This document shows, piece after piece, positions 1-64,000 of a stretch of 64,000 bases of DNA. Location of the stretch: the sequence record OP745617. The stretch is one strand, 5' to 3'. The translations under genes and the position numbers were made by a program. The notes beneath the pieces were generated by a model. The model was not told the DNA's origin and ran no database searches. It worked only from the letters and a program-made list of their open reading frames with translations. This DNA comes from Escherichia phage F13. The stretch's first letter is position 1. The number at the start of each line of letters is the position of its first letter.

Positions 1-102
1 GGACTCTCCAAAGAAGAGTTCAGCAGCATTGCCGAAGCAAAGGCATGGCTAAAGGCATTCTACAAGGCCAATCCTAAATTTTATCCAACTAAGGGTGCAT
101 AA
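1..102 (+). CDS. 3' end of upstream gene (partial, hypothetical protein)
   Basis: Open frame from window edge (…GLSKEEFSSIAEAKAWLKAFYKANPKFYPTKGA*) ending at TAA 100-102, overlapping ATG 102 of the next gene. Confidence 0.4.
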   Translation, partial: GLSKEEFSSIAEAKAWLKAFYKANPKFYPTKGA

Positions 103-320
103 TGACCGATAAACAATACGCAGTCGGGCAACGTGACATCGAGCAACTCGACGAGGGCGGTTATTATACACGCCACATCTATGCTATGACTCAAGAAGGA
201 CTTTACAGCAAGTCGGACATCGCCGCTGAACTGGCCCATCGCGACTTGCAAATTGATCTTCTCAAGATAGAAGTGCAGAACTTACGAAACACCCTGTTAA
301 ACACCTGGAGCTTAAAATGA
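102..320 (+). CDS. hypothetical protein (72 aa)
   Basis: ATG start overlapping upstream stop; stop overlaps next gene start (ATGA at 317-320), typical phage translational coupling. Confidence 0.5.
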   Translation: MTDKQYAVGQRDIEQLDEGGYYTRHIYAMTQEGLYSKSDIAAELAHRDLQIDLLKIEVQNLRNTLLNTWSLK

Positions 321-742
321 TACAGCGTTACGACCTGACATATGATGTGGCATCGGACGATTTCGCCGTCACTCCCGTTCCAGAAAGTCATGAAGGACGT
401 TTTGTTGCATATGAGGACTATGAATCACTGCTCAAGCTTAATGAGTCGCTAACAAAAGAGATTGAGCAATACCACGAGCGCATCAAAGTCGCTGAAGATG
501 TTATCAAGCTTTTTAGCGAGGCTGTTGAGAAATACAAGGAGCGCAACGTACCGATTAAGGAGGAAGCGTGGACCGTGTGGCTTGGTGGTGAGAATCCTGC
601 ACCTGGCGAGATTGTTGAATACAAGCTGCGCAATGGAGGTGATAAAGTATTGTCGAGACTTTCTGACCATCTTCACTGGGGTCATATAGGAGCACTCAAA
701 GGCAGCGACATCATTGCTTATCGGGTCGTTAAGGAGGGGTGA
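317..742 (+). CDS. hypothetical protein (141 aa)
   Basis: ORF coupled to neighbours by ATGA overlaps at both ends. Confidence 0.55.
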   Translation: MIQRYDLTYDVASDDFAVTPVPESHEGRFVAYEDYESLLKLNESLTKEIEQYHERIKVAEDVIKLFSEAVEKYKERNVPIKEEAWTVWLGGENPAPGEIVEYKLRNGGDKVLSRLSDHLHWGHIGALKGSDIIAYRVVKEG

Positions 743-1275
743 TGGGTAACGATGCAGGATGGGGCAAGCCGCGATACTCAAAACTTGCCCACTACTTTGA
801 CGACGGCGAGCAAATCAGCTTGTGCGGTAAATTCAACAAAGGCAATACAGAGTTGACCGATGCTCAAGAAATGGAATCAAGTCTGACAATTGGTGATTGC
901 TCTAAGTGCAGAAAGGCATTATATGAGTTATTGACTCTAAGGGGATTGAAAGCGGCAAAATCAAGGGATGAATGGGTCATCAACGTCTGTGAAGGGAATC
1001 CAGAATTGATGGATGAATTGCTGAAAACAGATGCCGTTAATGCCATTTTCAAAAGGCATTATAAAACTTGTATGCGTTACAAGATGAATGATGATATTAT
1101 TTTTATGGTATTATCTTATTCAAGGAGCACAATGGACGTCAAAAAGCTTCGACAATATCGCCACAAGGTCATGTGTGAATTGCGCCGTTTAGGAGTTATT
1201 GTGGATAATAATGTCATTAAAACGGAGTTAAAGAAGCGTGATAAAAGGAATGGTGACTGGAAGGTCAGCGGATAA
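739..1275 (+). CDS. hypothetical protein (178 aa), Cys pairs suggest possible zinc binding
   Basis: ORF with CGKF…CSKC spacing; last gene before the AT-rich element at 1.54-1.99 kb. Confidence 0.5.
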   Translation: MMGNDAGWGKPRYSKLAHYFDDGEQISLCGKFNKGNTELTDAQEMESSLTIGDCSKCRKALYELLTLRGLKAAKSRDEWVINVCEGNPELMDELLKTDAVNAIFKRHYKTCMRYKMNDDIIFMVLSYSRSTMDVKKLRQYRHKVMCELRRLGVIVDNNVIKTELKKRDKRNGDWKVSG

Positions 1276-1539
1276 ATAAACACTGTTTACGTGTTTTGAA
1301 GAATGGAATGTGTGCAATGGGTCGCTTTATGCGGCCTTTTGTCGTTTGGGTCATGTTTTGCTATGGAATAATTATGAGGTTGTGTTTTATTTATTAATTG
1401 TGCGGAAATATTTAGAAATATATATAAACAGGATTGTTAATATTTTAATAGTTTATGGCTATTGGTCCGTGGTGTTTGTTAGATTCTATCTATGGATTGG
1501 ATTTTCTTGGGTCGTGAAACGTGGTTTTGAACACATTTG

Positions 1540-1990
1540 ATACGCCTAAAATACGGTTAAAAATTAAGCGTATCATGGCTGCAGGCCGCGCCGTTCCTGG
1601 ATTCCTCTTTTCCAAATTGGTACACCCTTACGTCATGATACGTCATGGTTTTTTATCCGTATCAGTGTACAACCCTTGCCGCGCCTGGCTTGTACATTAA
1701 TCTTACGGATGATACGGATAAAACTGAGCATCGTTATATATAGAATTCGAAAAATTAATTAACTCCATTTTAAAAACATTTATATTAATTTTTTTCATAT
1801 CCTCATACTTATGTTAATTTATATATTTAACGTATCATCCGTAAGATATAAGTAAAAACAAAGACTTGCGGCAATACGGATGATACGTCATGATACGCTT
1901 CAACCAGCCAGCAGCGGCTAAGTCGTTGATTTGCATAACAAGCGGCAAAAGGGATGGATTTCTTTTATACGTATCAAACAGTACACCACG
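1540..1990. repeat. Composite element A: AT-rich core (about 1735-1830) flanked by inverted repeats aatcttacggatgatacgg (1699-1718) and ccgtatcatccgtaagat (1831-1847), plus extra GGATGATACG-type copies (1629-1665, 1873-1898)
   Basis: Read directly; homologous to element B at 18055-18345 (shared aatcttacggatgatacgga and tatata-gaattc-aaa-ttaatt core). Confidence 0.8.
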
Positions 1991-2062
1991 CACCACGGTC
2001 CGTTATCCATTCAGCAATATGATTTGTGTACGTTTATAGCCATAATGAACATCAATCTGCAC

Positions 2063-2091
2063 TTGAATATAATGTCCATCCATTGTATAAT
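2063..2091 (+). promoter_or_regulatory. sigma70-like promoter with extended -10 (TTGAAT-N17-TGTATAAT) upstream of the TerS-like gene
   Basis: Hexamers and spacing read from sequence; the transcribed leader would contain two AATTTGCACTATG motifs. Confidence 0.4.
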
Positions 2092-2111
2092 TCACACTAT
2101 TAATTTGCACT

Positions 2112-2600
2112 ATGGGATTTTGCACTATGAGTCAAGATTATGTAGCGATGCCTGAAGACTTTGAAGACCCGCGATTCGCAGAGCACAATCAGGCTTTATT
2201 CGATGAGTTCATTGACCTTGTTATTCAGGGTCATGACATGCGCGCAGCTTTTGCACTAGTATTTGGAATGGAAGTTGCAACGGATAACTACACTGGCCAG
2301 CGAATCCTTTGCACGCAACGCAATCCATACTACAAGATGCGCTTCAAAAAGCGTATGGAAGAGATGCCACTCAAGGATTTGTGGAGCGTAAAAGGTGCAA
2401 TTCACAATTTGGTTAAGCTTGTTCGTGATCCAGAAGTCGCGGCGTCAGCCAAGCTTAATGCTATTCGTGAACTGAATATCATCTACGGCATCACGATGAT
2501 TGATGAAAACGGCAATAGTAAAATGGGCCGTTCCATGGACGATTTCTACAAGGATTTTGGAGAGGCGGCCAAAGAAGGTGAGCAATTCTCCCGCCACTAG
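2112..2600 (+). CDS. terminase small subunit-like DNA-binding protein (possible start at 2127)
   Basis: About 160 aa; NQALFDEFIDLVIQGHDMRAAFALVFGM and C-terminal AKLNAIRELNIIYGI resemble TerS (Terminase_2-type) segments; recognised from memory only. Confidence 0.4.
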   Translation: MGFCTMSQDYVAMPEDFEDPRFAEHNQALFDEFIDLVIQGHDMRAAFALVFGMEVATDNYTGQRILCTQRNPYYKMRFKKRMEEMPLKDLWSVKGAIHNLVKLVRDPEVAASAKLNAIRELNIIYGITMIDENGNSKMGRSMDDFYKDFGEAAKEGEQFSRH

Positions 2601-2619
2601 CCAATTTGCACTATAAAAC

Positions 2620-2654
2620 GGCCCTAGAACACATTTTCTCCAATTCTAGGGCCA
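2620..2654. terminator. Hairpin between convergent genes: perfect 10-bp stem GGCCCTAGAA/TTCTAGGGCC, 15-nt loop
   Basis: Inverted repeat read from sequence; no strong T-run, so terminator function is inferred from position. Confidence 0.4.
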
Positions 2655-2714
2655 TCGGTAATACGACGGGGAAGGTTACAAACATAAACGCGTTAGAAAG
2701 TGTATTATTATAAG

Positions 2715-2978
2715 TCATCTTTTAGTCACCTTACGTAACAATTTACGACCTTCAACCGTCCAATCGAACGACTCCACCAGCAGATTCGCACTATAACCTA
2801 AGACGATGCGTCCCTTCTCGTTATCGACCCGCCAACAAGTCTCGAATAGCATTCGATTTGCACTATTAACTATTGCCGCAACTCGCGTAGGATAAGCGCA
2901 ATTTGAACTATGGTCGTAAAGGGATAAGGTGCGACCACTTCCGATGGACAACGTAGCGATGAGAATGAGCGTATTCAT
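2715..2978 (-). CDS. doubtful ORF (87 aa) overlapping three copies of the AATTTGCACTAT motif
   Basis: Has a possible GGTGG RBS, but the motif copies inside suggest the region may be regulatory rather than coding. Confidence 0.2.
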   Translation of the reverse strand: MNTLILIATLSIGSGRTLSLYDHSSNCAYPTRVAAIVNSANRMLFETCWRVDNEKGRIVLGYSANLLVESFDWTVEGRKLLRKVTKR

Positions 2979-3028
2979 AAGCCACCAATTTGCACTATGA
3001 AAAGCGACCCCGAAGGGCCGCCATTCGA

Positions 3029-3655
3029 TTAGATAATCTGGAAGGTATAGGATTTGTTGCCGAACTCAAAGTTCAAGCGCCCAGCTTCCTTAAGCTTCAT
3101 GCGGAAGCGAATGTGCTTGCTATCCGGCAAGCCCAGCACGGCGAACGCTACGCGGACCGATTTGAACTCGCCTACACCCTCGACCATAACGCCGTTACGG
3201 GTGAGACGCTTTTGCGCCACTTCCTTATTATCCCAACTTTTTGCAATACCTTCGCTATTCGAACGGCGATGGGAAGGAGTTCCATTTTGCACTACGCAAT
3301 TTGCACTATCGTTTAGACCGCTCTTAACGAAGGCTTCATACTCTTCGTCGGTCATCGCGTCGAGTTCTTCCTGGGTCGGCTCGGCCTTTTTAACGACCGC
3401 ACGCGCCTTATGCGTTTTTACATCGCTGGACACTTCCTCGCGCGACTTCGCTTCGGGGATGGGCGATTCGTTGGACGGCTCATCGAGCGCGTTTAAGGAC
3501 TCGATTAACGCGATTACGCGAGTCTCGGCGGTACGGCGGTCCGCAAATTTCTTAATCGGCTTCGAACCGGAATTTGCATTATAAAATGCAACGAGGTCGG
3601 CGGTCTTAGTTGCGATAACGTCGCCGCTAGTCGAGAAACGATTTAAGCTAACCAT
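3029..3655 (-). CDS. hypothetical protein (208 aa)
   Basis: AGGAG RBS upstream of ATG at 3655; contains two tandem motif copies on the opposite strand and the TTTGCATT-N4-AATGCAAA palindrome near its 5' end. Confidence 0.6.
   Translation of the reverse strand: MVSLNRFSTSGDVIATKTADLVAFYNANSGSKPIKKFADRRTAETRVIALIESLNALDEPSNESPIPEAKSREEVSSDVKTHKARAVVKKAEPTQEELDAMTDEEYEAFVKSGLNDSANCVVQNGTPSHRRSNSEGIAKSWDNKEVAQKRLTRNGVMVEGVGEFKSVRVAFAVLGLPDSKHIRFRMKLKEAGRLNFEFGNKSYTFQII
3573..3592. promoter_or_regulatory. Palindromic operator-like site TTTGCATT-ATAA-AATGCAAA
   Basis: Perfect 8-bp inverted arms with 4-bp spacer; a dyad version of the AATTTGCA motif. Confidence 0.35.
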
Positions 3656-3735
3656 AATGAACTCCTATTTGTTAGGGCGCTAGGCGCGAAAGAATTTTAT
3701 TAAAGCGCCGCGCACGACGCTCTAAAAATCCTCTC

Positions 3736-4020
3736 TTACGCTTCGACGAGGGAGAAGGTCTCAAATTCTTCTTCGCCCATAACGAGTAAGATGTTACCGA
3801 TTTCGACCGCTTCGAAGAAGTATCCGTTAACGTTTACTTCGAAGGCTTCGCGGTCCGATTCCGGTAACGCCGCGTAAAGTTTAAAAGCCTCGGCGACCGT
3901 TACCCCACCCGCCTCGATGGTCTGGTCTACGTTCGCGGCGTAGACTTCGGATAAAATTTGTTTTACGCCGTAGTTCTCGACGATAGCGTTACGGATGGAA
4001 GAAACGTTAAGAATAGCCAT
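3736..4020 (-). CDS. small early protein, paralog family member A (94 aa)
   Basis: AGGAG RBS; preceded on the minus strand by the conserved promoter/hairpin cassette; MAILNVSSIR…EVYAANVD…VNGYFFEAVEIG aligns with the 4958-5248 product. Confidence 0.6.
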   Translation of the reverse strand: MAILNVSSIRNAIVENYGVKQILSEVYAANVDQTIEAGGVTVAEAFKLYAALPESDREAFEVNVNGYFFEAVEIGNILLVMGEEEFETFSLVEA

Positions 4021-4088
4021 TTTAAACTCCTAGTTGGGAGAGGCGTTAACGACCTATTCGCTAACTCATCCCGTCCCGATATGAGTAC

Positions 4089-4116
4089 ATTATAATATAG
4101 TGTAGAAAAAAGTAAA
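4089..4116 (-). promoter_or_regulatory. sigma70-like promoter (TTTACT-N16-TATAAT) of the conserved early cassette, minus strand
   Basis: Reverse complement of 4021-4128 is nearly identical to the plus-strand cassettes at 4548-4655 and 4851-4957. Confidence 0.5.
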
Positions 4117-4160
4117 GCACTTTTTCGATAAAAATGCGATAAATTATTTTATCTTTTTTC

Positions 4161-4188
4161 TTTACTTCTTCGTACACTCGCGTATACT
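4161..4188 (+). promoter_or_regulatory. sigma70-like promoter (TTTACT-N16-TATACT), diverged copy of the early cassette, divergent to the minus promoter
   Basis: CTTTACTTCTTCGTACACT shared with the other cassettes; followed by a GGGC…GCCC hairpin and a GGGAG RBS. Confidence 0.45.
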
Positions 4189-4244
4189 TGTTTATATCGA
4201 GACGGGCGATGGCCCTTCCTTCTACTAGCATCGGGAGCTTTATT

Positions 4245-4547
4245 ATGACTACTTTAATCTCTTCCATCCTTACTTACGACGAAGACCGTTTAACCGTTCG
4301 CTCTCTTATCGCCGCCGTTAACGCCGAACTAGAATCTAGCGCCATTAAGGTCCGCGCGGTTGCCTTCGTCGGTCTTTCCTTCGACGATATCAAGTACGCC
4401 GAACGTAGCGCCATCCGCTTCGCGAAGACCGACGACGAAGCCGTTACCCTTATCGAGACGGTTACTCCGCGCGGCGAAACGTTAATTATCGTCGAGTATA
4501 TCGACGTAGAAGGCGATAAGGCTTATAAATATTTTATCGCAAAATAA
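4245..4547 (+). CDS. small early protein, paralog family member B (100 aa)
   Basis: ATG at 4245 with GGGAG RBS (the track's 4188 start is a TTG inside the -10 element); N-terminus MTTLISSI resembles the paralogs; 3' two-thirds lies in the tandem duplication. Confidence 0.6.
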   Translation: MTTLISSILTYDEDRLTVRSLIAAVNAELESSAIKVRAVAFVGLSFDDIKYAERSAIRFAKTDDEAVTLIETVTPRGETLIIVEYIDVEGDKAYKYFIAK

Positions 4548-4558
4548 CGAAAAAGTGC

Positions 4559-4587
4559 TTTACTTCTTAGTACACTAAGACTATAAT
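4559..4587 (+). promoter_or_regulatory. sigma70-like promoter TTTACT-N17-TATAAT (cassette copy 1)
   Basis: Near-consensus -10 and 17-bp spacer; followed by the 5' UTR hairpin at 4610-4630 and AGGAG at 4644-4648. Confidence 0.55.
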
Positions 4588-4609
4588 GTTTTATATCGAG
4601 AGGGGATGA

Positions 4610-4630
4610 GGTAGCGAATAGGTCGCTACC
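4610..4630 (+). ncRNA. Conserved 5' UTR stem-loop (GGTAGCGA-ATAGG-TCGCTACC)
   Basis: Perfect 8-bp stem; the minus-strand copy (GTTAGCGA/TCGTTAAC) keeps pairing through a compensatory U-A and a G-U wobble. Confidence 0.5.
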
Positions 4631-4655
4631 CTCCCGACTAACTAGGAGAATATTA

Positions 4656-4850
4656 CGCGCGGTTGCCTTCGTCGGTCTTTCCTTCGACGATATCAAGTAC
4701 GCCGAACGTAGCGCCATCCGCTTCGCGAAGACCGACGACGAAGCCGTTACCCTTATCGAGACGGTTACTCCGCGCGGCGAAACGTTAATTATCGTCGAGT
4801 ATATCGACGTAGAAGGCGATAAGGCTTATAAATATTTTATCGCAAAATAA
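4656..4850 (+). pseudogene. Duplicated 3' fragment of gene 4245-4547 lacking a start codon
   Basis: Second repeat unit encodes RAVAFVGLSF…KYFIAK in frame, but the position matching the ATG of gene 4958 reads ACG (4655-4657). Confidence 0.45.
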
Positions 4851-4861
4851 CGAAAAAGTGC

Positions 4862-4890
4862 TTTACTTCTTAGTACACTAAGACTATAAT
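4862..4890 (+). promoter_or_regulatory. sigma70-like promoter TTTACT-N17-TATAAT (cassette copy 2, drives gene 4958-5248)
   Basis: Identical to copy 1 (offset 303 bp); hairpin at 4913-4933, AGGAG at 4947-4951. Confidence 0.55.
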
Positions 4891-4957
4891 GTTTTATATC
4901 GAGAGGGGATGAGGTAGCGAATAGGTCGCTACCCTCCCGACTAACTAGGAGAATATT

Positions 4958-5248
4958 ATGATCACTTTATCCGCTATCCGTGCCGCTCGCGTCGAAACTT
5001 CCGAAAACTCTAACGTATTTGGCGAAACCTTAGAGAGCGTTTATCTCTCTAACGTTGACGCGATTATCGAGTCTATTTATGAGCCGATCAACTTCCTCGA
5101 CCTTTACAAGTATCGCGATGAGGACATCGTGTCCTACCGCGTAACGATTAACGGCTTCGTTTATACGATTACCGAAATCGGCGGCGAATATCTCGCTGTA
5201 CCGCAACTCGGCGGCGAAGTAACTTACTTTAAAATCGTAAGCCTTTAA
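4958..5248 (+). CDS. small early protein, paralog family member C (96 aa)
   Basis: ATG with AGGAG RBS; clear similarity to the 3736-4020 product (IR-A-VE, VY-NVD-IE, NG-xxE-EIG). Confidence 0.6.
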   Translation: MITLSAIRAARVETSENSNVFGETLESVYLSNVDAIIESIYEPINFLDLYKYRDEDIVSYRVTINGFVYTITEIGGEYLAVPQLGGEVTYFKIVSL

Positions 5249-5259
5249 GGAGAAGAAAA

Positions 5260-5469
5260 ATGATTAATATGAATAACTCTCTTAACGCGCGCGCCCATCG
5301 CACCGCCGTCATCGATATGTTCCGTGAGCTTAAGGACTTATGCGATAATATGAACGCGATGTTATCCATCGGCGGCTGGGGATACGAAGAAGAAGTTAAA
5401 TATGCGGTTATGCGTCGCCGTCGCGATAACGTCCTTGGGCAAATTAAACGCGCCGGATTATTCCTTTAA
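5260..5469 (+). CDS. hypothetical small protein (69 aa, basic)
   Basis: AAGGAG RBS 8 nt upstream of ATG; followed by an intrinsic terminator. Confidence 0.55.
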   Translation: MINMNNSLNARAHRTAVIDMFRELKDLCDNMNAMLSIGGWGYEEEVKYAVMRRRRDNVLGQIKRAGLFL

Positions 5470-5495
5470 TTATAATCAACCACCGTTACTAATAG

Positions 5496-5517
5496 GCCGC
5501 GCTTAGTCGCGGCTTTT
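5496..5517 (+). terminator. Rho-independent terminator (GCCGCG-cttagt-CGCGGC followed by TTTTCTT)
   Basis: GC stem plus T-run directly after stop of gene 5260-5469. Confidence 0.6.
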
Positions 5518-5638
5518 CTTCGTCCCTATCTCGGTGCGCTCCTACGCGAAAACTCCTTTATCCTTCCCTTCGTCGTCGCATAATCTTCGTCGATATGCGC
5601 CTTAGTTCGCATAACAGGTATTACGTTAAATGGAGAAC

Positions 5639-5715
5639 ATCGCGTAAGTCCTTGTTTTATATAGACACCTATATCGGACCGTTAGGGCGGGTCGCGTAAG
5701 TCGTTGTTTTATAAA
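5639..5715. repeat. Direct repeat pair (A/G)TCGCGTAAGTC(C/G)TTGTTTTATA (5639-5663 and 5691-5715)
   Basis: Two 25-nt near-identical copies 52 bp apart in a 700-bp ORF-free region. Confidence 0.6.
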
Positions 5716-5838
5716 GGCGCAAAACTTTCCCTTCGTTCCGAACTAAAACGAGGAATATGCCGACCCTTCGTCCGAAAATAGTACGCATGCGAAATTACAT
5801 GCATCTAGAATAATCCCCACAGATATTATCCTACACGC

Positions 5839-5903
5839 AATCATTCGCTTTCGAATCATTATGCTTCATATTATTATGCGTCGAATCATTCGCTTTCGAA
5901 TTG
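5839..5903. repeat. Direct repeat pair ATCATTCGCTTTCGAAT (5840-5856 and 5885-5901)
   Basis: Read directly; each unit contains a TTCGAA palindrome. Confidence 0.6.
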
Positions 5904-5991
5904 TAACGCTGGAAACTGTAACGGCGATTGATTATTGCGTTCGTGTGGTTTTTATGGCATGGGTCTTTTGGTGCGTTTTGCTACTTGATGG

Positions 5992-6103
5992 AATTTGCGG
6001 TACACTAATCAAAATACGACACATTTAGTCTACTAACTTTTCAAAGAAAAAGTCCTGGACAGTACCGTACTATTTTGTACCCACAGGAAATTTGCAGTAC
6101 ACT
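5992..6103 (+). repeat. Variant motif pair AATTTGC(G/A)GTACACT (5992-6006 and 6088-6103)
   Basis: Shares AATTTGC with the 2.1-3.6 kb motif family and GTACACT with the early promoter cassette. Confidence 0.5.
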
Positions 6104-6183
6104 CCTGCGCGCGGCAGGCAAAATAAAGGGCCGCACCAAGCGACCCACGATTCACGATTCACGGTTAAAGCAACATCCACCCA

Positions 6184-6564
6184 CTATTCACTCTTATGGG
6201 CATCACCAAATCCATCAGCAATCTGGCTGATCAACGACTCAATGGACACAGTTTTACCAATTGATCGAGCGGTTATGGCGAGCATATTATCAATCAAACC
6301 ATGATTGACACAATACTCTGGAGATTTAGAATCATCTTCAGAACAACCAAAAAGCTGGTCGCGCAGACTTTCAAGAGAACGCTCAATATTTTCCAACTTC
6401 TCTTCTAAATCGGATTGGCGACGTAAAACCCATGTTAAGTCTCGGTTGCCGACTTCCAACCCATCAGAATAGCAAGGTGGAGCGTCAATTTTGATGCTGG
6501 AACCAAAAGCAGTGCCGCTGCCTTTAGTATAAGTATGGCTCATAGAATCATTTTTATTTGACAT
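6184..6564 (-). CDS. hypothetical protein (126 aa from ATG 6564)
   Basis: Last gene of the minus-strand block; internal ATG with weak AAGG RBS chosen over the track start. Confidence 0.45.
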   Translation of the reverse strand: MSNKNDSMSHTYTKGSGTAFGSSIKIDAPPCYSDGLEVGNRDLTWVLRRQSDLEEKLENIERSLESLRDQLFGCSEDDSKSPEYCVNHGLIDNMLAITARSIGKTVSIESLISQIADGFGDAHKSE

Positions 6565-6661
6565 ATCATTACCTTTAATATTTGGGTGATTAACAATAAC
6601 TATAATAAAGCCGCATAGCGCGGCATTCAAATCGATTTATTAATTGTGACGATTGGATTCA

Positions 6662-6856
6662 TCAATCGATACCAACTGAGCCGATGTGCTGAAAGAACTC
6701 TGAATAAACTTCCTTCCAGTACTTACGCGCTGCTTTCTGGGCTTGTCCTTTGCGCTTGAAGCTTTTGCCTTGAAAGATGAAACGGTCGCTTGTCGCGCGA
6801 TACTCCACCACACCTTCCAGCCATTGTAAGAATGCTACTGATTCATTTTTATTCAT
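6662..6856 (-). CDS. hypothetical small basic protein (64 aa)
   Basis: GAGGT RBS 5 nt upstream of ATG. Confidence 0.5.
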   Translation of the reverse strand: MNKNESVAFLQWLEGVVEYRATSDRFIFQGKSFKRKGQAQKAARKYWKEVYSEFFQHIGSVGID

Positions 6857-6863
6857 TTCAACC

Positions 6864-7259
6864 TCAATATTTTAATAAGAAAGCACCCAACCAACTTTCC
6901 TCAACCTCGCGGCCAGTAGCCACACGGTCGGTCTTGGCTATGGGTCTGGATTCGCCGCAGGGCAACCCGTCTTGTAGTTGTGTACTATTGCCAATTCTCA
7001 CCAGAACCTTTCCATCAGGGTCGATATAAGCGCGACAACCCATGATTTCGAGTCGTTGTAGACACTGGCGAATCGTTTTCAGCTTCTCACCGGACCGGAT
7101 AGAGCGCGGTCGCGACCGCTGACCGTTCTTATTTACTGTACGCTTGAAGACCGGAATATCATTGGTGCGTTGCGGCTTGGGTCGGTAGTAGGCTTCTTCG
7201 CCAGGAGTCGCACCTGGCGTCAATTCGCGCTTGAGCGCCTTTTCAATATCAATGATCAT
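6864..7259 (-). CDS. hypothetical protein (131 aa from ATG 7259)
   Basis: Start placed at MIIDIEK, just downstream of the stop of the small upstream ORF (coupling); the track's N-terminal extension overlaps other ORFs. Confidence 0.45.
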   Translation of the reverse strand: MIIDIEKALKRELTPGATPGEEAYYRPKPQRTNDIPVFKRTVNKNGQRSRPRSIRSGEKLKTIRQCLQRLEIMGCRAYIDPDGKVLVRIGNSTQLQDGLPCGESRPIAKTDRVATGREVEESWLGAFLLKY

Positions 7260-7261
7260 AA

Positions 7262-7360
7262 TTATGCCGCAGCAGCGTGAATTATTGCGTAAACAATTCC
7301 TAACAGGGCGACAACGCAAACAGTGCCCCAAAATGCAAAGCGTCGTGCCTCTTTATCCAT
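7262..7360 (-). CDS. possible small membrane peptide (32 aa, MDKEARRFAFWGTVCVVALLGIVYAIIHAAAA)
   Basis: Single hydrophobic helix; GGTGG-like RBS; sits between two coupled genes. Confidence 0.25.
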   Translation of the reverse strand: MDKEARRFAFWGTVCVVALLGIVYAIIHAAAA

Positions 7361-7640
7361 TGTCCACCGCCCCAATATCCATGAAATTAAAAACCAATTT
7401 CGCCATTTCATCTTGTGAAATGACATTATAGTGCTTAGGCAAATCGCTTTCTGATAATACCTTCTGGGCTTCTTCTTTTGTCTCAAAGAGAGGGATGCAC
7501 CAGTTTACTGCTTCACCAGATTCATTACTGTCTACTTGCTTTAAAAAGACCAAGCGGTTATCTTCAGGATCAATGCCGCAGATGACGTATTTTGGCAATG
7601 CTTTTGCTTTTTGAGTCTTATCAATATCTTCAAATTTCAT
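7353..7640 (-). CDS. hypothetical protein (95 aa from ATG 7640)
   Basis: GAGGTG RBS upstream of ATG 7640. Confidence 0.5.
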   Translation of the reverse strand: MKFEDIDKTQKAKALPKYVICGIDPEDNRLVFLKQVDSNESGEAVNWCIPLFETKEEAQKVLSESDLPKHYNVISQDEMAKLVFNFMDIGAVDNG

Positions 7641-7721
7641 AATACACCTCACTTGTTAACGTATAATGAGTATAACTTAATAGCGCATAAAGTAAAGGCG
7701 CTTTTCAGCGCCTTGAGTGAA

Positions 7722-10031
7722 TTATTTTGCTGATTTCAGCGCGGCTATCTCTGCCTTGAGTTCACCTATCTGATCCATGAGTGCAAGAATAGCCTCGTGG
7801 TGCAATGCCGCTGCCACTCCGTAAGTGTCGACTGATTTGACATCCTTGACCACGGTCCCATCAGCCAGTTCCATATCACCTGAAACAGAAACGGCTTCTG
7901 GGAAATCAACCTCAACATCTTGAGCCACGAATCCAAAACCTACTTTCGCGCCGTCAGTTTTCAATCGCCATGACACGCCATTAATCCTTTTCATCTTGGT
8001 CAATGGGTCTTGAATCTTGACAATCTCATCCTTGATTCTGACGTCTGAAGAAGTACCCCAACCGCCAGCGCAAACAGCATTACCTGCTTGCAGGAATTGG
8101 AAATACTTGTTGGTGCCTACACCGCCAGCAGTAGTGGTCATTATGGTCACATCGCCATTACGCTCAGAATATACCCGACCATACGTTGCTGTGTTGGCAC
8201 TGTTCTTAAAATCGATGAACGATTGGTTGTTGGTGTTTCCAATGAACGTCGCTTGACCGCCGCGAGTTATCAACTGGCCTTTTGCATCAACGTTCCCAGA
8301 GCTGGTGATCAAGTTATTTGGCACAAGCAAGTTGCCGTTGTCGACAAAATCGAATGCCTGGCTGGCGGCAGTCGTCAAATTGGTAACGGTCAATCGCATG
8401 TAATAAGCGCCACCGATAACAGCGCGAATGCGCATGCGACCTTCAGCCTCAACAGCAGTCCCCACTCGATACTCCGACATGACGCTGCCGCCGTCAGCGG
8501 TCGTGCCTGGACCTGGCATTGCCGTATCGCCGTTTATAACAGACCATTGCGTATTCGCCGCTGTGAATCCACCGGATGCACGAATCACCCAAACGCCTGA
8601 AAAGTTGCGCGGCAATACTTCATCTGTTGCAAGGTTGTTACGACCGTAAGCTGGGCTTGAGTTAGAAGCTCTTAGCGCAACGCTTCCCAAAGAGTTCGCA
8701 CCAGAACTTAAAAGCGAAACACCTCTTACATATCGCGGAATGGTGAATCCTTCTCCATTGATGAATGCGCCGCCAGCACCTGCGACAACCGTTCCTGATG
8801 CTGGTTCACTTGCAGGGCCGGACCCGTGGAAGTTGATGTTGCCAGTGATGTTTGGCAGGAAGGATTCCATTATCATTCCGTCATTTGACGAGTTGCCGCC
8901 ATCGCCACGGGCAAAAAGTGCACGAACACTTCCTGTCTGAACGCCGTTACGGTCTGGAACACGGAATGTTGTTGTTCCGTTGCCTAAAGAATACTTTCCG
9001 CGCTTCAGCGGGTCAGCCAACCAATCTGCATCAGCAATAGGCGTAAGCATTTGCGCATAAGCCCAAAGCTCAGGCCAGTCTGCACGGTTAAGCAATTGTC
9101 CGTCGGCAACAACTTCATACGACTGAATATAGGCGCGACTGTCGCGCAGGTGAAAGTCACCAACGCCATAGTTCATTACGCCGTTCATGCTTGGGCCAAC
9201 GGTGCCAGTATTTACTAAGTTCTCAACCCAACGCTTCGTCGCGGCATCATAATCATTGACGGGGTCGCCAGCCAGTGGTGTTGAGCCTTGTGGACGAATA
9301 TTCAACCATGCTTGCGCATTGTCTGCTGATCCTGTGCCGCCCATGGAAGTTGGAACGATGCTCTGATCAGCAACAGGGCCAAATCCAAAGGCATCTTTCA
9401 TTCCCTGAATAGTCGTTTGACCTGTGCCGCCGTTTGCAATTGGAATTGTGCTTTGTGAACTATAAATTTGCGCCCAAGGCGACCATGAAGATGTTTCAGC
9501 ATTGTACCTTCTTTGGTACAAGTTATTTGAGTTGAATGTGGTGTATCTTTGAATGCAACTTTCCAAAGATATGGCAGTCTGCAGGACTTCCAATATCCCA
9601 GCTTCCAAGGCTACTGGATAGTTGAGGGATGTCTGCGCAGCAGCATTTGAATATTGGTAATATTGCCCAAACCAAGTTCCAGTCAAAGAGTTCAGATTTA
9701 TCCCCGACGGCAAAAGTCCAAAATTCCTGACAGTATTGGTCAAAGATGCGGCAGTTGTTCGAATGGAAAGCATGTCGCCTGCCGCCCATGCGCGCGCTGC
9801 AGTTCCTTCCTGTGCACGCTGCACAGTCAGGACGTTCCCAACCACGGCTGTTACAGTGATGATTTCAAATTGGAGGCCTGTTGCAGCGTCGACGATTGTC
9901 GCCACTACACGCTCGTTTGCACCCAAGGTCGGAAAGCCCGACCCTGAGCGGATTGTGATTGTGGTGTCTGAAGTCGTCGCTGGCTGAGCGAGCGCGACCT
10001 CAAAGTTGTTTTTGAATATTAGCCTTGGCAT
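7722..10031 (-). CDS. tail fibre/tail spike protein with C-terminal intramolecular chaperone (S74-type) domain
   Basis: 769 aa, Gly/Thr/Ser/Asn-rich; C-terminus has SDVRIKDEI…DGAKVGFGFVAQDVEVDFPEAV, typical of the auto-cleaving chaperone domain of phage fibres; GAGGA RBS. Confidence 0.7.
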   Translation of the reverse strand: MPRLIFKNNFEVALAQPATTSDTTITIRSGSGFPTLGANERVVATIVDAATGLQFEIITVTAVVGNVLTVQRAQEGTAARAWAAGDMLSIRTTAASLTNTVRNFGLLPSGINLNSLTGTWFGQYYQYSNAAAQTSLNYPVALEAGILEVLQTAISLESCIQRYTTFNSNNLYQRRYNAETSSWSPWAQIYSSQSTIPIANGGTGQTTIQGMKDAFGFGPVADQSIVPTSMGGTGSADNAQAWLNIRPQGSTPLAGDPVNDYDAATKRWVENLVNTGTVGPSMNGVMNYGVGDFHLRDSRAYIQSYEVVADGQLLNRADWPELWAYAQMLTPIADADWLADPLKRGKYSLGNGTTTFRVPDRNGVQTGSVRALFARGDGGNSSNDGMIMESFLPNITGNINFHGSGPASEPASGTVVAGAGGAFINGEGFTIPRYVRGVSLLSSGANSLGSVALRASNSSPAYGRNNLATDEVLPRNFSGVWVIRASGGFTAANTQWSVINGDTAMPGPGTTADGGSVMSEYRVGTAVEAEGRMRIRAVIGGAYYMRLTVTNLTTAASQAFDFVDNGNLLVPNNLITSSGNVDAKGQLITRGGQATFIGNTNNQSFIDFKNSANTATYGRVYSERNGDVTIMTTTAGGVGTNKYFQFLQAGNAVCAGGWGTSSDVRIKDEIVKIQDPLTKMKRINGVSWRLKTDGAKVGFGFVAQDVEVDFPEAVSVSGDMELADGTVVKDVKSVDTYGVAAALHHEAILALMDQIGELKAEIAALKSAK

Positions 10032-10069
10032 TTTACGGTCCTCGTTTTGTCGACAACCGTATTATAACC

Positions 10070-10411
10070 TTAATTTCTTTTGAGAGGAATATGACGGTGG
10101 CTGCCATTATTTGGTTTAATAATGAGCATAAAAACGATTAGAAAGATGATGGCTGATATACTTAATTCAATCAGCGCGGCTTGAGATATAGATTGATCTT
10201 CGTGATACTGCTTTTGCATTTCTGCTTTCTTCTGAGCGCAAACTTCAGGTGATATGTAATCGCCTTTTGAGTTGCCATAATAAATTTCGCCGTTTTCAGA
10301 AATCAGTCTGCCGCAAATATCCGTTTCAGCCTTTGCACTTGACATCATAATAACGGTGCCGATAATAGCGGCGATAGTCCAGATTAACAGTTGTGATAAA
10401 GTGTTGTTCAT
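10070..10411 (-). CDS. secreted/membrane-anchored protein (N-terminal signal peptide, C-terminal TM helix)
   Basis: ATG 10411 with AGAGG RBS; MNNTLSQLLIWTIAAIIGTVIMMSSAKA signal-like, C-terminal ALIELSISAIIFLIVFMLII helix. Confidence 0.5.
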   Translation of the reverse strand: MNNTLSQLLIWTIAAIIGTVIMMSSAKAETDICGRLISENGEIYYGNSKGDYISPEVCAQKKAEMQKQYHEDQSISQAALIELSISAIIFLIVFMLIIKPNNGSHRHIPLKRN

Positions 10412-10428
10412 GATAACCTCTTTAAATT

Positions 10429-10449
10429 CCCTTCCCATATCGGGAAGGG
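10429..10449 (-). other. GC-rich hairpin (CCCTTCCC-atatc-GGGAAGGG) in the 5' leader of gene 10070-10411
   Basis: Perfect 8-bp stem about 17 nt upstream of the start codon on the minus strand. Confidence 0.4.
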
Positions 10450-10607
10450 TGATAATTATTTTACGCGAAAGAATAGGCGCGTGCCACACAGCGAGTCCCA
10501 ACGGCCTTCACCATCCCATACCGACCCAACGCCAGCGGTGATGACACCAGCAGAATTGGCGGCATTGGCCCAGGCGAGTCGTTTCAGCTTCCAACTACAC
10601 CAACGAT

Positions 10608-10841
10608 TCACAGTTCATCTCCAGATTGCAGAACAAGTCCCGCATAGAGGATTGCCAAGGCCAAAGGTGCACCACCACCAGCCTCTCTATTCTCTTTGAT
10701 TTGAAGAGTATCCTTAAGGAATTGCAGCTGAACGTTGAATTCACTTTCAATTCCAAGCACTCTAGCCAATTCTTTTACAGAATCTGCATATGCCTTGTCT
10801 AGCACTTCTTTTGGTACTGTTAAGGTTAATTCATTTGCCAT
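10608..10841 (-). CDS. hypothetical protein (77 aa from ATG 10841)
   Basis: Start chosen at MANELTL…; part of the minus-strand operon. Confidence 0.45.
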   Translation of the reverse strand: MANELTLTVPKEVLDKAYADSVKELARVLGIESEFNVQLQFLKDTLQIKENREAGGGAPLALAILYAGLVLQSGDEL

Positions 10842-11052
10842 TTTCTTTCCACTCCACAAATGTGTTGCCGCTTGTTTCTCTGTTTAGCAGGTATCTGCCG
10901 CGCATCCCATGAAGGCTGAACTCAACCGTCGATGGATTAGATTTTGAAAGCCATATAGGCTGCCCGTCGAATGGACCGCCTACGCATGTATATTTCGCTT
11001 TTGGCTCACTCCTTTTGGGCCGTTTTGCCCGCTCTTTGATTGATAGTCTCAT
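10831..11052 (-). CDS. hypothetical protein (73 aa, basic N-terminus)
   Basis: AAGGTG RBS; overlaps neighbours by a few nt. Confidence 0.4.
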   Translation of the reverse strand: MRLSIKERAKRPKRSEPKAKYTCVGGPFDGQPIWLSKSNPSTVEFSLHGMRGRYLLNRETSGNTFVEWKENGK

Positions 11053-11267
11053 CAGTCTTCACCTTGAGATTCCAGACAAGTAAGGACAAGCCAAGTCATC
11101 GGAAGAATCAAAACCAGAGAAATGAGGGACCAGATAGACCAGCACAGGATGACAGACTTGAATGTGTGAACGTCGCCAAACGCAGCAGTAAAACAGAATC
11201 CCATTACAAATGCAATAGCGGTGGAATGGTTGTCTATGGCTTTGATGGCACGGTCGATGAGTTTCAT
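11052..11267 (-). CDS. small membrane protein (71 aa, two predicted TM helices)
   Basis: GGAGG RBS; hydrophobic segments AIAFVMGFCFTAAF and ILCWSIWSLISLVLILPMTWLVL; first gene of the minus operon. Confidence 0.45.
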   Translation of the reverse strand: MKLIDRAIKAIDNHSTAIAFVMGFCFTAAFGDVHTFKSVILCWSIWSLISLVLILPMTWLVLTCLESQGED

Positions 11268-11349
11268 ATTACCTCCGGTTTTGAGTTAATATGATTATAA
11301 CGCAGAGTCTCAGAAAGGCAAACTTTTTGTGAATTTTAATCAAAAAAAA

Positions 11350-11370
11350 TGGCCAGAAAAAAATCTGGCC
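11350..11370. other. Hairpin GGCCAGA-aaaaaaa-TCTGGCC in the divergent promoter region
   Basis: Perfect 7-bp stem with A-rich loop between the minus operon and terL. Confidence 0.35.
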
Positions 11371-11416
11371 GAAAGATCACCCTTTATCCACTACTAAGCT
11401 GGAATCATAATTTTAC

Positions 11417-11446
11417 TTGATATAGCTTGTACAAGCAAACTATAAT
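11417..11446 (+). promoter_or_regulatory. sigma70-like promoter TTGATA-N18-TATAAT immediately upstream of terL
   Basis: Hexamers read from sequence; the -10 abuts ATG 11447, so the real terL start may be the in-frame ATG at 11480. Confidence 0.4.
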
Positions 11447-12907
11447 ATGAATAAAATATTAACACATAATTGGAAATTCATGTACCAGTTGAATCCTGCT
11501 TTAAAAGAAGTCTGGAAGACAAAAGCGCGATACAAAGTAATATACGGCGGTCGTGCATCTTCCAAATCGCACGATGCCGCTGGTTTTGCTATTTATTTGG
11601 CGGCAAACTTCAAATTAAAATTCCTTTGCGTTCGACAATTCCAGAACAAAATTTCTGAATCTGTATATACTCTATTAAAAGACAAAATAGAGATTTCTGA
11701 TTTCAAAGATGAGTTCAATTTATTAAAGAACTCTATTGAACATAAAAGAACTAAATCTGAATTTCTATTTTACGGTATCGCACGTAACGTTGATGAAATT
11801 AAATCAACAGAAGGTGTTGACGTCCTTTGGCTGGAAGAAGCGCACGCGCTTACTGAAGAACAGTGGGACATTATTGAGCCGACAATCCGTAAAGAAGGGT
11901 CCGAAATATGGATCATCTTTAACCCCGATGAAGAGGCCGATTTTGTCTACCAAAACTTTGTTATGCGACCGCCGAAGAATGCCATTGTTAAAAAGATAAA
12001 CTGGCAAGACAATCCATTTTTGTCGCAAACGATGCTGGACGTTATTGCAGGCATGTACGAGCGCGACCCGAAAAAGGCAGAGCACGTTTATGGCGGCGTG
12101 CCGAAGACTGGCGGCGATAAATCTGTAATCAACCGCGCATTCGTTAAGGCCGCGCTTAATCTCCACAAACACCCTACGCTGGGATGGAGTTTGTCAGGGT
12201 CTAACCGTATAGGCTTTGACGTAGCGGACGATGGCGACGACCTTAACGCCACTGCATTCGTTACAGGAAACGTATTGCGCGGCATCAAGACATGGGAAGG
12301 TCTGGAAGATGAATTGTTAAAATCGGCAAGCGGAGTTTGGAAAGATGCGCTTACATTTGGCGCTTCTATAACTTATGACGCCATCGGTGTCGGCGCTTTT
12401 GCTGGTTCAAAATTTGATGAACTGAACGAGTATGCAATACATGAAAATCCATCATTTCCAAGAATCGAATTTAATGCGTTCAATGCGCAAGGGTCTGTTG
12501 ATGATCCTGATGACGTTTTTCTTGAATTACCACACGTTGAAATACTCAATAAAGACCATTTCGCAAACATAAAAGCGCAAAAGTGGACTGAAATTGCAGA
12601 GAGATTCAGAAAGACATACGAATATGCAACTGGGCAAGCCGTATATCCGACTGATGAGTTGATTTCAATCGACACCGATGGCATACCAGAACTTGGAATT
12701 CCAGCTTGGACTACTGAAGAGATTGAGACGTTTCTTTTTGAGATGTCAGCGCCGCGCAAAGATACGTCTGTTCTTGGCAAGTTCAAAGTTGAATCTAAAA
12801 AGGATATGGCAAAGCGTGGAGTCAAATCACCTAACAAAGCGGACGCGGCAATCATGGCATTAATGAAACCAATCGTTGCAGCATCCGGCTTCTTCTCTAA
12901 CCTTTAA
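11447..12907 (+). CDS. terL: terminase large subunit (alternative start 11480)
   Basis: Walker A YKVIYGGRASSKSH, Walker B-like VDVLWLEEAH, size 486 aa and position at the head of the morphogenesis module. Confidence 0.85.
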   Translation: MNKILTHNWKFMYQLNPALKEVWKTKARYKVIYGGRASSKSHDAAGFAIYLAANFKLKFLCVRQFQNKISESVYTLLKDKIEISDFKDEFNLLKNSIEHKRTKSEFLFYGIARNVDEIKSTEGVDVLWLEEAHALTEEQWDIIEPTIRKEGSEIWIIFNPDEEADFVYQNFVMRPPKNAIVKKINWQDNPFLSQTMLDVIAGMYERDPKKAEHVYGGVPKTGGDKSVINRAFVKAALNLHKHPTLGWSLSGSNRIGFDVADDGDDLNATAFVTGNVLRGIKTWEGLEDELLKSASGVWKDALTFGASITYDAIGVGAFAGSKFDELNEYAIHENPSFPRIEFNAFNAQGSVDDPDDVFLELPHVEILNKDHFANIKAQKWTEIAERFRKTYEYATGQAVYPTDELISIDTDGIPELGIPAWTTEEIETFLFEMSAPRKDTSVLGKFKVESKKDMAKRGVKSPNKADAAIMALMKPIVAASGFFSNL

Positions 12908-12910
12908 CAA

Positions 12911-13150
12911 TCAAAGCATTCCGTGCTGAAGGTCTAGTTTTCTTGCAGCAAATGACCTGGCACGGAATCGCTTACCCGCCCTTACTGCCTGCCGAATCTT
13001 CTTTTGCATACACTTACGGTCAAAATCGTTGCGGTCAACGGCTTCGAGTAAATCCCGACGCAAAGCACCTAGTGTCGCCTTTTCGGATAATTCTACGCCC
13101 AGCGCGGCTGCAACGTCTTTCAAAACATCGAGTTCGGTTAACGTTCTCAT
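12911..13150 (-). CDS. hypothetical protein (79 aa, basic C-terminus)
   Basis: Minus-strand ORF coupled (ATGA) to the 13147-13563 gene, wedged between terL and portal. Confidence 0.4.
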   Translation of the reverse strand: MRTLTELDVLKDVAAALGVELSEKATLGALRRDLLEAVDRNDFDRKCMQKKIRQAVRAGKRFRARSFAARKLDLQHGML

Positions 13151-13563
13151 TTGATAATCCCCTTGATGTCTGATTCTGCCATAAAGATTGGAGTGCCGCC
13201 GCCAGGAACAATCGAGCGCGTTACTTTGTCGAACATATCGTTTTCTTCAACTTGAATACGATAAAATTTATTCTTGGATGAAGATGGGCACAATTCCATA
13301 AATTTACCAATGCCGCGAACGCATTCATCTTCAAAGTATACTGTTTCACCTTGAATGGATTCGATGTTTTCAACCGGATACACCTTGCGACCTAAAAGCC
13401 ATTCATCCATGGTCGCCTGCAACACGCTTCTCGCATCCAAAATCCAAGGGTCAACTGTGGCACCTTCATATCGCGCAGCAGTGGCTTTTGCCAGCTCTTC
13501 ATATTCGCATACGTTTACTACTTCGCCTTGATGAAGGACGACAAATACAATTGTTGTGCTCAT
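13147..13563 (-). CDS. hypothetical protein (138 aa)
   Basis: AGGAG RBS upstream of ATG 13563; opposite strand to the flanking structural genes. Confidence 0.5.
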   Translation of the reverse strand: MSTTIVFVVLHQGEVVNVCEYEELAKATAARYEGATVDPWILDARSVLQATMDEWLLGRKVYPVENIESIQGETVYFEDECVRGIGKFMELCPSSSKNKFYRIQVEENDMFDKVTRSIVPGGGTPIFMAESDIKGIIK

Positions 13564-13658
13564 TTCAATCTCCTTTCGTTTGGTTAACTAAAATATAACT
13601 CAAAATGATACAAAAGCAAAATATTTTATGAACTATTTATGATTACTATACATATCAT

Positions 13659-13687
13659 TTGCTTACAAACACATGAATATTTATAAT
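13659..13687 (+). promoter_or_regulatory. sigma70-like promoter TTGCTT-N17-TATAAT upstream of the portal gene
   Basis: Hexamers and spacing read from sequence. Confidence 0.4.
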
Positions 13688-13725
13688 ATAGATTGATTCC
13701 CTTTCACTGTCAGGTGGCGTTAACA

Positions 13726-16101
13726 ATGAAAATTCTTGGCATAAAACTCTGGGAGAAGACGCGACCAGAAGCCGAACCAGCGGAGATGCCGCCAGGCGAC
13801 CCATTGGCACCGTTTGAACGCCTTGAAAGGCGCGGCAGCGGTCAACGCTGGGAAAAGACTGAAAGCAATCGACCGACCTTTAAAACGGTTGATGACTTCC
13901 CTTTATATGAGCCTGATATTAACGGGGACGGTGTTGCAATCATCAAAGGTCGCTCAGTAGATTCAGCAACCGTATCCAAAAAAGTTATGGATAATGCCTT
14001 AAAGAACATCAGTTCAGAAGGGCAGGTGAATCCATACACAGTGCCTATTCAGTTGCAAAACTGGTACTTATCGCAATCATTTATCGGATATCAAGCTTGC
14101 GCCATCATCGCGCAGCACTGGCTAGTGAACAAGGCTTGTTCCATGGTAGGCCGCGATGCGGTCCGTAAAGGCTGGGAAGTCAAATCCAGTTCTGAGTCGG
14201 AATTGTCAGTACAGGCCAGCGAACGCTTAAAGCAAATTGATAAAGAATTTAACATCAAAGAGCACTTAGTTGAAGCCGAACGATTCAAGAATATTTTTGG
14301 CATCCGCGTCATCATATTTGATGTGCGCAGTGATGACCCAGAATATTATAGCAAACCTTTTAACATCGATGGTGTGACAAAAGGGTCTTATAAGGGAATC
14401 ATTCAGGTTGACCCTTATTGGATGATGCCATTCTTGACGTCTGAAAACACTGCAGACCCTGCGTCACAGCATTTCTATGATCCAGAATACTGGGTGATCA
14501 GCGGACAGCGTTATCATCGCAGCCACCTAATCATCTTGCGCAACGATGAGCCAGCTGATATTCTCAAGCCGACTTATATCTACGGCGGCATTCCTCTGAC
14601 TCAGCAGATTTATGAACGTATCTATGCCGCTGAACGTACCGCTAACGAAGCGCCATTGCTGGCGATGTCTAAGCGTACAACCACGCTTCGGACCGACGTT
14701 GACAAGGCGATTGCCAATGAGCGGTCGTTTGCCGAACGTCTGATGATGTGGATTAAGTACCGCGACAACTATGCAGTCAAAGTGCTTGGTCAGAAAGAAG
14801 AGATGGACCAGTTCGACATCAACTTGTCAGACTTCGACAGCATCATCATGAACCAGTACCAGCTGGTGGCCGCAATCGCAAAAGTTCCGTCGACAAAACT
14901 GTTAGGGACGTCACCTAAAGGCTTTAACGCCACTGGTGAGTTCGAAATGGTCAGCTATCACGAAGAATTGGAGACTTGTCAACAGCACGATTTGACGAAG
15001 ATTCTTGACCGCCACTATAAAATCCTTTTGAAGTCTGAAGGCGTGGAAGTCGACGTTAAAGTGGCATGGGAGCCAGTTGGTTCACTTACTGCTACTCAGC
15101 TTGCAGAGATTAACGACAAACGAGCGAATACTGGCAAGACTCTCATTGATGCTGGCGTAATCTCCCCTGATGAAGAGCGCGACCGCATCAAGGACGACAA
15201 AAACAGCGGCTACAACCGTTTGCCGGAAGATGCAGCAGAAGAAACCCCAGGGATGTCTCCAGAGAATATGGCACTGCTTGGCAAGTCTGCTGGTGAAGTT
15301 CTGCAAGGCAAGGCCGATATTGAACAGGCCAAAGCTGATGTTGTCAAGATGGGCGGCCAGTTCTATAGCGAGACTGGTATTATGCCGGAAGGTGCCGCGC
15401 GTGGTGAGTTGGCGGAAAACCCTGACAGGGCACCAGTTGAGATTAACATGGATGATACCGATGACGAATCAAGCCATCACGTTGATGTCCTAACGCAACT
15501 GAAAGAAGGTCTGGAGGGTATTGCTGACTATTACCTTAAAGAAGGTCAGGACGTGGATTTTGACCCTCAAAAAGATGCAAGGTCGGTGCAACCGTCTACG
15601 CTTCCAAGCGTAAAAGGAAATGTCGTGAACTTGCGACACAATGTAGGGAAGATGGATGCTGCATCGCTGCCTAAGATGAAGTTGCACGGGATGATTCTTG
15701 GTATTGAGAATCCTCGCAACAGCATTCGCAGGGGTAACAGCCTTGATGGTGAATGGGCAGTTAAGATGCCGCACCATTACGGATTTATCAAAGGCACCAA
15801 GGGCGCTGATGGTGATGAAGTCGACTGCTTTGTTGGACCAAACATGAAGTCGCCTAAAGTATTCATCATTAACCAAAATGATAATTATTCTGGCGAATTT
15901 GATGAACACAAGTGTATGCTTGGATTTGATTCAGCAGAAGAAGCGAAAGAAGCTTATCAGGCGTCATTTGGTAACGGTTGGAACGGATTTGACTCAATCC
16001 ACGAATTGGATGTAAACTCATTCAAGGAGTGGTTGAAGGGTGATTGCTCTCAAGCATATGGAGCACTCAACAATCCTACTAATTCACCGAAGCAAGGTTG
16101 A
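13726..16101 (+). CDS. portal protein with C-terminal inorganic-pyrophosphatase-like domain
   Basis: Large ORF directly after terL (AGGTGG RBS, ATG 13726); C-terminal ~150 aa carry GIENP…HYGFIKGTKGADGDEVDCFVG…GFDSAEEAKEAYQASF, resembling family I PPase (IEIP…YGFIP…DGDPVDVLV…GWENAEAAKAEIVASF). The portal call is from position and size. Confidence 0.6.
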   Translation: MKILGIKLWEKTRPEAEPAEMPPGDPLAPFERLERRGSGQRWEKTESNRPTFKTVDDFPLYEPDINGDGVAIIKGRSVDSATVSKKVMDNALKNISSEGQVNPYTVPIQLQNWYLSQSFIGYQACAIIAQHWLVNKACSMVGRDAVRKGWEVKSSSESELSVQASERLKQIDKEFNIKEHLVEAERFKNIFGIRVIIFDVRSDDPEYYSKPFNIDGVTKGSYKGIIQVDPYWMMPFLTSENTADPASQHFYDPEYWVISGQRYHRSHLIILRNDEPADILKPTYIYGGIPLTQQIYERIYAAERTANEAPLLAMSKRTTTLRTDVDKAIANERSFAERLMMWIKYRDNYAVKVLGQKEEMDQFDINLSDFDSIIMNQYQLVAAIAKVPSTKLLGTSPKGFNATGEFEMVSYHEELETCQQHDLTKILDRHYKILLKSEGVEVDVKVAWEPVGSLTATQLAEINDKRANTGKTLIDAGVISPDEERDRIKDDKNSGYNRLPEDAAEETPGMSPENMALLGKSAGEVLQGKADIEQAKADVVKMGGQFYSETGIMPEGAARGELAENPDRAPVEINMDDTDDESSHHVDVLTQLKEGLEGIADYYLKEGQDVDFDPQKDARSVQPSTLPSVKGNVVNLRHNVGKMDAASLPKMKLHGMILGIENPRNSIRRGNSLDGEWAVKMPHHYGFIKGTKGADGDEVDCFVGPNMKSPKVFIINQNDNYSGEFDEHKCMLGFDSAEEAKEAYQASFGNGWNGFDSIHELDVNSFKEWLKGDCSQAYGALNNPTNSPKQG

Positions 16102-16102
16102 T

Positions 16103-16954
16103 ATGGCTTTTAAAGCTTCGAAAAAACGTGAACGCCGCTCACCCGATAGAATCGGGCGCGGCAGTCCGATAATCCCATCCAACGCAATCGCGATGGCCTA
16201 TCGTCGTGAGATGAAAGGTCTTTGCTATGCGATGATTGACGACTATCAAGAAGGAATTGCTGAGTGGCTTGAAAAGAAGCAGGTGAAAAAATTCTTTGCG
16301 CAAGACTCTGCTGATTCAACTTTTCAAACCTTGATGAAGCGACTGCAACTGAAATGGGCAAAAGCTTTCGCCCGTGTCGGGTCAAAGATTGCCGCAGATT
16401 TCATCAAGTCAGTTGAAAAGGGTGCCACTTCTGCTACATTTGCAAGTCTTAAATCTGCAGGAATAGAAGCGCCAAAAGCCACATATAATAAATTCGTTGA
16501 GAACACTCTTAAAACAAGCGAGACGTTCAACACGACTTTAGTGACTAAGGTTGGCGAGGATATTCACAACAGGGTGTACGAAGCGGTGATGCTTTCGCTG
16601 ACTTCGCCAGACCCAGCGCAACAAGGCACGTCCGGTATTCAGGCGGCATTAAGGAATGTAAAACACTTCTCTGCAAAGCGCGTAGACCTTATTGCAAAAG
16701 ACCAAACGAGCAAACTTTATTGCGTATTAAGTGATGAAAGGATGCGACAGAATGGAGTCGAGGAATTTGAGTGGGCGCATTCAGGAGCAGGCAAAGAGCC
16801 GCGAATATCGCATGAGCATGTCGATGGAATGAGATTCAAGCTTGATGACAAACGCTTATGGGAAGTAGGTGGAGAACTTAAGTTCAAAAAGGGTGACATC
16901 GGTCCTCCTGGATGGGCGATACACTGCAAGTGCAGGAAAATACCAATTATCTGA
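16103..16954 (+). CDS. head morphogenesis protein (MuF/SPP1 gp7-like)
   Basis: ATG 16103 with AAGG RBS right after the portal stop; conserved position; weak motif recognition. Confidence 0.45.
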   Translation: MAFKASKKRERRSPDRIGRGSPIIPSNAIAMAYRREMKGLCYAMIDDYQEGIAEWLEKKQVKKFFAQDSADSTFQTLMKRLQLKWAKAFARVGSKIAADFIKSVEKGATSATFASLKSAGIEAPKATYNKFVENTLKTSETFNTTLVTKVGEDIHNRVYEAVMLSLTSPDPAQQGTSGIQAALRNVKHFSAKRVDLIAKDQTSKLYCVLSDERMRQNGVEEFEWAHSGAGKEPRISHEHVDGMRFKLDDKRLWEVGGELKFKKGDIGPPGWAIHCKCRKIPII

Positions 16955-16961
16955 GGTCATT

Positions 16962-17882
16962 ATGACGATACCAATCAACACATTCCCTCTATCTGGACAA
17001 ACTCCAGTCTTGCCTGCGGTGTATGCTAATGGCTTGGCAATTGTCTCAGAATTCACTTCTGATAAAAACTTGATTGTTCCACTGAGCCCGCCGCTTTCAT
17101 CAGGGTATAACTCAGTAGGCCAGTTCTTTATGATTGGCAATGATGGCGATTCGACCAGCAAGCCTAATCTGACATTGTCTGTACCTAAGATGAACATCAC
17201 CGACGTTCAAACTGGCTTGACTGCATCAACAATCACCATTGCTTTTGGAGAAGCAGTGATTATAGGAATGGAGTCTGGAGGGTCCAAGAATGCTGTCGCC
17301 GTTAAGGTAGTCAAATCCAGCGACAACCAATACACTTTACCAGCTGCGACGGCTTCCGTTCTCGGCGGCGTCAAAATAGGAAGCGGAATAAGCGTCGCAG
17401 GTGACGGTACAATTAGCGTAACTCAATACTCATTGCCGATTGCGTCAGCATCTACTTTAGGCGGCGTAAAGGTCGGTACAACTCTATCAATTGATGGTTC
17501 CGGTGTGCTTAACGCAGCAGCAAGCACCGTCCAGAATGCCACGAACAGTGTTAGCAATCCTCCAACCACTTTGGTTAATCTGGCAACCTTAAACCTTCCT
17601 GCAGGAAAGTGGCTTGTGACGGCAAGCCAATTGACCGTTGCAACTGCAGGCATTCAAGCGAATACCGGAATCACTGTAAAATTATCAACAAGCAATTCAG
17701 ATATTACGGATGATGCATTTACCATGTCAGCGGGTATTCGGGCTTCAGGACGTTTTGGCGGTAACGTCCCAACAAAAATGATTACTCTTGCCGCGCCTGG
17801 TAATGTGTATCTAAACTATCAGTGCACCGATGCGTTAACATCTACCGTTTACGGACAGATCACCGCAATTAAGCTGAACTAA
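16962..17882 (+). CDS. structural protein with tandem repeats (fibre- or decoration-like)
   Basis: GAGGT RBS; repeated blocks LPAATASVLGGVKIGSGISVAGDGTISV / LPIASASTLGGVKVGTTLSIDGSGVL. Confidence 0.5.
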   Translation: MTIPINTFPLSGQTPVLPAVYANGLAIVSEFTSDKNLIVPLSPPLSSGYNSVGQFFMIGNDGDSTSKPNLTLSVPKMNITDVQTGLTASTITIAFGEAVIIGMESGGSKNAVAVKVVKSSDNQYTLPAATASVLGGVKIGSGISVAGDGTISVTQYSLPIASASTLGGVKVGTTLSIDGSGVLNAAASTVQNATNSVSNPPTTLVNLATLNLPAGKWLVTASQLTVATAGIQANTGITVKLSTSNSDITDDAFTMSAGIRASGRFGGNVPTKMITLAAPGNVYLNYQCTDALTSTVYGQITAIKLN

Positions 17883-17892
17883 AGAGGAAGTT

Positions 17893-18030
17893 ATGCAAAA
17901 GATTATTCAGTCACGTTATGTTAAAGTGCGAAATATTAATTGCAACTCTTTGCTTTCTTGGAAATGGGCTGTTTATGACTCGATGTTGATTGGCGTTTTA
18001 GTGGCAGGAGTGCTATTTAATATTCACTGA
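17893..18030 (+). CDS. small membrane protein (45 aa), below the ORF-track size cutoff
   Basis: Strong AGAGGAAG RBS 5 nt before ATG 17893; MQKIIQSRYVKVRNINCNSLLSWKWAVYDSMLIGVLVAGVLFNIH with one hydrophobic helix. Confidence 0.35.
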   Translation: MQKIIQSRYVKVRNINCNSLLSWKWAVYDSMLIGVLVAGVLFNIH

Positions 18031-18054
18031 ATTCATCGGCAAAGGATTGCCGCG

Positions 18055-18345
18055 AGTTTTATACGTATAATGACGTATCATCCGTATCAAGTAAGTTGTT
18101 GTTTTCAAAAGAATCTTACGGATGATACGGATGATACGCGTTGCCGCCGTACTATATAGGAATTCAAATAAATTAATTTAAAATTATATATCTAATTTAA
18201 TTTTATTTTTTTATAAACTCTTATATATATGAAAAGTATCCGTATCATCCGTATCATCCGTAGCACACCAGTGATAGCGCGGCTTATACACCGATACGGA
18301 TAAAAATACGCCTCATTTTATCCGTATCATCCGTATCACACTAAT
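18055..18345. repeat. Composite element B: AT-rich core (about 18153-18236) flanked by inverted repeats TACGGATGATACGGATGATACG (18117-18139) and CGTATCATCCGTATCATCCGTA (18241-18262), extra copies at 18072-18091 and 18316-18340
   Basis: Read directly; homologous to element A. Confidence 0.8.
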
Positions 18346-18395
18346 AAAGGCGCGGCTATATCGGTTGTTATACATATTCAAACCATAATTATTGT

Positions 18396-18424
18396 TTGCC
18401 TAAGTTTTTTTCATTAGATATAAT
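18396..18424 (+). promoter_or_regulatory. sigma70-like promoter TTGCCT-N17-TATAAT upstream of the scaffold/capsid genes
   Basis: Located between element B and ATG 18454. Confidence 0.4.
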
Positions 18425-18453
18425 ACACAATACTTATTTGAGGGTGGATGCGA

Positions 18454-19869
18454 ATGCAAACGGCACGCGAAATTGACAAAAATGGATTCTTGACGATTAT
18501 GGGTTGTCCGATTTCGTCATTTGGCATTTTTGATTATTCTGCTGGTCAAGTTGGTCTTGATGGTGATCCGAATCGCATCGTAAAAGTCTATCGCCCTGAG
18601 TCAGCGGTGAAAGACCCCGAAGCGATAGATTCATTCAAAAATATCCCTTTCATCGACAATCACGAAATGCTTTCTGGATTTGAAGGTGATGAGGATAACA
18701 CAGCACCCGAAGAGTATGGCGTTGATGGCGTTCTGACTGGCAATGTTTATTATGACAAGCCATGGATGCGCGGCGACCTTAAAGTGTTTAGCCGTCGTCT
18801 GAAGAAGGCCATTGATTCTGGAAAGGTTGACTTGTCTTTGGGCTATGACTGTGAATTCATCATACAGTCTGGAGAGTTTGACGGGCAGCCGTATGAAGTG
18901 GTGCAGACAACTCTTCGCGGCAACCACATTGCTCTCGTGGACGTTGGTCGAGTACCAGGTGCACGGGTGCTGGATGGTCGTTGCTTTGACCATCTTTGTT
19001 TGACGACTGTAACACCATCCAACGAGGATTTAGACATGCCAAAACCGTTAAAAGGTAAAGCGCGTGATAATGCTGTTGAACAGCTGAAATCACTGATCCC
19101 TGCGCTCGAACAATTTCTGAACGAAGAGAGTACTGAAGCTGCTCATCAGGACGAAGTTGAAGTGAAAGCAGAAGAGAAGGACTCAACCGAAAATCGTGAA
19201 GAAGTAATGGTTGATCCAGAAGTCAAGGCAGAAGCAGAAGAAACCCCAGAAGGTGAAGAGAAGTTTGAAGTTGAAACTGAATCTCACGCTGGCGGCGAAC
19301 TTCCGCAATTGATCAGCCAAATCGAAGCACTTATTGCAAAACTGAAAGGTGGCGCGGTAGGTGATGAAGAAGAAGTTGAAGCCGAAGTCAAAGACGAAGA
19401 AGAAGTTGAAGTCAAGGCTGAAGATGTATCACCTTGCGACAAAGCTGAAGATGTGGTTAGCGGCCTGCAAAACAGCAACGTAAAGGGGGCTTCGGTCGAA
19501 AAAGATGACAAACCGACAAAAGCGGCGAAAGCGTCGCCAGGTCCAGCAAAAGGGGAACACTCAATGGCATCTGATTCAGCAGTTGCTGCTTTCTACGCTG
19601 ATTCTGCTCGTAAGAATAGCCTCTACCAGCGCCTGTCTAAAGTTGTTGGTGCCTTTGATCATGCAACTATGGACTCCAAGTCCGTAGCGAAATATGGCGC
19701 TAAAAAGTTAGGCTTGAAGTGCGTTGATGGTGCTGAGTTTGACGTGGTGGATAATTATCTGCGCGGCGTTGAGCACGGTCAGAAACAGCGTGTAGTCGCA
19801 AAACAAAAGGCCGCTGCGGATTCTGCAGCAACTGACGAAGCATTTGAAGCTTGGTTGAAAGGGGAATAA
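18454..19869 (+). CDS. putative scaffolding/prohead-processing protein with acidic central region
   Basis: GGGTGG RBS then ATG 18454; long Glu/Val/Ala-rich acidic stretch typical of scaffolds; position before capsid genes. Confidence 0.45.
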   Translation: MQTAREIDKNGFLTIMGCPISSFGIFDYSAGQVGLDGDPNRIVKVYRPESAVKDPEAIDSFKNIPFIDNHEMLSGFEGDEDNTAPEEYGVDGVLTGNVYYDKPWMRGDLKVFSRRLKKAIDSGKVDLSLGYDCEFIIQSGEFDGQPYEVVQTTLRGNHIALVDVGRVPGARVLDGRCFDHLCLTTVTPSNEDLDMPKPLKGKARDNAVEQLKSLIPALEQFLNEESTEAAHQDEVEVKAEEKDSTENREEVMVDPEVKAEAEETPEGEEKFEVETESHAGGELPQLISQIEALIAKLKGGAVGDEEEVEAEVKDEEEVEVKAEDVSPCDKAEDVVSGLQNSNVKGASVEKDDKPTKAAKASPGPAKGEHSMASDSAVAAFYADSARKNSLYQRLSKVVGAFDHATMDSKSVAKYGAKKLGLKCVDGAEFDVVDNYLRGVEHGQKQRVVAKQKAAADSAATDEAFEAWLKGE

Positions 19870-19871
19870 AC

Positions 19872-20489
19872 ATGACTTTCCAAACTAGTGTAGGCCGTCA
19901 ATATACAACTGGCTTTCCTGGCGACATCGTTCGCGACGGCCCACAGCGTGGGAAGCCAGGCCGAATCGTTAGCGCCAACGACGGTGCAAACGTAAACGCC
20001 ATCAGCCGTGTGTTTGGTTTTAAGGCTGACGTGTCATTAATGGGTACTGGCCAGACCAAAACCTTGGGCGCGCAGGACTTTGAAGTTGAACTGGGCGGCA
20101 CCAATTACTATGGCATCCTTGGCAACAGCAAGCGTTACGCTCTGTATGGCAACTCTACTGGTCCTTTGGGTGCCAGCATGGTTCTGCCTCAATATAGCGA
20201 AGGCGAGTTCTACGATATGTGCACGGGCCTCGTAGTTGAAGTGTTCAACCCAAGCACCAGTCCGCAGACGCTGAACTACGGCGACCTGCTCGCTTATGTA
20301 CCTAAAGGCATTTCCAGCGGTAACAACCCGAACAACTTGCCTATCGGTGCAATTATCGCCTATACTGGCTCACTGCCAACTGGCATGGTTGCCATTCCAG
20401 GCGGTATCGTGATTGACCCGACTGCTATTGCCCTTTCCGGCCCAAGCGTCCAGTCTTCCACTTATACCATTGTACAATTGACTCGTTAA
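19872..20489 (+). CDS. head protein (decoration or minor capsid), hypothetical
   Basis: AAGGGG RBS, ATG 19872; lies between the scaffold-like and major capsid-like genes. Confidence 0.45.
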   Translation: MTFQTSVGRQYTTGFPGDIVRDGPQRGKPGRIVSANDGANVNAISRVFGFKADVSLMGTGQTKTLGAQDFEVELGGTNYYGILGNSKRYALYGNSTGPLGASMVLPQYSEGEFYDMCTGLVVEVFNPSTSPQTLNYGDLLAYVPKGISSGNNPNNLPIGAIIAYTGSLPTGMVAIPGGIVIDPTAIALSGPSVQSSTYTIVQLTR

Positions 20490-20503
20490 TAGGCAGGTGA
20501 ATA

Positions 20504-21643
20504 ATGACTCGCATTAGCCAAACACACTCTCGCCTCCCAGCGAGCAAGGTGCGCCCTTTTGATATGCAATCTGTTACCGACGCGGCTGTTTCCCAGCTTG
20601 CTCGTATCGGTATTGTGTTTGATTCCGCGATTGTGCGTGATCAGATTGAGCACTTAAACCGTGCAGGCGCTTTCCGCGTAGGTGACGCCGCGTTCACTGC
20701 ACCGCAGACTACTCCGTCAATCCCGACCCCGCTGCAGTTCCTGCAGCAGTGGCTGCCTGGCTTCGTCAAAATCATGACCGCTGCTCGTAAAATCGACGAG
20801 CTGGTTGGTATTGATACCGTTGGTCAGTGGGAAGATGCAGAAATCGTTCAGGGTATCGTTGAACCAGCTGGCACCGCAGTTGAATATGGTGATTTCACCT
20901 CTATTCCTCTGGCAAGCTGGAACGTAAACTTTGAACGTCGTTCTATCGTTCGTGGCGAAATGGGCATGGCAGTTGGTATGCTGGAAGAAGGCCGCGCGTC
21001 TGCTATGCGTCTGAACTCCGCAGAAACCAAGCGCCAGCAGGCTGCTGTATCTCTGGAAATCATGCGTAACGCAATCGGCTTCTATGGCTGGTACAACGGG
21101 AACAACCGCACATTCGGCTTCCTGAATGATCCAAACCTGCCAGCGGCGATGACTTCCAACACCACTTCCGGCTGGGCTACTGCGACTTTCCAACAGGTAA
21201 CTGCAGACATCCGTTTGATGGTTCGTCAAATTCGTGTGAACTCTCAGGACCAGATTGATCCAGAGAAAGTTGACATGACTCTGGCGCTGCCGACTAACTC
21301 TATCGATTGGCTGTCCAACACCACTGACTTCGGTATTTCTGTACGTGACTGGATCACCCAGACCTATCCGAAGATGAAGATCAAATCTGCACCGGAACTC
21401 AACGGCGCACTTGGCAGTGACCCGACTTTCTTGAACGTGGCATACCTGTACGCTGATCACATCGATTCCTCAATCGATGGTTCAAGCGATGATGGTTCCG
21501 TATTCAGTCAGCTGGTTCAAACCAAGTTCATGACTCTGGGCGTTGAAAAGCGTGCTAAGAGCTACGTTGAAGACTACGCAAACGCAACAGCAGGCGTTCT
21601 GCTCAAGCGTCCGTTCGCAGTCGTCCGTATGACTGGCATTTAA
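20504..21643 (+). CDS. major capsid protein (candidate)
   Basis: 379 aa, conserved position after scaffold; followed by a hairpin typical of a highly expressed capsid gene; no diagnostic motif. Confidence 0.55.
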
Positions 21644-21668
21644 TTGCTGTGATTACACAGTAAAACAC

Positions 21669-21698
21669 ATGGGGCGTGGTCGAAAGGCTTCGCCCCAT
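21669..21698 (+). terminator. Hairpin ATGGGGCG-(14 nt)-CGCCCCAT after the capsid gene (candidate attenuator)
   Basis: Perfect 8-bp GC-rich stem 26 nt downstream of the stop; no T-run. Confidence 0.4.
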
Positions 21699-21758
21699 AT
21701 CAATAGACCTCAAGGGCTGTAGGGGCTTATCTGAGGCTTATATAAATAGGACTACAAA

Positions 21759-22223
21759 ATGTCAAAATACATCGTTTCAACTATGTCTATGTCAGTTAAC
21801 TACACTTTCTATACGGAAGTGAAAGAAAACCCGAATGCAAAAGCTGGTTCAGGCGCTCTTCCAAATATTCGCAAACAGATTCTAATCAAGGGCGGCGCTG
21901 GTCTTACTTCAGCAACTTCCGGCTTTGGTGAAATGGCAAAAGGCGCTGACGGTGCACCTTTGTGGACTCCTGAAGGAATCGTCACCGTTGTAAGCGATGC
22001 AGATTTTGAGCATCTGAAAGATCATCACGTGTTTAAGCAGCATCTTGAAAAAGGTTTGGTGAAAGTCGTAAATCACGACATTGTTGGCAATCACAAAGCC
22101 GTCGCTAAAGAAGTTCGCAGCATGTCAGACGACCCGTTTGCGCCTATGACGCGCGAAACTGCTGACAAGCGCATCAAGGTAAAATTGAGCGGCGACCAAG
22201 AAGATGATTTGTTCCGCGTTTAA
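21759..22223 (+). CDS. hypothetical head protein (154 aa)
   Basis: ORF in the head-completion region. Confidence 0.45.
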   Translation: MSKYIVSTMSMSVNYTFYTEVKENPNAKAGSGALPNIRKQILIKGGAGLTSATSGFGEMAKGADGAPLWTPEGIVTVVSDADFEHLKDHHVFKQHLEKGLVKVVNHDIVGNHKAVAKEVRSMSDDPFAPMTRETADKRIKVKLSGDQEDDLFRV

Positions 22224-22237
22224 ATAAGGTGAATGCC

Positions 22238-22693
22238 ATGTCATTAGATTACGAAAAGTTCAGAATTAAATTTCCACAGTTTGCTGATCAGGTTAAATTC
22301 CCTGACACAACACTTCAAGTATTCTATGACATGGCATGTGAATTTATTGAATCACAAGACAGTCCTTGTCGTGTTTTAAATGGCAGTAAATTGGAGCTGG
22401 CATTGGAATATATGACGGCTCATCTTTTATGCATAGCCGCAGACCAACAAGTGTCTGTGTCTTCTGGTGACGGAGTTGAACAAGGCGGCTTCGTGACTGG
22501 CGCAACAATTGGTGACATCACAGTGAACAAAGTCGCGCCGCCTGCGAGTGATGGCTGGGAATACTGGCTATCAAGCACTCCATATGGCATGGCGCTGTGG
22601 GCGCTTCTTCAAGCACTGGCCGTTGGCGGCTTGTCATTCGGCGGTCTTCCAGAGCGTGAAGGATTCCGTAAAATTGGTGGGGTATTCTGGTGA
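22238..22693 (+). CDS. head-tail connector/adaptor-like protein
   Basis: AAGGTG RBS, ATG 22238; YEKFRIKFPQFADQ N-terminus resembles head-tail adaptor families (memory-based). Confidence 0.4.
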   Translation: MSLDYEKFRIKFPQFADQVKFPDTTLQVFYDMACEFIESQDSPCRVLNGSKLELALEYMTAHLLCIAADQQVSVSSGDGVEQGGFVTGATIGDITVNKVAPPASDGWEYWLSSTPYGMALWALLQALAVGGLSFGGLPEREGFRKIGGVFW

Positions 22694-23076
22694 GGATTCC
22701 TGGCGTAAACTTATATCGAGTTGCGACAAAGGTTATCGGTCGCCAACCGATTCAATATTACATGTACAAGGGGCGCACCCTTGATAAGATGCGCAACTAT
22801 GTCACTACATATGAAGAACCAATCACCTTACTTGCTTCGGTGCAGGCTGTACTTCGAAACCAATACGTTGAGCTTGGTTTAGAGCTTCAAAAGAACTATG
22901 TCAAAATCTGGGTGGACAAAGACATTGTTGACCTTGACCGCGACGCTTCCGGCGACTATTTTGTGTTTGGTGGCAAAACATACAAGATGGAAGATGAAAC
23001 GACATGGTTTGACCAAGATGGTTGGACGTCTTGCCTTGCCGTGGAAGTAAAACAAAGCTTTCCAGTGTCTACTTGA
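22690..23076 (+). CDS. hypothetical head-tail joining protein (GTG start)
   Basis: GTGA overlap with upstream stop; conserved gene order. Confidence 0.4.
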   Translation: MRIPGVNLYRVATKVIGRQPIQYYMYKGRTLDKMRNYVTTYEEPITLLASVQAVLRNQYVELGLELQKNYVKIWVDKDIVDLDRDASGDYFVFGGKTYKMEDETTWFDQDGWTSCLAVEVKQSFPVST

Positions 23077-23083
23077 GGTGTAT

Positions 23084-23659
23084 ATGACAGATGTCGACCT
23101 GATTGACATGCTGGCAACGCGAATTGAAGAAGGTCTGGCGGCGTATAGTCGTGCAGACCTTTCTGCTGTTCCGGTCCAGAAAAAATACCAACCGACTCAA
23201 CAGGGCATTCCGACTGGTGATCAGATTTGGTTTAACCTTTTATTCTCAGTCCCATTCGGTTGGTCAATGAGAAAGAATGAATTTGTCAATGATGAATCTC
23301 AATTCGTTAATGGCAAATTTAAAGATATTGAAGATCAGATATACGCAACACGTTTTCAAATTAGCGGCTTATTTCCAGAAGTTCCTGGCAATCCAGAAAA
23401 GCCTACGGCTAATGACGTTTTGACTTATTTAGCAAGATTCATAACCCACAAGGCTAATTTGAGGGATTGGTTTAAAAGGCATCAAGCTTCAGTATATAGA
23501 GTCGACATGAACAACAATGAAAAGTTCTATGACGACATGTCTCAGTTTGAATCGTTTCCTTCTTTTGATTTGGTAATCCTTCACAGAAACGCAATTTCAA
23601 TTGACACGCCTGCTGTTGCAAGAGCTGTTAATAACGATTTAGGCGATATTCCGGTGTGA
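23084..23659 (+). CDS. hypothetical tail-completion protein
   Basis: GAGG RBS, ATG 23084. Confidence 0.45.
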   Translation: MTDVDLIDMLATRIEEGLAAYSRADLSAVPVQKKYQPTQQGIPTGDQIWFNLLFSVPFGWSMRKNEFVNDESQFVNGKFKDIEDQIYATRFQISGLFPEVPGNPEKPTANDVLTYLARFITHKANLRDWFKRHQASVYRVDMNNNEKFYDDMSQFESFPSFDLVILHRNAISIDTPAVARAVNNDLGDIPV

Positions 23660-23660
23660 T

Positions 23661-24146
23661 ATGACAAAATCAAAAATGATAGAAAAACAGATAAAGGCGC
23701 TTCAATCGATGAAGGGTCTTACTGTTGAAGCAGGATGGTTTGATTCTACCAGATACCCTTCAGAAACTGGTGGGGAAGGCATGTTGGTGTCAGAAGTCGC
23801 GCGACTGAATGAATTTGGTCACATAGCCGTTTTGAACTTTGGGCAAGGGCCAGTCAGGGTAGAAGTGCCACCCAGACCATTCATGAGATATGCCTATGAA
23901 TTATTCGTTAGTGAGCGCAGTGAAATAGAGAATAAAATTGCTAAAAAGATTTTTTCCGGTAAAATAGACGCTAGACAGGCATTAGGTCAGATTGGGCTTG
24001 CGATGGAAGCAAAGATTGTCGAATCAATTAAAAACGGACCTTGGCAAAGAAACGCCAGATATACCGTGCGTGTGAAAGGATTCGACAAACCTTTAATTCA
24101 CAGCAGCCTTATGTGGCAATCTGTCAACAGCCAAGTCATTAAATAA
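23661..24146 (+). CDS. hypothetical protein (161 aa)
   Basis: Begins 2 nt after the previous stop. Confidence 0.45.
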   Translation: MTKSKMIEKQIKALQSMKGLTVEAGWFDSTRYPSETGGEGMLVSEVARLNEFGHIAVLNFGQGPVRVEVPPRPFMRYAYELFVSERSEIENKIAKKIFSGKIDARQALGQIGLAMEAKIVESIKNGPWQRNARYTVRVKGFDKPLIHSSLMWQSVNSQVIK

Positions 24147-24158
24147 GAGGACACCGAC

Positions 24159-25697
24159 GTGATCAGTCAATCTCGTTATATTAAAATTGTATCAGGGGTC
24201 GGAGCAGGCGCGGCTGTTGCAGTTCGCAAACTGTCGCTTCGCATCATGACTTCCAATACAGTTCTGCCGCCAGGCATTGTAGCAGAATTTTCAACTGCTG
24301 ATGCCGTTGGATCATATTTCGGTTTTTCTTCCGAAGAATACAAGCGTGCAGCACTGTATTTCGGATTCATCAGCAAGCAAATCAACTCGCCTGATTCAAT
24401 CAGCTTTTCTCGCGTTGTATCCACGGCGATTCCTGCAATGGTTATCGGCGACACTGAGCCTAAAACGCTTGCTACTTTCCAGGCATTCACTGGCGCTATC
24501 TTAAGCATCACTTATGACGGCACAGACTACCTGACTGACGCCATCAACCTTTCAGCGGCAACAAGTCTTGCCAACGTAGCGGAACTTTTGGAAACGGCAA
24601 TCAACACCAAGTTTGCAGCAGAAGGTGGCACGTCGGTGCCTGCACTTGCTGATGCAGAAGTGTATTGGAATGCCAACACCCAGCAGTTCACTTTGGAAGC
24701 CGCTCCGTCGACCGCTGGTGCTGGAAACCTTTCGATTAACGTCACAGGTCAACCGACAGACCCATCTCAGGCGCTTGGTTGGACGACTACTGGCACCGTT
24801 ACGGTTGCTGGACAGGGTGTAGCAAGTCCGGTAGAAGCCATCGCGGCATCTGTGGAGATTTCCAACAACTTTGGCTCATTCCTTTTCGCTGGAGCAGACC
24901 GAACGCTGGAAGAAATCACAGCCGTTGCAGCTTGGACTCACTCGCAGAACAACATGTACATGTATCTGTTCTCGACTGCATTCGCCAACATCGGCTCATA
25001 CTATACCGCGTTGAAAGGTTACTCAGGCGTTGGTATGATGATCCGTGCAACTAACCTCGCGAATGATTACATCGACCAGGCGCCTGCTGAAATTCTTGCG
25101 GCGACAAACTATAACACTGTAAATGCAACTCAAAACTACATGTATTATCAGTTTGAAACGCGAAATGTAACCGTATCGACTGATTCACGCGCAGATACTG
25201 CTGATCAAAACCGTGCAAACTATATCGGTGCGACTCAGCAAGCTGGTCAAACTCTCGCGTTCTTCCAGCGTGGTGTTCTGATGGGCGGGTCTACCGCAGC
25301 AGTTGACATGAACACTTATGCCAACGAGATGTGGCTTAAATCTGCTATCACTTCTCAGCTGTTCAGCATGTTCTTGAATCTTGGTCGCGTGCCTGCAAAC
25401 GAAGAAGGCAAAGCGACTGTCCAAGCCATGATTCAAGTTGCTGTTGACAATGCGAAGGTTAACGGCACCATCTCTGTCGGTAAGGCGCTGACGGAAATTC
25501 AGAAACAGTACATCACGCAAACCTCCGGTGACAACACTGCTTGGCGGCAGGTTGAGACTATCGGTTATTGGTTGACTGTCGATTTTGACACTGAAACCAC
25601 TTCCGATAACCGCACCGAATACTATGCAACATACACGCTAATCTACTCTAAAGATGATGCTGTGCGTCGCGTTGAAGGTCGTGACGTTCTTATTTAA
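24159..25697 (+). CDS. tail sheath-like protein (candidate)
   Basis: 512 aa, AAGAGGA RBS with GTG start; directly precedes the tube-like gene; call is from order and size. Confidence 0.5.
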   Translation: MISQSRYIKIVSGVGAGAAVAVRKLSLRIMTSNTVLPPGIVAEFSTADAVGSYFGFSSEEYKRAALYFGFISKQINSPDSISFSRVVSTAIPAMVIGDTEPKTLATFQAFTGAILSITYDGTDYLTDAINLSAATSLANVAELLETAINTKFAAEGGTSVPALADAEVYWNANTQQFTLEAAPSTAGAGNLSINVTGQPTDPSQALGWTTTGTVTVAGQGVASPVEAIAASVEISNNFGSFLFAGADRTLEEITAVAAWTHSQNNMYMYLFSTAFANIGSYYTALKGYSGVGMMIRATNLANDYIDQAPAEILAATNYNTVNATQNYMYYQFETRNVTVSTDSRADTADQNRANYIGATQQAGQTLAFFQRGVLMGGSTAAVDMNTYANEMWLKSAITSQLFSMFLNLGRVPANEEGKATVQAMIQVAVDNAKVNGTISVGKALTEIQKQYITQTSGDNTAWRQVETIGYWLTVDFDTETTSDNRTEYYATYTLIYSKDDAVRRVEGRDVLI

Positions 25698-25704
25698 ATA
25701 ATTG

Positions 25705-25721
25705 CCGCCGTAAATGGCGGC
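25705..25721 (+). other. Short hairpin GCCGCC-taaat-GGCGGC between sheath-like and tube-like genes
   Basis: 6-bp GC stem just after the sheath stop. Confidence 0.3.
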
Positions 25722-25744
25722 CATCTCTCTGAGAGGAATCTGTA

Positions 25745-26212
25745 ATGATTAACGTTTCCGGTTTTGGCGCTTCGATTCGTTTGGTAGCATCAAACACTTT
25801 TCCGAATGGTGTGACTCTTTCTGATTTTGCAGATGATGCTGATCCGATTGACGCGCCGGACCTGCAAATCTCTGAGGCTGCAATGGGCCTTAACGGTGAC
25901 TTAGTAGTATGGAACCGTGCAAACCCGCTTGAAGTAGGTGTGAACATCATCCCTACTTCTGAAAGTGATGTCAACTTGGACGTTCTTGCAGCTGCAAACC
26001 GCGTAGGCAAGCGTAAGAACTCTGCAAAAGACGTGATCACACTTGTGCTGACTTATCCTTCTGGAATGGTTATCACGCTAAACAAAGGCACCTTGACAAC
26101 TGGTTCAGTAATTCCTGGCATCCAGTCTCAAGGTCGTGTGAAAACACGTCAATATCGCTTCAAGTTTGAGAACGTAGTCAAAACTGGCGTGAGCAACCAA
26201 GAGATTTTATAA
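25745..26212 (+). CDS. tail tube-like protein, paralog 1
   Basis: GAGAGGAA RBS; MINVSGFGASIRLVASNTFPNG… paralogous to the 27163-27660 product. Confidence 0.5.
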   Translation: MINVSGFGASIRLVASNTFPNGVTLSDFADDADPIDAPDLQISEAAMGLNGDLVVWNRANPLEVGVNIIPTSESDVNLDVLAAANRVGKRKNSAKDVITLVLTYPSGMVITLNKGTLTTGSVIPGIQSQGRVKTRQYRFKFENVVKTGVSNQEIL

Positions 26213-26541
26213 TGTATCAAATACCACTTGACAGCGTACCTAACCAGAATATCAGCTTTAACGTTGACGGTGCATATTGGCAGTTGCACATTTTTGCCGC
26301 TATCGAGCACATGTGCGCCGACGTATACCGCAACGGTGAACTTTTGATTCAAGGGGTGCGCTGTTTTGGTGGTATCCCAATGGTGCCTTATAAGTATCTC
26401 ATGATTGGGTACGGTAATTTCATTTTCGACAGCGTACCTGATTATGAAAGTTTTAACTCTGGCGGCTGTAATCTATATTACATGTCAGAATCTGAGTTGG
26501 CTGAATTCCAGGCAACTGCTGAAGCGGAGTTTGCAATTTGA
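26212..26541 (+). CDS. hypothetical protein (109 aa)
   Basis: ATGA coupling with upstream gene. Confidence 0.4.
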   Translation: MYQIPLDSVPNQNISFNVDGAYWQLHIFAAIEHMCADVYRNGELLIQGVRCFGGIPMVPYKYLMIGYGNFIFDSVPDYESFNSGGCNLYYMSESELAEFQATAEAEFAI

Positions 26542-26894
26542 CAACTCTAACAATTGAAGTTAACGAAAATAATGACCTTTTTCTGCCTGATGGAAGAAAC
26601 TTAAATATTCTTTCAGGAGAAAAAGCGATGGTGCAAGTAATCAAGGCCGCGCACCAGATGCGACTTGGTGAAGACTTGTACGATATAGAAAACGGTGTCG
26701 ATTATTTGGGGACCGTTTTCAAGTCGCCCGTTGACGAAGACGGTGCGCGAAAGTCGATTGCAGATGCTATTCTGAAGAAAGCAGACGTTGCCGGAATCGA
26801 CTCGTTGACTGTCACCATCCAAAACGGTATCCTTGGATTCACTGCAGAAGTGGTGACTATTTATGGCGAACGTATAAAGGTGAGTAATCAATAA
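26538..26894 (+). CDS. hypothetical protein (118 aa, non-ATG start)
   Basis: Overlaps neighbours by 4 nt. Confidence 0.4.
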   Translation: MTTLTIEVNENNDLFLPDGRNLNILSGEKAMVQVIKAAHQMRLGEDLYDIENGVDYLGTVFKSPVDEDGARKSIADAILKKADVAGIDSLTVTIQNGILGFTAEVVTIYGERIKVSNQ

Positions 26895-27160
26895 TGGCAC
26901 AAGTAATTCATTTTGCAAATGGCGTCATGAAATTTGGCGAAAAATTTGAAGACGCATCAGAGCTGTTTAATAAGAAGGTTGATCCTGTTGCAGAAATCAA
27001 AGAGCAGGTCGAAGAAAAATCCGTTGAACAAAAACTAGATTTTGATTCCATGAGCGTTTCAGAATTGAAGTCTTATGCTAAAGAAAATGGCATTGACATC
27101 AAGGGTCTTTCTTATAAGGATGAAATTCTTGCTGCAGTTAAATCTGCATCTGCGGAGTAA
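26894..27160 (+). CDS. hypothetical acidic protein (88 aa)
   Basis: Coupled ORF. Confidence 0.4.
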   Translation: MAQVIHFANGVMKFGEKFEDASELFNKKVDPVAEIKEQVEEKSVEQKLDFDSMSVSELKSYAKENGIDIKGLSYKDEILAAVKSASAE

Positions 27161-27162
27161 AC

Positions 27163-27660
27163 ATGGTCAATATTAGTGGATTTGGCACAAGCATTAGAAT
27201 TGTCGCTCTTCAATCTTTTCCTGTTGGGCTGAATATCAGTTCTTTGTCTGATGACCAGGATTCGCTAATCATTGAGGAAGTTGAATCAGTAGGTTATCAA
27301 CTTACTTACGACGGCGGCATTTGCATATACGACAAAGCCGCCGTCGTTCGCGTATCCATTGCGGTCATTCCAAACACTGAAGACGACATAAATCTTAAGC
27401 TTTTATTATCTGCCCGTAAAGGTGGATTCAAGTGGTTGCCAATTCAGGATGTGACATCGATGCTCATTACATATCCTGACGGTGGAAGGGTGGCATTCTC
27501 TAACGGAACGATAATCAGCGGTCCGCTTGGTGACTCCATAGAGCAATCAGGCCGTCGCAAGACAAACCGATACACATTTGTGTTTGCCAGCTACGGTGGC
27601 GCACAGAGCACGTCTCAAATTGCCAAGGGCGTGGTGCAGAGCATATTGGGGTCCATTTAA
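27163..27660 (+). CDS. tail tube-like protein, paralog 2
   Basis: MVNISGFGTSIRIVALQSFPVG… aligns along its length with the 25745-26212 product. Confidence 0.5.
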   Translation: MVNISGFGTSIRIVALQSFPVGLNISSLSDDQDSLIIEEVESVGYQLTYDGGICIYDKAAVVRVSIAVIPNTEDDINLKLLLSARKGGFKWLPIQDVTSMLITYPDGGRVAFSNGTIISGPLGDSIEQSGRRKTNRYTFVFASYGGAQSTSQIAKGVVQSILGSI

Positions 27661-28193
27661 TGGCTATCGATTTACTGTCATATAGTCTATCAAACAGAAG
27701 CTTCACGATAAAGAGCTTCAACCTTGGAGAAGTATCCACGCTTGGATGGGCCATAGTCAACGTCAAAATAAGACTCCAAGCAAAGATATTCAAAAACCAA
27801 AGGGAAGACGGCAGCTATATTGTCGATGGCAGAGTAAAGATGCCGCGAATACTCACTGTCACCGTGATAGCTCAGACGAAAAGCGCATCAGATGCAATAG
27901 CTAAGATGTTGCAAAACAGGTCGACTATATACACAATTAATTCCCGTGGTCTAATATTCGAACGTATGGTGCTGCAAAATAACAACTTCAGCCAGGACGC
28001 TGACAATATAACGTCTCAGCCCATACAATTGGTCTTCCATGAGATATTAACACAGCAGGATGTGTCTATTCAAACAGCGCAGGCAGGCGACTCAACAGTA
28101 ATAGAGCGCGGCATTGCATACATAAAAGAAACTTCTGCCAGCGTCACCGGCGTCGCTACAAAGGTGATGAATGGTATCAAGGGGATGTTCTGA
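27660..28193 (+). CDS. hypothetical tail protein (177 aa)
   Basis: Coupled ORF in the tail module. Confidence 0.4.
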   Translation: MAIDLLSYSLSNRSFTIKSFNLGEVSTLGWAIVNVKIRLQAKIFKNQREDGSYIVDGRVKMPRILTVTVIAQTKSASDAIAKMLQNRSTIYTINSRGLIFERMVLQNNNFSQDADNITSQPIQLVFHEILTQQDVSIQTAQAGDSTVIERGIAYIKETSASVTGVATKVMNGIKGMF

Positions 28194-28753
28194 TGGACTT
28201 CGTTTCGATTCTGCTTTCTGGTCAATCTTTGACCATAACGAATGAGTCAACAGGTCTTCCTGTCTGGACAAGGCTTTCACCTGTTTCTGCAGAAATAACA
28301 TCCCCAGCAGAAACAACTCAATTCCCTCTTGCTGGCACAGCCATGCAGGTTGTCGAAGTATCAAGCACGTCATCAGTAAGCAATTTACAGGCAGCAAAGG
28401 TTGTAATGCCAGCCCATATGGCGTTAAACGTAATTTGCAATGACCAGTCTACAATTGAAAATATCATAAATTCATTTGATGATGACGAAGTCACATTTTC
28501 AATAACTTCTCGAAGCATCATTGCCAGTAAAATGTCGATGTCCGACGTTGAAATAACCCAGTCAGAAGAAAACTTGAATGGAGTCTCAATAGTAATAACT
28601 TTCGAGCAAACGTCATTTAGCATTCAAGGAAGCTTCGACCCTAAACAATCTGCAGACGAATCATCAAATGGTGTTGCTATTAAAGAACCAGTCAGTTTGA
28701 CTACAACTGTGAGTTCGTTATATAATAAAATAAAATCAACAGTAGGAATATAA
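28193..28753 (+). CDS. hypothetical tail protein (186 aa)
   Basis: Coupled ORF. Confidence 0.4.
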   Translation: MDFVSILLSGQSLTITNESTGLPVWTRLSPVSAEITSPAETTQFPLAGTAMQVVEVSSTSSVSNLQAAKVVMPAHMALNVICNDQSTIENIINSFDDDEVTFSITSRSIIASKMSMSDVEITQSEENLNGVSIVITFEQTSFSIQGSFDPKQSADESSNGVAIKEPVSLTTTVSSLYNKIKSTVGI

Positions 28754-28754
28754 A

Positions 28755-29171
28755 ATGAAGATCACCAACAAACAAACTGGTCGTACAGTAGAAATTAAAA
28801 TCAGCAAAATGACTGCGATGGAAGGCTGGAATATTCAGCGTCGCTTTGTCGAATTTGCAATGTCGAAAGACCCTGCGTTTCGTTCAGAGTATACGATGGA
28901 AGTGTTGAGCTTCGCAAAAGTCGAGCTTGATGTGGGTCAAGAAATCCCATTAAGCACTGGTGCACTAATTGACAACCATCTTGGTGACTGGGAAAACCTT
29001 AAAGAAGTCTTCGAAGCAGTCCTCATGGAGAACGGTATAAACCCAGATACTCACGCCGAGCGTGAAGGCTACTGGGAACAAGCTGGCGGCGAAATGGCTG
29101 CAGCATTCATCGGCGAATCGATGCGATTAATCGCGCCATTCCTCAGCGGCGAGACTCCAAACAAGGGGTAA
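28755..29171 (+). CDS. tail assembly chaperone (candidate)
   Basis: 138-aa acidic protein immediately upstream of and in the same frame as the tape measure gene. Confidence 0.4.
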   Translation: MKITNKQTGRTVEIKISKMTAMEGWNIQRRFVEFAMSKDPAFRSEYTMEVLSFAKVELDVGQEIPLSTGALIDNHLGDWENLKEVFEAVLMENGINPDTHAEREGYWEQAGGEMAAAFIGESMRLIAPFLSGETPNKG

Positions 29172-29174
29172 ACT

Positions 29175-31355
29175 GTGTCTGACTCATTAGAAAAATTTGT
29201 GCTTCAATATACGGTGGACTTGAAAGAGTCCATCAATCGTCTTGAGCAATTGCAAGATAAAGTTGATCAGACAAACAAAAAGGCGAAATCCGCTGGAAAA
29301 GATTTCTCTGGAGCATTCAAAGATGTTTTTGGCGAGCTAAAGCCGCTCACTGGTGAGCTAGGGTCAATCGACGGAATACTTGCGCGGCTGACATATCGTT
29401 TTGCCGCGCTTGTTCCTGTGGTAGCAGGATTGGCTGTCGTTGTCAAATCCATCGTTGATGTTCGAAAAGAATACGAAGCGCAAAGAAAGCTTGGTTTTGA
29501 AGCCGGACTCTCTCCAATGGGTGTCGAACAACTACAACGACAGTTGAATGAAAGTTCAGGTGGCATCCTTGGCGCACAGGGGTCGCGCGATTTAATCAGC
29601 AAAGCTTCTAATTTGGCATTCAATGCATACACCAACCCTGATGTGATGAACAAGGACAACTTGTTGCTGAACAAGATGGGGACAAGTCCTTTCAATAGTA
29701 ACGGCGGCATCAAAGACACGAATCAGCTGCTTGATGAAATTGGAACAAAGCTGAGAAGTGTTAATGAGCAAACCGCTCGTGCCATTGGTGCTCTGGCAGG
29801 ATTCACGGCTGATGAAGTCCGCGCCCTTCGTGAGCGCAACCAGTCTGTGAAAGAAAGCACGCGCATAAGTGACGAAGAAACCGCGAAGCTGCAAAGACAG
29901 CAAGCTGCTCTTGAGACTATACGAAATAGTATGGGGCAAATTCAAGAAGATTGGCGGCGTATTGAACTGGTCATCGGTGAAAACGTTATGCCTGCATTCT
30001 CGACGCTTGTCAGCAAAACCGCCGATACAGTCGAAGGATTCCAGATGATGTTCCAAAGAATGTCCGATGGGTGGTCTGAATTCGTCGACAATTTCATCGC
30101 TGACTTGAAACATCCGTTCGACAAGCAGGCCGCTGTCAACGAGCGTCACGAGCGTGCCGTTGATAGATGGATCACGCAGATGGCAGACGGCGATGTGAAA
30201 CGCCAGAGGAACCAGGAGCAAAACGCTGCTGAACAACGCTCTGCACAGGCTCTTTTTACTCGCGATATCAACCTGTTTTCAAGTGCCGTTTCAACCTTTG
30301 CTGGCGTGATTGATGAGCGTCAAGCTTGGGCGGCATGGGCAGGTGAAATCGGGCGCAGCGCAGGGCAATCCGCGATGCCTGGAACACCAGCATTGAATAC
30401 TGGCGCGACCGTAGGGAATAATCTTGGGTCAGGGAATCCGACAGCATACGACTCAATATATGAGGAAGCTTCAAAACGCTATGGTATACCTGTTGCGATG
30501 ATGAAGGCCGTAACAGAAGTCGAATCTGGATTCAACCCCAATGCCGTAAGCGGAGCAGGTGCGACCGGACTGATGCAAATCATGCCTTCCAACTTCAAGG
30601 GTCTTGGTATCACAGACGGCAACGACCCTAGACAAAACATTATGGGCGGCGCTCAACTGTTGAAAGAGTATTTAAACGCTGCCAACGGCGATTGGAATCT
30701 TGCGCTGACGATGTATCACGGTGGCTACGACCGCAGCGGCTGGGGCAAGAATACACGCGCTTATCCTGGAAAGGTCATGGCAGCTCTCGACCGACAATCC
30801 AATGGTGAGTATGCCACGGCAGCGCCGCAAGGTGCACCAGTTACTCCAGTACTTAGCGGTAGCGGAGCGGAAGCACCAAAGGGCCGTTATGCACCAGTAC
30901 AAGGTCAATCGCGCCAAACGGTGCAATACAGGCAATTGCAAGAAGCCATTGCAGGATACCTGAACGTACCAGTTGAGCAGTTGATGCAGGGACAAGTCAA
31001 CAAAGGTGATATTGACTTTGCTCAAACTTACCTTAAGCTTGGAACGCAAAGGGATTATATTAAAAACATGCAACTGGCTTCAACTCCAGGTGTAAGACCG
31101 AACATTCAAGCCGAAGCGATGAAAAACGCTCGTCTTGCTGCATTCCAACTTGAAGCATTCCAGAAATACGGCGGCGACCTTTCCGCGAATAGTCGACCTG
31201 GTGGGCGTGATATTACTATGGGTCAGAAAAACGTTGTCATCAACGTCAACGGCGCTCAAGACCCACGCAGCACGGCATTCGAAACGAAACGAGTGCTTGA
31301 ACAAGATGATATCAACGACATAAACAACCTTACTGCTACACCTTTGAAGTGGTGA
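29175..31355 (+). CDS. tail tape measure protein with lytic transglycosylase (SLT) domain
   Basis: 726 aa, helical N-terminus; VTEVESGFNPNAVSGAGATGLMQIMPSNF is the SLT signature; GTG start with AAGGGG RBS. Confidence 0.75.
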   Translation: MSDSLEKFVLQYTVDLKESINRLEQLQDKVDQTNKKAKSAGKDFSGAFKDVFGELKPLTGELGSIDGILARLTYRFAALVPVVAGLAVVVKSIVDVRKEYEAQRKLGFEAGLSPMGVEQLQRQLNESSGGILGAQGSRDLISKASNLAFNAYTNPDVMNKDNLLLNKMGTSPFNSNGGIKDTNQLLDEIGTKLRSVNEQTARAIGALAGFTADEVRALRERNQSVKESTRISDEETAKLQRQQAALETIRNSMGQIQEDWRRIELVIGENVMPAFSTLVSKTADTVEGFQMMFQRMSDGWSEFVDNFIADLKHPFDKQAAVNERHERAVDRWITQMADGDVKRQRNQEQNAAEQRSAQALFTRDINLFSSAVSTFAGVIDERQAWAAWAGEIGRSAGQSAMPGTPALNTGATVGNNLGSGNPTAYDSIYEEASKRYGIPVAMMKAVTEVESGFNPNAVSGAGATGLMQIMPSNFKGLGITDGNDPRQNIMGGAQLLKEYLNAANGDWNLALTMYHGGYDRSGWGKNTRAYPGKVMAALDRQSNGEYATAAPQGAPVTPVLSGSGAEAPKGRYAPVQGQSRQTVQYRQLQEAIAGYLNVPVEQLMQGQVNKGDIDFAQTYLKLGTQRDYIKNMQLASTPGVRPNIQAEAMKNARLAAFQLEAFQKYGGDLSANSRPGGRDITMGQKNVVINVNGAQDPRSTAFETKRVLEQDDINDINNLTATPLKW

Positions 31356-31359
31356 TAAT

Positions 31360-32232
31360 TTGAAAAAGAGAATCCTTAAAGTCACCTTATCTATGCCGGA
31401 TGGCACAAGCCAAGTGCTTGATGAAGGATTGATGCTTAGATGCCGAATCAAAAAGGCAGCACTTTCCGTGCAAAATAAGGCCACAATCGAAGTCGCAGGA
31501 TTGACAGGGTACTTGAGAGAGTACCTGCTTTCCAACTTCACCGCATTCAACAAACGTCTGCGTGATCAAGGTCAATTGGCGGCGAATTATGTCAACGTAA
31601 CAATTGAAGCTGGATATAGAGAAGGCAACGTTGTTAGTAGCAACTTAGTCTACAAGGGGCAAGTCACAACGGTCGAGATAACAGCGCCGCCGCCGAACAT
31701 CGTCATACGCATCACTTGCTACACCAACCAGATAAACAGGACTAAGTTTATCACTCAAGCTGCACCGTCAAACCCAACATTCAAAGAGTTTGTGGAGTGG
31801 TCGGCAAAGCAAATGGATATTGATACTGTTATATGCGATACTTCGATTAACAATCAGCGCCTTGTTAACCCAGGCCGCACAACATATGTTGCAGCCGCCT
31901 TGTTGCTTGAGATTCAGAACTATCAAAGGAACTCTATTGCGGCATATATCGATGATGATACGCTCATCGTCAAGGATAAAGACAAAATTCTGAATCCAGA
32001 ACAGATAACGGTGATTGAGGAATTTGTCGGAATACCGATGTGGAACGAGTGGGGCGCTGACTTCACTTGCATGTATAACGCGGATTTGAAGCTTGCCCAA
32101 GGTGTGAAATTCAAATCAGTCTTAAACCCAAGCTTGAACGACACCACATTCGTCATCATGCAACTTGAATATGATTTAGCAAGTCGTGATGACATATTTA
32201 CGGTGACGGGCGGCGTTGCACCATCGGCCTAA
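31360..32232 (+). CDS. tail/baseplate hub protein (candidate)
   Basis: Position directly after the tape measure. Confidence 0.4.
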   Translation: MKKRILKVTLSMPDGTSQVLDEGLMLRCRIKKAALSVQNKATIEVAGLTGYLREYLLSNFTAFNKRLRDQGQLAANYVNVTIEAGYREGNVVSSNLVYKGQVTTVEITAPPPNIVIRITCYTNQINRTKFITQAAPSNPTFKEFVEWSAKQMDIDTVICDTSINNQRLVNPGRTTYVAAALLLEIQNYQRNSIAAYIDDDTLIVKDKDKILNPEQITVIEEFVGIPMWNEWGADFTCMYNADLKLAQGVKFKSVLNPSLNDTTFVIMQLEYDLASRDDIFTVTGGVAPSA

Positions 32233-32234
32233 AT

Positions 32235-32756
32235 ATGAGAAAGAATAAAGTAATTGATTTGTTTGGAGTTACTTATGAAATACATCAATTCAGCGCAATA
32301 GATGCGTTTGAAATGGTTGATGCGATAAGCATATTAACTCCACTTGAATTATTAAGTGAATGTCATGTTATTAAATATGACGGAACTAAAGTCAGATTAA
32401 ATTCTGAGAAGGCCATCAGTGAAGAAGTGAAAAGTGTGCCAAATCACTTGCCGCCCAACCTTGTATTGAAAGTTCTAATGGAAGCGGTAAAGAAGCACAA
32501 TTTTGGATTCCTCAGTGATTGGAAAGGCACTAAGATTCCAAATAGATTCTTGGCTGACGTTCCGACCGTGGAGCCTAATTATCTTGAGCCGATGGTTGCA
32601 AGCCTAATAAACAATGGTCTTGCTTCGTTAAAAGAATTGGAAGAATATTATTCATTGCGTGATGCATTCGCTATGTTTGATGGACTAATAGCAAAATCAC
32701 TTAATGAAGCCTACTCAAACGAAGCTGCCATTAAAGAATCAAAGTCAAATCGCTAA
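32235..32756 (+). CDS. hypothetical tail protein (173 aa)
   Basis: ORF between the hub-like gene and an internal promoter. Confidence 0.4.
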   Translation: MRKNKVIDLFGVTYEIHQFSAIDAFEMVDAISILTPLELLSECHVIKYDGTKVRLNSEKAISEEVKSVPNHLPPNLVLKVLMEAVKKHNFGFLSDWKGTKIPNRFLADVPTVEPNYLEPMVASLINNGLASLKELEEYYSLRDAFAMFDGLIAKSLNEAYSNEAAIKESKSNR

Positions 32757-32760
32757 AATA

Positions 32761-32789
32761 TTGCTTATAGACTCCTTATAGATTATAAT
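32761..32789 (+). promoter_or_regulatory. sigma70-like promoter TTGCTT-N17-TATAAT inside the tail module
   Basis: Consensus-like hexamers with 17-bp spacer upstream of the baseplate genes. Confidence 0.45.
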
Positions 32790-32813
32790 TTGTTGATCAG
32801 ATATAAGGAGTCT

Positions 32814-33542
32814 ATGATGGCAGAAAAGTTAACCCAACTTACAAGCCCCAACCAAACTGACAAATCAAGTATGTTTGCCGCGCTGCAGGGAATGCTGGAC
32901 CGTGGCAAGTATACCACTGACGGCATGATTCCTGCACAAGTAATATCTTATGACCGCAAACAGAATTTAGCAGTCATAAAGCCTGTTATTCATTTCGTAA
33001 GTCTTGATGATAAACCAGTGGAGCGTCAACCCCTGGTGTCAATTCCTGTGTTGGCAATCGGCGGCGGCGGCTTTGTAATCAACTTTCCTCTGAAAGAGGG
33101 TGATTTGGGCTGGATATTCGCTGGCGACCGCGAGTTGTCGACATTCCTTGAAGAATTGAAGCCGACCGCGCCTACCAATGGTCGCGCGAAAACTTTCGCT
33201 GATGGACTGTTCATACCGGATGTATTTCGAAAATACACCATAAGCGGAGAGGATGCAGGCTCAATGGTAATCCAGTCACTCAGCGGCGCTGTCCGCATTG
33301 CATTAAGTGATGACTCGATAAACATAACTGCATCCGCTGGAGTAAATGTGAAAACACCAATAACCACTATCGACCAACAATTGATAGTTAATGGAAAGGC
33401 AACGTTCAATGGTGGTATAGAAGGGAAAGAAGGAACGACGGCAACGCTTCCGACTGGCACAACAATCGGCGGCATAAATGTATCCACTCACGGTCACATA
33501 GGTAACGGACCTGGAAACAGAACTGGGGATATGATAGAATGA
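32814..33542 (+). CDS. baseplate spike/gpV-like protein (candidate)
   Basis: AAGGAG RBS, ATG 32814/32817; Gly-rich C-terminus ending GGINVSTHGHIGNGPGN. Confidence 0.45.
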   Translation: MMAEKLTQLTSPNQTDKSSMFAALQGMLDRGKYTTDGMIPAQVISYDRKQNLAVIKPVIHFVSLDDKPVERQPLVSIPVLAIGGGGFVINFPLKEGDLGWIFAGDRELSTFLEELKPTAPTNGRAKTFADGLFIPDVFRKYTISGEDAGSMVIQSLSGAVRIALSDDSINITASAGVNVKTPITTIDQQLIVNGKATFNGGIEGKEGTTATLPTGTTIGGINVSTHGHIGNGPGNRTGDMIE

Positions 33543-34810
33543 GTGCACAATATTCTTACATAGTAAGCACTGGTGTAATAACCATCGACACAGCCGATTT
33601 GCTGGCTGACGTTCAAAGTGAATGGATTGAGTCATTAGGGGTCGGGCTTGACGTTGATGCATCGACACCGCAAGGCACCCTAATCGCGACAGAGACTTTG
33701 GCAAGAACTTCAGTCATGAAGAACAACGCCGAGCTGGGAAGTCTCATCAACCCTAATTATTCATATGGCGTATACCTTGATGCCATCGCGGCATTGCTTG
33801 GTATTGAGCGAACGAAAAACATCAGCACGATGTTGAAAGGAATTACCGCAGAAGGAACGCCGCTGTTGGAAATTCCTGCTGGAAGTTTGCTGACGGATTC
33901 AAACGGCACATACTGGTATGTTCTTGAAGACGTTCAAATCACTTCGACTGGCAAGACAAGCAACATGACTCTTGCATCAAAAGATTATGGCTCATTTACT
34001 GTTGCCCCTGATGAAGAGTTTACAGTGGTGCAAGGATATGACGTCATCGGATGGTCAAGAACGTATTCAACATCAGCAACGACGACCGTACCAGGTACGC
34101 AATACATGGGCGACGGAGCGTTAAAGGCCGCTCGCGTAAAGCGCCTTTACCAGCAGGGAATTGCATCGCTTGGTGCTATTCGCGCTCGCGCCATGTCGGT
34201 CGACGGCGTGGAATCGGTGATGGTCGTGGAGAACGACACGGGATTGCCTGGAACGGTGCGCGGCATCACCTTTTCAACGCCTAACGGTGTCTGGGTGTGC
34301 GCAAGCGGAACGTTCGATAAGCAAGTTTTTGCTGAGACTATTTTCAAGGCAAAGATGGGCGGCCAGCCGTGGGACTTTGGTGCTACCAACCAGGGTGATC
34401 CAGTCAACTCGCCTGATGGAATAGAAGTTGTCGACGAAGAATCGCAACTGTCTTATTTCGTAAAGTTCAACACTGCTGTCATATATGACTTGTATGTCGA
34501 TATTACTGTTGTAAGAGGCACCGCAACCGCCGATGCCGAATCTATTATTGCCGCTGTGTTGAATTACGGTAATGGAAATTTTAACGGCGAGCAAGGATAT
34601 GCAGTGGGCCAATCTCAATCTTCTTTTGAGATTGCTTCAGCAGTGTCTTGCGAGTATCCAGGTCTGTACATTAAAGATTGCAAAATTGCAGCAGTAAAAA
34701 GCGGACAGGCAGCGCCAAATTATCCATCCGATTACGGCAGCGAGTGGATTGCCAATCCTTGGGATAAGGCTAATACTATGCGCGGCTTCATCAACGTTAA
34801 ATTTGTGTGA
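33539..34810 (+). CDS. baseplate J-like protein (candidate)
   Basis: 423 aa, ATGA coupling, position after the spike-like gene. Confidence 0.45.
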   Translation: MSAQYSYIVSTGVITIDTADLLADVQSEWIESLGVGLDVDASTPQGTLIATETLARTSVMKNNAELGSLINPNYSYGVYLDAIAALLGIERTKNISTMLKGITAEGTPLLEIPAGSLLTDSNGTYWYVLEDVQITSTGKTSNMTLASKDYGSFTVAPDEEFTVVQGYDVIGWSRTYSTSATTTVPGTQYMGDGALKAARVKRLYQQGIASLGAIRARAMSVDGVESVMVVENDTGLPGTVRGITFSTPNGVWVCASGTFDKQVFAETIFKAKMGGQPWDFGATNQGDPVNSPDGIEVVDEESQLSYFVKFNTAVIYDLYVDITVVRGTATADAESIIAAVLNYGNGNFNGEQGYAVGQSQSSFEIASAVSCEYPGLYIKDCKIAAVKSGQAAPNYPSDYGSEWIANPWDKANTMRGFINVKFV

Positions 34811-34816
34811 GGAACT

Positions 34817-37555
34817 ATGCAAAAGTTTGACACAAACCTGTTGCAAAACCTTAAGTGGATGCAGAACAATGCGCCAAACATTACATCTTTGGTGCAAAAG
34901 AAAAGTGACTGGTATGAAAGATACCAAGATCAGTTTTGGACTGACTGGTACAATAACATTTTTAACATTGACACTTGTGATGCAATGGGCATTTATATTT
35001 GGTGCGACATTCTTTGCATACCAAGAGACTTTGTGGACTTAAGCAATTATGAGCACAACTGGGCGTTTGGACCGACGCGCGACAACTTTGAAGGTGCGGA
35101 CAACATCGGCGGCAACTTCTTTGGTGCTGGCGGGAAGGTTGTAAAGAATATCGAAGAAGCGCGCATACTTCTTAAGCTTCGTTATCTGACGCTTACAAGT
35201 GATGGCCGCATCGAAAGTATCAATCGCATGCTTAAGTGGATTTTCAACCGTGGAGAGGCTTGGGATTACTCTTCATCACGCTACGCATATGTGACCGACA
35301 ATACTCAAGGCGCAGTGTCTTCGTCTGAATCAACCAATGGCTCATTCCTTCTGTACGACTGGCAAGGGTCAACTGAGATTCAGCACGATTATAAGCAGAT
35401 ACTTTTAAGCCATGGCAACAACGCCGGACTGACCATCAGCGGAGTATCAGGCACCGTGTCACGGATGGCGCATCCAGATTGGTACTCATGGGGGAATGGC
35501 TCCGGCACAGGTCTTGTCGGCGGCGACACCAGACAGTATGGCGGCCCTGATTACTATGGACAGTTGTGTGGTGATTACCCAGGCGAGGCCATAGAGAATT
35601 TTGCCAACGCAGTAAGGGTAGTCAAGACTGCTTCAAGCGGTGAGCCTGTGTATTCTTTGGCAGATAATCCAAGCGCCCAATCCATTGCGCTTCCTTCGCA
35701 GGCTGGCGTTAACGTTTGTTATAGCTTCTACATAAAGGTGCTTTCTGAAAATGTCGCTTCTGTTTCGGTTACAGAGAATAGTGATGCATCTAGTAATGGA
35801 AAGTTGTTTGACCCAGTCACTGGGCAGTTCAACTTGGACCCGTATTTGAGCTATTTCATCACAGGCAAATTCGATGGAGTAAGAAGGGAATCAAGCCGTG
35901 GTGGCATCAAAGCAATCGGCGGCGATTGGTATCGAATCTGGATTGTAGAGCAGACGGCAACCGCTGCGTCTGGAGTAAGTACCAGCTTTTCAATAGAGTT
36001 GAAGGCGACTGCCGCTGGATCAACTCAAACTCGTGAATTGCCTGAAGGGTCTGATGCACTTCTTTTTGGATACTCGATTTGCGTCTGCGACCCTGTTCAG
36101 AATCCAAATGGACCTGAGCCTTATTTTTATGGAACGCAAAACCCTCCTTCTGACGGAACAGCAATACTGTCTGTAACGGCGGGAACGCTCAACAACATCT
36201 CCTGTGCAAACGGACCGCTGACGACAAGAAACGGTGTGGTTGGCGAGTCATTCATGCAACCTGGCTCATCACTTGCATACTCTGGCTCAATCGGCGGCTA
36301 CCCGTACCCAGGGAACGCCACATTGATTGCAGAGACTGACGGCATCAGACGCTCATGGAACGTTAGCAGGCTTGATGGAGTACCGCCGCCGCCGACCGCT
36401 GACTATTACATGGAATACGTCATCGGACCTTATTTCGCCAACAACCTGTCAGACAACTTTAAGACGCTAGTTGGCGACAGGGATGAAGGATTCTTGCCAG
36501 CAAATGCCGGAATACGCTGGCAGCGTTACCAAGAAGTCGCAGACTTATCTGATATTGATTTGACTGTCAGCAACATAACAGACACGCGAGTAGGATTTGA
36601 AACGGAAGGTGTTGCTTGGATTAACACTGACGGTATCATCAGAGTTGGCGGCATTAACGAGTGGCCGCTGAACAACTTCAACGGTGTGATACGCCAGCTT
36701 GAATCTTTGAAAGGTGTAAACCAGGTCATCGACGGCGCGCTTGTCAACGACTATTCAATCTCAAAAGCATCAAGAGATGACTTTGGTCGTGAAATCCCAC
36801 GTGCCGCAATCACTAACTACTGGAGATACACACAGCCCAATGACGGCACATCTTTTGGCAATATCATTGAGGATGGCGCAAACACGGTCACAGCGACGCC
36901 AATCAGCGGTGTACCCAACCAGTTCCCATCATTCAAGCTTTCCGCTACAATAGGGACTGTGCCAGCGTCCGGTTATGCACGCGCTGTACTTGCTACTAAA
37001 TACACTGGCACCCTGACTGGTCCTTTATCATTCATTGCGGTAGTCAAAAACAACACGGTTAACGGTCAAAAACTTTTTGTAACTGTACCGGATGGGATGG
37101 GTGGCTATATCCCTAAATTCTACAACATAGGCGCAGGTGATTTGCAACGTATCGAAATTGACCTTGCCGCTGAGATTGTTGAAGGCGCTACCTGGGATGG
37201 ATCAACAGGCGGCATCAGCATCGGTTTGATATCAGGGAAAGACTTGCCGACCGAAGTTGGTACGACTCTTGAACTTGATATTTTAAGCTTGATGCTTGTG
37301 TCTGGTAATACGATGAATGCGCTTGCAATTTCAACAAGCGAAGATTTCGCAAAGAAGACTGCGACTTCTATATACATCAAAAACCCAGGATCACTTGCCA
37401 CTGGAGTTCAATTGATTGCTTCTAATGGTGATGTTGTAGCAACAGTAAACTTTCCGAGAAGTGCTGCTGGTGGTTATGTTTCAAGCATGAACATAACTGA
37501 CTTAACTGGTGATTGGGCATCAACCCTTTTATCAAAAATTAAATACATCGTGTAG
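34817..37555 (+). CDS. large baseplate-associated/tail fibre protein (912 aa)
   Basis: Size, Gly/Ser/Thr-rich composition and position upstream of the distal tail fibre. Confidence 0.5.
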   Translation: MQKFDTNLLQNLKWMQNNAPNITSLVQKKSDWYERYQDQFWTDWYNNIFNIDTCDAMGIYIWCDILCIPRDFVDLSNYEHNWAFGPTRDNFEGADNIGGNFFGAGGKVVKNIEEARILLKLRYLTLTSDGRIESINRMLKWIFNRGEAWDYSSSRYAYVTDNTQGAVSSSESTNGSFLLYDWQGSTEIQHDYKQILLSHGNNAGLTISGVSGTVSRMAHPDWYSWGNGSGTGLVGGDTRQYGGPDYYGQLCGDYPGEAIENFANAVRVVKTASSGEPVYSLADNPSAQSIALPSQAGVNVCYSFYIKVLSENVASVSVTENSDASSNGKLFDPVTGQFNLDPYLSYFITGKFDGVRRESSRGGIKAIGGDWYRIWIVEQTATAASGVSTSFSIELKATAAGSTQTRELPEGSDALLFGYSICVCDPVQNPNGPEPYFYGTQNPPSDGTAILSVTAGTLNNISCANGPLTTRNGVVGESFMQPGSSLAYSGSIGGYPYPGNATLIAETDGIRRSWNVSRLDGVPPPPTADYYMEYVIGPYFANNLSDNFKTLVGDRDEGFLPANAGIRWQRYQEVADLSDIDLTVSNITDTRVGFETEGVAWINTDGIIRVGGINEWPLNNFNGVIRQLESLKGVNQVIDGALVNDYSISKASRDDFGREIPRAAITNYWRYTQPNDGTSFGNIIEDGANTVTATPISGVPNQFPSFKLSATIGTVPASGYARAVLATKYTGTLTGPLSFIAVVKNNTVNGQKLFVTVPDGMGGYIPKFYNIGAGDLQRIEIDLAAEIVEGATWDGSTGGISIGLISGKDLPTEVGTTLELDILSLMLVSGNTMNALAISTSEDFAKKTATSIYIKNPGSLATGVQLIASNGDVVATVNFPRSAAGGYVSSMNITDLTGDWASTLLSKIKYIV

Positions 37556-37565
37556 AGGAACGGCA

Positions 37566-39350
37566 ATGCCAACACTTATTAACAGACCTTTCGCGCAAAG
37601 CGGTGATGTATCCGTGGTGCCGGATGCAAGTCCAAGCGGTTATGTGAACTTCCAGCGCGGCTACACCCCTGACTATGCACTTGCGCTGGAAGCCGGAAAC
37701 GTCGCCGCGAAAGCAGTTGAACGTGAGTCGATGAACTGGTTGCTGAATCTGATCACCGACAACCTTATGTTCATCCAGGACCACGGCGCTCAACAGTATT
37801 TCTCGTCTGACTTGAAGCCAGATGGATACCCGAAAAATGCCATCGTTGTCAGCAACTCTGGCACCCCTTCAGCGCCTGAATGGCGCATTTTCCAGAGTGT
37901 GGTAGACGGCAACACCAGCGCAGTCCCAGCTAACGGCGAAACGGAATCTTGGCAGGAATTGACGCTGCCTAGCGAAGCGAGAAAATATATTCCTATGCCT
38001 GCTGGCGGCGATGCGCAAAACCCGTATTTTGTTCGCGGACTGATTTCAAACTTTGTGGACTTTGATAATATCACGACTTCCACAACTATTGTCATTCAAT
38101 CTGATGCCGTTGCCGCTCTCTGCTCTAACATCCCGAACGCGGTTGGTGCGACGAAGGTTGCAGGTCGTCTCCAGGTTTGCGCTTGGCAGGTTGATGCGCA
38201 GACTTTCGCCCTGCAACAATACACGTCAATGAACGGATATGTTTTCACCCGCTCTTATACTTCTGGTGCTTGGAGTGCTTGGATTCAAAATGCAACTGTT
38301 CAAGACGTGCAAATCGGCACGCCGAATCTTGCATCAGGTAAAGGCGCACAAGATATAATCCTTACCGTTCCGGCAGGTTATGCATGGCCGCCGTCAGCAG
38401 GTAGTCGCCTGACAATTGTCAATGATGTAACGACTACCGGACCTGTTACCGTGACCATTGGTGCAAACAAAGTTGCAGTCCTTGGATTCGACGGCGGCGA
38501 GCTGCCAGCAGGGTCCATCGTCGGTCTTCTTCCTTTTACTATTATTTATGACGGCACCGTTTGGCGTCTTCTTCAAGCATTCGGCGCGGCGCAAATCGGT
38601 GTCGATGCTAGTGAGCCGCAACAGTTTGTTACAAAGCGCCAACTCGATGCTTTGGCTGCGAAATTGATAACTATGGGTGATGTATTCGAAGTCGGTGAGA
38701 CTCGATTCTTGACTAATGGCACTAACCCAAATACTAAACTGGGCGCTTATGGACAGGTTTGGACCAGATTGCCTGACAACATGGTCATCAGGACATCTGG
38801 CACAGCAAGAAACGGCCTTGCCACTGGCGGCGCGGACTCTGTTACTCTTACCGCCGCCATGCTTCCTCTGCACAATCACAGCGTGAACATAACTACGCGA
38901 CAGAGCGGTCCATGGTCCAATACCACTGGAGGCGCAGGCAACCATAACCACACAGGCGATACCAGTCAAAACGGCGCTCACGTGCACGGAATGGATGCTG
39001 CTGGTAATCATCATCACGACAGTGGCTGGGGTGAGGCTTATGCAGACCAGGCTAGATACGGGGTGTATGATGGCACGCACAATAACCTTGGAAGTGCAAG
39101 GTCTGATTATGACAACTACAAATACAACACCTCGACTAACGGTAGCCACGTCCACAATATTCAATCTTCTGGGTCACACACCCATGGGTTGAATATAAAT
39201 TTCGCTGGCAATCACAGCCATAGCTATACCCTTCCCGCTCACACTCACGATGTGGTCGGTAACACTGGCAATGCAGGGCAGTCCGTCCCAACGGCTGTTT
39301 CAACTCTGCCGCGATATGTCGTCTTGAACGGCTGGTACAGAAGCGCATAA
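37566..39350 (+). CDS. tail fibre protein with histidine-rich HxH repeat region
   Basis: GAGGAA RBS, ATG 37566; C-terminal HNHSVN…NHNHTGD…AHVHGMDAAGNHHHD…SHVHNIQSSGSHTHGLNINFAGNHSHSYTLPAHTHDV. Confidence 0.65.
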   Translation: MPTLINRPFAQSGDVSVVPDASPSGYVNFQRGYTPDYALALEAGNVAAKAVERESMNWLLNLITDNLMFIQDHGAQQYFSSDLKPDGYPKNAIVVSNSGTPSAPEWRIFQSVVDGNTSAVPANGETESWQELTLPSEARKYIPMPAGGDAQNPYFVRGLISNFVDFDNITTSTTIVIQSDAVAALCSNIPNAVGATKVAGRLQVCAWQVDAQTFALQQYTSMNGYVFTRSYTSGAWSAWIQNATVQDVQIGTPNLASGKGAQDIILTVPAGYAWPPSAGSRLTIVNDVTTTGPVTVTIGANKVAVLGFDGGELPAGSIVGLLPFTIIYDGTVWRLLQAFGAAQIGVDASEPQQFVTKRQLDALAAKLITMGDVFEVGETRFLTNGTNPNTKLGAYGQVWTRLPDNMVIRTSGTARNGLATGGADSVTLTAAMLPLHNHSVNITTRQSGPWSNTTGGAGNHNHTGDTSQNGAHVHGMDAAGNHHHDSGWGEAYADQARYGVYDGTHNNLGSARSDYDNYKYNTSTNGSHVHNIQSSGSHTHGLNINFAGNHSHSYTLPAHTHDVVGNTGNAGQSVPTAVSTLPRYVVLNGWYRSA

Positions 39351-39358
39351 GGTGATTT

Positions 39359-40003
39359 ATGATTAATGCAAACGTAATATCTAAAGGGACCGGATGCAGC
39401 ATGGATGTTGCTGAAAAATGGGTCGACCCCTTCAAGCAGGCTTGTGAGCACTACGGAATCAAAAGCAAGAATGCCATCGCGGCGTTGCTTGCAAACGTAG
39501 GAGTAGAAACAGGCAGTATGAAGACTTTTGTGGAGAACTTGAATTACTCCGCTCAAGGTCTTGCGAATACATGGCCTAGCCGTTACAGCGCCAGCGGTCG
39601 TTTCGGTGGCGCACCAAACTCCTTGGCATTGTCTATTGCCCGTAAACCAATGGAAATCGCCAATAATACATATGCAAACCGAATGGGCAATGGTTCGGTA
39701 GCATCTGGCGACGGTTGGAAGTACCGTGGCCGTGGTGCCATTCAGCTGACTGGAAAGGCTAACTATGCAGAGTATTCAAAGCAATCAGGGTATGATGCAT
39801 TGAATAACCCTGACATTTTGACTGAGCCGAAACACATCGCTGACAGCGCGGCATGGTTCTTCAAGAACAGCGGTTGCATCCCACTTGCTGATGCTGGCGC
39901 ATTTGATTCGACTGTGAAGCGGATTAACGGGGCCGCGCCGAATACGGCTAACCATGGAGATTTGCGACGGAAGCGTTACAAGGATGCACTAGCAGTTATG
40001 TAA
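39359..40003 (+). CDS. endolysin, glycoside hydrolase family 19 (chitinase-like)
   Basis: AAGGTGA RBS; GVETGSMKTF and YRGRGAIQLTGKANYAEY match GH19 catalytic-region signatures. Confidence 0.8.
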   Translation: MINANVISKGTGCSMDVAEKWVDPFKQACEHYGIKSKNAIAALLANVGVETGSMKTFVENLNYSAQGLANTWPSRYSASGRFGGAPNSLALSIARKPMEIANNTYANRMGNGSVASGDGWKYRGRGAIQLTGKANYAEYSKQSGYDALNNPDILTEPKHIADSAAWFFKNSGCIPLADAGAFDSTVKRINGAAPNTANHGDLRRKRYKDALAVM

Positions 40004-40006
40004 GAA

Positions 40007-40026
40007 AAAGGCCCATATGGGCCTTT
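40007..40026. terminator. Bidirectional intrinsic terminator (AAAGGCCCATATGGGCCTTT followed by GTTTATTTT)
   Basis: Perfect palindromic GC stem with flanking A/T runs between convergent endolysin and minus-strand genes. Confidence 0.7.
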
Positions 40027-40028
40027 GT

Positions 40029-40259
40029 TTATTTTACGGCTTCAACCTGGACGGGCGGCGCGGAACTTGTATCAATGTCTGGCAAGTCGAAGTAATACCC
40101 CGCCATGCCAATCACGCCAACAATCGCGGCCCGTGCCACCTTGTTGCTGATTGACTCCCCAATAAGCTTTACCAACAGGGACAAGATTTGAGACGTCAAA
40201 GCCTTTTTCAGCCTTTTGTTTTCTTCCAAATCTTTCTGCATAACTACCACCCATGTCAA
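40029..40259 (-). CDS. small protein with one hydrophobic helix (76 aa)
   Basis: ATGA coupling to upstream gene; AAIVGVIGMAGYYF hydrophobic segment. Confidence 0.4.
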   Translation of the reverse strand: MTWVVVMQKDLEENKRLKKALTSQILSLLVKLIGESISNKVARAAIVGVIGMAGYYFDLPDIDTSSAPPVQVEAVK

Positions 40260-40798
40260 CGCACTTCCTGTGTCTTAACATTACCTGAAGCATCTCTTAA
40301 GGGCAGTGGATAGTAGGCCATTTGGTAGTCTGATACGCCTTCAACATGATAAAACACGATTACGTCTTTGCTGTTGATGAGCATGTTAACGACATCTGAT
40401 TTATCTTCTGGAGTGAGTATGAGTGCGCCGCCTGTCCTGCTGTCTACTGCAACAGGGTATGTCTTATCGACAAGGCCGCTGTCCAATGTATTATACCTGA
40501 CAACGATTTCAGGGGCATCAACTTTTGCAATTGACATTCCGAACACAAACGACACGACTTGGCGACCGCGATCATTCATTACGCACATCTTTTCCTTATC
40601 AAACCTTTCCTTTATCACATCATATTTGTTCCAACAAAATTCGAACGATTGGCCGTTGTTAAAATATCTCGTTAATACTTTTGCATTGCTGTTTGGCGGC
40701 GTAAACATACTTTCAGCCGCTGCACTTTTGGTGAAGAACAAAACTGTCAGCATAGCCATGATGATGATCAAAACAATCTTTAAGTTTTTCGATTTCAT
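40256..40798 (-). CDS. secreted protein of unknown function (180 aa, signal peptide)
   Basis: AAGGTG RBS; MKSKNLKIVLIIIMAMLTVLFFTKSAAAE signal-peptide-like N-terminus. Confidence 0.5.
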   Translation of the reverse strand: MKSKNLKIVLIIIMAMLTVLFFTKSAAAESMFTPPNSNAKVLTRYFNNGQSFEFCWNKYDVIKERFDKEKMCVMNDRGRQVVSFVFGMSIAKVDAPEIVVRYNTLDSGLVDKTYPVAVDSRTGGALILTPEDKSDVVNMLINSKDVIVFYHVEGVSDYQMAYYPLPLRDASGNVKTQEVR

Positions 40799-40974
40799 TA
40801 TAATTCACCTTTTGATTACGAATATTAATAGTATAGGCCGAAGGTTTTGAAAGTAAATAAGGCGAAAGGTAAATAAAAGAAAAGCCGGAGATTTCCGGCT
40901 TTATGTATACACTGTATATTAAATTCTATAAAACGACGAGATAGATTATCCGCACCAATTATTTATCTAGTGTC

Positions 40975-41952
40975 TTAGAAATACTCCATATCGGTAATAT
41001 CACGGAAGCATTTATACAAAGCAGAGCGCGGCACGTCAACGATGCCAAAGTTAAAGAATTTATACGTAAGGTATTTATCGCGATAGTTTTCGCGATTCTC
41101 CCAAAGCATTTTACGCTCTGCCATAGGCATTGAACCAGCGGAGACGCGGAAAGGAATCATTTCACCTTTCTCATCCACATATTTTGGATTGACGACTACG
41201 AATGAGCCAAGGTATCCTTTCGCAACTAAACCTTCAGCCTCTTTTGAACGCTTGGTGCGACCCAATTCGTCAATGAATGCTTCGTTGTTGTTCTCCATCA
41301 TCTCAACGAAGTCTATGATCAATCCTTCTTCATCGGTCCACGGCTTGTCCTTCCACACATCACGTGACTTCGGCGTCGCGCGGCCATGCTTGTATTTGCC
41401 CGTCCAAGACTTGCCATACAAGCCTTCATATCCAAGCTGGTCCGCTTCGATTTGCATCGCCGCGTACTGTTCCATATTTTCGATGTTTCGATATTCGAGA
41501 GCGCGAAGGAATGGGCGTCGACCATGGTTGATGAGATGTTGATTAACTTCAGCAACTCTAGCTCGATAGTTCGCATAACGCTTTTCAAAAGGCAAATCAG
41601 GGTCGCTGAAGTCATCAAACACCCACCATGTAAAGTTAGTGATTGCATCAGTATTCATGCACGCAGTATAGGCCTGTTGCATGACGTTCTTGTCATTTGG
41701 ATTGCCGTCGATTAGCTCTCCATCAAGTCCGTGAATTAGTTCACCCAAAAAGAGGAATTCTTTTTTGATTTGAACGTTTCTCAGCGCCATGCCGGACGTG
41801 CCCATTGGCAAGTTGTCATACGCCATTGCGCGTATTCCATCGACCTTGAATGACAATCCGCAAGGCAGCGGCACGTCTTCGCCGCGCTCGATTATTTGCT
41901 TACGCTGGCAACCCTTCATTGGTTTTAATGCTTTGATTTCTCCTGCCATCAC
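40975..41952 (-). CDS. ATP-dependent DNA ligase (T7-like)
   Basis: Motif I KVDGIR at the expected N-terminal position; YEGLYGKSWTGKYKHGRATPKSRDVWKDK resembles T7 ligase EGLIVKDP…YKRGKKSGWWKMK. Confidence 0.7.
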   Translation of the reverse strand: MMAGEIKALKPMKGCQRKQIIERGEDVPLPCGLSFKVDGIRAMAYDNLPMGTSGMALRNVQIKKEFLFLGELIHGLDGELIDGNPNDKNVMQQAYTACMNTDAITNFTWWVFDDFSDPDLPFEKRYANYRARVAEVNQHLINHGRRPFLRALEYRNIENMEQYAAMQIEADQLGYEGLYGKSWTGKYKHGRATPKSRDVWKDKPWTDEEGLIIDFVEMMENNNEAFIDELGRTKRSKEAEGLVAKGYLGSFVVVNPKYVDEKGEMIPFRVSAGSMPMAERKMLWENRENYRDKYLTYKFFNFGIVDVPRSALYKCFRDITDMEYF

Positions 41953-42542
41953 TCAAACTCCTTATTCATCACTTGTTCCAGCGCATAGGCGTAAGCCTGA
42001 TCAGTAGATTTGATGAACGTTCCGTTGTACATGACACCTTTGCGGTCCTTGATGTCTTCGTAGGCCGCTTGCGCACAGTCGGATAAGCGAAGGCCATAAT
42101 CATGAGCTACGCCGGAAAGGTAATCGACTGCGGCCATGATGGTGACGTCAATATCCATGGTCTGATTCTTAGCAATAGCATCACCAAGCCGTCCAAGGGT
42201 CTTTGCCAGGCGAAGGATGAATGAATGAGGGTGAGCGCCTTTATCAGCACAACCGCCGCCATTAATGTTTTCGATTTCAGTACCGTTTTGCGCCGCCAGG
42301 ATGGTCAACACAACAAGACAATCGCCAATGTCGTCCTTGATTGCAGCTTGCAAGTCACAGATGGCCTGCTCTGTATATCCAATTTCAGGGTCGAAGAACA
42401 CAAGGTCATGGAGTTGATCAACGTGGTCGGTTAACTCCCCAAACTCGCTGATAAGCTTCGGGTATTGGTCCTTAAGGTCGCAACCTTGGATGATGTTACG
42501 GTCAGAAGCCCACTGGCGAATGTTTGCATAAATCTGTTTCAT
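41949..42542 (-). CDS. all-alpha nucleotide pyrophosphohydrolase (MazG/dimeric dUTPase-like), tentative
   Basis: ISEFGELTDHVDQ and AIKDDIGDCLVVLTILA resemble MazG-type segments; weak, memory-based. Confidence 0.35.
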   Translation of the reverse strand: MKQIYANIRQWASDRNIIQGCDLKDQYPKLISEFGELTDHVDQLHDLVFFDPEIGYTEQAICDLQAAIKDDIGDCLVVLTILAAQNGTEIENINGGGCADKGAHPHSFILRLAKTLGRLGDAIAKNQTMDIDVTIMAAVDYLSGVAHDYGLRLSDCAQAAYEDIKDRKGVMYNGTFIKSTDQAYAYALEQVMNKEFE

Positions 42543-43058
42543 TTATTTTTCCTTTGATGCATTGAATTGATCGATTTTTATTTTAGCCTGATTATAAGTA
42601 TCAATCAAGCTATTAACTTTCTCTTTTAATCGATTTGTTTCTGCGGCGAACTGAACAAGAAATCTGACATCCTCTTCTGATAGTCCACAGTTTCCTTCTG
42701 GGATAGAGAGGCGTCCAGTGGTCGCAGAGTCGGGCACACTCCTGAGTAACTCACGGGAGCAGCTGAGTTGCTCGCGCAACTTGACATTCCCAGACTTGTA
42801 ACGAGCAATAGTGTCATCAGCAACCAGTTGCGCTTCCTGGCGACCCTTCTCATATGCCGATGCCGATTCAACCTGTAAAGTTGCAATTTGCTCTTCGAGT
42901 GCATTTATCTTGTCCTTACGCTCATTAAGCGATGTCAGATATTGATTATCCTTGGCCAGTGATGCGTTGGTTTGCTGCAGGTCTTCAACGTATGATCCAG
43001 CGGCAAACGCGCCAACAAGGGCCAGAATCTTCAGGAGCGGTACAATTCTTTCTATCAT
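42543..43058 (-). CDS. i-spanin (Rz-like)
   Basis: N-terminal TM helix (LLKILALVGAFAAGSYV) then coiled-coil; C-terminal half resembles lambda Rz (…GNVKLREQLSCSRELLRSV…RLSIPEGNCGLSEEDVRFL…). Confidence 0.55.
   Translation of the reverse strand: MIERIVPLLKILALVGAFAAGSYVEDLQQTNASLAKDNQYLTSLNERKDKINALEEQIATLQVESASAYEKGRQEAQLVADDTIARYKSGNVKLREQLSCSRELLRSVPDSATTGRLSIPEGNCGLSEEDVRFLVQFAAETNRLKEKVNSLIDTYNQAKIKIDQFNASKEK
42626..42853 (-). CDS. embedded o-spanin (Rz1-like lipoprotein) in alternate frame of the i-spanin gene
   Basis: Out-of-frame ORF inside the Rz-like gene: MRRVARKRNWLLMTLLLVTSLGMSSC… (signal peptide, lipobox-like Cys, Pro-rich mature part); start could also be 42817. Confidence 0.4.
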   Translation of the reverse strand: MRRVARKRNWLLMTLLLVTSLGMSSCASNSAAPVSYSGVCPTLRPLDASLSQKETVDYQKRMSDFLFSSPQKQID

Positions 43059-43115
43059 GATGCACCAGATAAATAAAAGGCCGCCAATCGGCAGCCTTGT
43101 TGATTTGATTGTCGA

Positions 43116-43976
43116 TTAAAACTCTTCTGCGTCGGTCGGAGTTTCATTGACAGGGCCAGCGGCACCGCTTGCTTCTTCCTGCTTGCTGCGGTCAATGTTA
43201 ACGTTGCCGCCAACTACGTCGTTGTGGAATGCCTTGGCGACTTCGTACAGACCTTTGTCCTGCACCAGACCTTCCAGCTCAAACTTCAGAACTGACCATG
43301 TATTGCCGTCTTTGGACTGGGATGCAGTGCCCATGCGAACGATGTTCATAAAGGTCGGCGGCGTTTTCAGACCCTGCGGAGTCTGAACTTTCTTCTGCTG
43401 CAGAGCTGTCATCAGCATGCGAGACGGCTTGATCATGGAAGAAGTCAGAGACAGCATTGCGCTACCAAATTCACCAGTTTCTTCGTTCAACAGAATTACG
43501 AAGTGGTTACGTGTATCTGCGTAGTAAGGCGATTTCTTCTCGTGCACCTTGCCGTTTTCGTCCGGCACAAACACTTTACCGTTGATCTCAACAGCGCGCC
43601 CTGCCGCGACTTCTGCATCAACGTGCTCTTTGGTGAATTCACCTTTAAAGCCTTTATCGTCGGACTCGCGACCGCCCCAAAGGATGAAGGTGCGTTTGAA
43701 TGCACAAGGGATGATCTGCACGCCTTTCTTGCCGTCATACAACTCACCAGTGACGGTGTTGTAAAGCATGCCAGCTTTTGCGCCAGGAACGTGTTTCGGA
43801 TCATCTTCGTCGACCATAGGTGACATCTTCTGCAGGACGACGATAAAAGGAATGGCATACGCATCGGCATCGGCACCTTCAAAACCAGCGCCAAAATCGG
43901 TCATGTCGACAAAATCGGCCATAGCGGACATCTGGGTGTTTTTCACTGCAACTTCGGTGGTTTCTTTCTTAGACAT
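43116..43976 (-). CDS. putative ssDNA-binding/recombination protein
   Basis: 286 aa ending in an acidic tail with terminal Phe (…NETPTDAEEF), as in T7 gp2.5 and bacterial SSB; no further motif. Confidence 0.35.
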   Translation of the reverse strand: MSKKETTEVAVKNTQMSAMADFVDMTDFGAGFEGADADAYAIPFIVVLQKMSPMVDEDDPKHVPGAKAGMLYNTVTGELYDGKKGVQIIPCAFKRTFILWGGRESDDKGFKGEFTKEHVDAEVAAGRAVEINGKVFVPDENGKVHEKKSPYYADTRNHFVILLNEETGEFGSAMLSLTSSMIKPSRMLMTALQQKKVQTPQGLKTPPTFMNIVRMGTASQSKDGNTWSVLKFELEGLVQDKGLYEVAKAFHNDVVGGNVNIDRSKQEEASGAAGPVNETPTDAEEF

Positions 43977-44035
43977 TTGATATTTTCCTATAGTATCAAG
44001 TTTCGTGGCAACCTGATTTCAAGATAAAGGTTAAA

Positions 44036-44593
44036 TTACTTTTTGCTTTTAGGCAAGGTTATTTTAGCTTCTTTGTATTCAAAAACGCTAATATCTTCAC
44101 TAACTGGATTGCCTGCTTCCAGCTGTTCTTTTACAAATGACTTCAGTGTAGCAGAATGAACGCCTTGTTTCAATGTGGCTTCAACGCCATCTTCACGCAG
44201 CGCGGCAACAATCTCTTGCGCCTGTTCGATTTCTTCGCGACCGAACTCAGCCGTGACGCTGGACTTGATCAAGCCGCCGTAACCGTTGTTGACAAGCCAA
44301 TCGAAAACTTTTAATTCGTTTTCTTTCTTGATTGAAGCATTCACCTTGGACTCGACCTTGATTTTGGTCTTGTCCTCAAGCTTGATTTCAGACACACCAA
44401 GCTCATCCATTACGCCAGGAAGCAAAACAGTTTTGATTTCACTGATGCGCTGCTTTTGCATATCAGCTTCATCTTCAAGCTCTGTCAAAGCTTCTTGACG
44501 TTCTGCAAGTTCAGATACTAAGCGCGCAAGGCGCTCTTGAATGCTCTCAGGAGCGACCTGCGGCAAATCATCTTCCCAATTAATATTGCTCAT
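44036..44593 (-). CDS. hypothetical replication/recombination-associated protein (185 aa, coiled-coil N-terminus)
   Basis: ORF in the replication module. Confidence 0.4.
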   Translation of the reverse strand: MSNINWEDDLPQVAPESIQERLARLVSELAERQEALTELEDEADMQKQRISEIKTVLLPGVMDELGVSEIKLEDKTKIKVESKVNASIKKENELKVFDWLVNNGYGGLIKSSVTAEFGREEIEQAQEIVAALREDGVEATLKQGVHSATLKSFVKEQLEAGNPVSEDISVFEYKEAKITLPKSKK

Positions 44594-53945: not shown

Positions 53946-54941
53946 TTATTTATTAGCAATATAAGCAAATTTTTGATAGTTATTTGCTTTGATGAGTTTT
54001 TCAACTTCAACAAGGTCATGAGCAACGTCATCAAGCAAAATGTTTCGCCAAGTAGCAAAGCGACCGACACTAAATACGTTCAAATCCATGGTCAGCTGTA
54101 GGAGTAGAGCGTGTCGCAAGTCTTTCGGAATGTCGACAATCTTGCCATACTTCTGGTCGACCTTTTCAACTTCTTCGAGATCGATGTCACTCCATGATAG
54201 GCCAAAGGCTGTCAATACTTCGTCAACTTCTGCACGCAACTTAATGTCACGGTAACGAGTAATGCCGCCAGCGGCTTCAACTGCGGCTTCACTTACGCTA
54301 ACCAAAGGAATTGTTTCAATGATCAGTGTGTCACCAGTGATTGATGCGCGGTAAGTTCTGACGGAGTAGTCAGGAAAGTAAATGGTTTGATACAGTGCAC
54401 ACTTGCGCTTAATCTTAAAGCGGTAAACACGAATGTTTGCCTTATCGAATGAGAAATCAATCTTTTGATCAATCCCAGCAAGCTTCATCATGACTGGCAG
54501 CGGCGACGTGTTGATGATTGGCGTCTCGCTATAGCCGCAAAGAGTATCAACAGGAGTATTAAAGAATATGCGGTCACCCAGTTTGTCGACAAGCTGATCA
54601 TAAAAGTCATCAGGCGCAATATAACGCGTTGCAGTTTTAAGCTTCATGATTGAGCGGCTACCGAATTGATTAGTGACCTTCATGGAATACATATTGGCAA
54701 GGTTGATTGGGCAATGGTCGTGGTAGTAGTTGCCGCGAAAATACACAGCCTTGTCAACTGTCACGGCCTTAAAAGGGATTCCGGTAATACGGCTTACTTC
54801 TTCGCCGCGAAATCGTAGCAAAGCCTTGTGCTGTGGCGCTCGTTCCCCTGCTTCGTACACAATGGAGTTCGGGAAGTGACACGCGGTAATAAGTCCTGCC
54901 AAACCGCCGCCGATAATCATTACAGGTTGTTTCATGTTCAT
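53946..54941 (-). CDS. FAD/NAD(P)-binding Rossmann-fold oxidoreductase
   Basis: N-terminal dinucleotide-binding motif VMIIGGGLAGLITA; 331 aa. Confidence 0.55.
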   Translation of the reverse strand: MNMKQPVMIIGGGLAGLITACHFPNSIVYEAGERAPQHKALLRFRGEEVSRITGIPFKAVTVDKAVYFRGNYYHDHCPINLANMYSMKVTNQFGSRSIMKLKTATRYIAPDDFYDQLVDKLGDRIFFNTPVDTLCGYSETPIINTSPLPVMMKLAGIDQKIDFSFDKANIRVYRFKIKRKCALYQTIYFPDYSVRTYRASITGDTLIIETIPLVSVSEAAVEAAGGITRYRDIKLRAEVDEVLTAFGLSWSDIDLEEVEKVDQKYGKIVDIPKDLRHALLLQLTMDLNVFSVGRFATWRNILLDDVAHDLVEVEKLIKANNYQKFAYIANK

Positions 54942-55074
54942 TTGTCCTTTGTGGGTGATATGAGAAGTATAATAGCTAAATTATTTTACAGCAACAAGTC
55001 ATTTCTATTTAGTACAGACGAAAAAGACCCACAACAAGTGTGGGTCAATTACCGCTATATAACCGTCCTACAGG

Positions 55075-55920
55075 TTATTCCGCTTGATCACCGTCTTCGG
55101 CATTGTCGTTGGATTCAACATCGACAAACTCGATGTGGCCCATCTCTTCCAGCTTGCTCAGGTAGGAGCGAACGGAAGCGCCAAACAGTTGATCTTTAAC
55201 TTTTTCGCCCAGCTCATCGATAGACTGCGCCACGCCAACTTCGCCTTCTTTGATCGCCGCCAGAACGCGTCCACGGGTGGAATGCTCTTGCGGCTGGCTC
55301 AGGCCATTGCCGGTGTAGATGAAGTGAGTGGCTTTTGCACGACGCTGACCGTTTGCCTTTTTAGCAGCCTTGCGCTCTGCGATGGCTTTGCGACGTTCTT
55401 CAGCTTCTTTCTTACGCTGTTCTTTCTGCTGTTCTGCAGCTTCTTTAGCCGCAATCTTAGCAGCTTCACGCTCTGCCTTGCGTTTCGCTTTAGCTTCTTC
55501 TTTGGCCTTCTCTTTTTCGGCCTTCGCTGCAGCACGGGCTTGATCACGCTCTGCTTTCTTGGCCGCAGCCTGCTCAGCTTTCAGGCGCTTGGCTTCTTCT
55601 TTAGCCTTTGCCTTTTCGATTTCTTTTGCTGCTTTAGCGGCTTCACGCTCTGCTTTCTTAGCAGCAGCCTTTTCTGCACGCTCTTTAGCTTTCTTAGCTG
55701 CTTCTTCAGCACGCTTCTGCGCCTTCTCATCAGCAGCCTGCTTGCGTTTCAGCGCAGCTTCTTCACGCTTGGCTTGTTTTTCCTGCTCACGCTTCTGGCG
55801 CTTCTCTTCGGCTTCTTTCTTTTTAGCCAGGCGTTTTTCTTCAGCCACGCGACGACGTTCTGCTGCGGCTGCTTGTTTTTCTTCTTTAGATAATACTTTG
55901 ATTGCTTCGGCCATATTCAC
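55075..55920 (-). CDS. Lys/Ala/Glu-rich low-complexity protein with globular C-terminal domain (histone H1/TolA-like)
   Basis: About 180 aa of KAE repeats (…EEKRQKREQEKQAKREEAALKRKQAADEKAQKRAEEAAKKAKERAEK…) then a ~90-aa non-repetitive domain. Confidence 0.5.
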   Translation of the reverse strand: MNMAEAIKVLSKEEKQAAAAERRRVAEEKRLAKKKEAEEKRQKREQEKQAKREEAALKRKQAADEKAQKRAEEAAKKAKERAEKAAAKKAEREAAKAAKEIEKAKAKEEAKRLKAEQAAAKKAERDQARAAAKAEKEKAKEEAKAKRKAEREAAKIAAKEAAEQQKEQRKKEAEERRKAIAERKAAKKANGQRRAKATHFIYTGNGLSQPQEHSTRGRVLAAIKEGEVGVAQSIDELGEKVKDQLFGASVRSYLSKLEEMGHIEFVDVESNDNAEDGDQAE

Positions 55921-55983
55921 AGTCCTTAAATAAATTAGTTTATTTTATATTCCCCGTTTGGGATAACTTAATTATGCCTTCAG

Positions 55984-56018
55984 TTGCCGCCAGTAGCAAC
56001 TAAAAACTATGGCGGCAA
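55984..56018 (-). other. Hairpin TTGCCGCCA-(17 nt)-TGGCGGCAA between the Dda-like and KAE-rich genes
   Basis: 9-bp GC-rich inverted repeat in the intergenic region. Confidence 0.35.
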
Positions 56019-56073
56019 TGCCACTTTAATTAAACTGATTTTCAGTTTTATTTTTCGTAAATTTACGTCAACA

Positions 56074-57258
56074 TTAACGCGCTTTCAAATCACGGTACAC
56101 GGTCAGATTCTTCTTAGCACGGGTGATAGCGGTGTACATCATCTTGGAGTACGGAACGCCGCGCAAGATTTCTTCCAGCACGCACACATTATCCCACTCG
56201 CTGCCTTGCGATTTGTGCACCGTGATGACATAGCCATAGTCCATCCCGCCAACAGCGCGTTGCGCTTCTTTGCGCACTTCCTGATCAGTAGAGAAGGAAA
56301 GAGGATTGATCTTCACCTTTATATCTTTACCATCAGTTAATGAACGCAAGTTGACATACATTATTTCATTCGACTCATCTTCATCCCTTTCAAAGTCCGG
56401 CACTGGCTCATAGCTAATAACAATCCCTTGCTCGCCATTACAGAATCCTGGACCGTGTTGGTTGAATGTGCAAATAACCTTCTCGCCGATTCCTGGCATT
56501 GGCGTTATACGTCCGCTCACTTGCCGTAATAATGAATTCCATTTATCTTTGGTGCTATTATAGGAGCAAATAATTTGATCATCTTCGCCCATGAATTTCT
56601 TCAATGCAGTAACGCGCGGCGATTCTGCCAATACTTTGACGTCATCGTATTCACGCGGGGGAAGGCGGTTGCCTTGGCGCACGAAGAAGGAGGCGCGGAT
56701 TATATTGGACTCTTTCCCTTGCCGCATGATTTCGGTTAACAGCACGTCAACGGCATCTTCAGTAAAGTAGGCGGCGGCTTTTACCGGAGGGACTTGTCCA
56801 ATGTCGCCTAATGCCAGGACAGGGATGCGGTGATCAAGAAGGCGCTCTGTGTCCCACTCGCCAACCATCGACGCTTCATCGAGTACAACAAGGTGCGGCC
56901 TTTCATCCAGCTTTGACTTTCTCGAAAAGATTGGCTCATTGTCGTCATTTACGCCGCGCACGTTATAGATGAACTGGTGAAGGGTCTTAGCGCCACGACA
57001 GCCTTTTTGCTTTAATCGGCTTGCAGCCTTTCCGGTCGGCGCAATATAGATAGCTCCATACTCACCGACACAACGGCGCACAATCTCGCGAGCAATAGAG
57101 GTTTTACCAGTCCCTGCATAGCCAGCGATGAAAAACACGCGCTTCGTCGTTTTACCGTCCTGCAATCGCTTGTACCATGCAACGGCTTTCTCGATGGCGT
57201 CGATTTGTTGCGCGTTAAACTGAATCACTGGCTCATCATTAAATTCTGGAATGTTCAT
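56074..57258 (-). CDS. Dda/RecD-like SF1 DNA helicase
   Basis: Walker A GYAGTGKTS, Walker B VVLDEASMV, C-terminal VITVHKSQGSEWDNV. Confidence 0.8.
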   Translation of the reverse strand: MNIPEFNDEPVIQFNAQQIDAIEKAVAWYKRLQDGKTTKRVFFIAGYAGTGKTSIAREIVRRCVGEYGAIYIAPTGKAASRLKQKGCRGAKTLHQFIYNVRGVNDDNEPIFSRKSKLDERPHLVVLDEASMVGEWDTERLLDHRIPVLALGDIGQVPPVKAAAYFTEDAVDVLLTEIMRQGKESNIIRASFFVRQGNRLPPREYDDVKVLAESPRVTALKKFMGEDDQIICSYNSTKDKWNSLLRQVSGRITPMPGIGEKVICTFNQHGPGFCNGEQGIVISYEPVPDFERDEDESNEIMYVNLRSLTDGKDIKVKINPLSFSTDQEVRKEAQRAVGGMDYGYVITVHKSQGSEWDNVCVLEEILRGVPYSKMMYTAITRAKKNLTVYRDLKAR

Positions 57259-57584
57259 TATAACTCCACTACGCTTTCAAGGTCCAGATATACTGGAATA
57301 AAATGGCAATCTTCTTTTCGTTCAAACATCTCACCATCAACATGGCTGAAGAAAACAGTTGTGTTTGGTATCTTCCATCCTTTCTCGTCGCGCACTAAGT
57401 ACGCCATGGATTCAACAGGGATGTACAGCGATACCGGATTTGCGGCAAAAATAAATTTGATTCTGTCTGGTTGGCCCAGAAATCGCATGATTGTTAGGCT
57501 TGAATTCAATCTTGTATTAAGGAAGGACTCAACGATTCCGACGTGTGTTGCACGTTCGCGTTGCTTCGTCTCTTTTTCGTTCAT
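57258..57584 (-). CDS. hypothetical protein (108 aa)
   Basis: First gene of the minus-strand replication operon. Confidence 0.45.
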   Translation of the reverse strand: MNEKETKQRERATHVGIVESFLNTRLNSSLTIMRFLGQPDRIKFIFAANPVSLYIPVESMAYLVRDEKGWKIPNTTVFFSHVDGEMFERKEDCHFIPVYLDLESVVEL

Positions 57585-57687
57585 TTCAGGCGACCTTTGT
57601 TAGTGCGGAAATATTTTCTGATAGTATAATTGCAGATATAGTATAAAGCAAAGTAAATCGAAATTGTGAACTAAATGGTAAATATTG

Positions 57688-57715
57688 TTGACTTTGTATC
57701 ACTCAATATTATACT
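57688..57715 (+). promoter_or_regulatory. sigma70-like promoter TTGACT-N16-TATACT for the plus-strand primase operon
   Basis: Hexamers in the 160-bp divergent intergenic region. Confidence 0.4.
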
Positions 57716-57744
57716 GCAGGTATTGATCACCAAAGGAAAGAAAG

Positions 57745-58827
57745 ATGGCTAGTTTAAGAGAAGAAGCAAAAATAATTGAAGAGTTTTTAACAGAACTCCA
57801 GAGAGGCATCCCAGAAGATGAGCGCGTCATGACGGTGTTTGCTCCTGAAGCAACGGTGCAGACTGACGAGCGCGGAAAGAAGATTAACAGCAGCTTCTGG
57901 CCTAAGCCTTGGAAGTTGGGCAAGCCGCTCATGCAGCACCAAAACGGCTATGCTTGCATCAGTTCAATGCGTAAGTCTCCCAACCCAAAGACGGGTGAGA
58001 TGCGATACTGGCGTACAGAGTCGGCCTTTGGTCACGGTATGGCGATGATGGTCGACGACATCGGTCACGGTAAAGGGTCCAAAGGCGATTTAGATTTGGA
58101 ATTCTTTTTTGAGCGACTGAAGCCGACTGTCATCGTCGAGACTTCACCGAACAACCACCAGCTTTGGTACTTCTTTAAAGAACCGATTGACCATCTTATT
58201 CAGTTCAAAGCGTTCCTTGGGTCTTTCGTTAACATGGTACTCAAGAAGGGCGGCGACAACACGATTAAAGACGTAACGCGCGTGGGCCGTGTTCCTGGGT
58301 GCATCAATAACAAGCGTGTGACTCACGACGGCCCCTATAAATATGTCGATGAGAACGGCGACCCGTTCCGCTGCCGACTTGTCCATGCAGACTACTCCTT
58401 GCGCTACACCATCGAAGACATTTGTCACGCATTTGGCTTTCACGTCGTCATGCCGCAAAAGCGTGAGATTCAAATTGACGTCGATGAATACAAGTATGAT
58501 GCCGTTTGGTATAAAATAGCCCAGCAGATTCTGGCGCGCAACAAGATGGGTGAAGGGTCTGATGGCGACGTCATCGAGAATATGTCAGGCAAGTGCCGCA
58601 TAATCTGTCCTTGGGGTGAAGAGCACACCAACGGCGACCCGTATGGCGCGTACTTTCGCGGCCCTATCCCTGGTGCAGAACATGAATTTGTGTTCGGTTG
58701 CGCCCACGACTGTCACCGGAAAGGGGAAGGCAAGAAAGGTTGGACTGCTTTTGTTGAAGCAATCGTCATGCCTTATATTGAGAATCAACTTGACATGATA
58801 AATCGTCGTGCAGGTGGCATAAAATAG
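57745..58827 (+). CDS. DNA primase, archaeo-eukaryotic primase (AEP/prim-pol) type with C-terminal zinc ribbon
   Basis: MAMMVDDIG, SPNNHQLWYFF and RVPGCIN resemble AEP motifs; C-terminal CRIICPW…CAHDCH; AAGGAAAG RBS. Confidence 0.55.
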   Translation: MASLREEAKIIEEFLTELQRGIPEDERVMTVFAPEATVQTDERGKKINSSFWPKPWKLGKPLMQHQNGYACISSMRKSPNPKTGEMRYWRTESAFGHGMAMMVDDIGHGKGSKGDLDLEFFFERLKPTVIVETSPNNHQLWYFFKEPIDHLIQFKAFLGSFVNMVLKKGGDNTIKDVTRVGRVPGCINNKRVTHDGPYKYVDENGDPFRCRLVHADYSLRYTIEDICHAFGFHVVMPQKREIQIDVDEYKYDAVWYKIAQQILARNKMGEGSDGDVIENMSGKCRIICPWGEEHTNGDPYGAYFRGPIPGAEHEFVFGCAHDCHRKGEGKKGWTAFVEAIVMPYIENQLDMINRRAGGIK

Positions 58828-58885
58828 TTTGCTTTTATTTTCATAGCAACTATAATCATTTTATGAACTGAAGCAGAGGTGATTT

Positions 58886-59032
58886 ATGCAAAGCGAAGAA
58901 TTGAACATCGAGGTTGAAGGACTGTTAAAGTCGTTAGAACCTAAACCAGTAGAGCTTCCGACCCTTCAAGGCGTCATGGCTCACCATCAATCGGCTGCGG
59001 CCCAACACTACTCTGAATTTGTTAAGGAATAA
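58886..59032 (+). CDS. small hypothetical protein (48 aa), below the ORF-track cutoff
   Basis: GAGGTG RBS 5 nt before ATG 58886; stop 3 nt before the next gene's ATG. Confidence 0.35.
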   Translation: MQSEELNIEVEGLLKSLEPKPVELPTLQGVMAHHQSAAAQHYSEFVKE

Positions 59033-59034
59033 AA

Positions 59035-59325
59035 ATGAACGAACCAAAAATGATGACCGTTGAAGAAGCACAAAAGCTTCGTGTTGAAAACGAGCTTAAG
59101 CTTGTCAACCAGATTCTTCCTTTGTTTGCAGGCTACGCAGTGGAGGAAGTTGTTGGGGCAATCCTTAACGTATCCACGCATGTCGCTATGAATCTTCAGG
59201 CCGAGCGATTCAACACACTGCTGACTATTAAAGACCTTACCGTCAGCGCAACGTTCACTGTTGAGCCAGTCAATTTTGACGAAGCTTCAGCCGCGATTCA
59301 ACAGCAAAGAGATCAAGAGGTGTAG
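59035..59325 (+). CDS. hypothetical protein (96 aa)
   Basis: ORF in the small-gene cluster. Confidence 0.45.
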   Translation: MNEPKMMTVEEAQKLRVENELKLVNQILPLFAGYAVEEVVGAILNVSTHVAMNLQAERFNTLLTIKDLTVSATFTVEPVNFDEASAAIQQQRDQEV

Positions 59326-59326
59326 C

Positions 59327-59590
59327 ATGGGCGCTTTCCGTAACGAGTTCACCTGGAACGTTACCAGCAATCTCTCGACTTGTCCTAACTGTGCAAGCGA
59401 TGTTATCAAGGTGCGGCAGCATCGCAACGCGGAGGAAGGTGCCTGGGAAGATGGCGACCTTGTAGAGTGCCAGTGCTGCTCTCATGAAGGTGTTGTTGAG
59501 CTTCAAGCTGGTGAAGGTTGCCCACCAGCAGAGCGCACAGCACGCGTTGAATGGGATGCAACAGACTCCATTGGTGATCCTCAACAGTAA
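59327..59590 (+). CDS. small zinc-ribbon-like protein (87 aa)
   Basis: AGAGGTG RBS, ATG 59327; CPNCASD…CQCCSH cysteine pairs. Confidence 0.45.
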   Translation: MGAFRNEFTWNVTSNLSTCPNCASDVIKVRQHRNAEEGAWEDGDLVECQCCSHEGVVELQAGEGCPPAERTARVEWDATDSIGDPQQ

Positions 59591-59608
59591 ATTTAGGTAT
59601 AGATACTT

Positions 59609-59713
59609 ATGAAAGCCGTAAAGAAATACACATTAATCATTTCCCTTGTCATCATCCTGGGGCTATTATATGTATTGGATATGGCATATTATTTGGCAGG
59701 GGTGAGTGGATGA
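59609..59713 (+). CDS. possible membrane peptide (34 aa)
   Basis: MKAVKKYTLIISLVIILGLLYVLDMAYYLAGVSG; weak RBS; stop overlaps next start. Confidence 0.25.
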   Translation: MKAVKKYTLIISLVIILGLLYVLDMAYYLAGVSG

Positions 59714-60000
59714 ATATTGTAATTCTTTATGGTGAAAATATCAGCGATGACGACATCGAAGTTGCCGTTGATGTTTACGGTATCGATGAGGTGAAACGTG
59801 TTGAAGAAATTAGTGGCGCAAATCTCAATGAGATTGTCAAAGAAGCTTGCTGCCCTTCGGAAGAGATTCTGGTGGTTACTAACGATGACCTGTCTTCTAT
59901 GGATCATTTGCGCCGCATCTTCACCGATTGCCAATACCTTCATGCTGTTCAATCAGTAAACAAATTGAGAAAGGCATACGCCAACCAATTTCCTTGCTGA
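59710..60000 (+). CDS. hypothetical acidic protein (96 aa)
   Basis: ORF followed by an intrinsic terminator. Confidence 0.45.
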   Translation: MNIVILYGENISDDDIEVAVDVYGIDEVKRVEEISGANLNEIVKEACCPSEEILVVTNDDLSSMDHLRRIFTDCQYLHAVQSVNKLRKAYANQFPC

Positions 60001-60050
60001 TAGTTCACCAGTTATATTGCTTTAAATTGAGTTTTACTATATTAATATAC

Positions 60051-60076
60051 AACGCCAGATTTCTGGCGTTTATTTA
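60051..60076 (+). terminator. Rho-independent terminator (AACGCCAG-attt-CTGGCGTT then TATTTA)
   Basis: 8-bp stem plus T-rich tail about 50 nt after the stop. Confidence 0.6.
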
Positions 60077-60136
60077 CCGCACCCTGAAAGGATATATCCA
60101 TGCAACAATATAACAAAGCCGTATCAGGAGGATTAA

Positions 60137-61807
60137 ATGTCAATTAATAATGACAATCTTCCAGAGGATACAGGTGATGAATTTGGTGCAATCTTTGACG
60201 AAATTCAAGATGCAGGCGTTTCGGAAGAAATGCAGGCAGCAGAGCAGCAAGGCACCAGAGCTAAAATCAGCCTTCAACATAAAGCCGTTGAAAAAGATTC
60301 AGAGCGCATGGAATGCTACGGTGAAGAAGACTTGGTTGAAAGAGCACGCTTGCTCGCCTCACTTCAGGTAATCAAGTTCCCTCACTACAAGCCGACCAAA
60401 GATGACTTCGTTCTACAGGCAGACCGGACGAGTGACATGAACCGTTATGCGGTTTTCGACGCGTTGTTTGATAAGGGAAGTGGCGTTGTTCCATTCCCTC
60501 ACAAAGATACTTTTCGTGGGCGCTTAGTCGACCATCGCGGCGAAACATTCACCGACCGTACTTTGGAAGTCACAGAGATAGTTGCCGCTGTCGACGCAGC
60601 AGGATTGTCCAACCCAAACTCACGTCAGGTCGCTCAATCCTATAAGGAATGGGCCATGCGTTATCAGCGCGACGACCTGATGGACTTCTTCTACAAGAAG
60701 CTGCCTGAATGGGACGGTACTGCGCGCATCGAGAAATACCTTATCGAGCTATTCCGACCGTTCGATACAGAGTTAAACCGACAAATCGGTGTGTATTTTT
60801 GGCTATCGCTCTACAACCGCCTGACCAACCCTGGCTGTCAAGCGCCAATTTCTATCGCGCTCATCGGCGGCCAGAACGCAGGGAAGAGTTATTTTAGCAA
60901 GCTGCTTTGCGAAGCTATTATGAACGACCGCCACGCAACACCGATTCCGTTGAACTTAGCCGCGCAAAACTTCAACCCGTTCTTGCGAGCTATTACGGGT
61001 CGCTCAATTATCGCGAACGTTGGCGAGATGACAGGCTTTAAAAAGGCCGACATCGAAAACATGAAAGCATTCCTGACTAAGACGGAAGATGACCTGGACT
61101 TCAAATTTGAAGATACGCAGGTTAAACCACGCCAGTGGATTGCGATAATGGACGGCAACGAATACGCAGGTATGCAGCGTGATGACACGGGCAACCGTCG
61201 TGTGTATCCTATCTTTGTTGGCCAACTCGCCGACAAGGACGGGCAACCGAACTGGTCGAAAGACTTCCAAGCTGACCTTTCCACTTTGAAAGAAGACGTT
61301 TGGCAATTGATGGCTGAGTGCGCTGCTTGGATGGAGAAGCACGGCGAAGCAGGTTACAACGCGTTTGTTGGTGAAACATCTCGCATGCTCACTGAGTTTA
61401 GTAAGAACGAAATGGAACGTGCACGCGGCGTTATTCGTGATGAGATGGTTGACAACGACCTTGTTGAAGTCGTCATTACCGCGCCTTATGACCGACATCA
61501 CAGCGGACGCTGGCACATAACCAGTGGTGCTATTGCTATGGGATTCAGAGCGAAGTGCGGCAAGTCGCCTTTCTCTCGTACCCTTGCGCCGCACATGTCG
61601 AAGCTTGGTTTTGAGCCTGCAACCTATCGCAACCAGCGCGGTTACTTTACGCCGCTGATTAAGAATGAAGCAGGAGAATACATTTCTGATTTGATGACCA
61701 TCTTAGCGTATCTTATCCGCGATGAGTCTGACCCTGAAGATATTGAATTCTTGAAGAAGGTTATTGAGCGTAAACGTTCTTTGGGAAGAGATAAGGATGA
61801 ATTCTGA
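60137..61807 (+). CDS. VirE/D5-like primase-associated SF3 helicase
   Basis: AGGAGG RBS; P-loop ISIALIGGQNAGKSYFSKL in the C-terminal half; 556 aa. Confidence 0.55.
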   Translation: MSINNDNLPEDTGDEFGAIFDEIQDAGVSEEMQAAEQQGTRAKISLQHKAVEKDSERMECYGEEDLVERARLLASLQVIKFPHYKPTKDDFVLQADRTSDMNRYAVFDALFDKGSGVVPFPHKDTFRGRLVDHRGETFTDRTLEVTEIVAAVDAAGLSNPNSRQVAQSYKEWAMRYQRDDLMDFFYKKLPEWDGTARIEKYLIELFRPFDTELNRQIGVYFWLSLYNRLTNPGCQAPISIALIGGQNAGKSYFSKLLCEAIMNDRHATPIPLNLAAQNFNPFLRAITGRSIIANVGEMTGFKKADIENMKAFLTKTEDDLDFKFEDTQVKPRQWIAIMDGNEYAGMQRDDTGNRRVYPIFVGQLADKDGQPNWSKDFQADLSTLKEDVWQLMAECAAWMEKHGEAGYNAFVGETSRMLTEFSKNEMERARGVIRDEMVDNDLVEVVITAPYDRHHSGRWHITSGAIAMGFRAKCGKSPFSRTLAPHMSKLGFEPATYRNQRGYFTPLIKNEAGEYISDLMTILAYLIRDESDPEDIEFLKKVIERKRSLGRDKDEF

Positions 61808-62454
61808 TGAATAAAGCAATCAACATCGCTAAATTCTTTCAACATCTTGGTGAACTGAACAAAGAAAGTGACGTTCACGGCGAAGAAATGAACCGGATGA
61901 TTTCAACCGTGTTGCGTGGCTTTGGTTATGATAAGGACTCCATCACTTGCAAGCGTACAAAACTTGTCGATGAGTCTTATCTTTACTACGTAGAGCTGCG
62001 CATTGGTAAAGATGTAATGATTATTGACCCTAAACTGGAAGGGGCGCACTGTTTTGGCGCTCATCCTCGTGCGAGTGAATTCAAGGGTCGCGGTCGCAAC
62101 CGAATCCAGAAGCTTGATGACGCAGGCGACTTGAACATTGCCATGTTCCTCAAAGAGTTCCTTGCGCTACCGAAGGTTGCATCATCCACTGGCCGTGATG
62201 ACCCTTGCAAGATTGGATTCAGAACTAAAGATTTGCGCAATGCGCTACGCAAGAAGGGATTTGTGCCTTCTTATGACAACGTCGCCGCGCTGATGGCTTC
62301 AATGGAGGAAGCTGAAGCGATGGACAAGGTGCGCGGCTATTTCCTGAATACAGGCTTCACCATGTATGAATGGCACACGAAGGGATTGACTGTCGCCGAC
62401 TTCATCTATTCATTAGAGCAGAAGTATGTACGCAATATGCAGGCCACAGGATAA
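61807..62454 (+). CDS. hypothetical protein (215 aa)
   Basis: ATGA coupling with the helicase gene. Confidence 0.5.
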   Translation: MNKAINIAKFFQHLGELNKESDVHGEEMNRMISTVLRGFGYDKDSITCKRTKLVDESYLYYVELRIGKDVMIIDPKLEGAHCFGAHPRASEFKGRGRNRIQKLDDAGDLNIAMFLKEFLALPKVASSTGRDDPCKIGFRTKDLRNALRKKGFVPSYDNVAALMASMEEAEAMDKVRGYFLNTGFTMYEWHTKGLTVADFIYSLEQKYVRNMQATG

Positions 62455-62493
62455 TTATCATCAAAATATTTGCTTTTCTGACGAGGTGATATT

Positions 62494-62718
62494 ATGATTA
62501 ATTTAGACAGGATTGAGTTAGCACTTAGTACCTTAATCAAATATTACCAGTTTGCTTTTAAGGCTAGTTTGTTTGGCTTGTTCAATCCTCATCAAGCAGC
62601 AAAGGCGAGAAGCAATGCCAACCGCCTGCGCTGCACTGGTATAGTTATCCACGACCGGATATTGACAGAGGGTAGATTCAGCCATGAATACACAGGGGAG
62701 AATAACAAATCAACGTAG
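62494..62718 (+). CDS. hypothetical protein (74 aa)
   Basis: GAGGTG RBS. Confidence 0.4.
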   Translation: MINLDRIELALSTLIKYYQFAFKASLFGLFNPHQAAKARSNANRLRCTGIVIHDRILTEGRFSHEYTGENNKST

Positions 62719-62893
62719 GGCTTTACAAGTCCTCATCCACTACCTGTCACGCCTTTATCCAACGGCGCACGAGCAGAATCCAGCGACTGGTAATCTGTTT
62801 AAGCGCCGTAACCTTTCGTTAAAAACATTCGCTTTAATCCAATATGACCGCTACCTGGACGGGCGCTACTGCGGCCCGAAGGATTCTCTATGA
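62684..62893 (+). CDS. hypothetical basic protein (69 aa)
   Basis: Overlaps the upstream ORF by 35 nt; start uncertain. Confidence 0.3.
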   Translation: MNTQGRITNQRRALQVLIHYLSRLYPTAHEQNPATGNLFKRRNLSLKTFALIQYDRYLDGRYCGPKDSL

Positions 62894-63168
62894 TTACTAC
62901 ATACAAAGTATTCTTTGTCAAGTGCACATCATCTATTGATGACCAATTTACTGCTGGCAAGAATTATCCCGTGATTTCTGAGTCAAAGCTAGATATAATC
63001 TTGAACGATCATGAAATCTATGAGCCGATGCCAGCGACTGCGTTTGATGTTATCGGTCACGTTCGGATCAAGACGAATGTTGAGACGATGCATGACCCGT
63101 TGTTCAAGAAGCAAATCAAGAATGCCATGCAAGACTTTTGCGCGGCCATGTTTAAATATTATAAGTGA
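62890..63168 (+). CDS. hypothetical protein (92 aa)
   Basis: ATGA coupling. Confidence 0.45.
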   Translation: MITTYKVFFVKCTSSIDDQFTAGKNYPVISESKLDIILNDHEIYEPMPATAFDVIGHVRIKTNVETMHDPLFKKQIKNAMQDFCAAMFKYYK

Positions 63169-63175
63169 GTTGAAG

Positions 63176-63397
63176 ATGAGCAAGAAAACCCTTAAGGCTG
63201 GCGACCGTATCCGTTGGATGTCAGGACAGAATATGCGCGCAGGCACCATCCTTGAGCTGGACCAGTACCTTACCGATTCACGCGGTCGCAATCATTACCG
63301 CGTTCGAATCGATACAGTAAAAGAAGATGACAAGTCACTGGTTGGTGAAGTCGTCATCGTAACTCCACGTCAAATCAAGGCGGCTTGTGAAGCGTGA
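63176..63397 (+). CDS. hypothetical protein (73 aa)
   Basis: Internal ATG 63176 chosen; the track's N-terminal extension overlaps the previous gene. Confidence 0.4.
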   Translation: MSKKTLKAGDRIRWMSGQNMRAGTILELDQYLTDSRGRNHYRVRIDTVKEDDKSLVGEVVIVTPRQIKAACEA

Positions 63398-63549
63398 ATA
63401 AATATCAATTTAACGATAATAAAATCAGTAAGGCAGACGCAATCAAGCAGCTTCGTCGCGTACTTGAAGCCAGCGGTCACACGAAAGAGCGTGCACGCGT
63501 CCTGGCCAAAGAGCATTATAAACGTTTTGTGTCACAAATCAGAGGTTAA
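63394..63549 (+). CDS. small hypothetical protein (51 aa, GTG start)
   Basis: GTGA overlap with previous stop. Confidence 0.3.
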   Translation: MNKYQFNDNKISKADAIKQLRRVLEASGHTKERARVLAKEHYKRFVSQIRG

Positions 63550-63551
63550 TT

Positions 63552-64000
63552 ATGATCATCCATCGCCCTTTAATGTTAAGTAAAACAGAAGCAGCAATTA
63601 TTTTAGCGGCAGCAAGTCAATGTAACGTTCCAATTCCATTAAGGATGAAAATAAATAAATTCATCGACAGCGAGTTTGCAGATGTTGAGTCATTCGATAT
63701 TTTACCGCCAACCAAAAGGCATGTTGAAAGACTTGTACATCACCAATCACGTTGCGCAAAAGTTCCTATTCAAACTTATGTTGATAAAAAGCCGCGCCTT
63801 AAACCTGTTCCGGCTGATAAGATAGAAGTTGGTGACGTTATTGTTTGCGTATATTACGGCAGTCAGATTTTCAATGCTGTTGTAGTAAGGCGATACAGCA
63901 TGAACGGTTGCCAATACATGGAAGTGACGAACGCAAAGAAAGAACCTGGCAGCTTGAACGTGGCTTACGCATTAAGGGAATTCAGCAGTCCTTCTTGCAC
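63552..64000 (+). CDS. hypothetical protein, 5' part (runs off the window end)
   Basis: AGAGG RBS 6 nt upstream of ATG 63552; open frame to the window edge. Confidence 0.4.
   Translation, partial: MIIHRPLMLSKTEAAIILAAASQCNVPIPLRMKINKFIDSEFADVESFDILPPTKRHVERLVHHQSRCAKVPIQTYVDKKPRLKPVPADKIEVGDVIVCVYYGSQIFNAVVVRRYSMNGCQYMEVTNAKKEPGSLNVAYALREFSSPSC

Follow-up and report, generated by a model that had tools for sequence, protein, structure and literature searches.

In the 64,000-nucleotide stretch of the Escherichia phage F13 genome analysed here (sequence record OP745617; hereafter the window) a single open reading frame encodes a portal protein with a pyrophosphatase-like domain, InPase, at its C-terminus (Table 1). 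The protein is identical to OP352608.1 SP13_023, and is called the SP13 protein below. Its place among the portals (Phage_portal_3 / DUF1073) is secured by the profile match, by homology to dodecameric portals of solved structure – Pa193 gp19 (9b41; E = 3e-250) and E217 gp19 (8fvh; 4e-189) – and by the proximity of the large terminase gene, terL, at 11447-12907. The deposited E217 chain (8fvh) aligns with the SP13 protein from residue 107 to residue 538, and the barrel segment is the last portion to have a counterpart in the modelled E217 and Pa193 portals, where the C-terminal barrel projects into the capsid (PMC10329688, PMC11456595). In genome annotations the product is named "portal" or "minor head protein"; NCBIfam, from which an InPase model is absent, returned a sub-threshold match to a portal family only.

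Table 1. Features of the portal-InPase gene and its surroundings (positions are those of the window).
Feature	Position	Strand	Remarks
Portal-InPase fusion protein, single ORF	13726..16101	+	791 aa, 88.7 kDa; stop included
N-terminal extension, aa 1-106	13726..14043	+	Absent from modelled E217/Pa193 portal structures
Portal domain, Pfam Phage_portal_3, aa 122-468	14089..15129	+	295.8 bits, E = 4e-88
C-terminal alpha-helical barrel, approximate, aa ~499-538	15220..15339	+	Boundaries inferred by homology
Acidic hypervariable flexible linker, aa 539-648	15340..15669	+	pI 4.4; 21 acidic, 10 basic residues
Internal ATG (Met643), proposed start, rejected	15652..15654	+	Leu or Gly in relatives
InPase domain, Pfam PF18823, aa 649-771	15670..16038	+	Divergent family I pyrophosphatase fold
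Glu661, equivalent of E. coli PPase E20	15706..15708	+	99% conserved; low-confidence but consistent alignment
Arg668, equivalent of K29	15727..15729	+	99% conserved
Core Y685-G686 ... D695-G-D697-E-V-D700	15778..15825	+	High-confidence hhalign core; 95-100% conserved
D726-E727-H728-K729 strand motif	15901..15912	+	94-100% conserved
C-terminal tail, aa 772-791	16039..16098	+	Low model confidence; pLDDT < 50 for last residues
DUF2213 'head maturation protease' fused to scaffold, Pa193 gp24 homologue	18448..19869	+	Context only

The linker between barrel and InPase domain includes an R-[ST]-x-x-P-S motif and an amphipathic helix of weak conservation. Five distant relatives of the portal-InPase type keep the reading frame through linkers of variable length. 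Codon changes are overwhelmingly silent in each part of the gene (synonymous to nonsynonymous 93:0 in the portal core, 29:3 in the linker and 30:2 in the InPase domain): purifying selection acts at the codon level over the whole length of the ORF.

Identity and fold of the C-terminal domain

That the portal C-terminus is a pyrophosphatase-like InPase domain is, in our view, beyond reasonable doubt. PF18823 is matched over model positions 12-135 of 135 with 156.6 bits (gathering threshold 26.8; E = 4e-46); the domain is phage-encoded and virion-associated, in keeping with a family found in 461 phage records. It has the OB-like beta-barrel of the pyrophosphatases (PPases), and two independent fold searches gave only PPases as top matches, with a clear gap before the next. 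These results bear out the sequence-only reading, which had proposed a PPase-like domain fused to the portal and had named profile search and structure prediction as checks; conservation and the evidence for a single polypeptide, given below, point the same way.

One might still argue that the resemblance is a chance motif match. The classical PPase model, PF00719, stays under its gathering threshold of 23.5 bits (18.3 with the full protein, 20.8 with the domain alone) and aligns over model positions 32-57 of 153 only, while identity to PPases of solved structure is just 8-21%. Against this stand the E-value of the dedicated family, an hhalign probability of 90-93% against PPase, and the PPases that head both fold searches; we regard the prospect of a chance match as negligible. 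The domain is acidic (pI 5.3). A compositional signal of horizontal acquisition was sought, and both GC (0.434) and GC3 (0.463) of the domain lie inside the range of the window.

Active-site residues

The active site of family I PPases comprises, in the E. coli enzyme, E20, K29, E31, R43, Y51, Y55, D65, D67, D70, D97, D102, K104, Y141 and K142. Literature searches on classical PPase active-site roles and on portal-associated pyrophosphatases turned up nothing usable; the residue roles given here are those of general PPase enzymology. Residues were mapped with hhalign, aligning a profile of 163 InPase sequences both to the single E. coli PPase and to a set of 120 enterobacterial PPases; the latter had too little diversity, as no sequence below 82% identity came back from the homologue search. 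Conservation was computed over the 163 domains.

Only the YG...DGDxVD segment aligns confidently with E. coli PPase, its counterparts there being Y55, D65, D67 and D70. The three metal-binding aspartates claimed by the sequence-only reading – D695, D697 and D700, equivalent to D65, D67 and D70 – fall within this core; its pairing of an AEEAKEAY helix with the last PPase helix finds no backing in the model or the profile alignments. Further along the chain, D726-E727-H728-K729 is the probable equivalent of D102/K104, judging from strand order in the model. E661, D695, D697, D700, D726 and E727 are all present, and are 95-100% conserved among the 163 domains.

The full polar set of family I is nonetheless incomplete. 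Gly670, two residues after Arg668, stands in place of E31 (Gly in 97%), and R43 is deleted or variable: in the low-confidence flanks of the profile alignments InPase lacks about five residues over E. coli V41-M45, R43 included. The counterpart of D97 is weak, with Asp in just 57%. For Y51, Y141 and K142 the alignments gave no clear counterpart, Y744 and K767 being candidates for the last two. Invariant residues new to InPase are Q717, H728, W677 and Y744.

Evidence from virions for one polypeptide

Published mass spectrometry (Necel et al. 2020) of CsCl-purified particles from a relative with 6 differences in 791 residues provides a view of the protein in virions, by a bottom-up approach that reports peptides, not covalent continuity or stoichiometry. 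Tryptic peptides span the linker and the InPase domain. Besides N-terminal peptides (aa 12-32 and 45-53) there are four from the linker, including GNVVNLR (aa 631-637), and seven peptide sequences (six distinct tryptic) from aa 649-791, the last accounting for 439 of 559 portal spectra (79%); among them are the catalytic-core peptide GADGDEVDCFVGPNMK and the tail peptide GDCSQAYGALNNPTNSPK (aa 772-789). We consider it very probable that the InPase domain is present in virions. Virion proteomics had been proposed in the sequence-only reading as a way to tell a full-length from a processed portal: in these data all peptides are fully tryptic and spread through the linker, with no sign of processing. 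One peptide, TGIMPEGAAR, has a semi-tryptic look when read against SP13, where it follows Glu549, and was considered as a natural cleavage site; vB_Eco4M-7 has Lys549, which makes the peptide tryptic. The literature on PB1-like proteomes gave nothing specific.

These data bear also on a hidden in-frame gene, the other option raised by the sequence-only reading, in which initiation at ATG 15652 would yield a free InPase of ~17 kDa alongside the fusion or in its place. The ATG is in frame, a purine-rich GGGAAG lies immediately 5′ of it, stand-alone InPase is known in other phages, and the large share of InPase spectra could reflect an additional, free copy. Yet the Shine-Dalgarno-like GGGAAG directly abuts the ATG with zero spacer, Met643 is not conserved, GNVVNLR maps upstream of it, and the linker is both represented by peptides and under the same purifying selection as the rest of the gene. 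All 28 Wifcevirus records, moreover, have one uninterrupted ORF, and a trypsin-resistant portal core explains the spectral excess as easily; a separate gene is accordingly very improbable. An apparent stand-alone homologue, P0001 (~210 aa), which might have pointed to a split gene, proved to be a truncated portal gene: it starts at base 3 of a 1181-bp contig, and the next gene begins 1 nt past its stop, the same as in SP13.

Function of the InPase domain

The explanation that we favour, and hold to be reasonably probable, is that of one polypeptide whose portal-anchored InPase is active on phosphoanhydrides. A Phage_portal_3 portal would bear the domain on a ~110-residue acidic flexible linker leaving the C-terminal barrel. 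Because the barrel points into the head, about twelve copies per virion are expected in the capsid interior, immediately above the channel of the portal, with the portal doubling as packaging anchor for enzyme cargo. From its conserved residues, the domain itself is likely to be an active divalent-metal-dependent phosphoanhydride hydrolase, in which the Asp triad D695/D697/D700 would bind metal and activate water. In family I PPases R43 belongs to the leaving-group phosphate site; given its apparent absence here, PPi is one possible substrate, and a nucleotide-like molecule bearing a pyrophosphate is no less likely. With the equivalents of both E31 and R43 missing, hydrolysis of PPi could be weak or absent. 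The literature searched contained neither enzymatic or biochemical data for any InPase domain nor a link between pyrophosphatase and these virions.

When the enzyme would act is a further question. By comparison with other virion-packaged phage effectors we infer action at the very start of infection, which would need release of the domain from the portal: a tether of ~250 residues, fully extended, reaches ~900 Å as against a tail apparatus of ~1300-1500 Å, and a still-tethered domain therefore cannot reach the cytoplasm. The only candidate enzyme for such release is the DUF2213 protease-scaffold, whose part in it is purely conjectural. Delivery of InPase into the host seems to us less likely than not. 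In the cell, to an order of magnitude, twelve copies would add little to an abundant PPase, which argues against bulk PPi clearance. A bolder version, to which we give little credence at present, casts InPase not as a housekeeping scavenger of PPi but as a first-wave enzyme with a new substrate, freed from its twelve portal tethers at ejection and directed against host immunity or at host reprogramming. The metal, nucleophile and electrophilic-phosphate machinery would have been kept and the leaving-group pocket remodelled, without R43, without E31, and with the new invariant Q717, H728 and Y744. The enzyme would then hydrolyse a nucleotide derivative that bears a pyrophosphate; alarmones, immune signals derived from ADP-ribose and 5′-triphosphate ends are examples. 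If this were true, the portals of an entire lineage, Pbunavirus and Wifcevirus, with its therapeutic phages, would serve a second purpose as effector-delivery scaffolds.

Two other accounts deserve consideration. The domain could act in the producing cell or in the capsid, staying covalently on the portal, and not in the next host: either during late infection or assembly, by clearing away PPi, or some nucleotide by-product, in the vicinity of procapsids, or as an enzyme permanently tethered in the capsid lumen. The mature virions, with peptides of every part of the protein and no trace of cleavage, are in keeping with this, as is the shortness of the tether; in P0036, moreover, InPase is immediately preceded by a GGDEF cyclase, which produces PPi, an arrangement that fits local PPi removal next to a nucleotidyl-transfer reaction. 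But terminase releases ADP and phosphate, not PPi, so that no source of PPi is evident at the portal, and bulk PPi is already handled by the host PPase. Sister architectures in which InPase is followed by a topoisomerase IB or an ADP-ribosyltransferase, and stand-alone InPases in operons for injected P1 head proteins, point instead to targets in the host. On balance we think this account unlikely.

It is less probable still that InPase is a pseudoenzyme or structural module – a plug, a spacer, or a Mg/phosphate-binding, DNA-contacting element above the barrel – that helps to organise, retain or sense packaged DNA through an acidic site that binds rather than catalyses. In its favour are the position of the domain, in the region where DNA is touched by portal barrels and internal cores, the E217 barrel, which is seen ordered only with DNA present, the strong representation of the domain in virion mass spectra, and the lack of several classical PPase residues. 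However, both the domain and, more so, the linker are acidic, which is unfavourable for DNA binding, while the same residues, among them D697 (the general-base equivalent) and the DEHK motif, show 94-100% conservation outside any portal context, both in proteins that stand alone and in polyvalent proteins of 2,000-6,000 aa. Conservation of this kind fits catalysis better than a structural role specific to portals.

Relationship to known systems

Neither the domain family nor its fusion to portals is a discovery of this work. PF18823, 'InPase', was described by Iyer et al. 2017 (J Bacteriol; PMC5512222) as a pyrophosphatase domain found in the polyvalent proteins of phages. That paper cites a portal-InPase fusion, BcepF1.124 (YP_001039808.1), proposes injection together with either a nucleotide-like substrate or clearance of PPi, and states that the domain lacks the extra beta-hairpin of structurally characterised PPases. 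The SP13 instance shares the signature and the phage and virion context, does not differ architecturally, and comes from another genus, Wifcevirus, phages of which could be isolated solely on K-12 devoid of its resident immunity (PMC11990801). In the sense of Iyer et al. 2017 a polyvalent protein combines at least two domains of distinct activity in one chain and, in the phage type, is packaged in the capsid; the SP13 protein, with one structural and one enzymatic domain, corresponds to the simplest portal fusion cited there and may count as such a protein. Its relatives P0022 and P0026 have one more enzymatic domain, and the SP13 polypeptide has no processing peptidase domain. What we add is the link to published virion mass spectrometry and a comparison of its individual residues with those of E. 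coli PPase.

Homology to gp19 of the Pbunavirus phages Pa193 and E217 runs along the full length, linker and InPase included (C-terminal 170 residues, E = 4.5e-50), and the gene order terL, portal, MuF-like, protease-scaffold is common to both groups. Only residues ~94/97-528 were modelled from cryo-EM of E217 and Pa193; residues 529-765, which in Pa193 include the equivalent of the linker, are without density, and the word 'pyrophosphatase' appears nowhere in either paper (PMC10329688, PMC11456595). Some 240 residues are thus left unexplained by two high-resolution virion structures. The first 93 residues of Pa193 likewise lack density, and LC-MS did not detect them; in Wifcevirus virions, by contrast, there are peptides from within aa 12-53. 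Every virion of the PB1-like/Wifcevirus lineage, which includes the therapy phages E217 and Pa193, would by homology contain some twelve InPase domains, each probably an active phosphoanhydride hydrolase. The portal-InPase marks a gap between computational and experimental knowledge, one that bears on the purpose of a virion-borne pyrophosphatase and on a possible use of portals to deliver effectors.

E. coli Ppa (PF00719) is a free cytoplasmic enzyme of ~175 residues; InPase, at ~127, is fused to a structural protein, probably lacks the hairpin with R43, and is predicted to be catalytic. In T4 Alt, P1 DarA/DarB and the MuF-fused toxins an enzyme is likewise housed in the head, anchored via a head- or portal-associated module, and the parallel extends to stand-alone InPases in P1-like darA operons and to portal relatives with an ADP-ribosyltransferase after InPase. 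Unlike those injected effectors, the carrier here is the portal itself, which remains in the capsid, and delivery would need proteolytic release; no targeting or cleavage signal was identified in the portal-InPase. The portals of P22 and Sf6 similarly extend their C-terminus into the capsid lumen along the DNA axis, as does the E217/Pa193 barrel, but whereas the P22/Sf6 barrel ends as a coiled-coil tube, the one described here is followed by a linker, acidic and disordered, and then by a globular enzyme fold.

Results

The C-terminus of the 791-aa portal protein is a divergent member of the family I pyrophosphatase (PPase) fold. Pfam assigns aa 122-468 to Phage_portal_3 (E = 4e-88) and aa 649-771 to PF18823 "InPase" (156.6 bits, cut-off 26.8; E = 4e-46); the classical family, PF00719, stayed below threshold (18.3 bits, cut-off 23.5), its match limited to aa 679-703. 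AlphaFold2 gave a confident model of aa 633-791 from 16 sequences (pLDDT 88.9, pTM 0.82), and the 50 Foldseek matches listed from the PDB were all pyrophosphatases of family I (best E = 2e-4; TM about 0.45). By hhalign, MPHHYGFIKGTKGADGDEVDCFVG pairs with a 24-residue segment of E. coli PPase (probability 90-93%); the E. coli sequence used has three non-catalytic differences from its database entry, P0171. The sequence-only reading had proposed a PPase-like domain here from motifs that are all found in the translated ORF; profile, model, fold search and hhalign bear this out and make a chance motif match virtually inconceivable. That reading also matched GFDSAEEAKEAYQASF to the final helix of E. 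coli PPase, for which no support was found: in the model a further strand and helix come after it.

Portal, linker and InPase form a single polypeptide. The combination is common to five distant proteins (P0018, P0022, P0024, P0026 and P0028), whose linkers are highly divergent in sequence and length with the frame always kept, which upholds the proposed fusion. The other option raised from sequence was a separate in-frame gene starting at Met643 (ATG 15652). GGGAAG does precede this ATG, directly touching it with no spacer; some of the five distant proteins have Leu or Gly in place of Met643; and relative to three Wifcevirus genomes about 92-94% identical, codon changes are overwhelmingly synonymous in every portal segment (synonymous:nonsynonymous against Mansfield: N-terminus 11:1, core 93:0, linker 29:3, InPase 30:2). 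Together these points render a hidden gene highly improbable. A 212-aa homologue, seemingly stand-alone, was rejected as a free gene: it is truncated by the contig end.

The portal gene is 100% identical to SP13_023, annotated "portal protein" in Escherichia phage vB_EcoM_SP13 (OP352608.1, genus Wifcevirus), and 90-97% identical to that of 27 other Wifcevirus records. Its surroundings are a normal head module, which further includes the major capsid protein gene.

Features of the head module, with stand-alone InPase genes from other contigs
Feature	Position	Strand	Details
Large terminase (terL)	11447-12907		
Two small genes, SP13_021/022	12911-13563	-	78 and 137 aa; between terL and portal
Portal-InPase	13726-16101	+	ATG 13726; TGA 16099-16101
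Portal aa 1-106	13726-14043	+	
Mu-F-like minor head protein	16103-16954	+	PF04233, 31.1 bits; phrog_324 'head morphogenesis'
Head-fibre-like protein	17130-17882 (ORF from 16869)	+	PF11133, 29.2 bits
Apparent DUF2213 protease-scaffold fusion	18448-19869	+	DUF2213 aa 7-174, PHROG 'head maturation protease'; acidic C-terminal part
Stand-alone InPase gene, locus L002	8001-8726		232-241 aa (both loci); ~70-kb contig
Stand-alone InPase gene, locus L003	8001-8699		~70-kb contig

The Mu-F-like gene begins 1 nt past the portal stop codon; MuF carries effector domains in other phages, and here it is bare. The head-fibre-like protein contains an internal near-repeat (YTLPAATASVLGGVKIG / YSLPIASASTLGGVKVG), and virion mass spectrometry places its orthologue gp38 among the most abundant proteins. 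SP13_021/022 run opposite to the head module, and a Pfam search gave no match for either product. The DUF2213 protein, which looks like a protease-scaffold fusion, is homologous along its whole length to Pa193 gp24 (9b40_G, E = 5e-111), which was deposited under the name 'scaffolding protein' and is considered solely as a scaffold in the Pa193 paper; 28 of its peptides were detected in vB_Eco4M-7 virions. An uncharacterised PHROG family, phrog_30637 (profile length 1119), aligns at profile 2-260 with aa 260-514 of the portal and at profile 776-898 with aa 40-170 of the DUF2213 protein, so portal and protease are apparently one polypeptide in some phages.

The InPase domain and linker occur in mature virions, for published peptides map across both. 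The data are from LC-MS/MS of CsCl-purified virions of vB_Eco4M-7 (Necel et al. 2020, PMC7048862), whose portal differs from that of SP13 at 6 of 791 residues, one within InPase. We mapped 20 portal peptides comprising 559 spectra: 40 from aa 1-106, 39 from aa 107-538, 41 from the linker (aa 539-648) and 439 (79%) from InPase and tail (aa 649-791), an excess that may reflect a trypsin-resistant portal core. The catalytic peptide GADGDEVDCFVGPNMK was detected, as were MPHHYGFIK (263 spectra) and LHGMILGIENPR (140 spectra); ECML-117, the second phage of that study, gave the same portal peptides again. The sequence-only reading had raised the question of whether the portal is full length in virions: the peptides extend from aa 12 to aa 789 and 100% of them are fully tryptic, but bottom-up data cannot prove a continuing link of linker and domain to the portal. 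One peptide, semi-tryptic (cleavage-derived) if read against SP13, was rejected as such, vB_Eco4M-7 having Lys549 before it.

For the Pseudomonas homologues of this portal, E217 gp19 and Pa193 gp19, the structures are modelled for residues 97/94-528 only and end in a helical barrel pointing into the head; residues 529-765 have no density, and the word "pyrophosphatase" is absent from both papers. The first 93 residues of the Pa193 portal are absent from LC-MS, possibly cleaved (Pa193 paper); N-terminal peptides (aa 12-32, 45-53) are found in Wifcevirus virions, and N-terminal processing is a possible difference between the genera.

The InPase family comprises 11,274 cluster representatives at E <= 1e-3 (9,407 at E <= 1e-10), and its metal/nucleophile site is strictly conserved. 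Over 163 aligned domains taken from the best matches, W677, Y685, G686, D700, Q717 and E727 are 100% conserved, E661, R668, D695, D726, K729 and Y744 99%, G670 97%, D697 95% and H728 94%. In the confident alignment core, Y685 corresponds to Y55 and D695/D697/D700 to D65/D67/D70 of E. coli PPase. Low-confidence alignments, mutually consistent and fitting the predicted strand order, equate E661 with E20 and R668 with K29, replace E31 by G670 and drop R43 into a deleted stretch. The DEHK strand (D726-K729) is most plausibly the D102/K104 counterpart; D719, facing D97, is Asp in merely 57% of sequences. Y744 and K767 (basic in 94%) may stand in for Y141/K142. In PPase, D65/D70/D102 ligate the pair of catalytic metals and D67 activates the water nucleophile, the attacked phosphate being held by K29/Y55/K104 and the leaving phosphate by R43/Y141/K142. 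Read against these roles, the residue pattern suggests catalytic machinery retained and a leaving-group pocket remodelled, which would fit phosphoanhydride hydrolysis, possibly with a leaving group other than orthophosphate.

Discussion

The InPase family, its kinship to family I PPases and the portal fusion in this phage lineage are already known, published in 2017 and in Pfam. Iyer et al. 2017 (PMC5512222) defined the domain, described its lack of one beta-hairpin of classical PPases, explicitly cited the fusion in BcepF1, and proposed injection, with a nucleotide-like substrate or PPi clearance. What is added here is that public proteomics is tied to the domain, showing virion carriage – a link that we did not find in the searched literature. 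Neither of two cryo-EM atlases devoted to therapeutic phages recognised InPase.

From homologous structures we infer that about twelve copies would reside in each virion, tethered to the barrel in the capsid interior by an acidic linker of ~110 residues (pI 4.4). Residue conservation suggests an active divalent-metal-dependent phosphoanhydride hydrolase; architecture and neighbours suggest virion cargo for the onset of infection. Fully extended, ~250 residues span roughly 900 A against ~1300-1500 A for the tail apparatus, which is too short for a domain still on its tether to get into the cytoplasm, and release would be needed. The only candidate for this step, purely putative, is the DUF2213 protease-scaffold three genes downstream.

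On a rough estimate, twelve enzymes could supply only ~1% of the PPi turnover in a growing cell, which makes bulk PPi clearance implausible; InPase more probably acts locally, or on a rarer substrate that resembles a nucleotide. The specific proposal that the portal scaffold delivers InPase as a specialised effector, acting on a substrate other than PPi, is doubtful, if compatible with the remodelled pocket. An enzyme acting while still tethered, in the producer cell or within the capsid, is unlikely, and a structural or binding module quite improbable. Delivered cargo may be open to experiment: Wifcevirus phages are isolable on E. coli K-12 only once resident defences are removed, and one earlier study reported their cycle to be completed in 3-5 minutes (PMC11990801), a background that could make a virion-borne first-wave enzyme tractable.

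By tblastn the domain occurs in phages of many hosts: of 461 records, 294 are from Pseudomonas, 70 from Vibrio and 26 from Escherichia phages, and the rest include Burkholderia BcepF1 and Serratia MyoSmar. Among the matches listed, the genes are annotated as minor head protein, portal, virion protein, DNA methylase or hypothetical; NCBIfam has no InPase model. Genuine stand-alone genes lie in P1-like darA operons, adjoining LydB and DarA_N (order in L002 and L003: holin/LydB, DarA_N, a 283-aa protein, InPase). The darA operons of phage P1 encode injected head proteins. A GmrSD_N-domain gene lies nearby in L003.

In larger proteins the partners are 2H phosphoesterase, GNAT, MuF_C, SNF2 helicase, RadC and ART-PolyVal, and 49 of 164 examined proteins have at least 2,000 aa. 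The portal relatives P0022 and P0026 carry, after InPase, an ADP-ribosyltransferase and a type IB topoisomerase, respectively. All of these contexts, from the stand-alone genes to the large fusions, fit the concept of the "polyvalent protein" put forward by Iyer et al. 2017 (PMC5512222). One protein (P0019, 1116 aa) has tandem InPase domains; another (P0036, 3902 aa) reads GGDEF cyclase, InPase, RadC/JAB, ART-PolyVal, with a PPi-producing nucleotide cyclase directly upstream of the PPase-like domain. Directly after InPase, P0022 (aa ~770-800) and P0026 (aa ~780-800) have in common DFKE[GS][DE]HPRAxNGxFG, a motif that may serve as a conserved junction between the cargo domains or in their processing.

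Follow-up and report, generated by a model that had tools for sequence, protein, structure and literature searches.

What is the role of the non-coding gap that separates a small ORF from the head genes of Escherichia phage F13 (OP745617)? The gap, at positions 18031-18447 (417 nt) of the 64,000-nt stretch of this genome that was analyzed (the window), holds an inverted repeat around an AT-rich core, here called element B. The initial annotation, which was made from the sequence alone, had described B as the second copy of an element A, had found the two copies to be united by lying before packaging or head genes, and had proposed a shared regulatory or packaging role for them. The window belongs to Wifcevirus; it has 100% identity to vB_EcoM_SP13 over positions 17000-20000, and there are 28 related records. 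The gene neighborhood previously proposed for B was recovered, with a 45-aa ORF (17893-18030) on the left and the head maturation protease/scaffold gene (18448-19869) on the right, and so was the sigma70-like promoter downstream of B. A terminator-like hairpin with a T-run ends the upstream transcription unit after the 45-aa ORF and forms the left boundary of the non-coding gap.

The inverted repeat is exact, at 18117-18138 and 18241-18262, as had been noted; only the end of the left arm had to be moved, by one base, from 18139 to 18138. The two arms are 22 nt each, are 100% complementary and lie 102 nt apart, the left arm being TACGGATGATACGGATGATACG and the right arm its reverse complement. 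Both are built of tandem 9-mers (TACGGATGA, complement ATCCGTATC). Because additional 9-mer units are found outside the arms on both sides (the outer iterons of Table 1), the extent of B was enlarged to a non-coding element of ~270 bases at approximately 18066-18345. The whole element has about eleven ATCCGTATC units, which occur in both orientations. From left to right, the core consists of a short G+C-rich spacer (CGTTGCCGCCG), an edge motif that is conserved (TATATAGGAATTC, 18153-18165) and a run of ~75 nt made up almost entirely of A and T. Of all 80-nt stretches in the window, the one richest in A+T (91%) sits inside this core, which is a candidate DNA-unwinding region.

Table 1. Positions of element B, its twin and associated features in the window.
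Feature	Position	Strand	Remarks
Element A, paralogous copy	1538-1976	.	CGTATCA-type iterons in both orientations around AT core 1720-1829
Small terminase subunit gene (terS)	2130-2600	+	Directly downstream of A; mapped from Mansfield homologue
Terminator-like hairpin and T-run	18037-18062	+	Stem 18037-18052, tail CGAGTTTTAT
Outer left iteron pair of B, CGTATCATCCGTATCA	18074-18089	+	Inverted relative to left arm
Left arm of B, AATCT then TACGGATGA x2.4	18113-18138	-	9-mers facing core
Core of B between arms	18139-18240	.	102 nt, 81% A+T
Right arm of B, ATCCGTATC x2.8	18238-18262	+	Iterons facing core; exact complement of left arm
Outer right iterons of B	18293-18338	.	GATACGGAT (-) 18293-18301, ATCCGTATCATCCGTATCA (+) 18320-18338
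Sigma70-like promoter, TTGCCT-17-TATAAT	18396-18424	+	Promoter scan; protease/scaffold/capsid operon
RepB'-type (archaeo-eukaryotic) primase gene	57745-58827	+	Pfam PF16793, E = 4e-36
VapE-like/SaPI Rep1-like initiator-helicase gene	60137-61807	+	Pfam PF05272, E = 1.6e-28

The 9-mer ATCCGTATC occurs nine times in the 64-kb window (0.32 expected) and the 16-mer six times (0.05 expected). Within the window, all copies of either are confined to element A (1655-1719) or to B. No 9-mer copies were found in the 4.7 kb of genome beyond the window, and a k-mer scan of the window gave A and B as its only iteron clusters. The flanks of A and B have the capacity to form hairpins because their iterons are inverted. 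In B, the outer left pair (18074-18089) has the potential for a 16-bp hairpin with 18123-18138, and the outer right iterons (18293-18301 and 18320-18338) together have the potential for a 13-bp hairpin; folded as ssDNA the two flanks have z-scores of -5.8 and -3.1, respectively. A known structured RNA at B was ruled out by an Rfam scan of 17850-18500, which returned only sub-threshold plant miRNA hairpin models (16.9-29.5 bits versus gathering scores of 80-200), matches that arise from the long inverted repeat. A strong promoter inside B was also ruled out: the scan gave nothing better there than a 9-of-12 site, and as many hits as the region has are expected from shuffled sequence. Inspection by eye for a DnaA box gave TTATCCGTA, which is two positions off the TTATCCACA consensus.

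Element B is under purifying selection. Across 11 Wifcevirus genomes ~5% of the columns are variable in 18066-18450 and ~6% in the core (18139-18240), whereas the share among third codon positions is 10% for the protease gene and 55% for the upstream fibre gene. No change is seen in the right arm or in the outer right iterons in any of the 11 genomes. Changes in the left arm are restricted to one substitution (Mansfield) and the loss of one 9-nt unit (Bas101, window 18117-18125); as Bas101 is one unit short, the repeat number can evidently shift by whole units with viability kept. The downstream promoter lies outside the repeat architecture and is likewise invariant in the 11 genomes. The terminator stretch differs between Wifcevirus clades, whereas element B itself does not.

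The resemblance between the cores of A and B reported in the initial annotation is real and is collinear. Both copies have the order outer iteron, AATCTTACGGATGATACGGAT, TATATAG(G)AATTC, AAATTAATT, AT-rich run, CGTATCATCCGTA, GATACGGAT, ATACGC. Variation in element A is greater on the left side of its arm, and B is the better conserved copy. The left arm of A in Mansfield is nearer to that of B than to that of the window's A, which points to exchange between the copies. Taken as homologous copies, as had been proposed, A and B almost certainly share one trans-acting factor. The link to packaging that had been suggested for the pair also stands in the case of A, at which records begin (window 1767) and downstream of which terS is found.

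The left end of the genome, where the direct terminal repeat begins, falls between 1766 and 1767 (TTAATTAACTCC/ATTTTAAAAAC, the slash marking the end), in the middle of the AT core of A. Two public Wifcevirus records, Mansfield and WFC, both begin at window position 1767. The Mansfield ends are a PhageTerm prediction. WFC was deposited with a terminal repeat of ~3.7 kb and with no stated basis for its ends. At the left end, A carries the end motif TTAACTCC/ATTTT. This motif is absent from B, as is the sequence AACTCC that precedes the end in A. In a relative with a Rep protein 75% identical, the A-type copy has kept the end motif (AAATTAACTCC/ATTTTGAAAAC) while the remaining core differs. The terS gene begins 360 nt past the left end, and its homologue in Mansfield (361-834) is annotated as such, with an HHpred probability of 100 to the Sf6 small terminase subunit. 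Counted from the left end, the spacing between A and B is ~16.4 kb.

The position of the right boundary of the terminal repeat is less certain than that of the left, since the values given by Mansfield (~5965) and WFC (6049) are ~85 nt apart. A third copy of the element at this boundary (~5965-6049) was looked for and rejected, there being no 9-mers and no AT core. A motif AATTTGCrGTACACT is present near the right boundary at 5995-6015 and 6090-6105 and is found also at 4172, 4570 and 4873. The SP13 record (OP352608, 72,384 bp) has window positions 2069-5666 repeated at both of its ends; because it is offset by ~300 nt from the Mansfield and WFC ends, this redundancy was probably not set at physical ends. 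Inside the terminal-repeat region, 4353-4955 is a perfect (100%) 303-bp tandem duplication that appeared as the one non-coding k-mer cluster besides A and B, and each 303-bp unit holds a promoter-like CTTTACTTCTTAGTACACT...TATAATGTTTTATATCGAGAGGGG block. The duplication probably explains why the repeat region is longer here than the 3,673 bp of Mansfield. A second repeat family surrounds terS: TTGCACTA occurs eight times, on the + strand only, in 1.2 kb around the gene (2104-3308) inside the terminal repeat, and a relative has three tandem copies of the TTTGCACTAT-family site directly before its own terS start (15182-15219 in its sequence). This TTTGCACTAT family is a candidate terminase or regulator site, distinct from the 9-mers.

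A two-copy layout is found in four phage lineages, namely Wifcevirus, Myosmarvirus, Pbunavirus and a BcepF1-like Burkholderia phage, across which the protease is 41-53% identical. The A-type copy lies between the gene for the VapE-like helicase (rep) and terS, or the ORF in the terS position, terS being annotated as such in Mansfield only; the B-type copy lies just upstream of the prohead protease gene. In phages MTx, HTN4 and Karil-Mokiny-1 the A-type copy is directly downstream of rep. The repeats are common to both copies of a genome, but each lineage has its own (ACGAAAAGTAA in MTx, GGTAATTTGG in HTN4 and TAGTTACT in Karil-Mokiny-1). Judged from these genome sequences, the pair is ancient and syntenic. 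The A-type copy is equally well defined in the four lineages by its position downstream of rep, and we therefore do not retain the location before packaging or head genes as the unifying feature of the pair.

In Serratia phage MTx (Myosmarvirus), the protease of which is 53% identical, the record was opened at the PhageTerm terminal-repeat boundary, and the end-start junction rebuilds an element homologous to the protease-proximal one. The two MTx copies have, among other blocks, CTTTTCGAAAAATGCAAACGTAAA, TAAAAACGAAAAG, TTTCAAATCTCGGTAGCTATAAGGAA and AGTAATAAGTAACCCAATATAGA in common, and the physical end (PhageTerm) falls in the core of the A-type copy. The protease-proximal copy is present in MyoSmar too. 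The 65.7 kb of Pbunavirus HTN4 contain the motif GG[GTA]AA[AT]T[TA]GG nine times, with 9/9 occurrences in two loci that can be aligned collinearly: 11499-11698, upstream of the protease gene, and 57522-58047, between the VapE-like gene and a putative terS. An HTN4 'hypothetical protein' (ABMZ59_76, record 57543-58196) spans the A-type element and is probably a spurious ORF; the same 1 kb is non-coding in LBL3. Upstream of its protease gene, Karil-Mokiny-1 (BcepF1-like) has TAGTTACT-type iterons that build a perfect inverted repeat of 19 nt; a related array is found directly 3' of the VapE-like gene. The protease slot of Xanthomonas phage XcP1 does not contain the element. A core motif TATA(T)AG(G)AA is seen 20-23 nt to the left of the mapped ends in Wifcevirus and MTx and in a loose form in HTN4 and Karil-Mokiny-1; it was set aside as a cross-genus motif, being too short and too AT-rich.

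Pbunavirus is headful and circularly permuted in most reports. Since it nonetheless retains both copies, the pair is independent of fixed ends and of a terminal repeat. Some Pbunavirus records open within the elements: Pa193 and BrSP1 (NC_048675.1) start at the identical base of the A-type core, CAGCGAAAAT/CGATTGC, and E215 starts at AACGTTC/CAATAGAATTC in the B-type core. No terminal redundancy was found in the end stretches examined of the E215 and Pa193 records, and the papers on BrSP1 and Pa193 do not explain why the records begin where they do. An IMG/VR Wifcevirus contig (3300045988_152943, 68,520 bp) starts and stops exactly at the arms of B. Assemblers thus break at these arms, and record starts must be taken as physical ends with caution.

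The window encodes two proteins that could act at such a site. The 556-aa product of the VapE-like gene matched one solved structure by sequence, PDB 7PDS (SaPI1 Rep1-DNA, E = 4e-11). Its AlphaFold2 model (pLDDT 87) returned 7PDS as the top Foldseek match (E = 3e-16 over ~480 columns, TM 0.5-0.62), followed by the primase-helicases NrS-1, D5/E5 and PriRep5. Among 50 homologues the C-terminal 120 residues are the least conserved part of the protein, which fits the lineage-specific iterons, as expected of a specificity domain. Residues 436-504 of the model form a helix-strand-helix-helix-strand-strand unit, a putative DNA-binding domain. This Rep-like helicase is the candidate for the iteron-binding protein. 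The primase gene is upstream of the rep-like gene, with ~1.3 kb between them; its product matches the solved RepB' structures weakly by sequence (E ~0.4). In this window A is separated from rep by ~8.7 kb of small genes, and B is >20 kb from it.

The closest parallel to this combination is found in the staphylococcal pathogenicity island (SaPI) replicons. SaPI Reps (Rep1/PriRep5) are self-loading initiator-helicases that recognize short iterons through a C-terminal winged helix. Their origins comprise an AT-rich center and six to twelve of these iterons, at least two per side and in opposite directions, and the gene order is pri, rep, ori, with the origin just downstream of rep (PMC9371898). 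Element B has the same arrangement of at least two iterons in opposed directions on each side of an AT-rich center, and the window has both an initiator-helicase homologous to Rep1 by sequence and fold and a primase gene upstream of rep, in the pri-rep order of the SaPIs. Unlike a SaPI origin, B is not immediately 3' of rep, whereas the A-type copy is so placed in MTx, HTN4 and Karil-Mokiny-1. The phage elements also depart from SaPI origins in the length of their iterons (9 nt instead of 5-6 nt), in their number of two per genome, one of them at the genome terminus, and in the location of B within the head-gene cluster; the phage has a RepB'-type primase, and the genome is that of a virulent 68-kb myophage and not of a satellite.

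Origins that consist of two separate sites are known from other systems. In P4, ori and crr are both bound by the primase-helicase alpha and are both needed in cis, and in SPP1, oriL and oriR are bound by G38P. As in P4 and SPP1, the phage pair consists of two distant loci that share repeats, here candidate initiator-binding sites, beside AT-rich DNA. The primase offers a further comparison. In RSF1010, RepB' primes on two hairpin-forming inverted repeats (ssiA and ssiB) on complementary strands after the origin melts (PMC8567376). The phage has a RepB'-family primase (PF16793), and there are hairpin-capable inverted iteron pairs on both flanks of B. Homologues of RSF1010 RepC or RepA were not identified.

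The architecture of the element, together with the encoded Rep1-like helicase and RepB'-type primase, is the reason that replication initiation is favored. We propose, with a probability of about 0.5, that the Rep-like helicase binds B and that B serves as a second origin or as a site accessory to one. This reading is further based on the confinement of iteron clusters to A and B, the four-lineage synteny, the retention of both copies by the mostly headful Pbunavirus, the selection on B, the lack of the end motif in B and the exchange between the copies. The Rep1-like self-loading helicase would read the 9-mers through its variable C-terminal winged-helix region, assemble on both flanks and then melt the AT core. 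The RepB'-type primase would start synthesis on the strands thus exposed, the hairpin-capable inverted iterons of the two flanks being possible sites, and the Pol III-type polymerase of the phage would extend the primers. B may itself fire as a second origin, or it may bind Rep as a partner of A, much as crr is paired with P4 ori and oriR with SPP1 oriL. A has the architecture of B plus the end motif, at which the left end of the packaged DNA would be made. The location of B between a terminator and the head-operon promoter could shield it from read-through transcription. Several observations count against an origin: the distance of B from rep, the length of the iterons relative to those of SaPIs, the missing element at the XcP1 protease slot, and the placement of repeats around a cleavage region, which is also pac-like. 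The same can be said of the constant position of A-type copies before terS or the corresponding ORF, of the genome ends or record starts that lie within cores, and of the pac site predicted in Pbunavirus SCUT-S1. In addition, GC-skew analyses of Pbunavirus pointed elsewhere, although skew in these genomes tracks the direction of transcription.

The pac-like appearance raises the possibility that the 9-mers bind the small terminase subunit and that the large subunit cuts the AT core, with A as the active left-end site and B as a weaker or disabled one, perhaps an alternative packaging start or a terminase reservoir by the head genes. Repeats lie on both sides of the cleavage region in P1 pac and in SPP1 pacL-pacC-pacR, and the T7 concatemer junction (phiOR/pacB) has an origin-like promoter and an AT-rich element near the end, with a part in end formation. 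Copy A resembles the P1 and SPP1 sites in having repeats that flank the cleavage region and in being near terS. The Mansfield and WFC starts at 1767 in A, the PhageTerm end of MTx in its A-type copy, and the presence of terS, or of an ORF in its position, after the A-type copy in all four lineages are as expected of a terminase site. So are the Pbunavirus records that open in the A-type core (Pa193 and BrSP1) or in the B-type core (E215), and the pac site that PhageTerm placed in Pbunavirus SCUT-S1, reported to be 'in an AT-rich region'. However, such record starts may be assembly breaks at AT-rich inverted repeats, and no end has been reported at B in any Wifcevirus or other terminal-repeat phage. 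Unlike the P1, SPP1 and T7 sites, B has neither a mapped end nor the A-specific cut motif, which is kept at the A end even in a diverged relative, and its repeats are unrelated to theirs in sequence. If a second, fully conserved pac site lay 16 kb inside the genome, truncated or misphased genomes would result, yet of the two copies it is B that is better conserved. Moreover, the TTTGCACTAT family, with six + strand copies at 2104-3308 around terS, is an alternative candidate for terminase recognition. We consider terminase recognition by the 9-mers a serious rival but rather unlikely, and the packaging role that had been suggested for both copies finds no support for the pair as a whole, because B lacks TTAACTCC/ATTTT and Pbunavirus retains the pair while being mostly headful and permuted.

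A regulatory function is suggested by the surroundings of the two copies, each of which is preceded by a terminator-like hairpin and followed by the strong sigma70-like promoter of a late-type operon. The 9-mers could be operators that time or boost the near-consensus sigma70 promoters 150-250 bp downstream of each copy (that of the head operon, Table 1, and that of terS, 2046-2091), with the AT core as a bendable or UP-like spacer or a loop. The hairpin-element-promoter layout is repeated in MTx, MyoSmar and Pbunavirus, all of which have an equivalent promoter 3' of the element; the promoter and 5' UTR are invariant along with the element; and the annotators of Pbunavirus predicted sigma70 promoters inside both gaps. 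Control of transcription would nevertheless leave unexplained the genome end in the A core, the tracking of rep by the A-type copy and the 100 nt of near-pure A+T between head-to-head arrays. No good promoter is found inside the element, and no candidate regulator was identified, so that operators are, in our estimation, distinctly improbable as the main role. The terminal inverted repeats around a non-coding core, the two copies per genome and the exchange between them would also be seen in a selfish or neutral repeat, either a MITE-like palindrome or a functionless duplication homogenized by gene conversion. Against such a repeat are its confinement to one pair of syntenic slots, the same in four lineages with proteases 41-53% identical, its stronger conservation than that of synonymous sites, and the lack of a target-site duplication flanking the arms; we regard it as extremely improbable. 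A host-borne mobile element was ruled out: there was no match in 5,426 complete E. coli genomes, and an exact 16-mer search of IMG/VR returned only Wifcevirus genomes and single chance matches, the element being absent from unrelated viral contigs.

The preferred reading, paired origins, suggests an extension that we put forward as a doubtful one. The A-type origin and the packaging start may be one module in PB1-like phages, with the terminase making the left end there. If this were true, local re-initiation from the A-type origin would copy the ~3.7-4.3 kb stretch that becomes the direct terminal repeat, and the B-type twin would be a second Rep-loading site that may also be cut in headful relatives (as the E215 record might indicate). 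Such a replication-driven route to long terminal repeats would account for the switching between terminal repeats and headful packaging among close relatives.

In the open-access literature no paper describing these elements was found. Ceyssens-era annotations of Pbunavirus have predicted promoters alone in both gaps, and one earlier paper, on Pbunavirus SCUT-S1, mentions in passing an AT-rich region as pac or origin. Elements of this kind are known, and what is new is the conserved pairing, the copy in the head module and the coincidence of its twin with a chromosome end. Phages of Wifcevirus and Pbunavirus are in use, or have been suggested, for therapy and diagnostics, and work to rebuild them synthetically is under way; assembly in vitro and rebooting have been published for vB_Eco4M-7 (PMC11074155). 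Their origin has so far been undefined, and reports on their genome ends conflict. For these phages a probable initiator (the SaPI-Rep1-like helicase) and primase can now be named, and the two conserved non-coding modules are parts that any genome redesign must retain. The location of A at the chromosome start may mean that this phage group couples the start of replication to the formation of chromosome ends, and the lineage-specific iterons, together with the variable Rep C terminus, provide a natural system for studying origin-initiator co-evolution.

Other repeat clusters in the window were considered as rival origins and rejected. The one at 4353-4955 is the perfect tandem duplication described above, and those at 19.15-19.40 kb and 55.4-55.8 kb are inside coding sequence. 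The last of these (55370-55790) is a cluster of short repeats (AAGAAGC and AGAGCGTG), is accompanied by an AT skew of -0.38 over 55001-56000, and is probably a repetitive minus-strand coding segment.

Follow-up and report, generated by a model that had tools for sequence, protein, structure and literature searches.

The 64,000-nucleotide stretch of Escherichia phage F13 analysed here (sequence record OP745617), hereafter the window, contains two paralogous genes of the tail module. With a probability of roughly 93%, the first (ORF1) encodes the tail tube protein and the second (ORF2) a diverged duplicate of it that makes up a single-ring baseplate tube at the start of the tube. ORF1 lies at 25745-26212 and ORF2 at 27163-27660, both on the + strand, with products of 155 and 165 amino acids, respectively. 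In the region searched, the window is 100% identical to Escherichia phage vB_EcoM_SP13 (genus Wifcevirus), and the two ORFs correspond, with the same boundaries, to the GenBank CDSs SP13_036 and SP13_040 (OP352608.1).

An old duplication in the tail module

ORF1 and ORF2 are true paralogues, as an earlier note made from the letters of the window had proposed. BLASTP aligns them without gaps, with 47 of 143 residues identical (33%), 61% positives and an E-value of 2e-32. Their Smith-Waterman score is 251, compared to 31 ± 5 (maximum 52) for 1000 shuffled sequences, which corresponds to z = 44. Both proteins match the E217_Gp32 family (Pfam: PF22764) over its full length, where a full-length match above the Pfam gathering score of 27 bits was taken as the cut-off for membership: ORF1 scores 203.8 bits (1.2e-60, profile positions 1-143 of 144) and ORF2 180.4 bits (1.9e-53, positions 2-143 of 144). 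ORF2 matches no other Pfam family, and PHROG 2420 is common to both. The N-terminal motif reads MINVSGFGASIRLVA in ORF1 and MVNISGFGTSIRIVA in ORF2, so that this part of the shared motif described in the earlier note is correct, whereas its 'LTYP' is inexact for the second protein: LTYPSG in ORF1 is ITYPDG in ORF2.

No DNA-level repeat was found between the two genes, the sole direct repeat being a 14-nt chance pair, and over the 143 aligned codons their nucleotide identity is 44%. The duplication is therefore old, in agreement with the ancient event retained in the tail module that had been suggested. It is older than the split between Wifcevirus, Pbunavirus and Bcepfunavirus. In an identity matrix of Wifcevirus, Pbunavirus SN and Bcepfunavirus BcepF1, orthologues share 46-54% identity and cross-paralogue pairs 28-40%. 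ORF2 orthologues keep about 52% identity and an unchanged position in all three genera, and ORF2 itself is 100% conserved in several Wifcevirus phages. Two copies are found in almost all related phage records (735 places in 379 records).

A neighbour-joining tree of 176 family members separates a clade of proteins of about 165 amino acids, with ORF2 and Pa193 gp37 (n=41, median length 165 amino acids), from a clade of about 148 amino acids with ORF1 and Pa193 gp33; the tree is bootstrap-free and has short internal branches, and orthology is judged instead by tabulated reciprocal scores and identities. The sequences of both clades were drawn from an exhaustive profile search. A homologue search with ORF2, bounded by its word index, gave at least 30 matches, nearly all of which are baseplate-tube orthologues.

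Candidate tail tube and baseplate tube

The best PDB match of ORF1 is 9b42_M, the Pa193 'gp33 Tail tube' (1.4e-48), followed by 8fuv_T with 4.4e-42. ORF1 shares 54% identity over 150 amino acids with Pa193 gp33, compared to 33-40% with the baseplate-tube clade. Its bit score is 167 for the Pa193 tube and 92 for the baseplate tube of that phage. By these measures ORF1 is the orthologue of the tail tubes E217 gp32 and Pa193 gp33, nearer to the solved Pbunavirus tube than to its own paralogue, and its 54% identity to 9b42_M points to a tube fold.

ORF2 shows the opposite preference. Its PDB matches are 9b45_M, 'gp37 Baseplate tube' (1.1e-52), and 8env_I (2.2e-49), and its identity to Pa193 gp37 is 52% over 164 amino acids, compared to 28-33% to tube proteins, its own paralogue included. 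It scores 181 and 170 bits against the baseplate tubes gp37 and gp36, and 80 and 63 bits against the tubes. On sequence, every tube protein is thus more distant from ORF2 than gp36/gp37 are, and ORF2 is the orthologue of the E217 gp36 ('tail tube-B') and Pa193 gp37 baseplate tubes.

An AlphaFold2 (AF2) model of ORF2, built from a 31-sequence alignment, reached a pLDDT of 79.8; a single-sequence run with a pLDDT of 32 was set aside. The model contains strands and a helix at residues 73-86, and a further helix is predicted at 150-164. Foldseek places 9b45_M first (TM 0.82/0.89, rmsd 2.4 Å), then 8env_I, then the tube chains 9b42_M and 8fuv_A; these top four, with TM values of 0.77-0.89, all come from E217 or Pa193. 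We took a beta-sandwich with one long helix and an extended beta-hairpin to define the tail-tube fold, and this architecture is the one predicted for ORF2. For ORF2 the model and Foldseek, and for ORF1 the identity to a solved tube, thus indicate that the two proteins have a common fold.

Proteins of the baseplate-tube group are extended at the C-terminus by about 15-20 residues, which are absent from the tube proteins. The consensus of this extension is GAQSxxQ...QxxLGLL, with nearly invariant G146 and Q148, and the GAQ motif is present in 27 of 49 baseplate-like compared to one of 121 tube-like sequences. In ORF2 the predicted helix at residues ~150-164 is amphipathic and conserved in the baseplate-tube clade. 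In the two solved baseplate-tube structures, 151-152 of 167 residues were built, and the last ~16 of Pa193 gp37 were not modelled (PMC11456595), so this conserved helix is without a structural template. It is conceivable, though rather unlikely, that the helix is a functional element missed by the cryo-EM work and that ORF2 is an active assembly initiator. If so, the helix could tether the tape-measure protein or a chaperone, or trigger polymerisation of the first tube ring, and ORF2 would be no passive spacer ring.

Gene order of the tail module

The gene order is colinear with gp28-gp41 of E217: collar, gateway, a gp30-like ORF (assigned by position only, having no Pfam match), sheath, tube, gp33, gp34, an unrelated gene, gp36, gp37, gp38, gp39, the tape-measure gene with SLT domain, and the hub. 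All features described below are on the + strand. At 23078-23659 lies a homologue of E217 gp29 (Pfam: PF22756, E217_gp29, 3.2e-38), a terminator-like neck protein on the proximal tube end in E217 (PMC10329688). A DUF3383-type tail sheath gene, orthologous to E217 gp31 and Pa193 gp32, is located at 24159-25697 (Pfam: PF11863, 6.6e-119; PDB 8fvg_A and 9b42_S, E ~1e-166) directly upstream of ORF1, which starts 47 nt past the sheath stop. Compared for a possible cause of unequal expression, ORF1 and ORF2 both have acceptable Shine-Dalgarno motifs (GGAG/GAGG).

Exactly three small genes separate ORF1 from ORF2, as the earlier note had counted. At 26212-26541 a protein of 109 amino acids is encoded that corresponds to the 'helical bundle' baseplate adaptor E217 gp33 / Pa193 gp34 of the Pam3 gp18 'plug' family (Pfam: PF22479, 2.5e-16; 9b45_A, 1.1e-26; 8env_G, 2.4e-26). 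It is followed at 26538-26894 by a 118-amino-acid protein matching the sheath initiator E217 gp34 / Pa193 gp35 (9b45_G 'Sheath initiator', 6.1e-23; 8env_H, 1.8e-21; PHROG 120). The third gene (26894-27160) encodes 88 amino acids with a SAP-like motif at residues 49-82 (Pfam SAP, 7e-6). This gene occupies the position of Pbunavirus gp35, and homology of its product to gp35 was rejected (BLASTP against SN gp35, E 0.13).

ORF2 thus follows the adaptor genes and lies directly upstream of both ripcord genes, as it does in SN and BcepF1. Ripcord-1 (E217 gp37 / Pa193 gp38) is encoded at 27660-28193, with matches to 9b45_S (1.1e-20), 8eon_A (2.9e-20), PF22760 and PF21821 and a tube-related Dit-like fold. 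Ripcord-2 (E217 gp38 / Pa193 gp39) follows at 28193-28753 (9b45_V, 1.3e-27; 8eon_D, 1.6e-27; PF22760, 1.8e-71) and is a distant paralogue of ripcord-1 (BLASTP E 2e-4). Between ORF2 and ripcord-1, BLASTP detected no relationship at the sequence level (E 3.4); for E217 a tube-ripcord relationship has been reported at the fold level only (PMC10329688).

Further downstream, an orthologue of Pbunavirus gp39 is located at 28755-29171 (52% identity to SN gp39, E 4e-49; PHROG 4627), and its place just upstream of the tape-measure gene suggests that it may be a tape-measure chaperone. The tape-measure-like tail protein with an SLT lytic transglycosylase domain, equivalent to E217 gp40, is encoded at 29175-31355 (Pfam: PF01464, 2.8e-24; PHROG 2013, 4.6e-139, and tape-measure PHROGs), and the baseplate hub E217 gp41 at 31360-32232 (Pfam: PF22759, E217_GP41, 3.4e-118).

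Presence in particles and codon usage

The counterparts of ORF1 and ORF2 in phage vB_Eco4M-7 are 100% identical proteins. In CsCl-purified vB_Eco4M-7, the ORF1-identical vB_Eco4M-7_49 was detected with six peptides, 52% coverage and a mass spectrometry (MS) score of 283, and the ORF2-identical vB_Eco4M-7_53 with three peptides, 25% coverage and a score of 4.5; these scores do not measure copy number, and some non-structural proteins, such as a helicase, were in the sample as well. The orthologue of the 88-amino-acid protein, vB_Eco4M-7_52 (86 of 88 residues identical), had a score of 2929. For ECML-117 the tube is listed and the ORF2 counterpart is absent from the list. The earlier note had named, as the outcome that would speak against its reading, a virion with only one of the two proteins and the other unrelated in fold; contrary to this outcome, proteins identical to both are present in the purified vB_Eco4M-7 sample, and a tube fold is indicated for each.

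Measured against the major capsid gene, the codon-usage index is 0.55 (0.48-0.62) for the tube and 0.53 for the sheath, compared to 0.37 (0.31-0.43) for the baseplate tube and 0.32-0.40 for the ripcords and the hub. The codon usage of ORF1 is therefore sheath-like and that of ORF2 resembles the low-copy baseplate genes, a signature of high against low expression. Together, the weak MS signal of ORF2 and its low-copy type of codon usage are consistent with six copies per virion, but they are not decisive.

Proposed arrangement and alternatives

The E217 tube consists of 34 gp32 hexamers, and the similar gp36 (RMSD 3.6 Å) forms one hexameric ring concentric with gp32, which serves as the attachment surface for three gp37/gp38 'ripcord' heterodimers that make up the ring underneath (PMC10329688). 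This gives a ratio of tube-B to tube of 6:204. Pa193 has the same tube and baseplate-tube arrangement (PMC11456595). By homology, ORF1 would form many hexameric rings, stacked within the sheath as the conduit for the DNA, and ORF2, in six copies, would add a single ring to the baseplate cap, on the same axis as the tube. The distal face of this ring would rest on a pseudo-hexamer of three ripcord-1/ripcord-2 pairs, followed by the trimeric hub and the spike, and its proximal face would offer a tube-like surface for the polymerisation of ORF1 rings. ORF2 would thus act as a structural adaptor at the tube start, within a stack that steps the symmetry from 6-fold to 3-fold, and the intervening genes would contribute two baseplate adaptors (the helical bundle and the sheath initiator) and one small protein. 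Stoichiometry, baseplate position and assembly order are all transferred from the homologues in this proposal; since the solved structures come from Pbunavirus only, ring number and position in Wifcevirus rest on 52-54% identity. Given these identities and the published structures of E217 and Pa193, the tube plus tube-initiator pair, one of the options raised in the earlier note, is essentially right (PMC10329688, PMC11456595).

The same note had also considered a heteromeric tube, in which ORF1 and ORF2 would co-polymerise along the whole length in alternating rings or mixed hexamers. The tube fold of both proteins and their joint presence in particles would fit such a tube, and in some other contractile systems two or more tube paralogues do build the central tube, as with Afp1, Afp5 and Afp7 (PMC12961389). 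However, the 34 tube rings of E217 and Pa193 are all made of the ORF1 orthologue (gp32/gp33), and gp36/gp37 contributes only one ring in the baseplate cap (PMC10329688, PMC11456595); moreover, for proteins of similar size, MS scores of 283 and 4.5 and the low-copy codon usage of ORF2 argue against equal partners, and we regard this alternative as highly improbable. The idea that ORF2 caps the tube on the side of the head, as a lambda gpU-like terminator would, fares no better. Terminators do touch the last tube ring, but the gene at 23078-23659 already encodes the gp29 homologue, the ORF2 orthologues were modelled in baseplate maps (8env, 8eon, 9b45) and in none of the neck maps, and ORF2 itself immediately precedes the ripcord genes, amid those of the baseplate cap; this part of the earlier suggestion has to be given up as very unlikely.

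It is just as improbable that ORF2 has no distinct role and represents a redundant, alternative or decaying copy of the tube gene. Paralogues can be redundant, and both the weak MS signal and the ECML-117 list would agree with such a copy. On the other hand, a decaying gene would hardly be kept at the same position with ~52% identity in three genera, in two copies in nearly every related record and at 100% conservation among several Wifcevirus phages, and it would not be expected to have a conserved C-terminal extension of its own (G146, Q148; GAQ). The single-ring baseplate tube therefore remains our preferred reading of ORF2.

Comparison with known systems

The closest likeness is to E217 (PDB: 8fuv, 8env, 8eon; Li et al. 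2023, PMC10329688), which shares the PF22764 pair, the collar-to-hub order and the company of two ripcord paralogues, a sheath initiator and a helical-bundle adaptor. Pa193 gp33 and gp37 (PDB: 9b42, 9b45; PMC11456595) are the best PDB match of each ORF. Unlike both phages, the window belongs to an E. coli phage of the genus Wifcevirus, with identities of only ~50% and an unrelated 88-amino-acid SAP-motif protein at the gp35 position.

Outside the phages, the Serratia anti-feeding prophage (Afp1/Afp5/Afp7) and the Photorhabdus PVC (Pvc1/Pvc5), which are extracellular contractile injection systems and tailocin-like particles, combine a main tube with tube-fold paralogues at the baseplate-proximal end (PMC12961389). 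The ORF2 model finds fold-level matches to two different chains each in 6rao and 9qgl. Identities to these chains are only 8-12% and TM values ~0.45-0.5, so the Afp and Pvc duplications are probably independent of the one described here.

In phage T4, whose baseplate is far more complex, gp19 forms the tube, and gp48 and gp54 are baseplate proteins of tube fold whose rings serve tube polymerisation. To our knowledge, there is no detectable sequence similarity to these T4 proteins, which are not recognisable as paralogues by sequence.

Bordetella phage vB_BaM-IFTN1, with a Pam3-like simple layout, shares the DUF3383 sheath, PF22764 tube, Dit-like protein, Pam3_gp18-family plug and gp41-type hub. 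In relatives of this type a single tube gene was detected, along with a single Dit-like gene, and the order is sheath, tube, a 141-amino-acid ORF with no Pfam match, annotated tape measure, Dit-like, plug and hub. In the lineage of the window, by comparison, the tube and Dit-like genes are duplicated, and the plug and sheath-initiator genes have moved between the tube paralogues.

Consequences for annotation and tail evolution

The paralogy of tube and baseplate tube and its structural meaning have already been published for E217 (2023) and Pa193 (2024), and the BASEL paper used the E217 structure to annotate Wifcevirus structural genes (PMC11990801). With the Wifcevirus-E217 homology thus already used in print, the finding is already known. 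In the BcepF1 record (EF153632.1), both genes are noted as resembling one BcepB1A protein, gp16. The GenBank and RefSeq labels of these genes are either 'hypothetical protein' or 'tail fiber protein'; the latter is wrong and was taken over from the names of the Pfam and PHROG families.

The observation itself holds, but it is an ordinary one and brings little new biology. Its practical value lies in annotation, where the genes can now be given the names tail tube, baseplate tube, ripcord-1 and ripcord-2, sheath initiator and helical-bundle adaptor. The evolutionary point is a modest one: compared to simpler one-copy relatives, this lineage has duplicated its tube and Dit-like genes.

Two paralogous tube genes with different identities

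An earlier note had described two paralogous tail tube-like genes separated by three small genes, and this observation is confirmed. Both plus strand ORFs are present, ORF1 at 25745-26212 (155 aa) and ORF2 at 27163-27660 (165 aa), with genes for 109, 118 and 88 aa between them. The two proteins align without gaps over 143 residues with 33% identity and 61% positives (BLASTP, E 2e-32), and in a Smith-Waterman comparison they score 251, with 31 +/- 5 obtained from 1000 shuffles (z = 44). Each also matches the whole length of Pfam PF22764 (ORF1 1.2e-60, ORF2 1.9e-53), and they have PHROG 2420 in common. The shared motifs occur as quoted in that note, except that the second reads ITYPDG in ORF2 and not LTYP. 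Since only 44% of nucleotides are identical in the aligned codons and no DNA repeat was found between the two genes, the duplication is old, as had been proposed.

The best PDB-sequence matches of ORF1 are the tail tube proteins of two Pseudomonas phages, Pa193 gp33 ('Tail tube', 9b42_M, 1.4e-48) and E217 gp32 (8fuv_T, 4.4e-42), whereas baseplate-tube chains match it at only ~1e-25. ORF2 matches best Pa193 gp37 ('Baseplate tube', 9b45_M, 1.1e-52) and E217 gp36 (8env_I, 2.2e-49), and tube chains at only 1e-21 to 1e-16. In BLASTP, identity to the Pa193 counterpart is 54% for ORF1 (tube) and 52% for ORF2 (baseplate tube). Between the window, which represents Wifcevirus, the Pbunavirus SN and the Bcepfunavirus BcepF1, orthologues share 46-54% identity and cross-paralogue pairs 28-40%. 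Orthologues are thus closer than paralogues across three genera, and therefore the duplication is older than the divergence of these genera.

The AlphaFold2 model of ORF2, built on an alignment of 31 sequences (pLDDT 79.8), has its closest structural matches in 9b45_M (TM 0.82/0.89, rmsd 2.4 A) and 8env_I. The tube chains 9b42_M and 8fuv_A come next, and more distant matches are tube proteins of many phages, Hcp, AFP and PVC. The model has a C-terminal helix at about residues 150-165 (window 27610-27657), which is conserved in the baseplate-tube clade (GAQ...Q...LGLL) and missing from tube proteins. It lies outside the built part of 9b45_M and 8env_I, in which 151-152 of 167 residues are modelled.

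Expected roles and copy number

The E217 tube consists of 34 stacked gp32 hexamers, and the gp36 ring is the surface to which three gp37/gp38 (ripcord-1/ripcord-2) heterodimers attach; this heterohexamer makes the step from 6-fold to 3-fold symmetry onto the trimeric hub gp41 and the tip gp43, and after contraction the tube tip retains gp36, gp37/gp38 and gp41 (PMC10329688). Pa193 has the same arrangement with gp37 as 'baseplate tube' (PMC11456595). By transfer from these phages, ORF1 would build the tube, and ORF2 would build a single ring that connects tube and baseplate cap and presents the first tube-like surface for polymerisation. We infer the number, position and assembly order of the ORF2 ring in this phage from homology.

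Phage vB_Eco4M-7 carries proteins 100% identical to ORF1 (_49) and ORF2 (_53). Mass spectrometry (MS) of its CsCl-purified virions detected the tube with 6 peptides (52% coverage, score 283) and the baseplate tube with 3 peptides (25% coverage, score 4.5). The protein listing of ECML-117 includes the 16.5-kDa tube protein and lacks the 17.6-kDa protein. On a codon-usage index that takes the major capsid gene as reference, ORF1 scores 0.55 (bootstrap 0.48-0.62) and groups with the sheath (0.53), and ORF2 scores 0.37 (0.31-0.43) and groups with the ripcords and the hub (0.32-0.40). Within 24159-32232, sheath, tube, helical bundle, SAP-motif protein and gp39-like gene form a high group (0.50-0.56), and sheath initiator, baseplate tube, ripcords, tape measure and hub a low group (0.32-0.41), a split that roughly tracks expected copy number. 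MS and codon usage agree with a tube protein of high copy number and a baseplate-ring protein of low copy number, and neither measures stoichiometry.

The earlier note had offered a tube plus initiator or terminator, or a heteromeric tube, an interpretation that holds in part. The orthology to E217 and Pa193 upholds a tube with a tube ring on the baseplate side. A heteromeric tube of ORF1 and ORF2 is contradicted by the orthologous structures, by the MS results and by the codon asymmetry. That ORF2 acts as terminator is not supported, as the gp29 homologue is a separate gene and ORF2 orthologues are placed in baseplate maps. Against ORF2 as a redundant or decaying copy speak the conservation of its position and sequence across genera, the C-terminal extension of the baseplate-tube clade and the finding that nearly all records of related phages hold two copies (735 places in 379 records).

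Gene order of the tail module

The entire tail module of the window is colinear with E217 gp28-gp41. Pfam searches identified the collar gp28 (22690-23076) and the gateway or terminator-like gp29 (23078-23659, +); the gp30-like gene (23661-24146) has no Pfam match and is assigned by position only. The sheath (24159-25697, +) was identified by Pfam and PDB sequence match, and the tube (ORF1, +), the helical-bundle adaptor gp33 (26212-26541, +), the sheath initiator gp34 (26538-26894, +), the baseplate tube (ORF2, +), ripcord-1 (27660-28193, +) and ripcord-2 (28193-28753, +) by PDB sequence match. These are followed by a gp39 orthologue (28755-29171, +; BLASTP against SN gp39), the tape measure with an SLT domain (29175-31355, +; Pfam, PHROG) and the hub gp41 (31360-32232, +; Pfam). 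Genes with PF18352 (32790-33542), Baseplate_J (33539-34810) and DUF2612 (34817-37555, +) matches lie downstream and would, from their position, be the spike and wedge genes. Pseudomonas phage SN and Burkholderia phage BcepF1 have the same interleaved order. Since adjacent genes mostly overlap by 1-4 nt or are separated by only a few nucleotides, a translationally coupled operon is suggested.

The ripcord genes directly downstream of ORF2 are a second, far more diverged paralogous pair (BLASTP E 2e-4), with PF22760 and the Dit-like family in both.

The 88-aa protein (26894-27160, +) carries a SAP/Rho_N-like motif between residues 49 and 82 (Pfam). It occupies the Pbunavirus gp35 position, and BLASTP found no homology to gp35 (E 0.13). 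Its vB_Eco4M-7 orthologue (86/88 residues identical) is among the highest scoring proteins in the CsCl-purified virions (10 peptides, 65% coverage, score 2929), and the codon index of the window gene, 0.56, is typical of high expression. This small protein seems to be abundant and virion-associated.

The 34817-37555 ORF (912 aa) starts with an ATG 7 nt past the preceding gene and matches DUF2612 from residue 10 onward. The OP352608.1 record instead has a 42-aa ORF, SP13_049 (window 34914-35042), followed by an 840-aa CDS, SP13_050 (35033-37555). The match begins upstream of this deposited start, which is probably mis-annotated.

Known systems and annotation

The tube/baseplate-tube arrangement is already known, with its structural interpretation published in 2023-2024. 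The E217/Pa193 pair is the closest system, and ORF1 and ORF2 show each of its features that sequence can test. Among looser parallels, T4 has further proteins with a tube fold, gp48 and gp54, on the baseplate side. PVC, and AFP with its central tube of Afp1, Afp5 and Afp7 (PMC12961389), carry such proteins at the same end.

In megablast, 24159-29171 is 100% identical to the Wifcevirus vB_EcoM_SP13 (OP352608.1; window coordinate = record coordinate + 2068) and matches 27 further records at 85-99%, all from phages of Escherichia or Shigella, with named Wifcevirus members among them. GenBank labels ORF1 and ORF2 'hypothetical protein', and RefSeq relatives 'tail fiber protein'. Tube, baseplate-tube and ripcord proteins are misnamed in the family databases, as 'Tail fiber protein gp32' in PF22764 and as 'tail fiber protein' in phrog_2420 and phrog_2580, and the label has spread into RefSeq relatives (NC_048195, NC_048194, NC_011756) four times per genome. 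In the BcepF1 record (EF153632.1), each of the two tube paralogues is already annotated as 'similar to BcepB1A gp16'. Homology between Wifcevirus and Pbunavirus has explicitly been used in annotation before (PMC11990801).

Distribution and origin of the duplication

Searching 1.84 billion cluster representatives with a profile yielded 434 family clusters at E <= 0.001. Among the 150 best matches, the 140 of 135-200 aa were classified; 120 of them, with a median of 148 aa, are nearer to tube references, and 20, with a median of 165 aa, to baseplate-tube references. The tube family thus extends beyond the phages with the duplicated arrangement.

Bordetella phage vB_BaM-IFTN1 (4433-11330) shares the sheath, tube, plug and hub families with the window, but has a single detected tube gene and a single Dit-like gene where the window has two of each. 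Its order is sheath, tube, a 141-aa ORF without Pfam match, annotated tape measure, Dit-like gene, plug and hub, and its tube shares 44-48% identity with the tube clade versus 28-33% with baseplate tubes. BcepF1 (549-5511) has the duplicated, interleaved order of the window. From the one comparison with vB_BaM-IFTN1, we infer that the Wifcevirus/Pbunavirus/Bcepfunavirus lineage duplicated the tube gene to give the baseplate tube and the Dit-like gene to give ripcord-1 and ripcord-2, and that the plug and sheath-initiator genes moved between the tube paralogues. This suggests that the duplication of two baseplate/tube genes, together with gene rearrangement, is specific to this lineage.

What the first reader, a model, noticed from the sequence alone, without database searches (positions are those of the whole stretch)
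38870..39260. Histidine-rich HxH repeat array in the distal tail fibre
Eight or more HxH/HxHxH motifs occur within ~130 residues (HNH, NHNH, HVH, HHH, HVH, HTH, HSH, HTH). Such arrays coordinate metal ions in the needle-like tips of some phage fibres (for example T4 gp37), suggesting a metal-stabilised receptor-binding tip.
Basis: partly seen in the sequence, partly recalled or inferred. Interest (0 to 1): 0.45.

Follow-up and report, generated by a model that had tools for sequence, protein, structure and literature searches.

The report
Metal-binding histidine needle of a phage fibre
The histidine repeats are real and mark the needle-shaped, probably iron-stapled tip of a tail fibre of an E. 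coli phage, the same design as the tip of the phage T4 long tail fibre; this was already pointed out in print for a near-identical sister phage, so it is ordinary.

Summary
Observation confirmed. The gene at 37566..39350 (+) has exactly eight HxH motifs (aa 436-561, nt 38871-39248). They hold 16 of its 19 histidines. No shuffle of the whole protein reached eight.

The window is Escherichia phage vB_EcoM_SP13 (genus Wifcevirus). The protein is the genus-conserved one-piece tail fibre. Its N-terminal 370 aa are homologous to the baseplate-anchored part of Pseudomonas phage Pa193 gp47.

The C-terminal 230 aa are a collar, needle and head tip homologous to T4 gp37 (profile E 1.4e-20 to PDB 2XGF; hhalign 98.9%). 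The collar also matches T4 gp10 C-domain. There is no match to gp12.

All 16 paired histidines are invariant in eight orthologues and recur as G-x-H-x-H in at least 3,500 homologues.

By analogy with solved structures, each HxH from three chains would form a six-histidine octahedral Fe(II) site, giving eight sites per fibre. The metal and the trimer fold were not tested here; monomer AlphaFold models were uninformative.

Humolli et al. 2025 (PLoS Biol) already describe this tip and its HxH motifs in the ManiWeber/Bas99 orthologue. 'Distal tail fibre' is imprecise, because this is a whole fibre.

The parts
37566..39350 (+). Gene for the conserved one-piece tail fibre (594 aa + stop). It is the orthologue of Bas99_0031 / Bas100_0031 / WFH_00047.
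   Evidence: ORF. The ATG at 37566 is the start annotated in all GenBank orthologues. It is 100% identical to OP352608.1. PHROG 5717 'tail protein', E 1.7e-174.
37569..38681 (+). N-terminal baseplate anchor and shaft (aa 2-372).
   Evidence: phmmer match to PDB 9b45 chain 2, Pa193 gp47 tail fibre residues 4-368, E 9e-32. In Pa193, residues 1-340 form three 'beads', and loops 38-52 dock on gp46 (PMC11456595).
38673..38870 (+). Collar domain (about aa 370-435), ending in the conserved 'GGADSVTLtaamLP' lead-in to the first HxH.
   Evidence: hhalign of profile A1 to T4 gp10 residues 450-535: 89% probability, E 2e-6. hmmsearch to 2fkk, E 1.2e-4. Homologues carry Pfam PF21939 Gp10_C or PF07484 Collar. 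The AF2 monomer has pLDDT 88-90 here.
38871..39017 (+). Ascending needle strand (aa 436-484) with HxH 1-4 (H436/H438, H460/H462, H472/H474, H482/H484).
   Evidence: Motif positions. Aligned to T4 gp37 883-931. All eight outer His are invariant in 8 orthologues.
39018..39146 (+). Head (distal tip) domain, aa 485-527, rich in aromatic residues and Asn (GWGEAY...YGVYD...DNYKYNTST). This is the presumed receptor-contact surface.
   Evidence: It lies between the ascending and descending HxH runs, as the head does in gp37. It is the most variable part among orthologues, at 74-98% identity against at least 93% elsewhere. The same head motif occurs in a Xenorhabdus bovienii fibre, P0001. Receptor contact is inferred, not tested.
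39147..39248 (+). Descending needle strand (aa 528-561) with HxH 5-8 (H528/H530, H538/H540, H550/H552, H559/H561).
   Evidence: Motif positions. Aligned to T4 gp37 966-1000. All eight outer His are invariant.
39249..39347 (+). C-terminal return segment (aa 562-594) ending in '...YVVLNGWYRSA', which rejoins the collar.
   Evidence: W and R of the terminal 'GWYR' are invariant in the 13 sequences of A1 and at least 90% conserved in the 81 of A2. It aligns to the gp10 C-terminus 'YITVYRWIRI'. In the AF2 model it is strand 226-230 with pLDDT about 85-88.
34817..37555 (+). Upstream baseplate wedge protein (912 aa), the probable docking partner of the fibre.
   Evidence: aa 4-185 match Pa193 gp46 'baseplate wedge 2' residues 6-193, E 3.8e-41, and Pfam DUF2612. 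The gp46 loop 80-113 binds the fibre in Pa193. Docking in this phage is inferred.

Best explanation
The eight HxH motifs are the metal-binding ladder of a T4-gp37-type receptor-binding tip at the C-terminus of the conserved Wifcevirus tail fibre.

Proposed mechanism:
1. Three chains dock by their N-terminal domains on the baseplate wedge protein encoded just upstream.
2. At the far end each chain forms a small collar (aa ~370-435), runs outward as one strand carrying four HxH (aa 436-484), and forms a small head (aa 485-527).
3. The chain then runs back as a second strand carrying four more HxH (aa 528-561) and finishes in the collar (aa 562-594).
4. In the trimer this gives a six-stranded needle. 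At each HxH level the two histidines of each of the three chains point to the axis and bind one metal ion octahedrally. That makes eight ions per fibre, most likely Fe(II) as in T4 gp37 and R-pyocin fibres.
5. The ions keep the three chains in register and stiffen the thin needle that presents the head domain to the cell surface.

What is shown here: the motifs, their conservation, and homology to gp37, gp10 and Pa193 gp47. What is inferred: trimeric needle geometry, metal occupancy and identity, and receptor contact by the head.
For: Motifs and statistics:
- Eight HxH motifs at the stated positions, far above chance.

Homology to known structures:
- Profile against all PDB sequences: best hit 2xgf_A (T4 gp37 tip), E 1.4e-20. 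Next come the gp10 C-domain 2fkk (1.2e-4) and another 'long tail fiber', 8kec (7.6e-4). No unrelated His-rich proteins appear.
- hhalign to gp37 785-1026: 98.85%, E 4e-17. To full-length gp37: 98.6%, aligned at 860-1003. Direct BLASTP gives E 6e-5.

Layout:
- T4 has HxH at 883, 915, 929 | 966, 980, 989, 998. The window protein has them at 436, 460, 472, 482 | 528, 538, 550, 559.
- The first-to-last spans are 49 aa (ascending) and 34-35 aa (descending) in both proteins.

Conservation:
- All 16 outer His are invariant in 8 Wifcevirus orthologues. The two His outside the pairs (483, 505) vary.
- dN/dS is 0.03-0.09 in every region.
- HxH columns are invariant or at least 90% conserved in 81 distant homologues. 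In 126 homologues, 1760 of 2093 His sit in HxH pairs.

Context:
- The N-terminus is homologous to the baseplate-anchored part of Pa193 gp47. The upstream gene is homologous to its docking partner gp46.

Literature:
- HxH x 3 chains forms an octahedral Fe(II) site in gp37, pyocin fibres and spikes (PMC6116203).
- A collar/needle/head tip with 6-7 HxH is reported for both Bas63 fibres in the cryo-EM study of that phage (PMC12609058).
Against:
- Monomer AlphaFold2 models were poor in the needle (mean pLDDT 44 and 59; needle below 50).
- The window protein itself passes no Pfam or NCBIfam threshold.
- Part of the profile score to gp37 comes from the repeated G-x-HxH composition itself (HMMER bias 32.6 of 76.9 bits).
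- Gene numbering in the paper (Gp32) differs by one from the GenBank tag of the orthologue (Bas99_0031; Bas99_0032 is the endolysin). That match rests on the description, not on an accession.
- The receptor-binding role of the head is untested. The fibre is highly conserved while host recognition in these phages depends on O-antigen, which the authors assign to the other, T-shaped fibre.
Confidence: 0.85

Rival explanations
1. Same metal-stapled needle, but the fibre is not a host-range-determining receptor binder. It has a conserved 'mechanical' or secondary-receptor role, such as triggering or irreversible binding to a conserved surface structure. The variable T-shaped fibre (7722..10031, minus strand) does the specific O-antigen recognition.
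For: - The fibre is 93-100% identical outside the head across the genus, under strong purifying selection.
- Humolli et al. propose exactly this role (PMC11990801).
- A second fibre with an intramolecular chaperone domain is present in the window.
Against: - The head domain is the one region that varies: 74-98% identity and the highest dN, 0.10. That is expected if it contacts something variable.
- In T4 the homologous head is the receptor contact (as summarised in PMC12609058).
- This rival concerns the role of the fibre. It does not conflict with the nature of the HxH array.
Confidence: 0.3
2. The region is a T4 gp12-type receptor-binding domain, whose single HxH site held zinc in the crystal, rather than a gp37-type multi-site needle.
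For: - PHROG hits labelled 'tail collar protein/fiber' cover the region.
- gp10, gp12 and gp37 share related collar-type domains; I state this from memory and did not read the source here.
- gp12 does have an HxH motif (PMC6116203).
Against: - hhalign of the family profile to full-length T4 gp12 gives 1.5% probability over 26 columns.
- No gp12 chain appears among PDB hits at E up to 10.
- There are eight HxH in two opposed runs, not one.
Confidence: 0.03
3. The histidine richness is a low-complexity or chance feature, or an exposed metal-scavenging or catalytic His cluster (for example a metallo-hydrolase HxHxD motif), with no structural ladder.
For: - The segment is compositionally biased: H, G, N, S and T make up 60%.
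- 'HHHDS' and 'HTHDV' superficially resemble HxHxD motifs.
Against: - The pairing exceeds composition-matched shuffles; 59 of 200,000 reach eight.
- The outer His are invariant while the middle residue varies.
- The motif is periodic, G/P-x-H-x-H, and alignable with gp37.
- There is no Pfam or NCBIfam enzyme hit.
Confidence: 0.02

Closest known systems
Tail fibre 'Gp32' of Escherichia phage ManiWeber (Bas99) and its Wifcevirus orthologues (Humolli et al. 2025, PLoS Biol, PMC11990801)
   Same: It is the orthologous gene in the same position, between the baseplate wedge gene and the endolysin. Nucleotide identity is 91.8%. Amino-acid identity to the window protein is 98.6% (aa 1-370), 98.5% (collar), 93% (needle) and 84% (head), and all eight HxH are conserved. 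[quoted passage not shown]
   Different: Only point differences, concentrated in the head. The published statement rests on an AlphaFold 3 model (ipTM 0.64), not on experiment. The paper's gene number is one higher than the GenBank locus tag.
T4 gp37 long-tail-fibre receptor-binding tip (PDB 2XGF; Bartual et al. 2010)
   Same: Collar, needle and head layout with HxH motifs in an ascending and a descending run. The spans between first and last HxH are nearly identical (49 and 34-35 aa). Profile homology is E 1.4e-20, 98.9% probability. In gp37 the HxH triplets bind seven Fe ions (as summarised in PMC12609058 and PMC6116203).
   Different: - Eight motifs here (4+4) against seven (3+4). The extra motif, H460/H462, sits where T4 and many homologues have an 'FDYG' motif.
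- The head sequence is unrelated.
- The collar is closer in sequence to gp10 than to gp37.
- Here the tip sits on a 594-aa one-piece fibre, not on the distal half of a four-protein fibre.
- The adjacent downstream gene is the endolysin, not a gp38-like chaperone. The rest of the window was not searched for one.
Felixounavirus fibres (Bas63 LTF gp27 and STF; PMC12609058)
   Same: [quoted passage not shown]
   Different: Different shaft and anchor domains, different head sequences, and six or seven rather than eight motifs.
Pseudomonas phage Pa193 (Pbunavirus) tail fibre gp47 (PDB 9B45)
   Same: The N-terminal ~370 aa are homologous (E 9e-32). The upstream wedge protein is homologous to gp46, which carries the fibre-attachment loop.
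   Different: gp47 is 962 aa, and its C-terminal part does not align with the HxH tip; only insignificant fragments match. The HxH tip is thus a different distal module on a shared anchor.
R1/R2 pyocin fibres and the iron-loaded central spikes (P2 gpV, phi92 gp138)
   Same: The same elementary site: HxH from three chains gives an octahedral six-His Fe(II) site on the three-fold axis (PMC6116203).
   Different: These have a single site in a different fold, not a ladder of eight. There is no sequence homology to the fibre tip.

Membership tests
T4 gp37-type receptor-binding tip (collar-needle-head) | Significant sequence homology to the gp37 tip | tested here: met
   hmmsearch of profile A1 against PDB: 2xgf_A, E 1.4e-20. 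hhalign 98.85%, E 4e-17. BLASTP of the single sequence, E 6e-5.
T4 gp37-type receptor-binding tip (collar-needle-head) | Two opposed runs of HxH motifs separated by a short head insert, followed by a return to the collar | tested here: met
   Four motifs at aa 436-484, a 43-aa insert, four motifs at aa 528-561, then a 33-aa C-terminal segment conserved with gp10 and the family.
T4 gp37-type receptor-binding tip (collar-needle-head) | Conservation of the paired histidines | tested here: met
   16 of 16 outer His are invariant in 8 orthologues. HxH columns are invariant or at least 90% conserved in 81 homologues.
T4 gp37-type receptor-binding tip (collar-needle-head) | Trimeric six-stranded needle with histidines on the three-fold axis | tested here: inconclusive
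   Only monomer AF2 was available. The needle had pLDDT below 50 and no secondary structure. Fold searches were not significant. A published AF3 trimer of the orthologue reports this fold.
T4 gp37-type receptor-binding tip (collar-needle-head) | Bound Fe (or another transition metal) at each HxH level | not testable with these tools
   Needs ICP-MS, X-ray fluorescence or anomalous diffraction on purified fibre.
Pfam PF21939 Gp10_C / PF07484 Collar domain | Score above the Pfam gathering threshold | tested here: not met
   The window protein gives no Pfam hit even at E up to 10. Its homologues P0001 and P0004 pass PF21939 and P0005 passes PF07484. The family profile matches the gp10 C-domain: hhalign 89%, E 2e-6; hmmsearch E 1.2e-4. 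It is therefore a divergent relative by transitive homology.
T4 gp12-type short-tail-fibre receptor-binding domain | Sequence homology to the gp12 C-terminal domain | tested here: not met
   hhalign probability 1.5%. No gp12 chain among PDB hits.
Pbunavirus/Wifcevirus baseplate-anchored fibre (Pa193 gp47-like) | N-terminal anchor homologous to gp47 residues 1-340, and a gp46-like wedge partner | tested here: met
   aa 2-372 against gp47 4-368, E 9e-32. Upstream ORF aa 4-185 against gp46 6-193, E 3.8e-41.

The most novel reading that the evidence does not exclude
The eight-site histidine ladder could be more than a folding staple. The buried iron, or reversible loading and protonation of the His pairs, might act as a metal- or pH-dependent switch for adsorption. 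Or, in the spirit of the 'Ferrojan horse' idea, it might exploit host iron-uptake receptors. Separately, the head module shared with a Xenorhabdus fibre (GWGE...DNYKYNTST) might define a portable adhesin for a conserved enterobacterial receptor. Nothing here excludes these readings, and nothing supports them beyond the presence of the motifs.
Probability: 0.04. Interest if true: 0.6.

Novelty: already known. Interest (0 to 1): 0.12.

Why it matters
The practical value is annotation. In the SP13, WFC, FEC19 and ECML-117 records this gene is labelled 'hypothetical protein'. It can be labelled as a tail fibre with a gp37-like metal-binding tip.

The domain map gives usable boundaries for fibre engineering or head swaps in Wifcevirus phages: anchor aa 1-370, collar 370-435, needle 436-484 and 528-561, head 485-527.

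It also adds one more case to a very large family (at least 3,500 proteins) in which the number of HxH rungs varies from 4 to 17 while the design is constant. It does not open a new question.

Tried and rejected
- Pfam and NCBIfam on the window protein gave no hits. Family assignment had to go through homologues and profiles.
- AlphaFold2 monomer on a 13-sequence alignment gave mean pLDDT 44; on an 81-sequence alignment it gave 59. Only the collar was confident and the needle was unstructured, as expected for an obligate interdigitated trimer. No multimer option was available.
- The first single-sequence protein search did not return the Wifcevirus orthologues. I took them from GenBank phage records instead.
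- I tried to read Bartual et al. 2010 by DOI and PMC id, but it is not held. The properties of gp37 are cited from papers that summarise it.
- The gp12-like reading was rejected.
- The antisense 256-aa ORF 38394..39164 was rejected as a gene. It is broken by extra stops in several orthologues, and it is a by-product of His codons (CAY), which read RTG on the other strand.
- Positive selection on the head was not supported. dN/dS is 0.08, and both dN and dS are raised there, which looks more like exchange or older divergence of that segment.
- I did not run the 1.84-billion-protein representative search. The capped search already showed at least 3,506 homologues.

Full report
**1. What is at the coordinates**

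The finding lies in the ORF 37509..39350 on the + strand. The start used in all annotated orthologues corresponds to the ATG at 37566, giving a 594-aa protein.

Its translation has HxH at aa 436 (HNH), 460 (HNH), 472 (HVH), 482 (HHH), 528 (HVH), 538 (HTH), 550 (HSH) and 559 (HTH). Eighteen of the 19 histidines of the protein lie in aa 435-565.

The clustering is not chance:
- In 200,000 shuffles of the whole protein, none reached eight HxH (mean 0.58, maximum 6).
- When only the His-rich 131-aa segment was shuffled, 59 of 200,000 reached eight (mean 2.3).
- The other 46 large ORFs of the window together have 7 HxH in 15,255 aa.

Six motifs are preceded by Gly at -2 and the first and last by Pro, giving a periodic G/P-x-H-x-H unit.

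**2. Where the window comes from and what the gene is**

The gene is 100% identical to Escherichia phage vB_EcoM_SP13 (OP352608.1). It is 87-96% identical to 27 other records, all of genus Wifcevirus. It sits at the end of the baseplate module, after a Baseplate_J-like wedge gene (33539..34810) and a 912-aa gene (34817..37555), and before a GH19-type endolysin (39359..40003).

PHROGs places it in a 'tail protein' family, E 1.7e-174. Residues 2-372 match residues 4-368 of the Pseudomonas phage Pa193 tail fibre gp47 (PDB 9B45), E 9e-32. In the Pa193 cryo-EM study, residues 1-340 are the three 'beads' that attach the fibre to the baseplate, and loops 38-52 dock on a loop of gp46 (PMC11456595).

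The upstream 912-aa ORF matches gp46 'baseplate wedge 2' over its first 185 residues, E 3.8e-41. The protein is therefore a complete, one-piece, baseplate-anchored fibre. 'Distal tail fibre' in the T4 sense of a separate distal half-fibre is not accurate, although the HxH array is at its distal end.

**3. The C-terminal 230 residues**

A search with aa 363-594 found fibre proteins of Xenorhabdus, Pantoea, Serratia and metagenomes at 30-40% identity. Most carry Pfam PF21939 (Gp10_C) or PF07484 (Collar).

In their alignment the lead-in 'GGADSVTL..LP' and the HxH columns are invariant or nearly so, while whole G-x-HxH units come and go. A profile search with that alignment returned at least 3,506 proteins at E <= 1e-5 among only 8,000 candidates scored. 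tblastn finds the domain in 193 phage records, including many Felixounavirus fibre genes.

In the 126 homologues retrieved by the two searches the number of HxH per protein ranges from 4 to 17, and 1,760 of 2,093 histidines are in HxH pairs. Eight is an ordinary number for this family.

**4. Relation to solved structures**

| Comparison | Result |
|---|---|
| Family profile vs all PDB sequences, best hit 2xgf_A (T4 gp37 tip) | E 1.4e-20 |
| Same search, gp10 C-terminal domain 2fkk | E 1.2e-4 |
| Same search, another 'long tail fiber' 8kec | E 7.6e-4 |
| hhalign vs gp37 785-1026 | 98.85%, E 4e-17 |
| hhalign vs full-length gp37 (aligned 860-1003) | 98.6% |
| hhalign vs T4 gp10, collar only | 89%, E 2e-6 |
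| hhalign vs T4 gp12 | 1.5% |

No unrelated His-rich protein appeared even at E up to 10.

The layouts correspond. T4 gp37 has tip HxH at 883, 915, 929 | 966, 980, 989, 998, and the window protein at 436, 460, 472, 482 | 528, 538, 550, 559. The span from first to last motif is 49 aa in both ascending runs and 35 versus 34 aa in the descending runs. The predicted needle is therefore about as long as T4's but has one more rung. That extra rung (H460/H462) lies where T4 and many homologues have an 'FDYG' motif.

The 43 residues between the runs (aa 485-527) take the place of the gp37 head. The last 33 residues, ending '...LNGWYRSA', are conserved with the family and with the C-terminus of gp10, and return to the collar.

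**5. Conservation**

In eight Wifcevirus orthologues all 16 outer histidines are invariant. The only variable histidines are the middle one of HHH (His483 to Tyr in ECML-117) and His505 in the head.

Identity to SP13 by region:
- Anchor: 98-100%
- Collar: 98.5%
- Needle: 93-97%
- Head: 74-98%

dN/dS is 0.025-0.088 in every region. The head has the highest dN (0.10) but also the highest dS (1.27), which points to older divergence or exchange of that segment rather than positive selection.

The head sequence (GWGEAY..ARYGVYD..DNYKYNTST) recurs almost unchanged in a Xenorhabdus bovienii fibre, and in weaker form in other homologues. It is unrelated to the T4 head.

**6. Mechanism**

The following is taken from the solved relatives. 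In gp37, R-pyocin fibres and the P2/phi92 spikes, the two histidines of an HxH motif from each of three chains form an octahedral six-His site that holds Fe(II) on the three-fold axis. The proposed role of these ions is to set the register of the three chains during folding and to stiffen the thin shaft (PMC6116203). The tip consists of collar, six-stranded needle and head, because each chain doubles back at the head (PMC12609058).

Applied here, this predicts eight axial metal sites per fibre. Homology and motif conservation are shown. Trimer geometry, metal occupancy, metal identity and receptor contact by the head are inferred.

**7. Structure prediction attempts**

Only monomer AlphaFold2 was available. 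With 13 sequences the mean pLDDT was 44. With 81 sequences it was 59, with the collar and the C-terminal strand at 85-90 and the needle below 50 without secondary structure.

**8. What is already published**

Humolli et al. 2025 (PLoS Biol, PMC11990801) isolated four Wifcevirus phages. [quoted passage not shown] They add that this fibre is highly conserved across the genus, and that it may have 'a more mechanical role' than the variable T-shaped fibre. Their model is an AlphaFold 3 trimer with ipTM 0.64.

The GenBank orthologue of the window gene in that phage is Bas99_0031, and Bas99_0032 is the endolysin. The paper's number is therefore one off from the locus tag. In this window, the orthologues of Bas99_0030 (34817..37555) and Bas99_0032 (39359..40003) have no HxH at all, so I take the identification as safe but inferred.

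The T-shaped second fibre is also in the window (7722..10031, minus strand; PHROG tail fibre E 1e-205; Peptidase_S74 intramolecular chaperone).

**9. Verdict**

It had already been made for a near-identical orthologue. The design is common: T4, Felixounavirus, many prophage fibres and thousands of metagenomic proteins have it. Novelty is 'already known' and interest is low.

Remaining uncertainty concerns the metal (Fe(II) is most likely by analogy) and whether the head binds a receptor that matters for host range.

Noticed in passing
window 32817..33542 (+), HGH at about 33489..33497: The central baseplate spike gene matches Pa193 gp44 'tail tip', 4RU3 and phi92 gp138, E down to 6e-55. It carries a single HGH motif 15 residues from its C-terminus ('NVSTHGHIGNGPG'), conserved in Bas100. 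This looks like the iron-binding apex of the 'iron-loaded spike' type, so it is a second, separate HxH metal site in the same virion.
   Followed up: partly
window 7722..10031 (-): A second tail fibre gene (769 aa; PHROG 6921, E 1e-205) has a C-terminal Peptidase_S74 intramolecular chaperone domain (aa 662-714) and no HxH at all. It corresponds to the variable 'T-shaped' dual-RBD fibre described for Wifcevirus. It lies far from the baseplate module and on the opposite strand.
   Followed up: partly
window 34817..37555 (+): The wedge protein upstream of the fibre is 912 aa, but only its first ~185 aa match Pa193 gp46 (504 aa) and DUF2612. The remaining ~700 aa have no Pfam hit above threshold and match only a PHROG of unknown function. 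This is a large unexplained C-terminal extension on the fibre-docking protein.
   Followed up: no
window 39018..39146 (aa 485-527 of the fibre); protein P0001: The head-domain sequence (GWGEAY..ARYGVYD..DNYKYNTST) is about 70% identical to the head of a Xenorhabdus bovienii tail fibre, although the two proteins are only 37% identical overall. The head appears to be a portable module shared between a coliphage genus and a Xenorhabdus prophage or tailocin fibre.
   Followed up: partly
window 38394..39164 (-): A 256-aa antisense ORF overlaps the HxH region. It arises because His codons CAC/CAT read GTG/ATG on the other strand. It is interrupted by extra stop codons in several orthologues, so it is not a gene.
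   Followed up: yes
window 40256..40798 (-): A 180-aa ORF with an N-terminal signal-like hydrophobic segment lies just downstream of the endolysin. It has no Pfam or PHROG match and is annotated hypothetical in orthologues.
   Followed up: no
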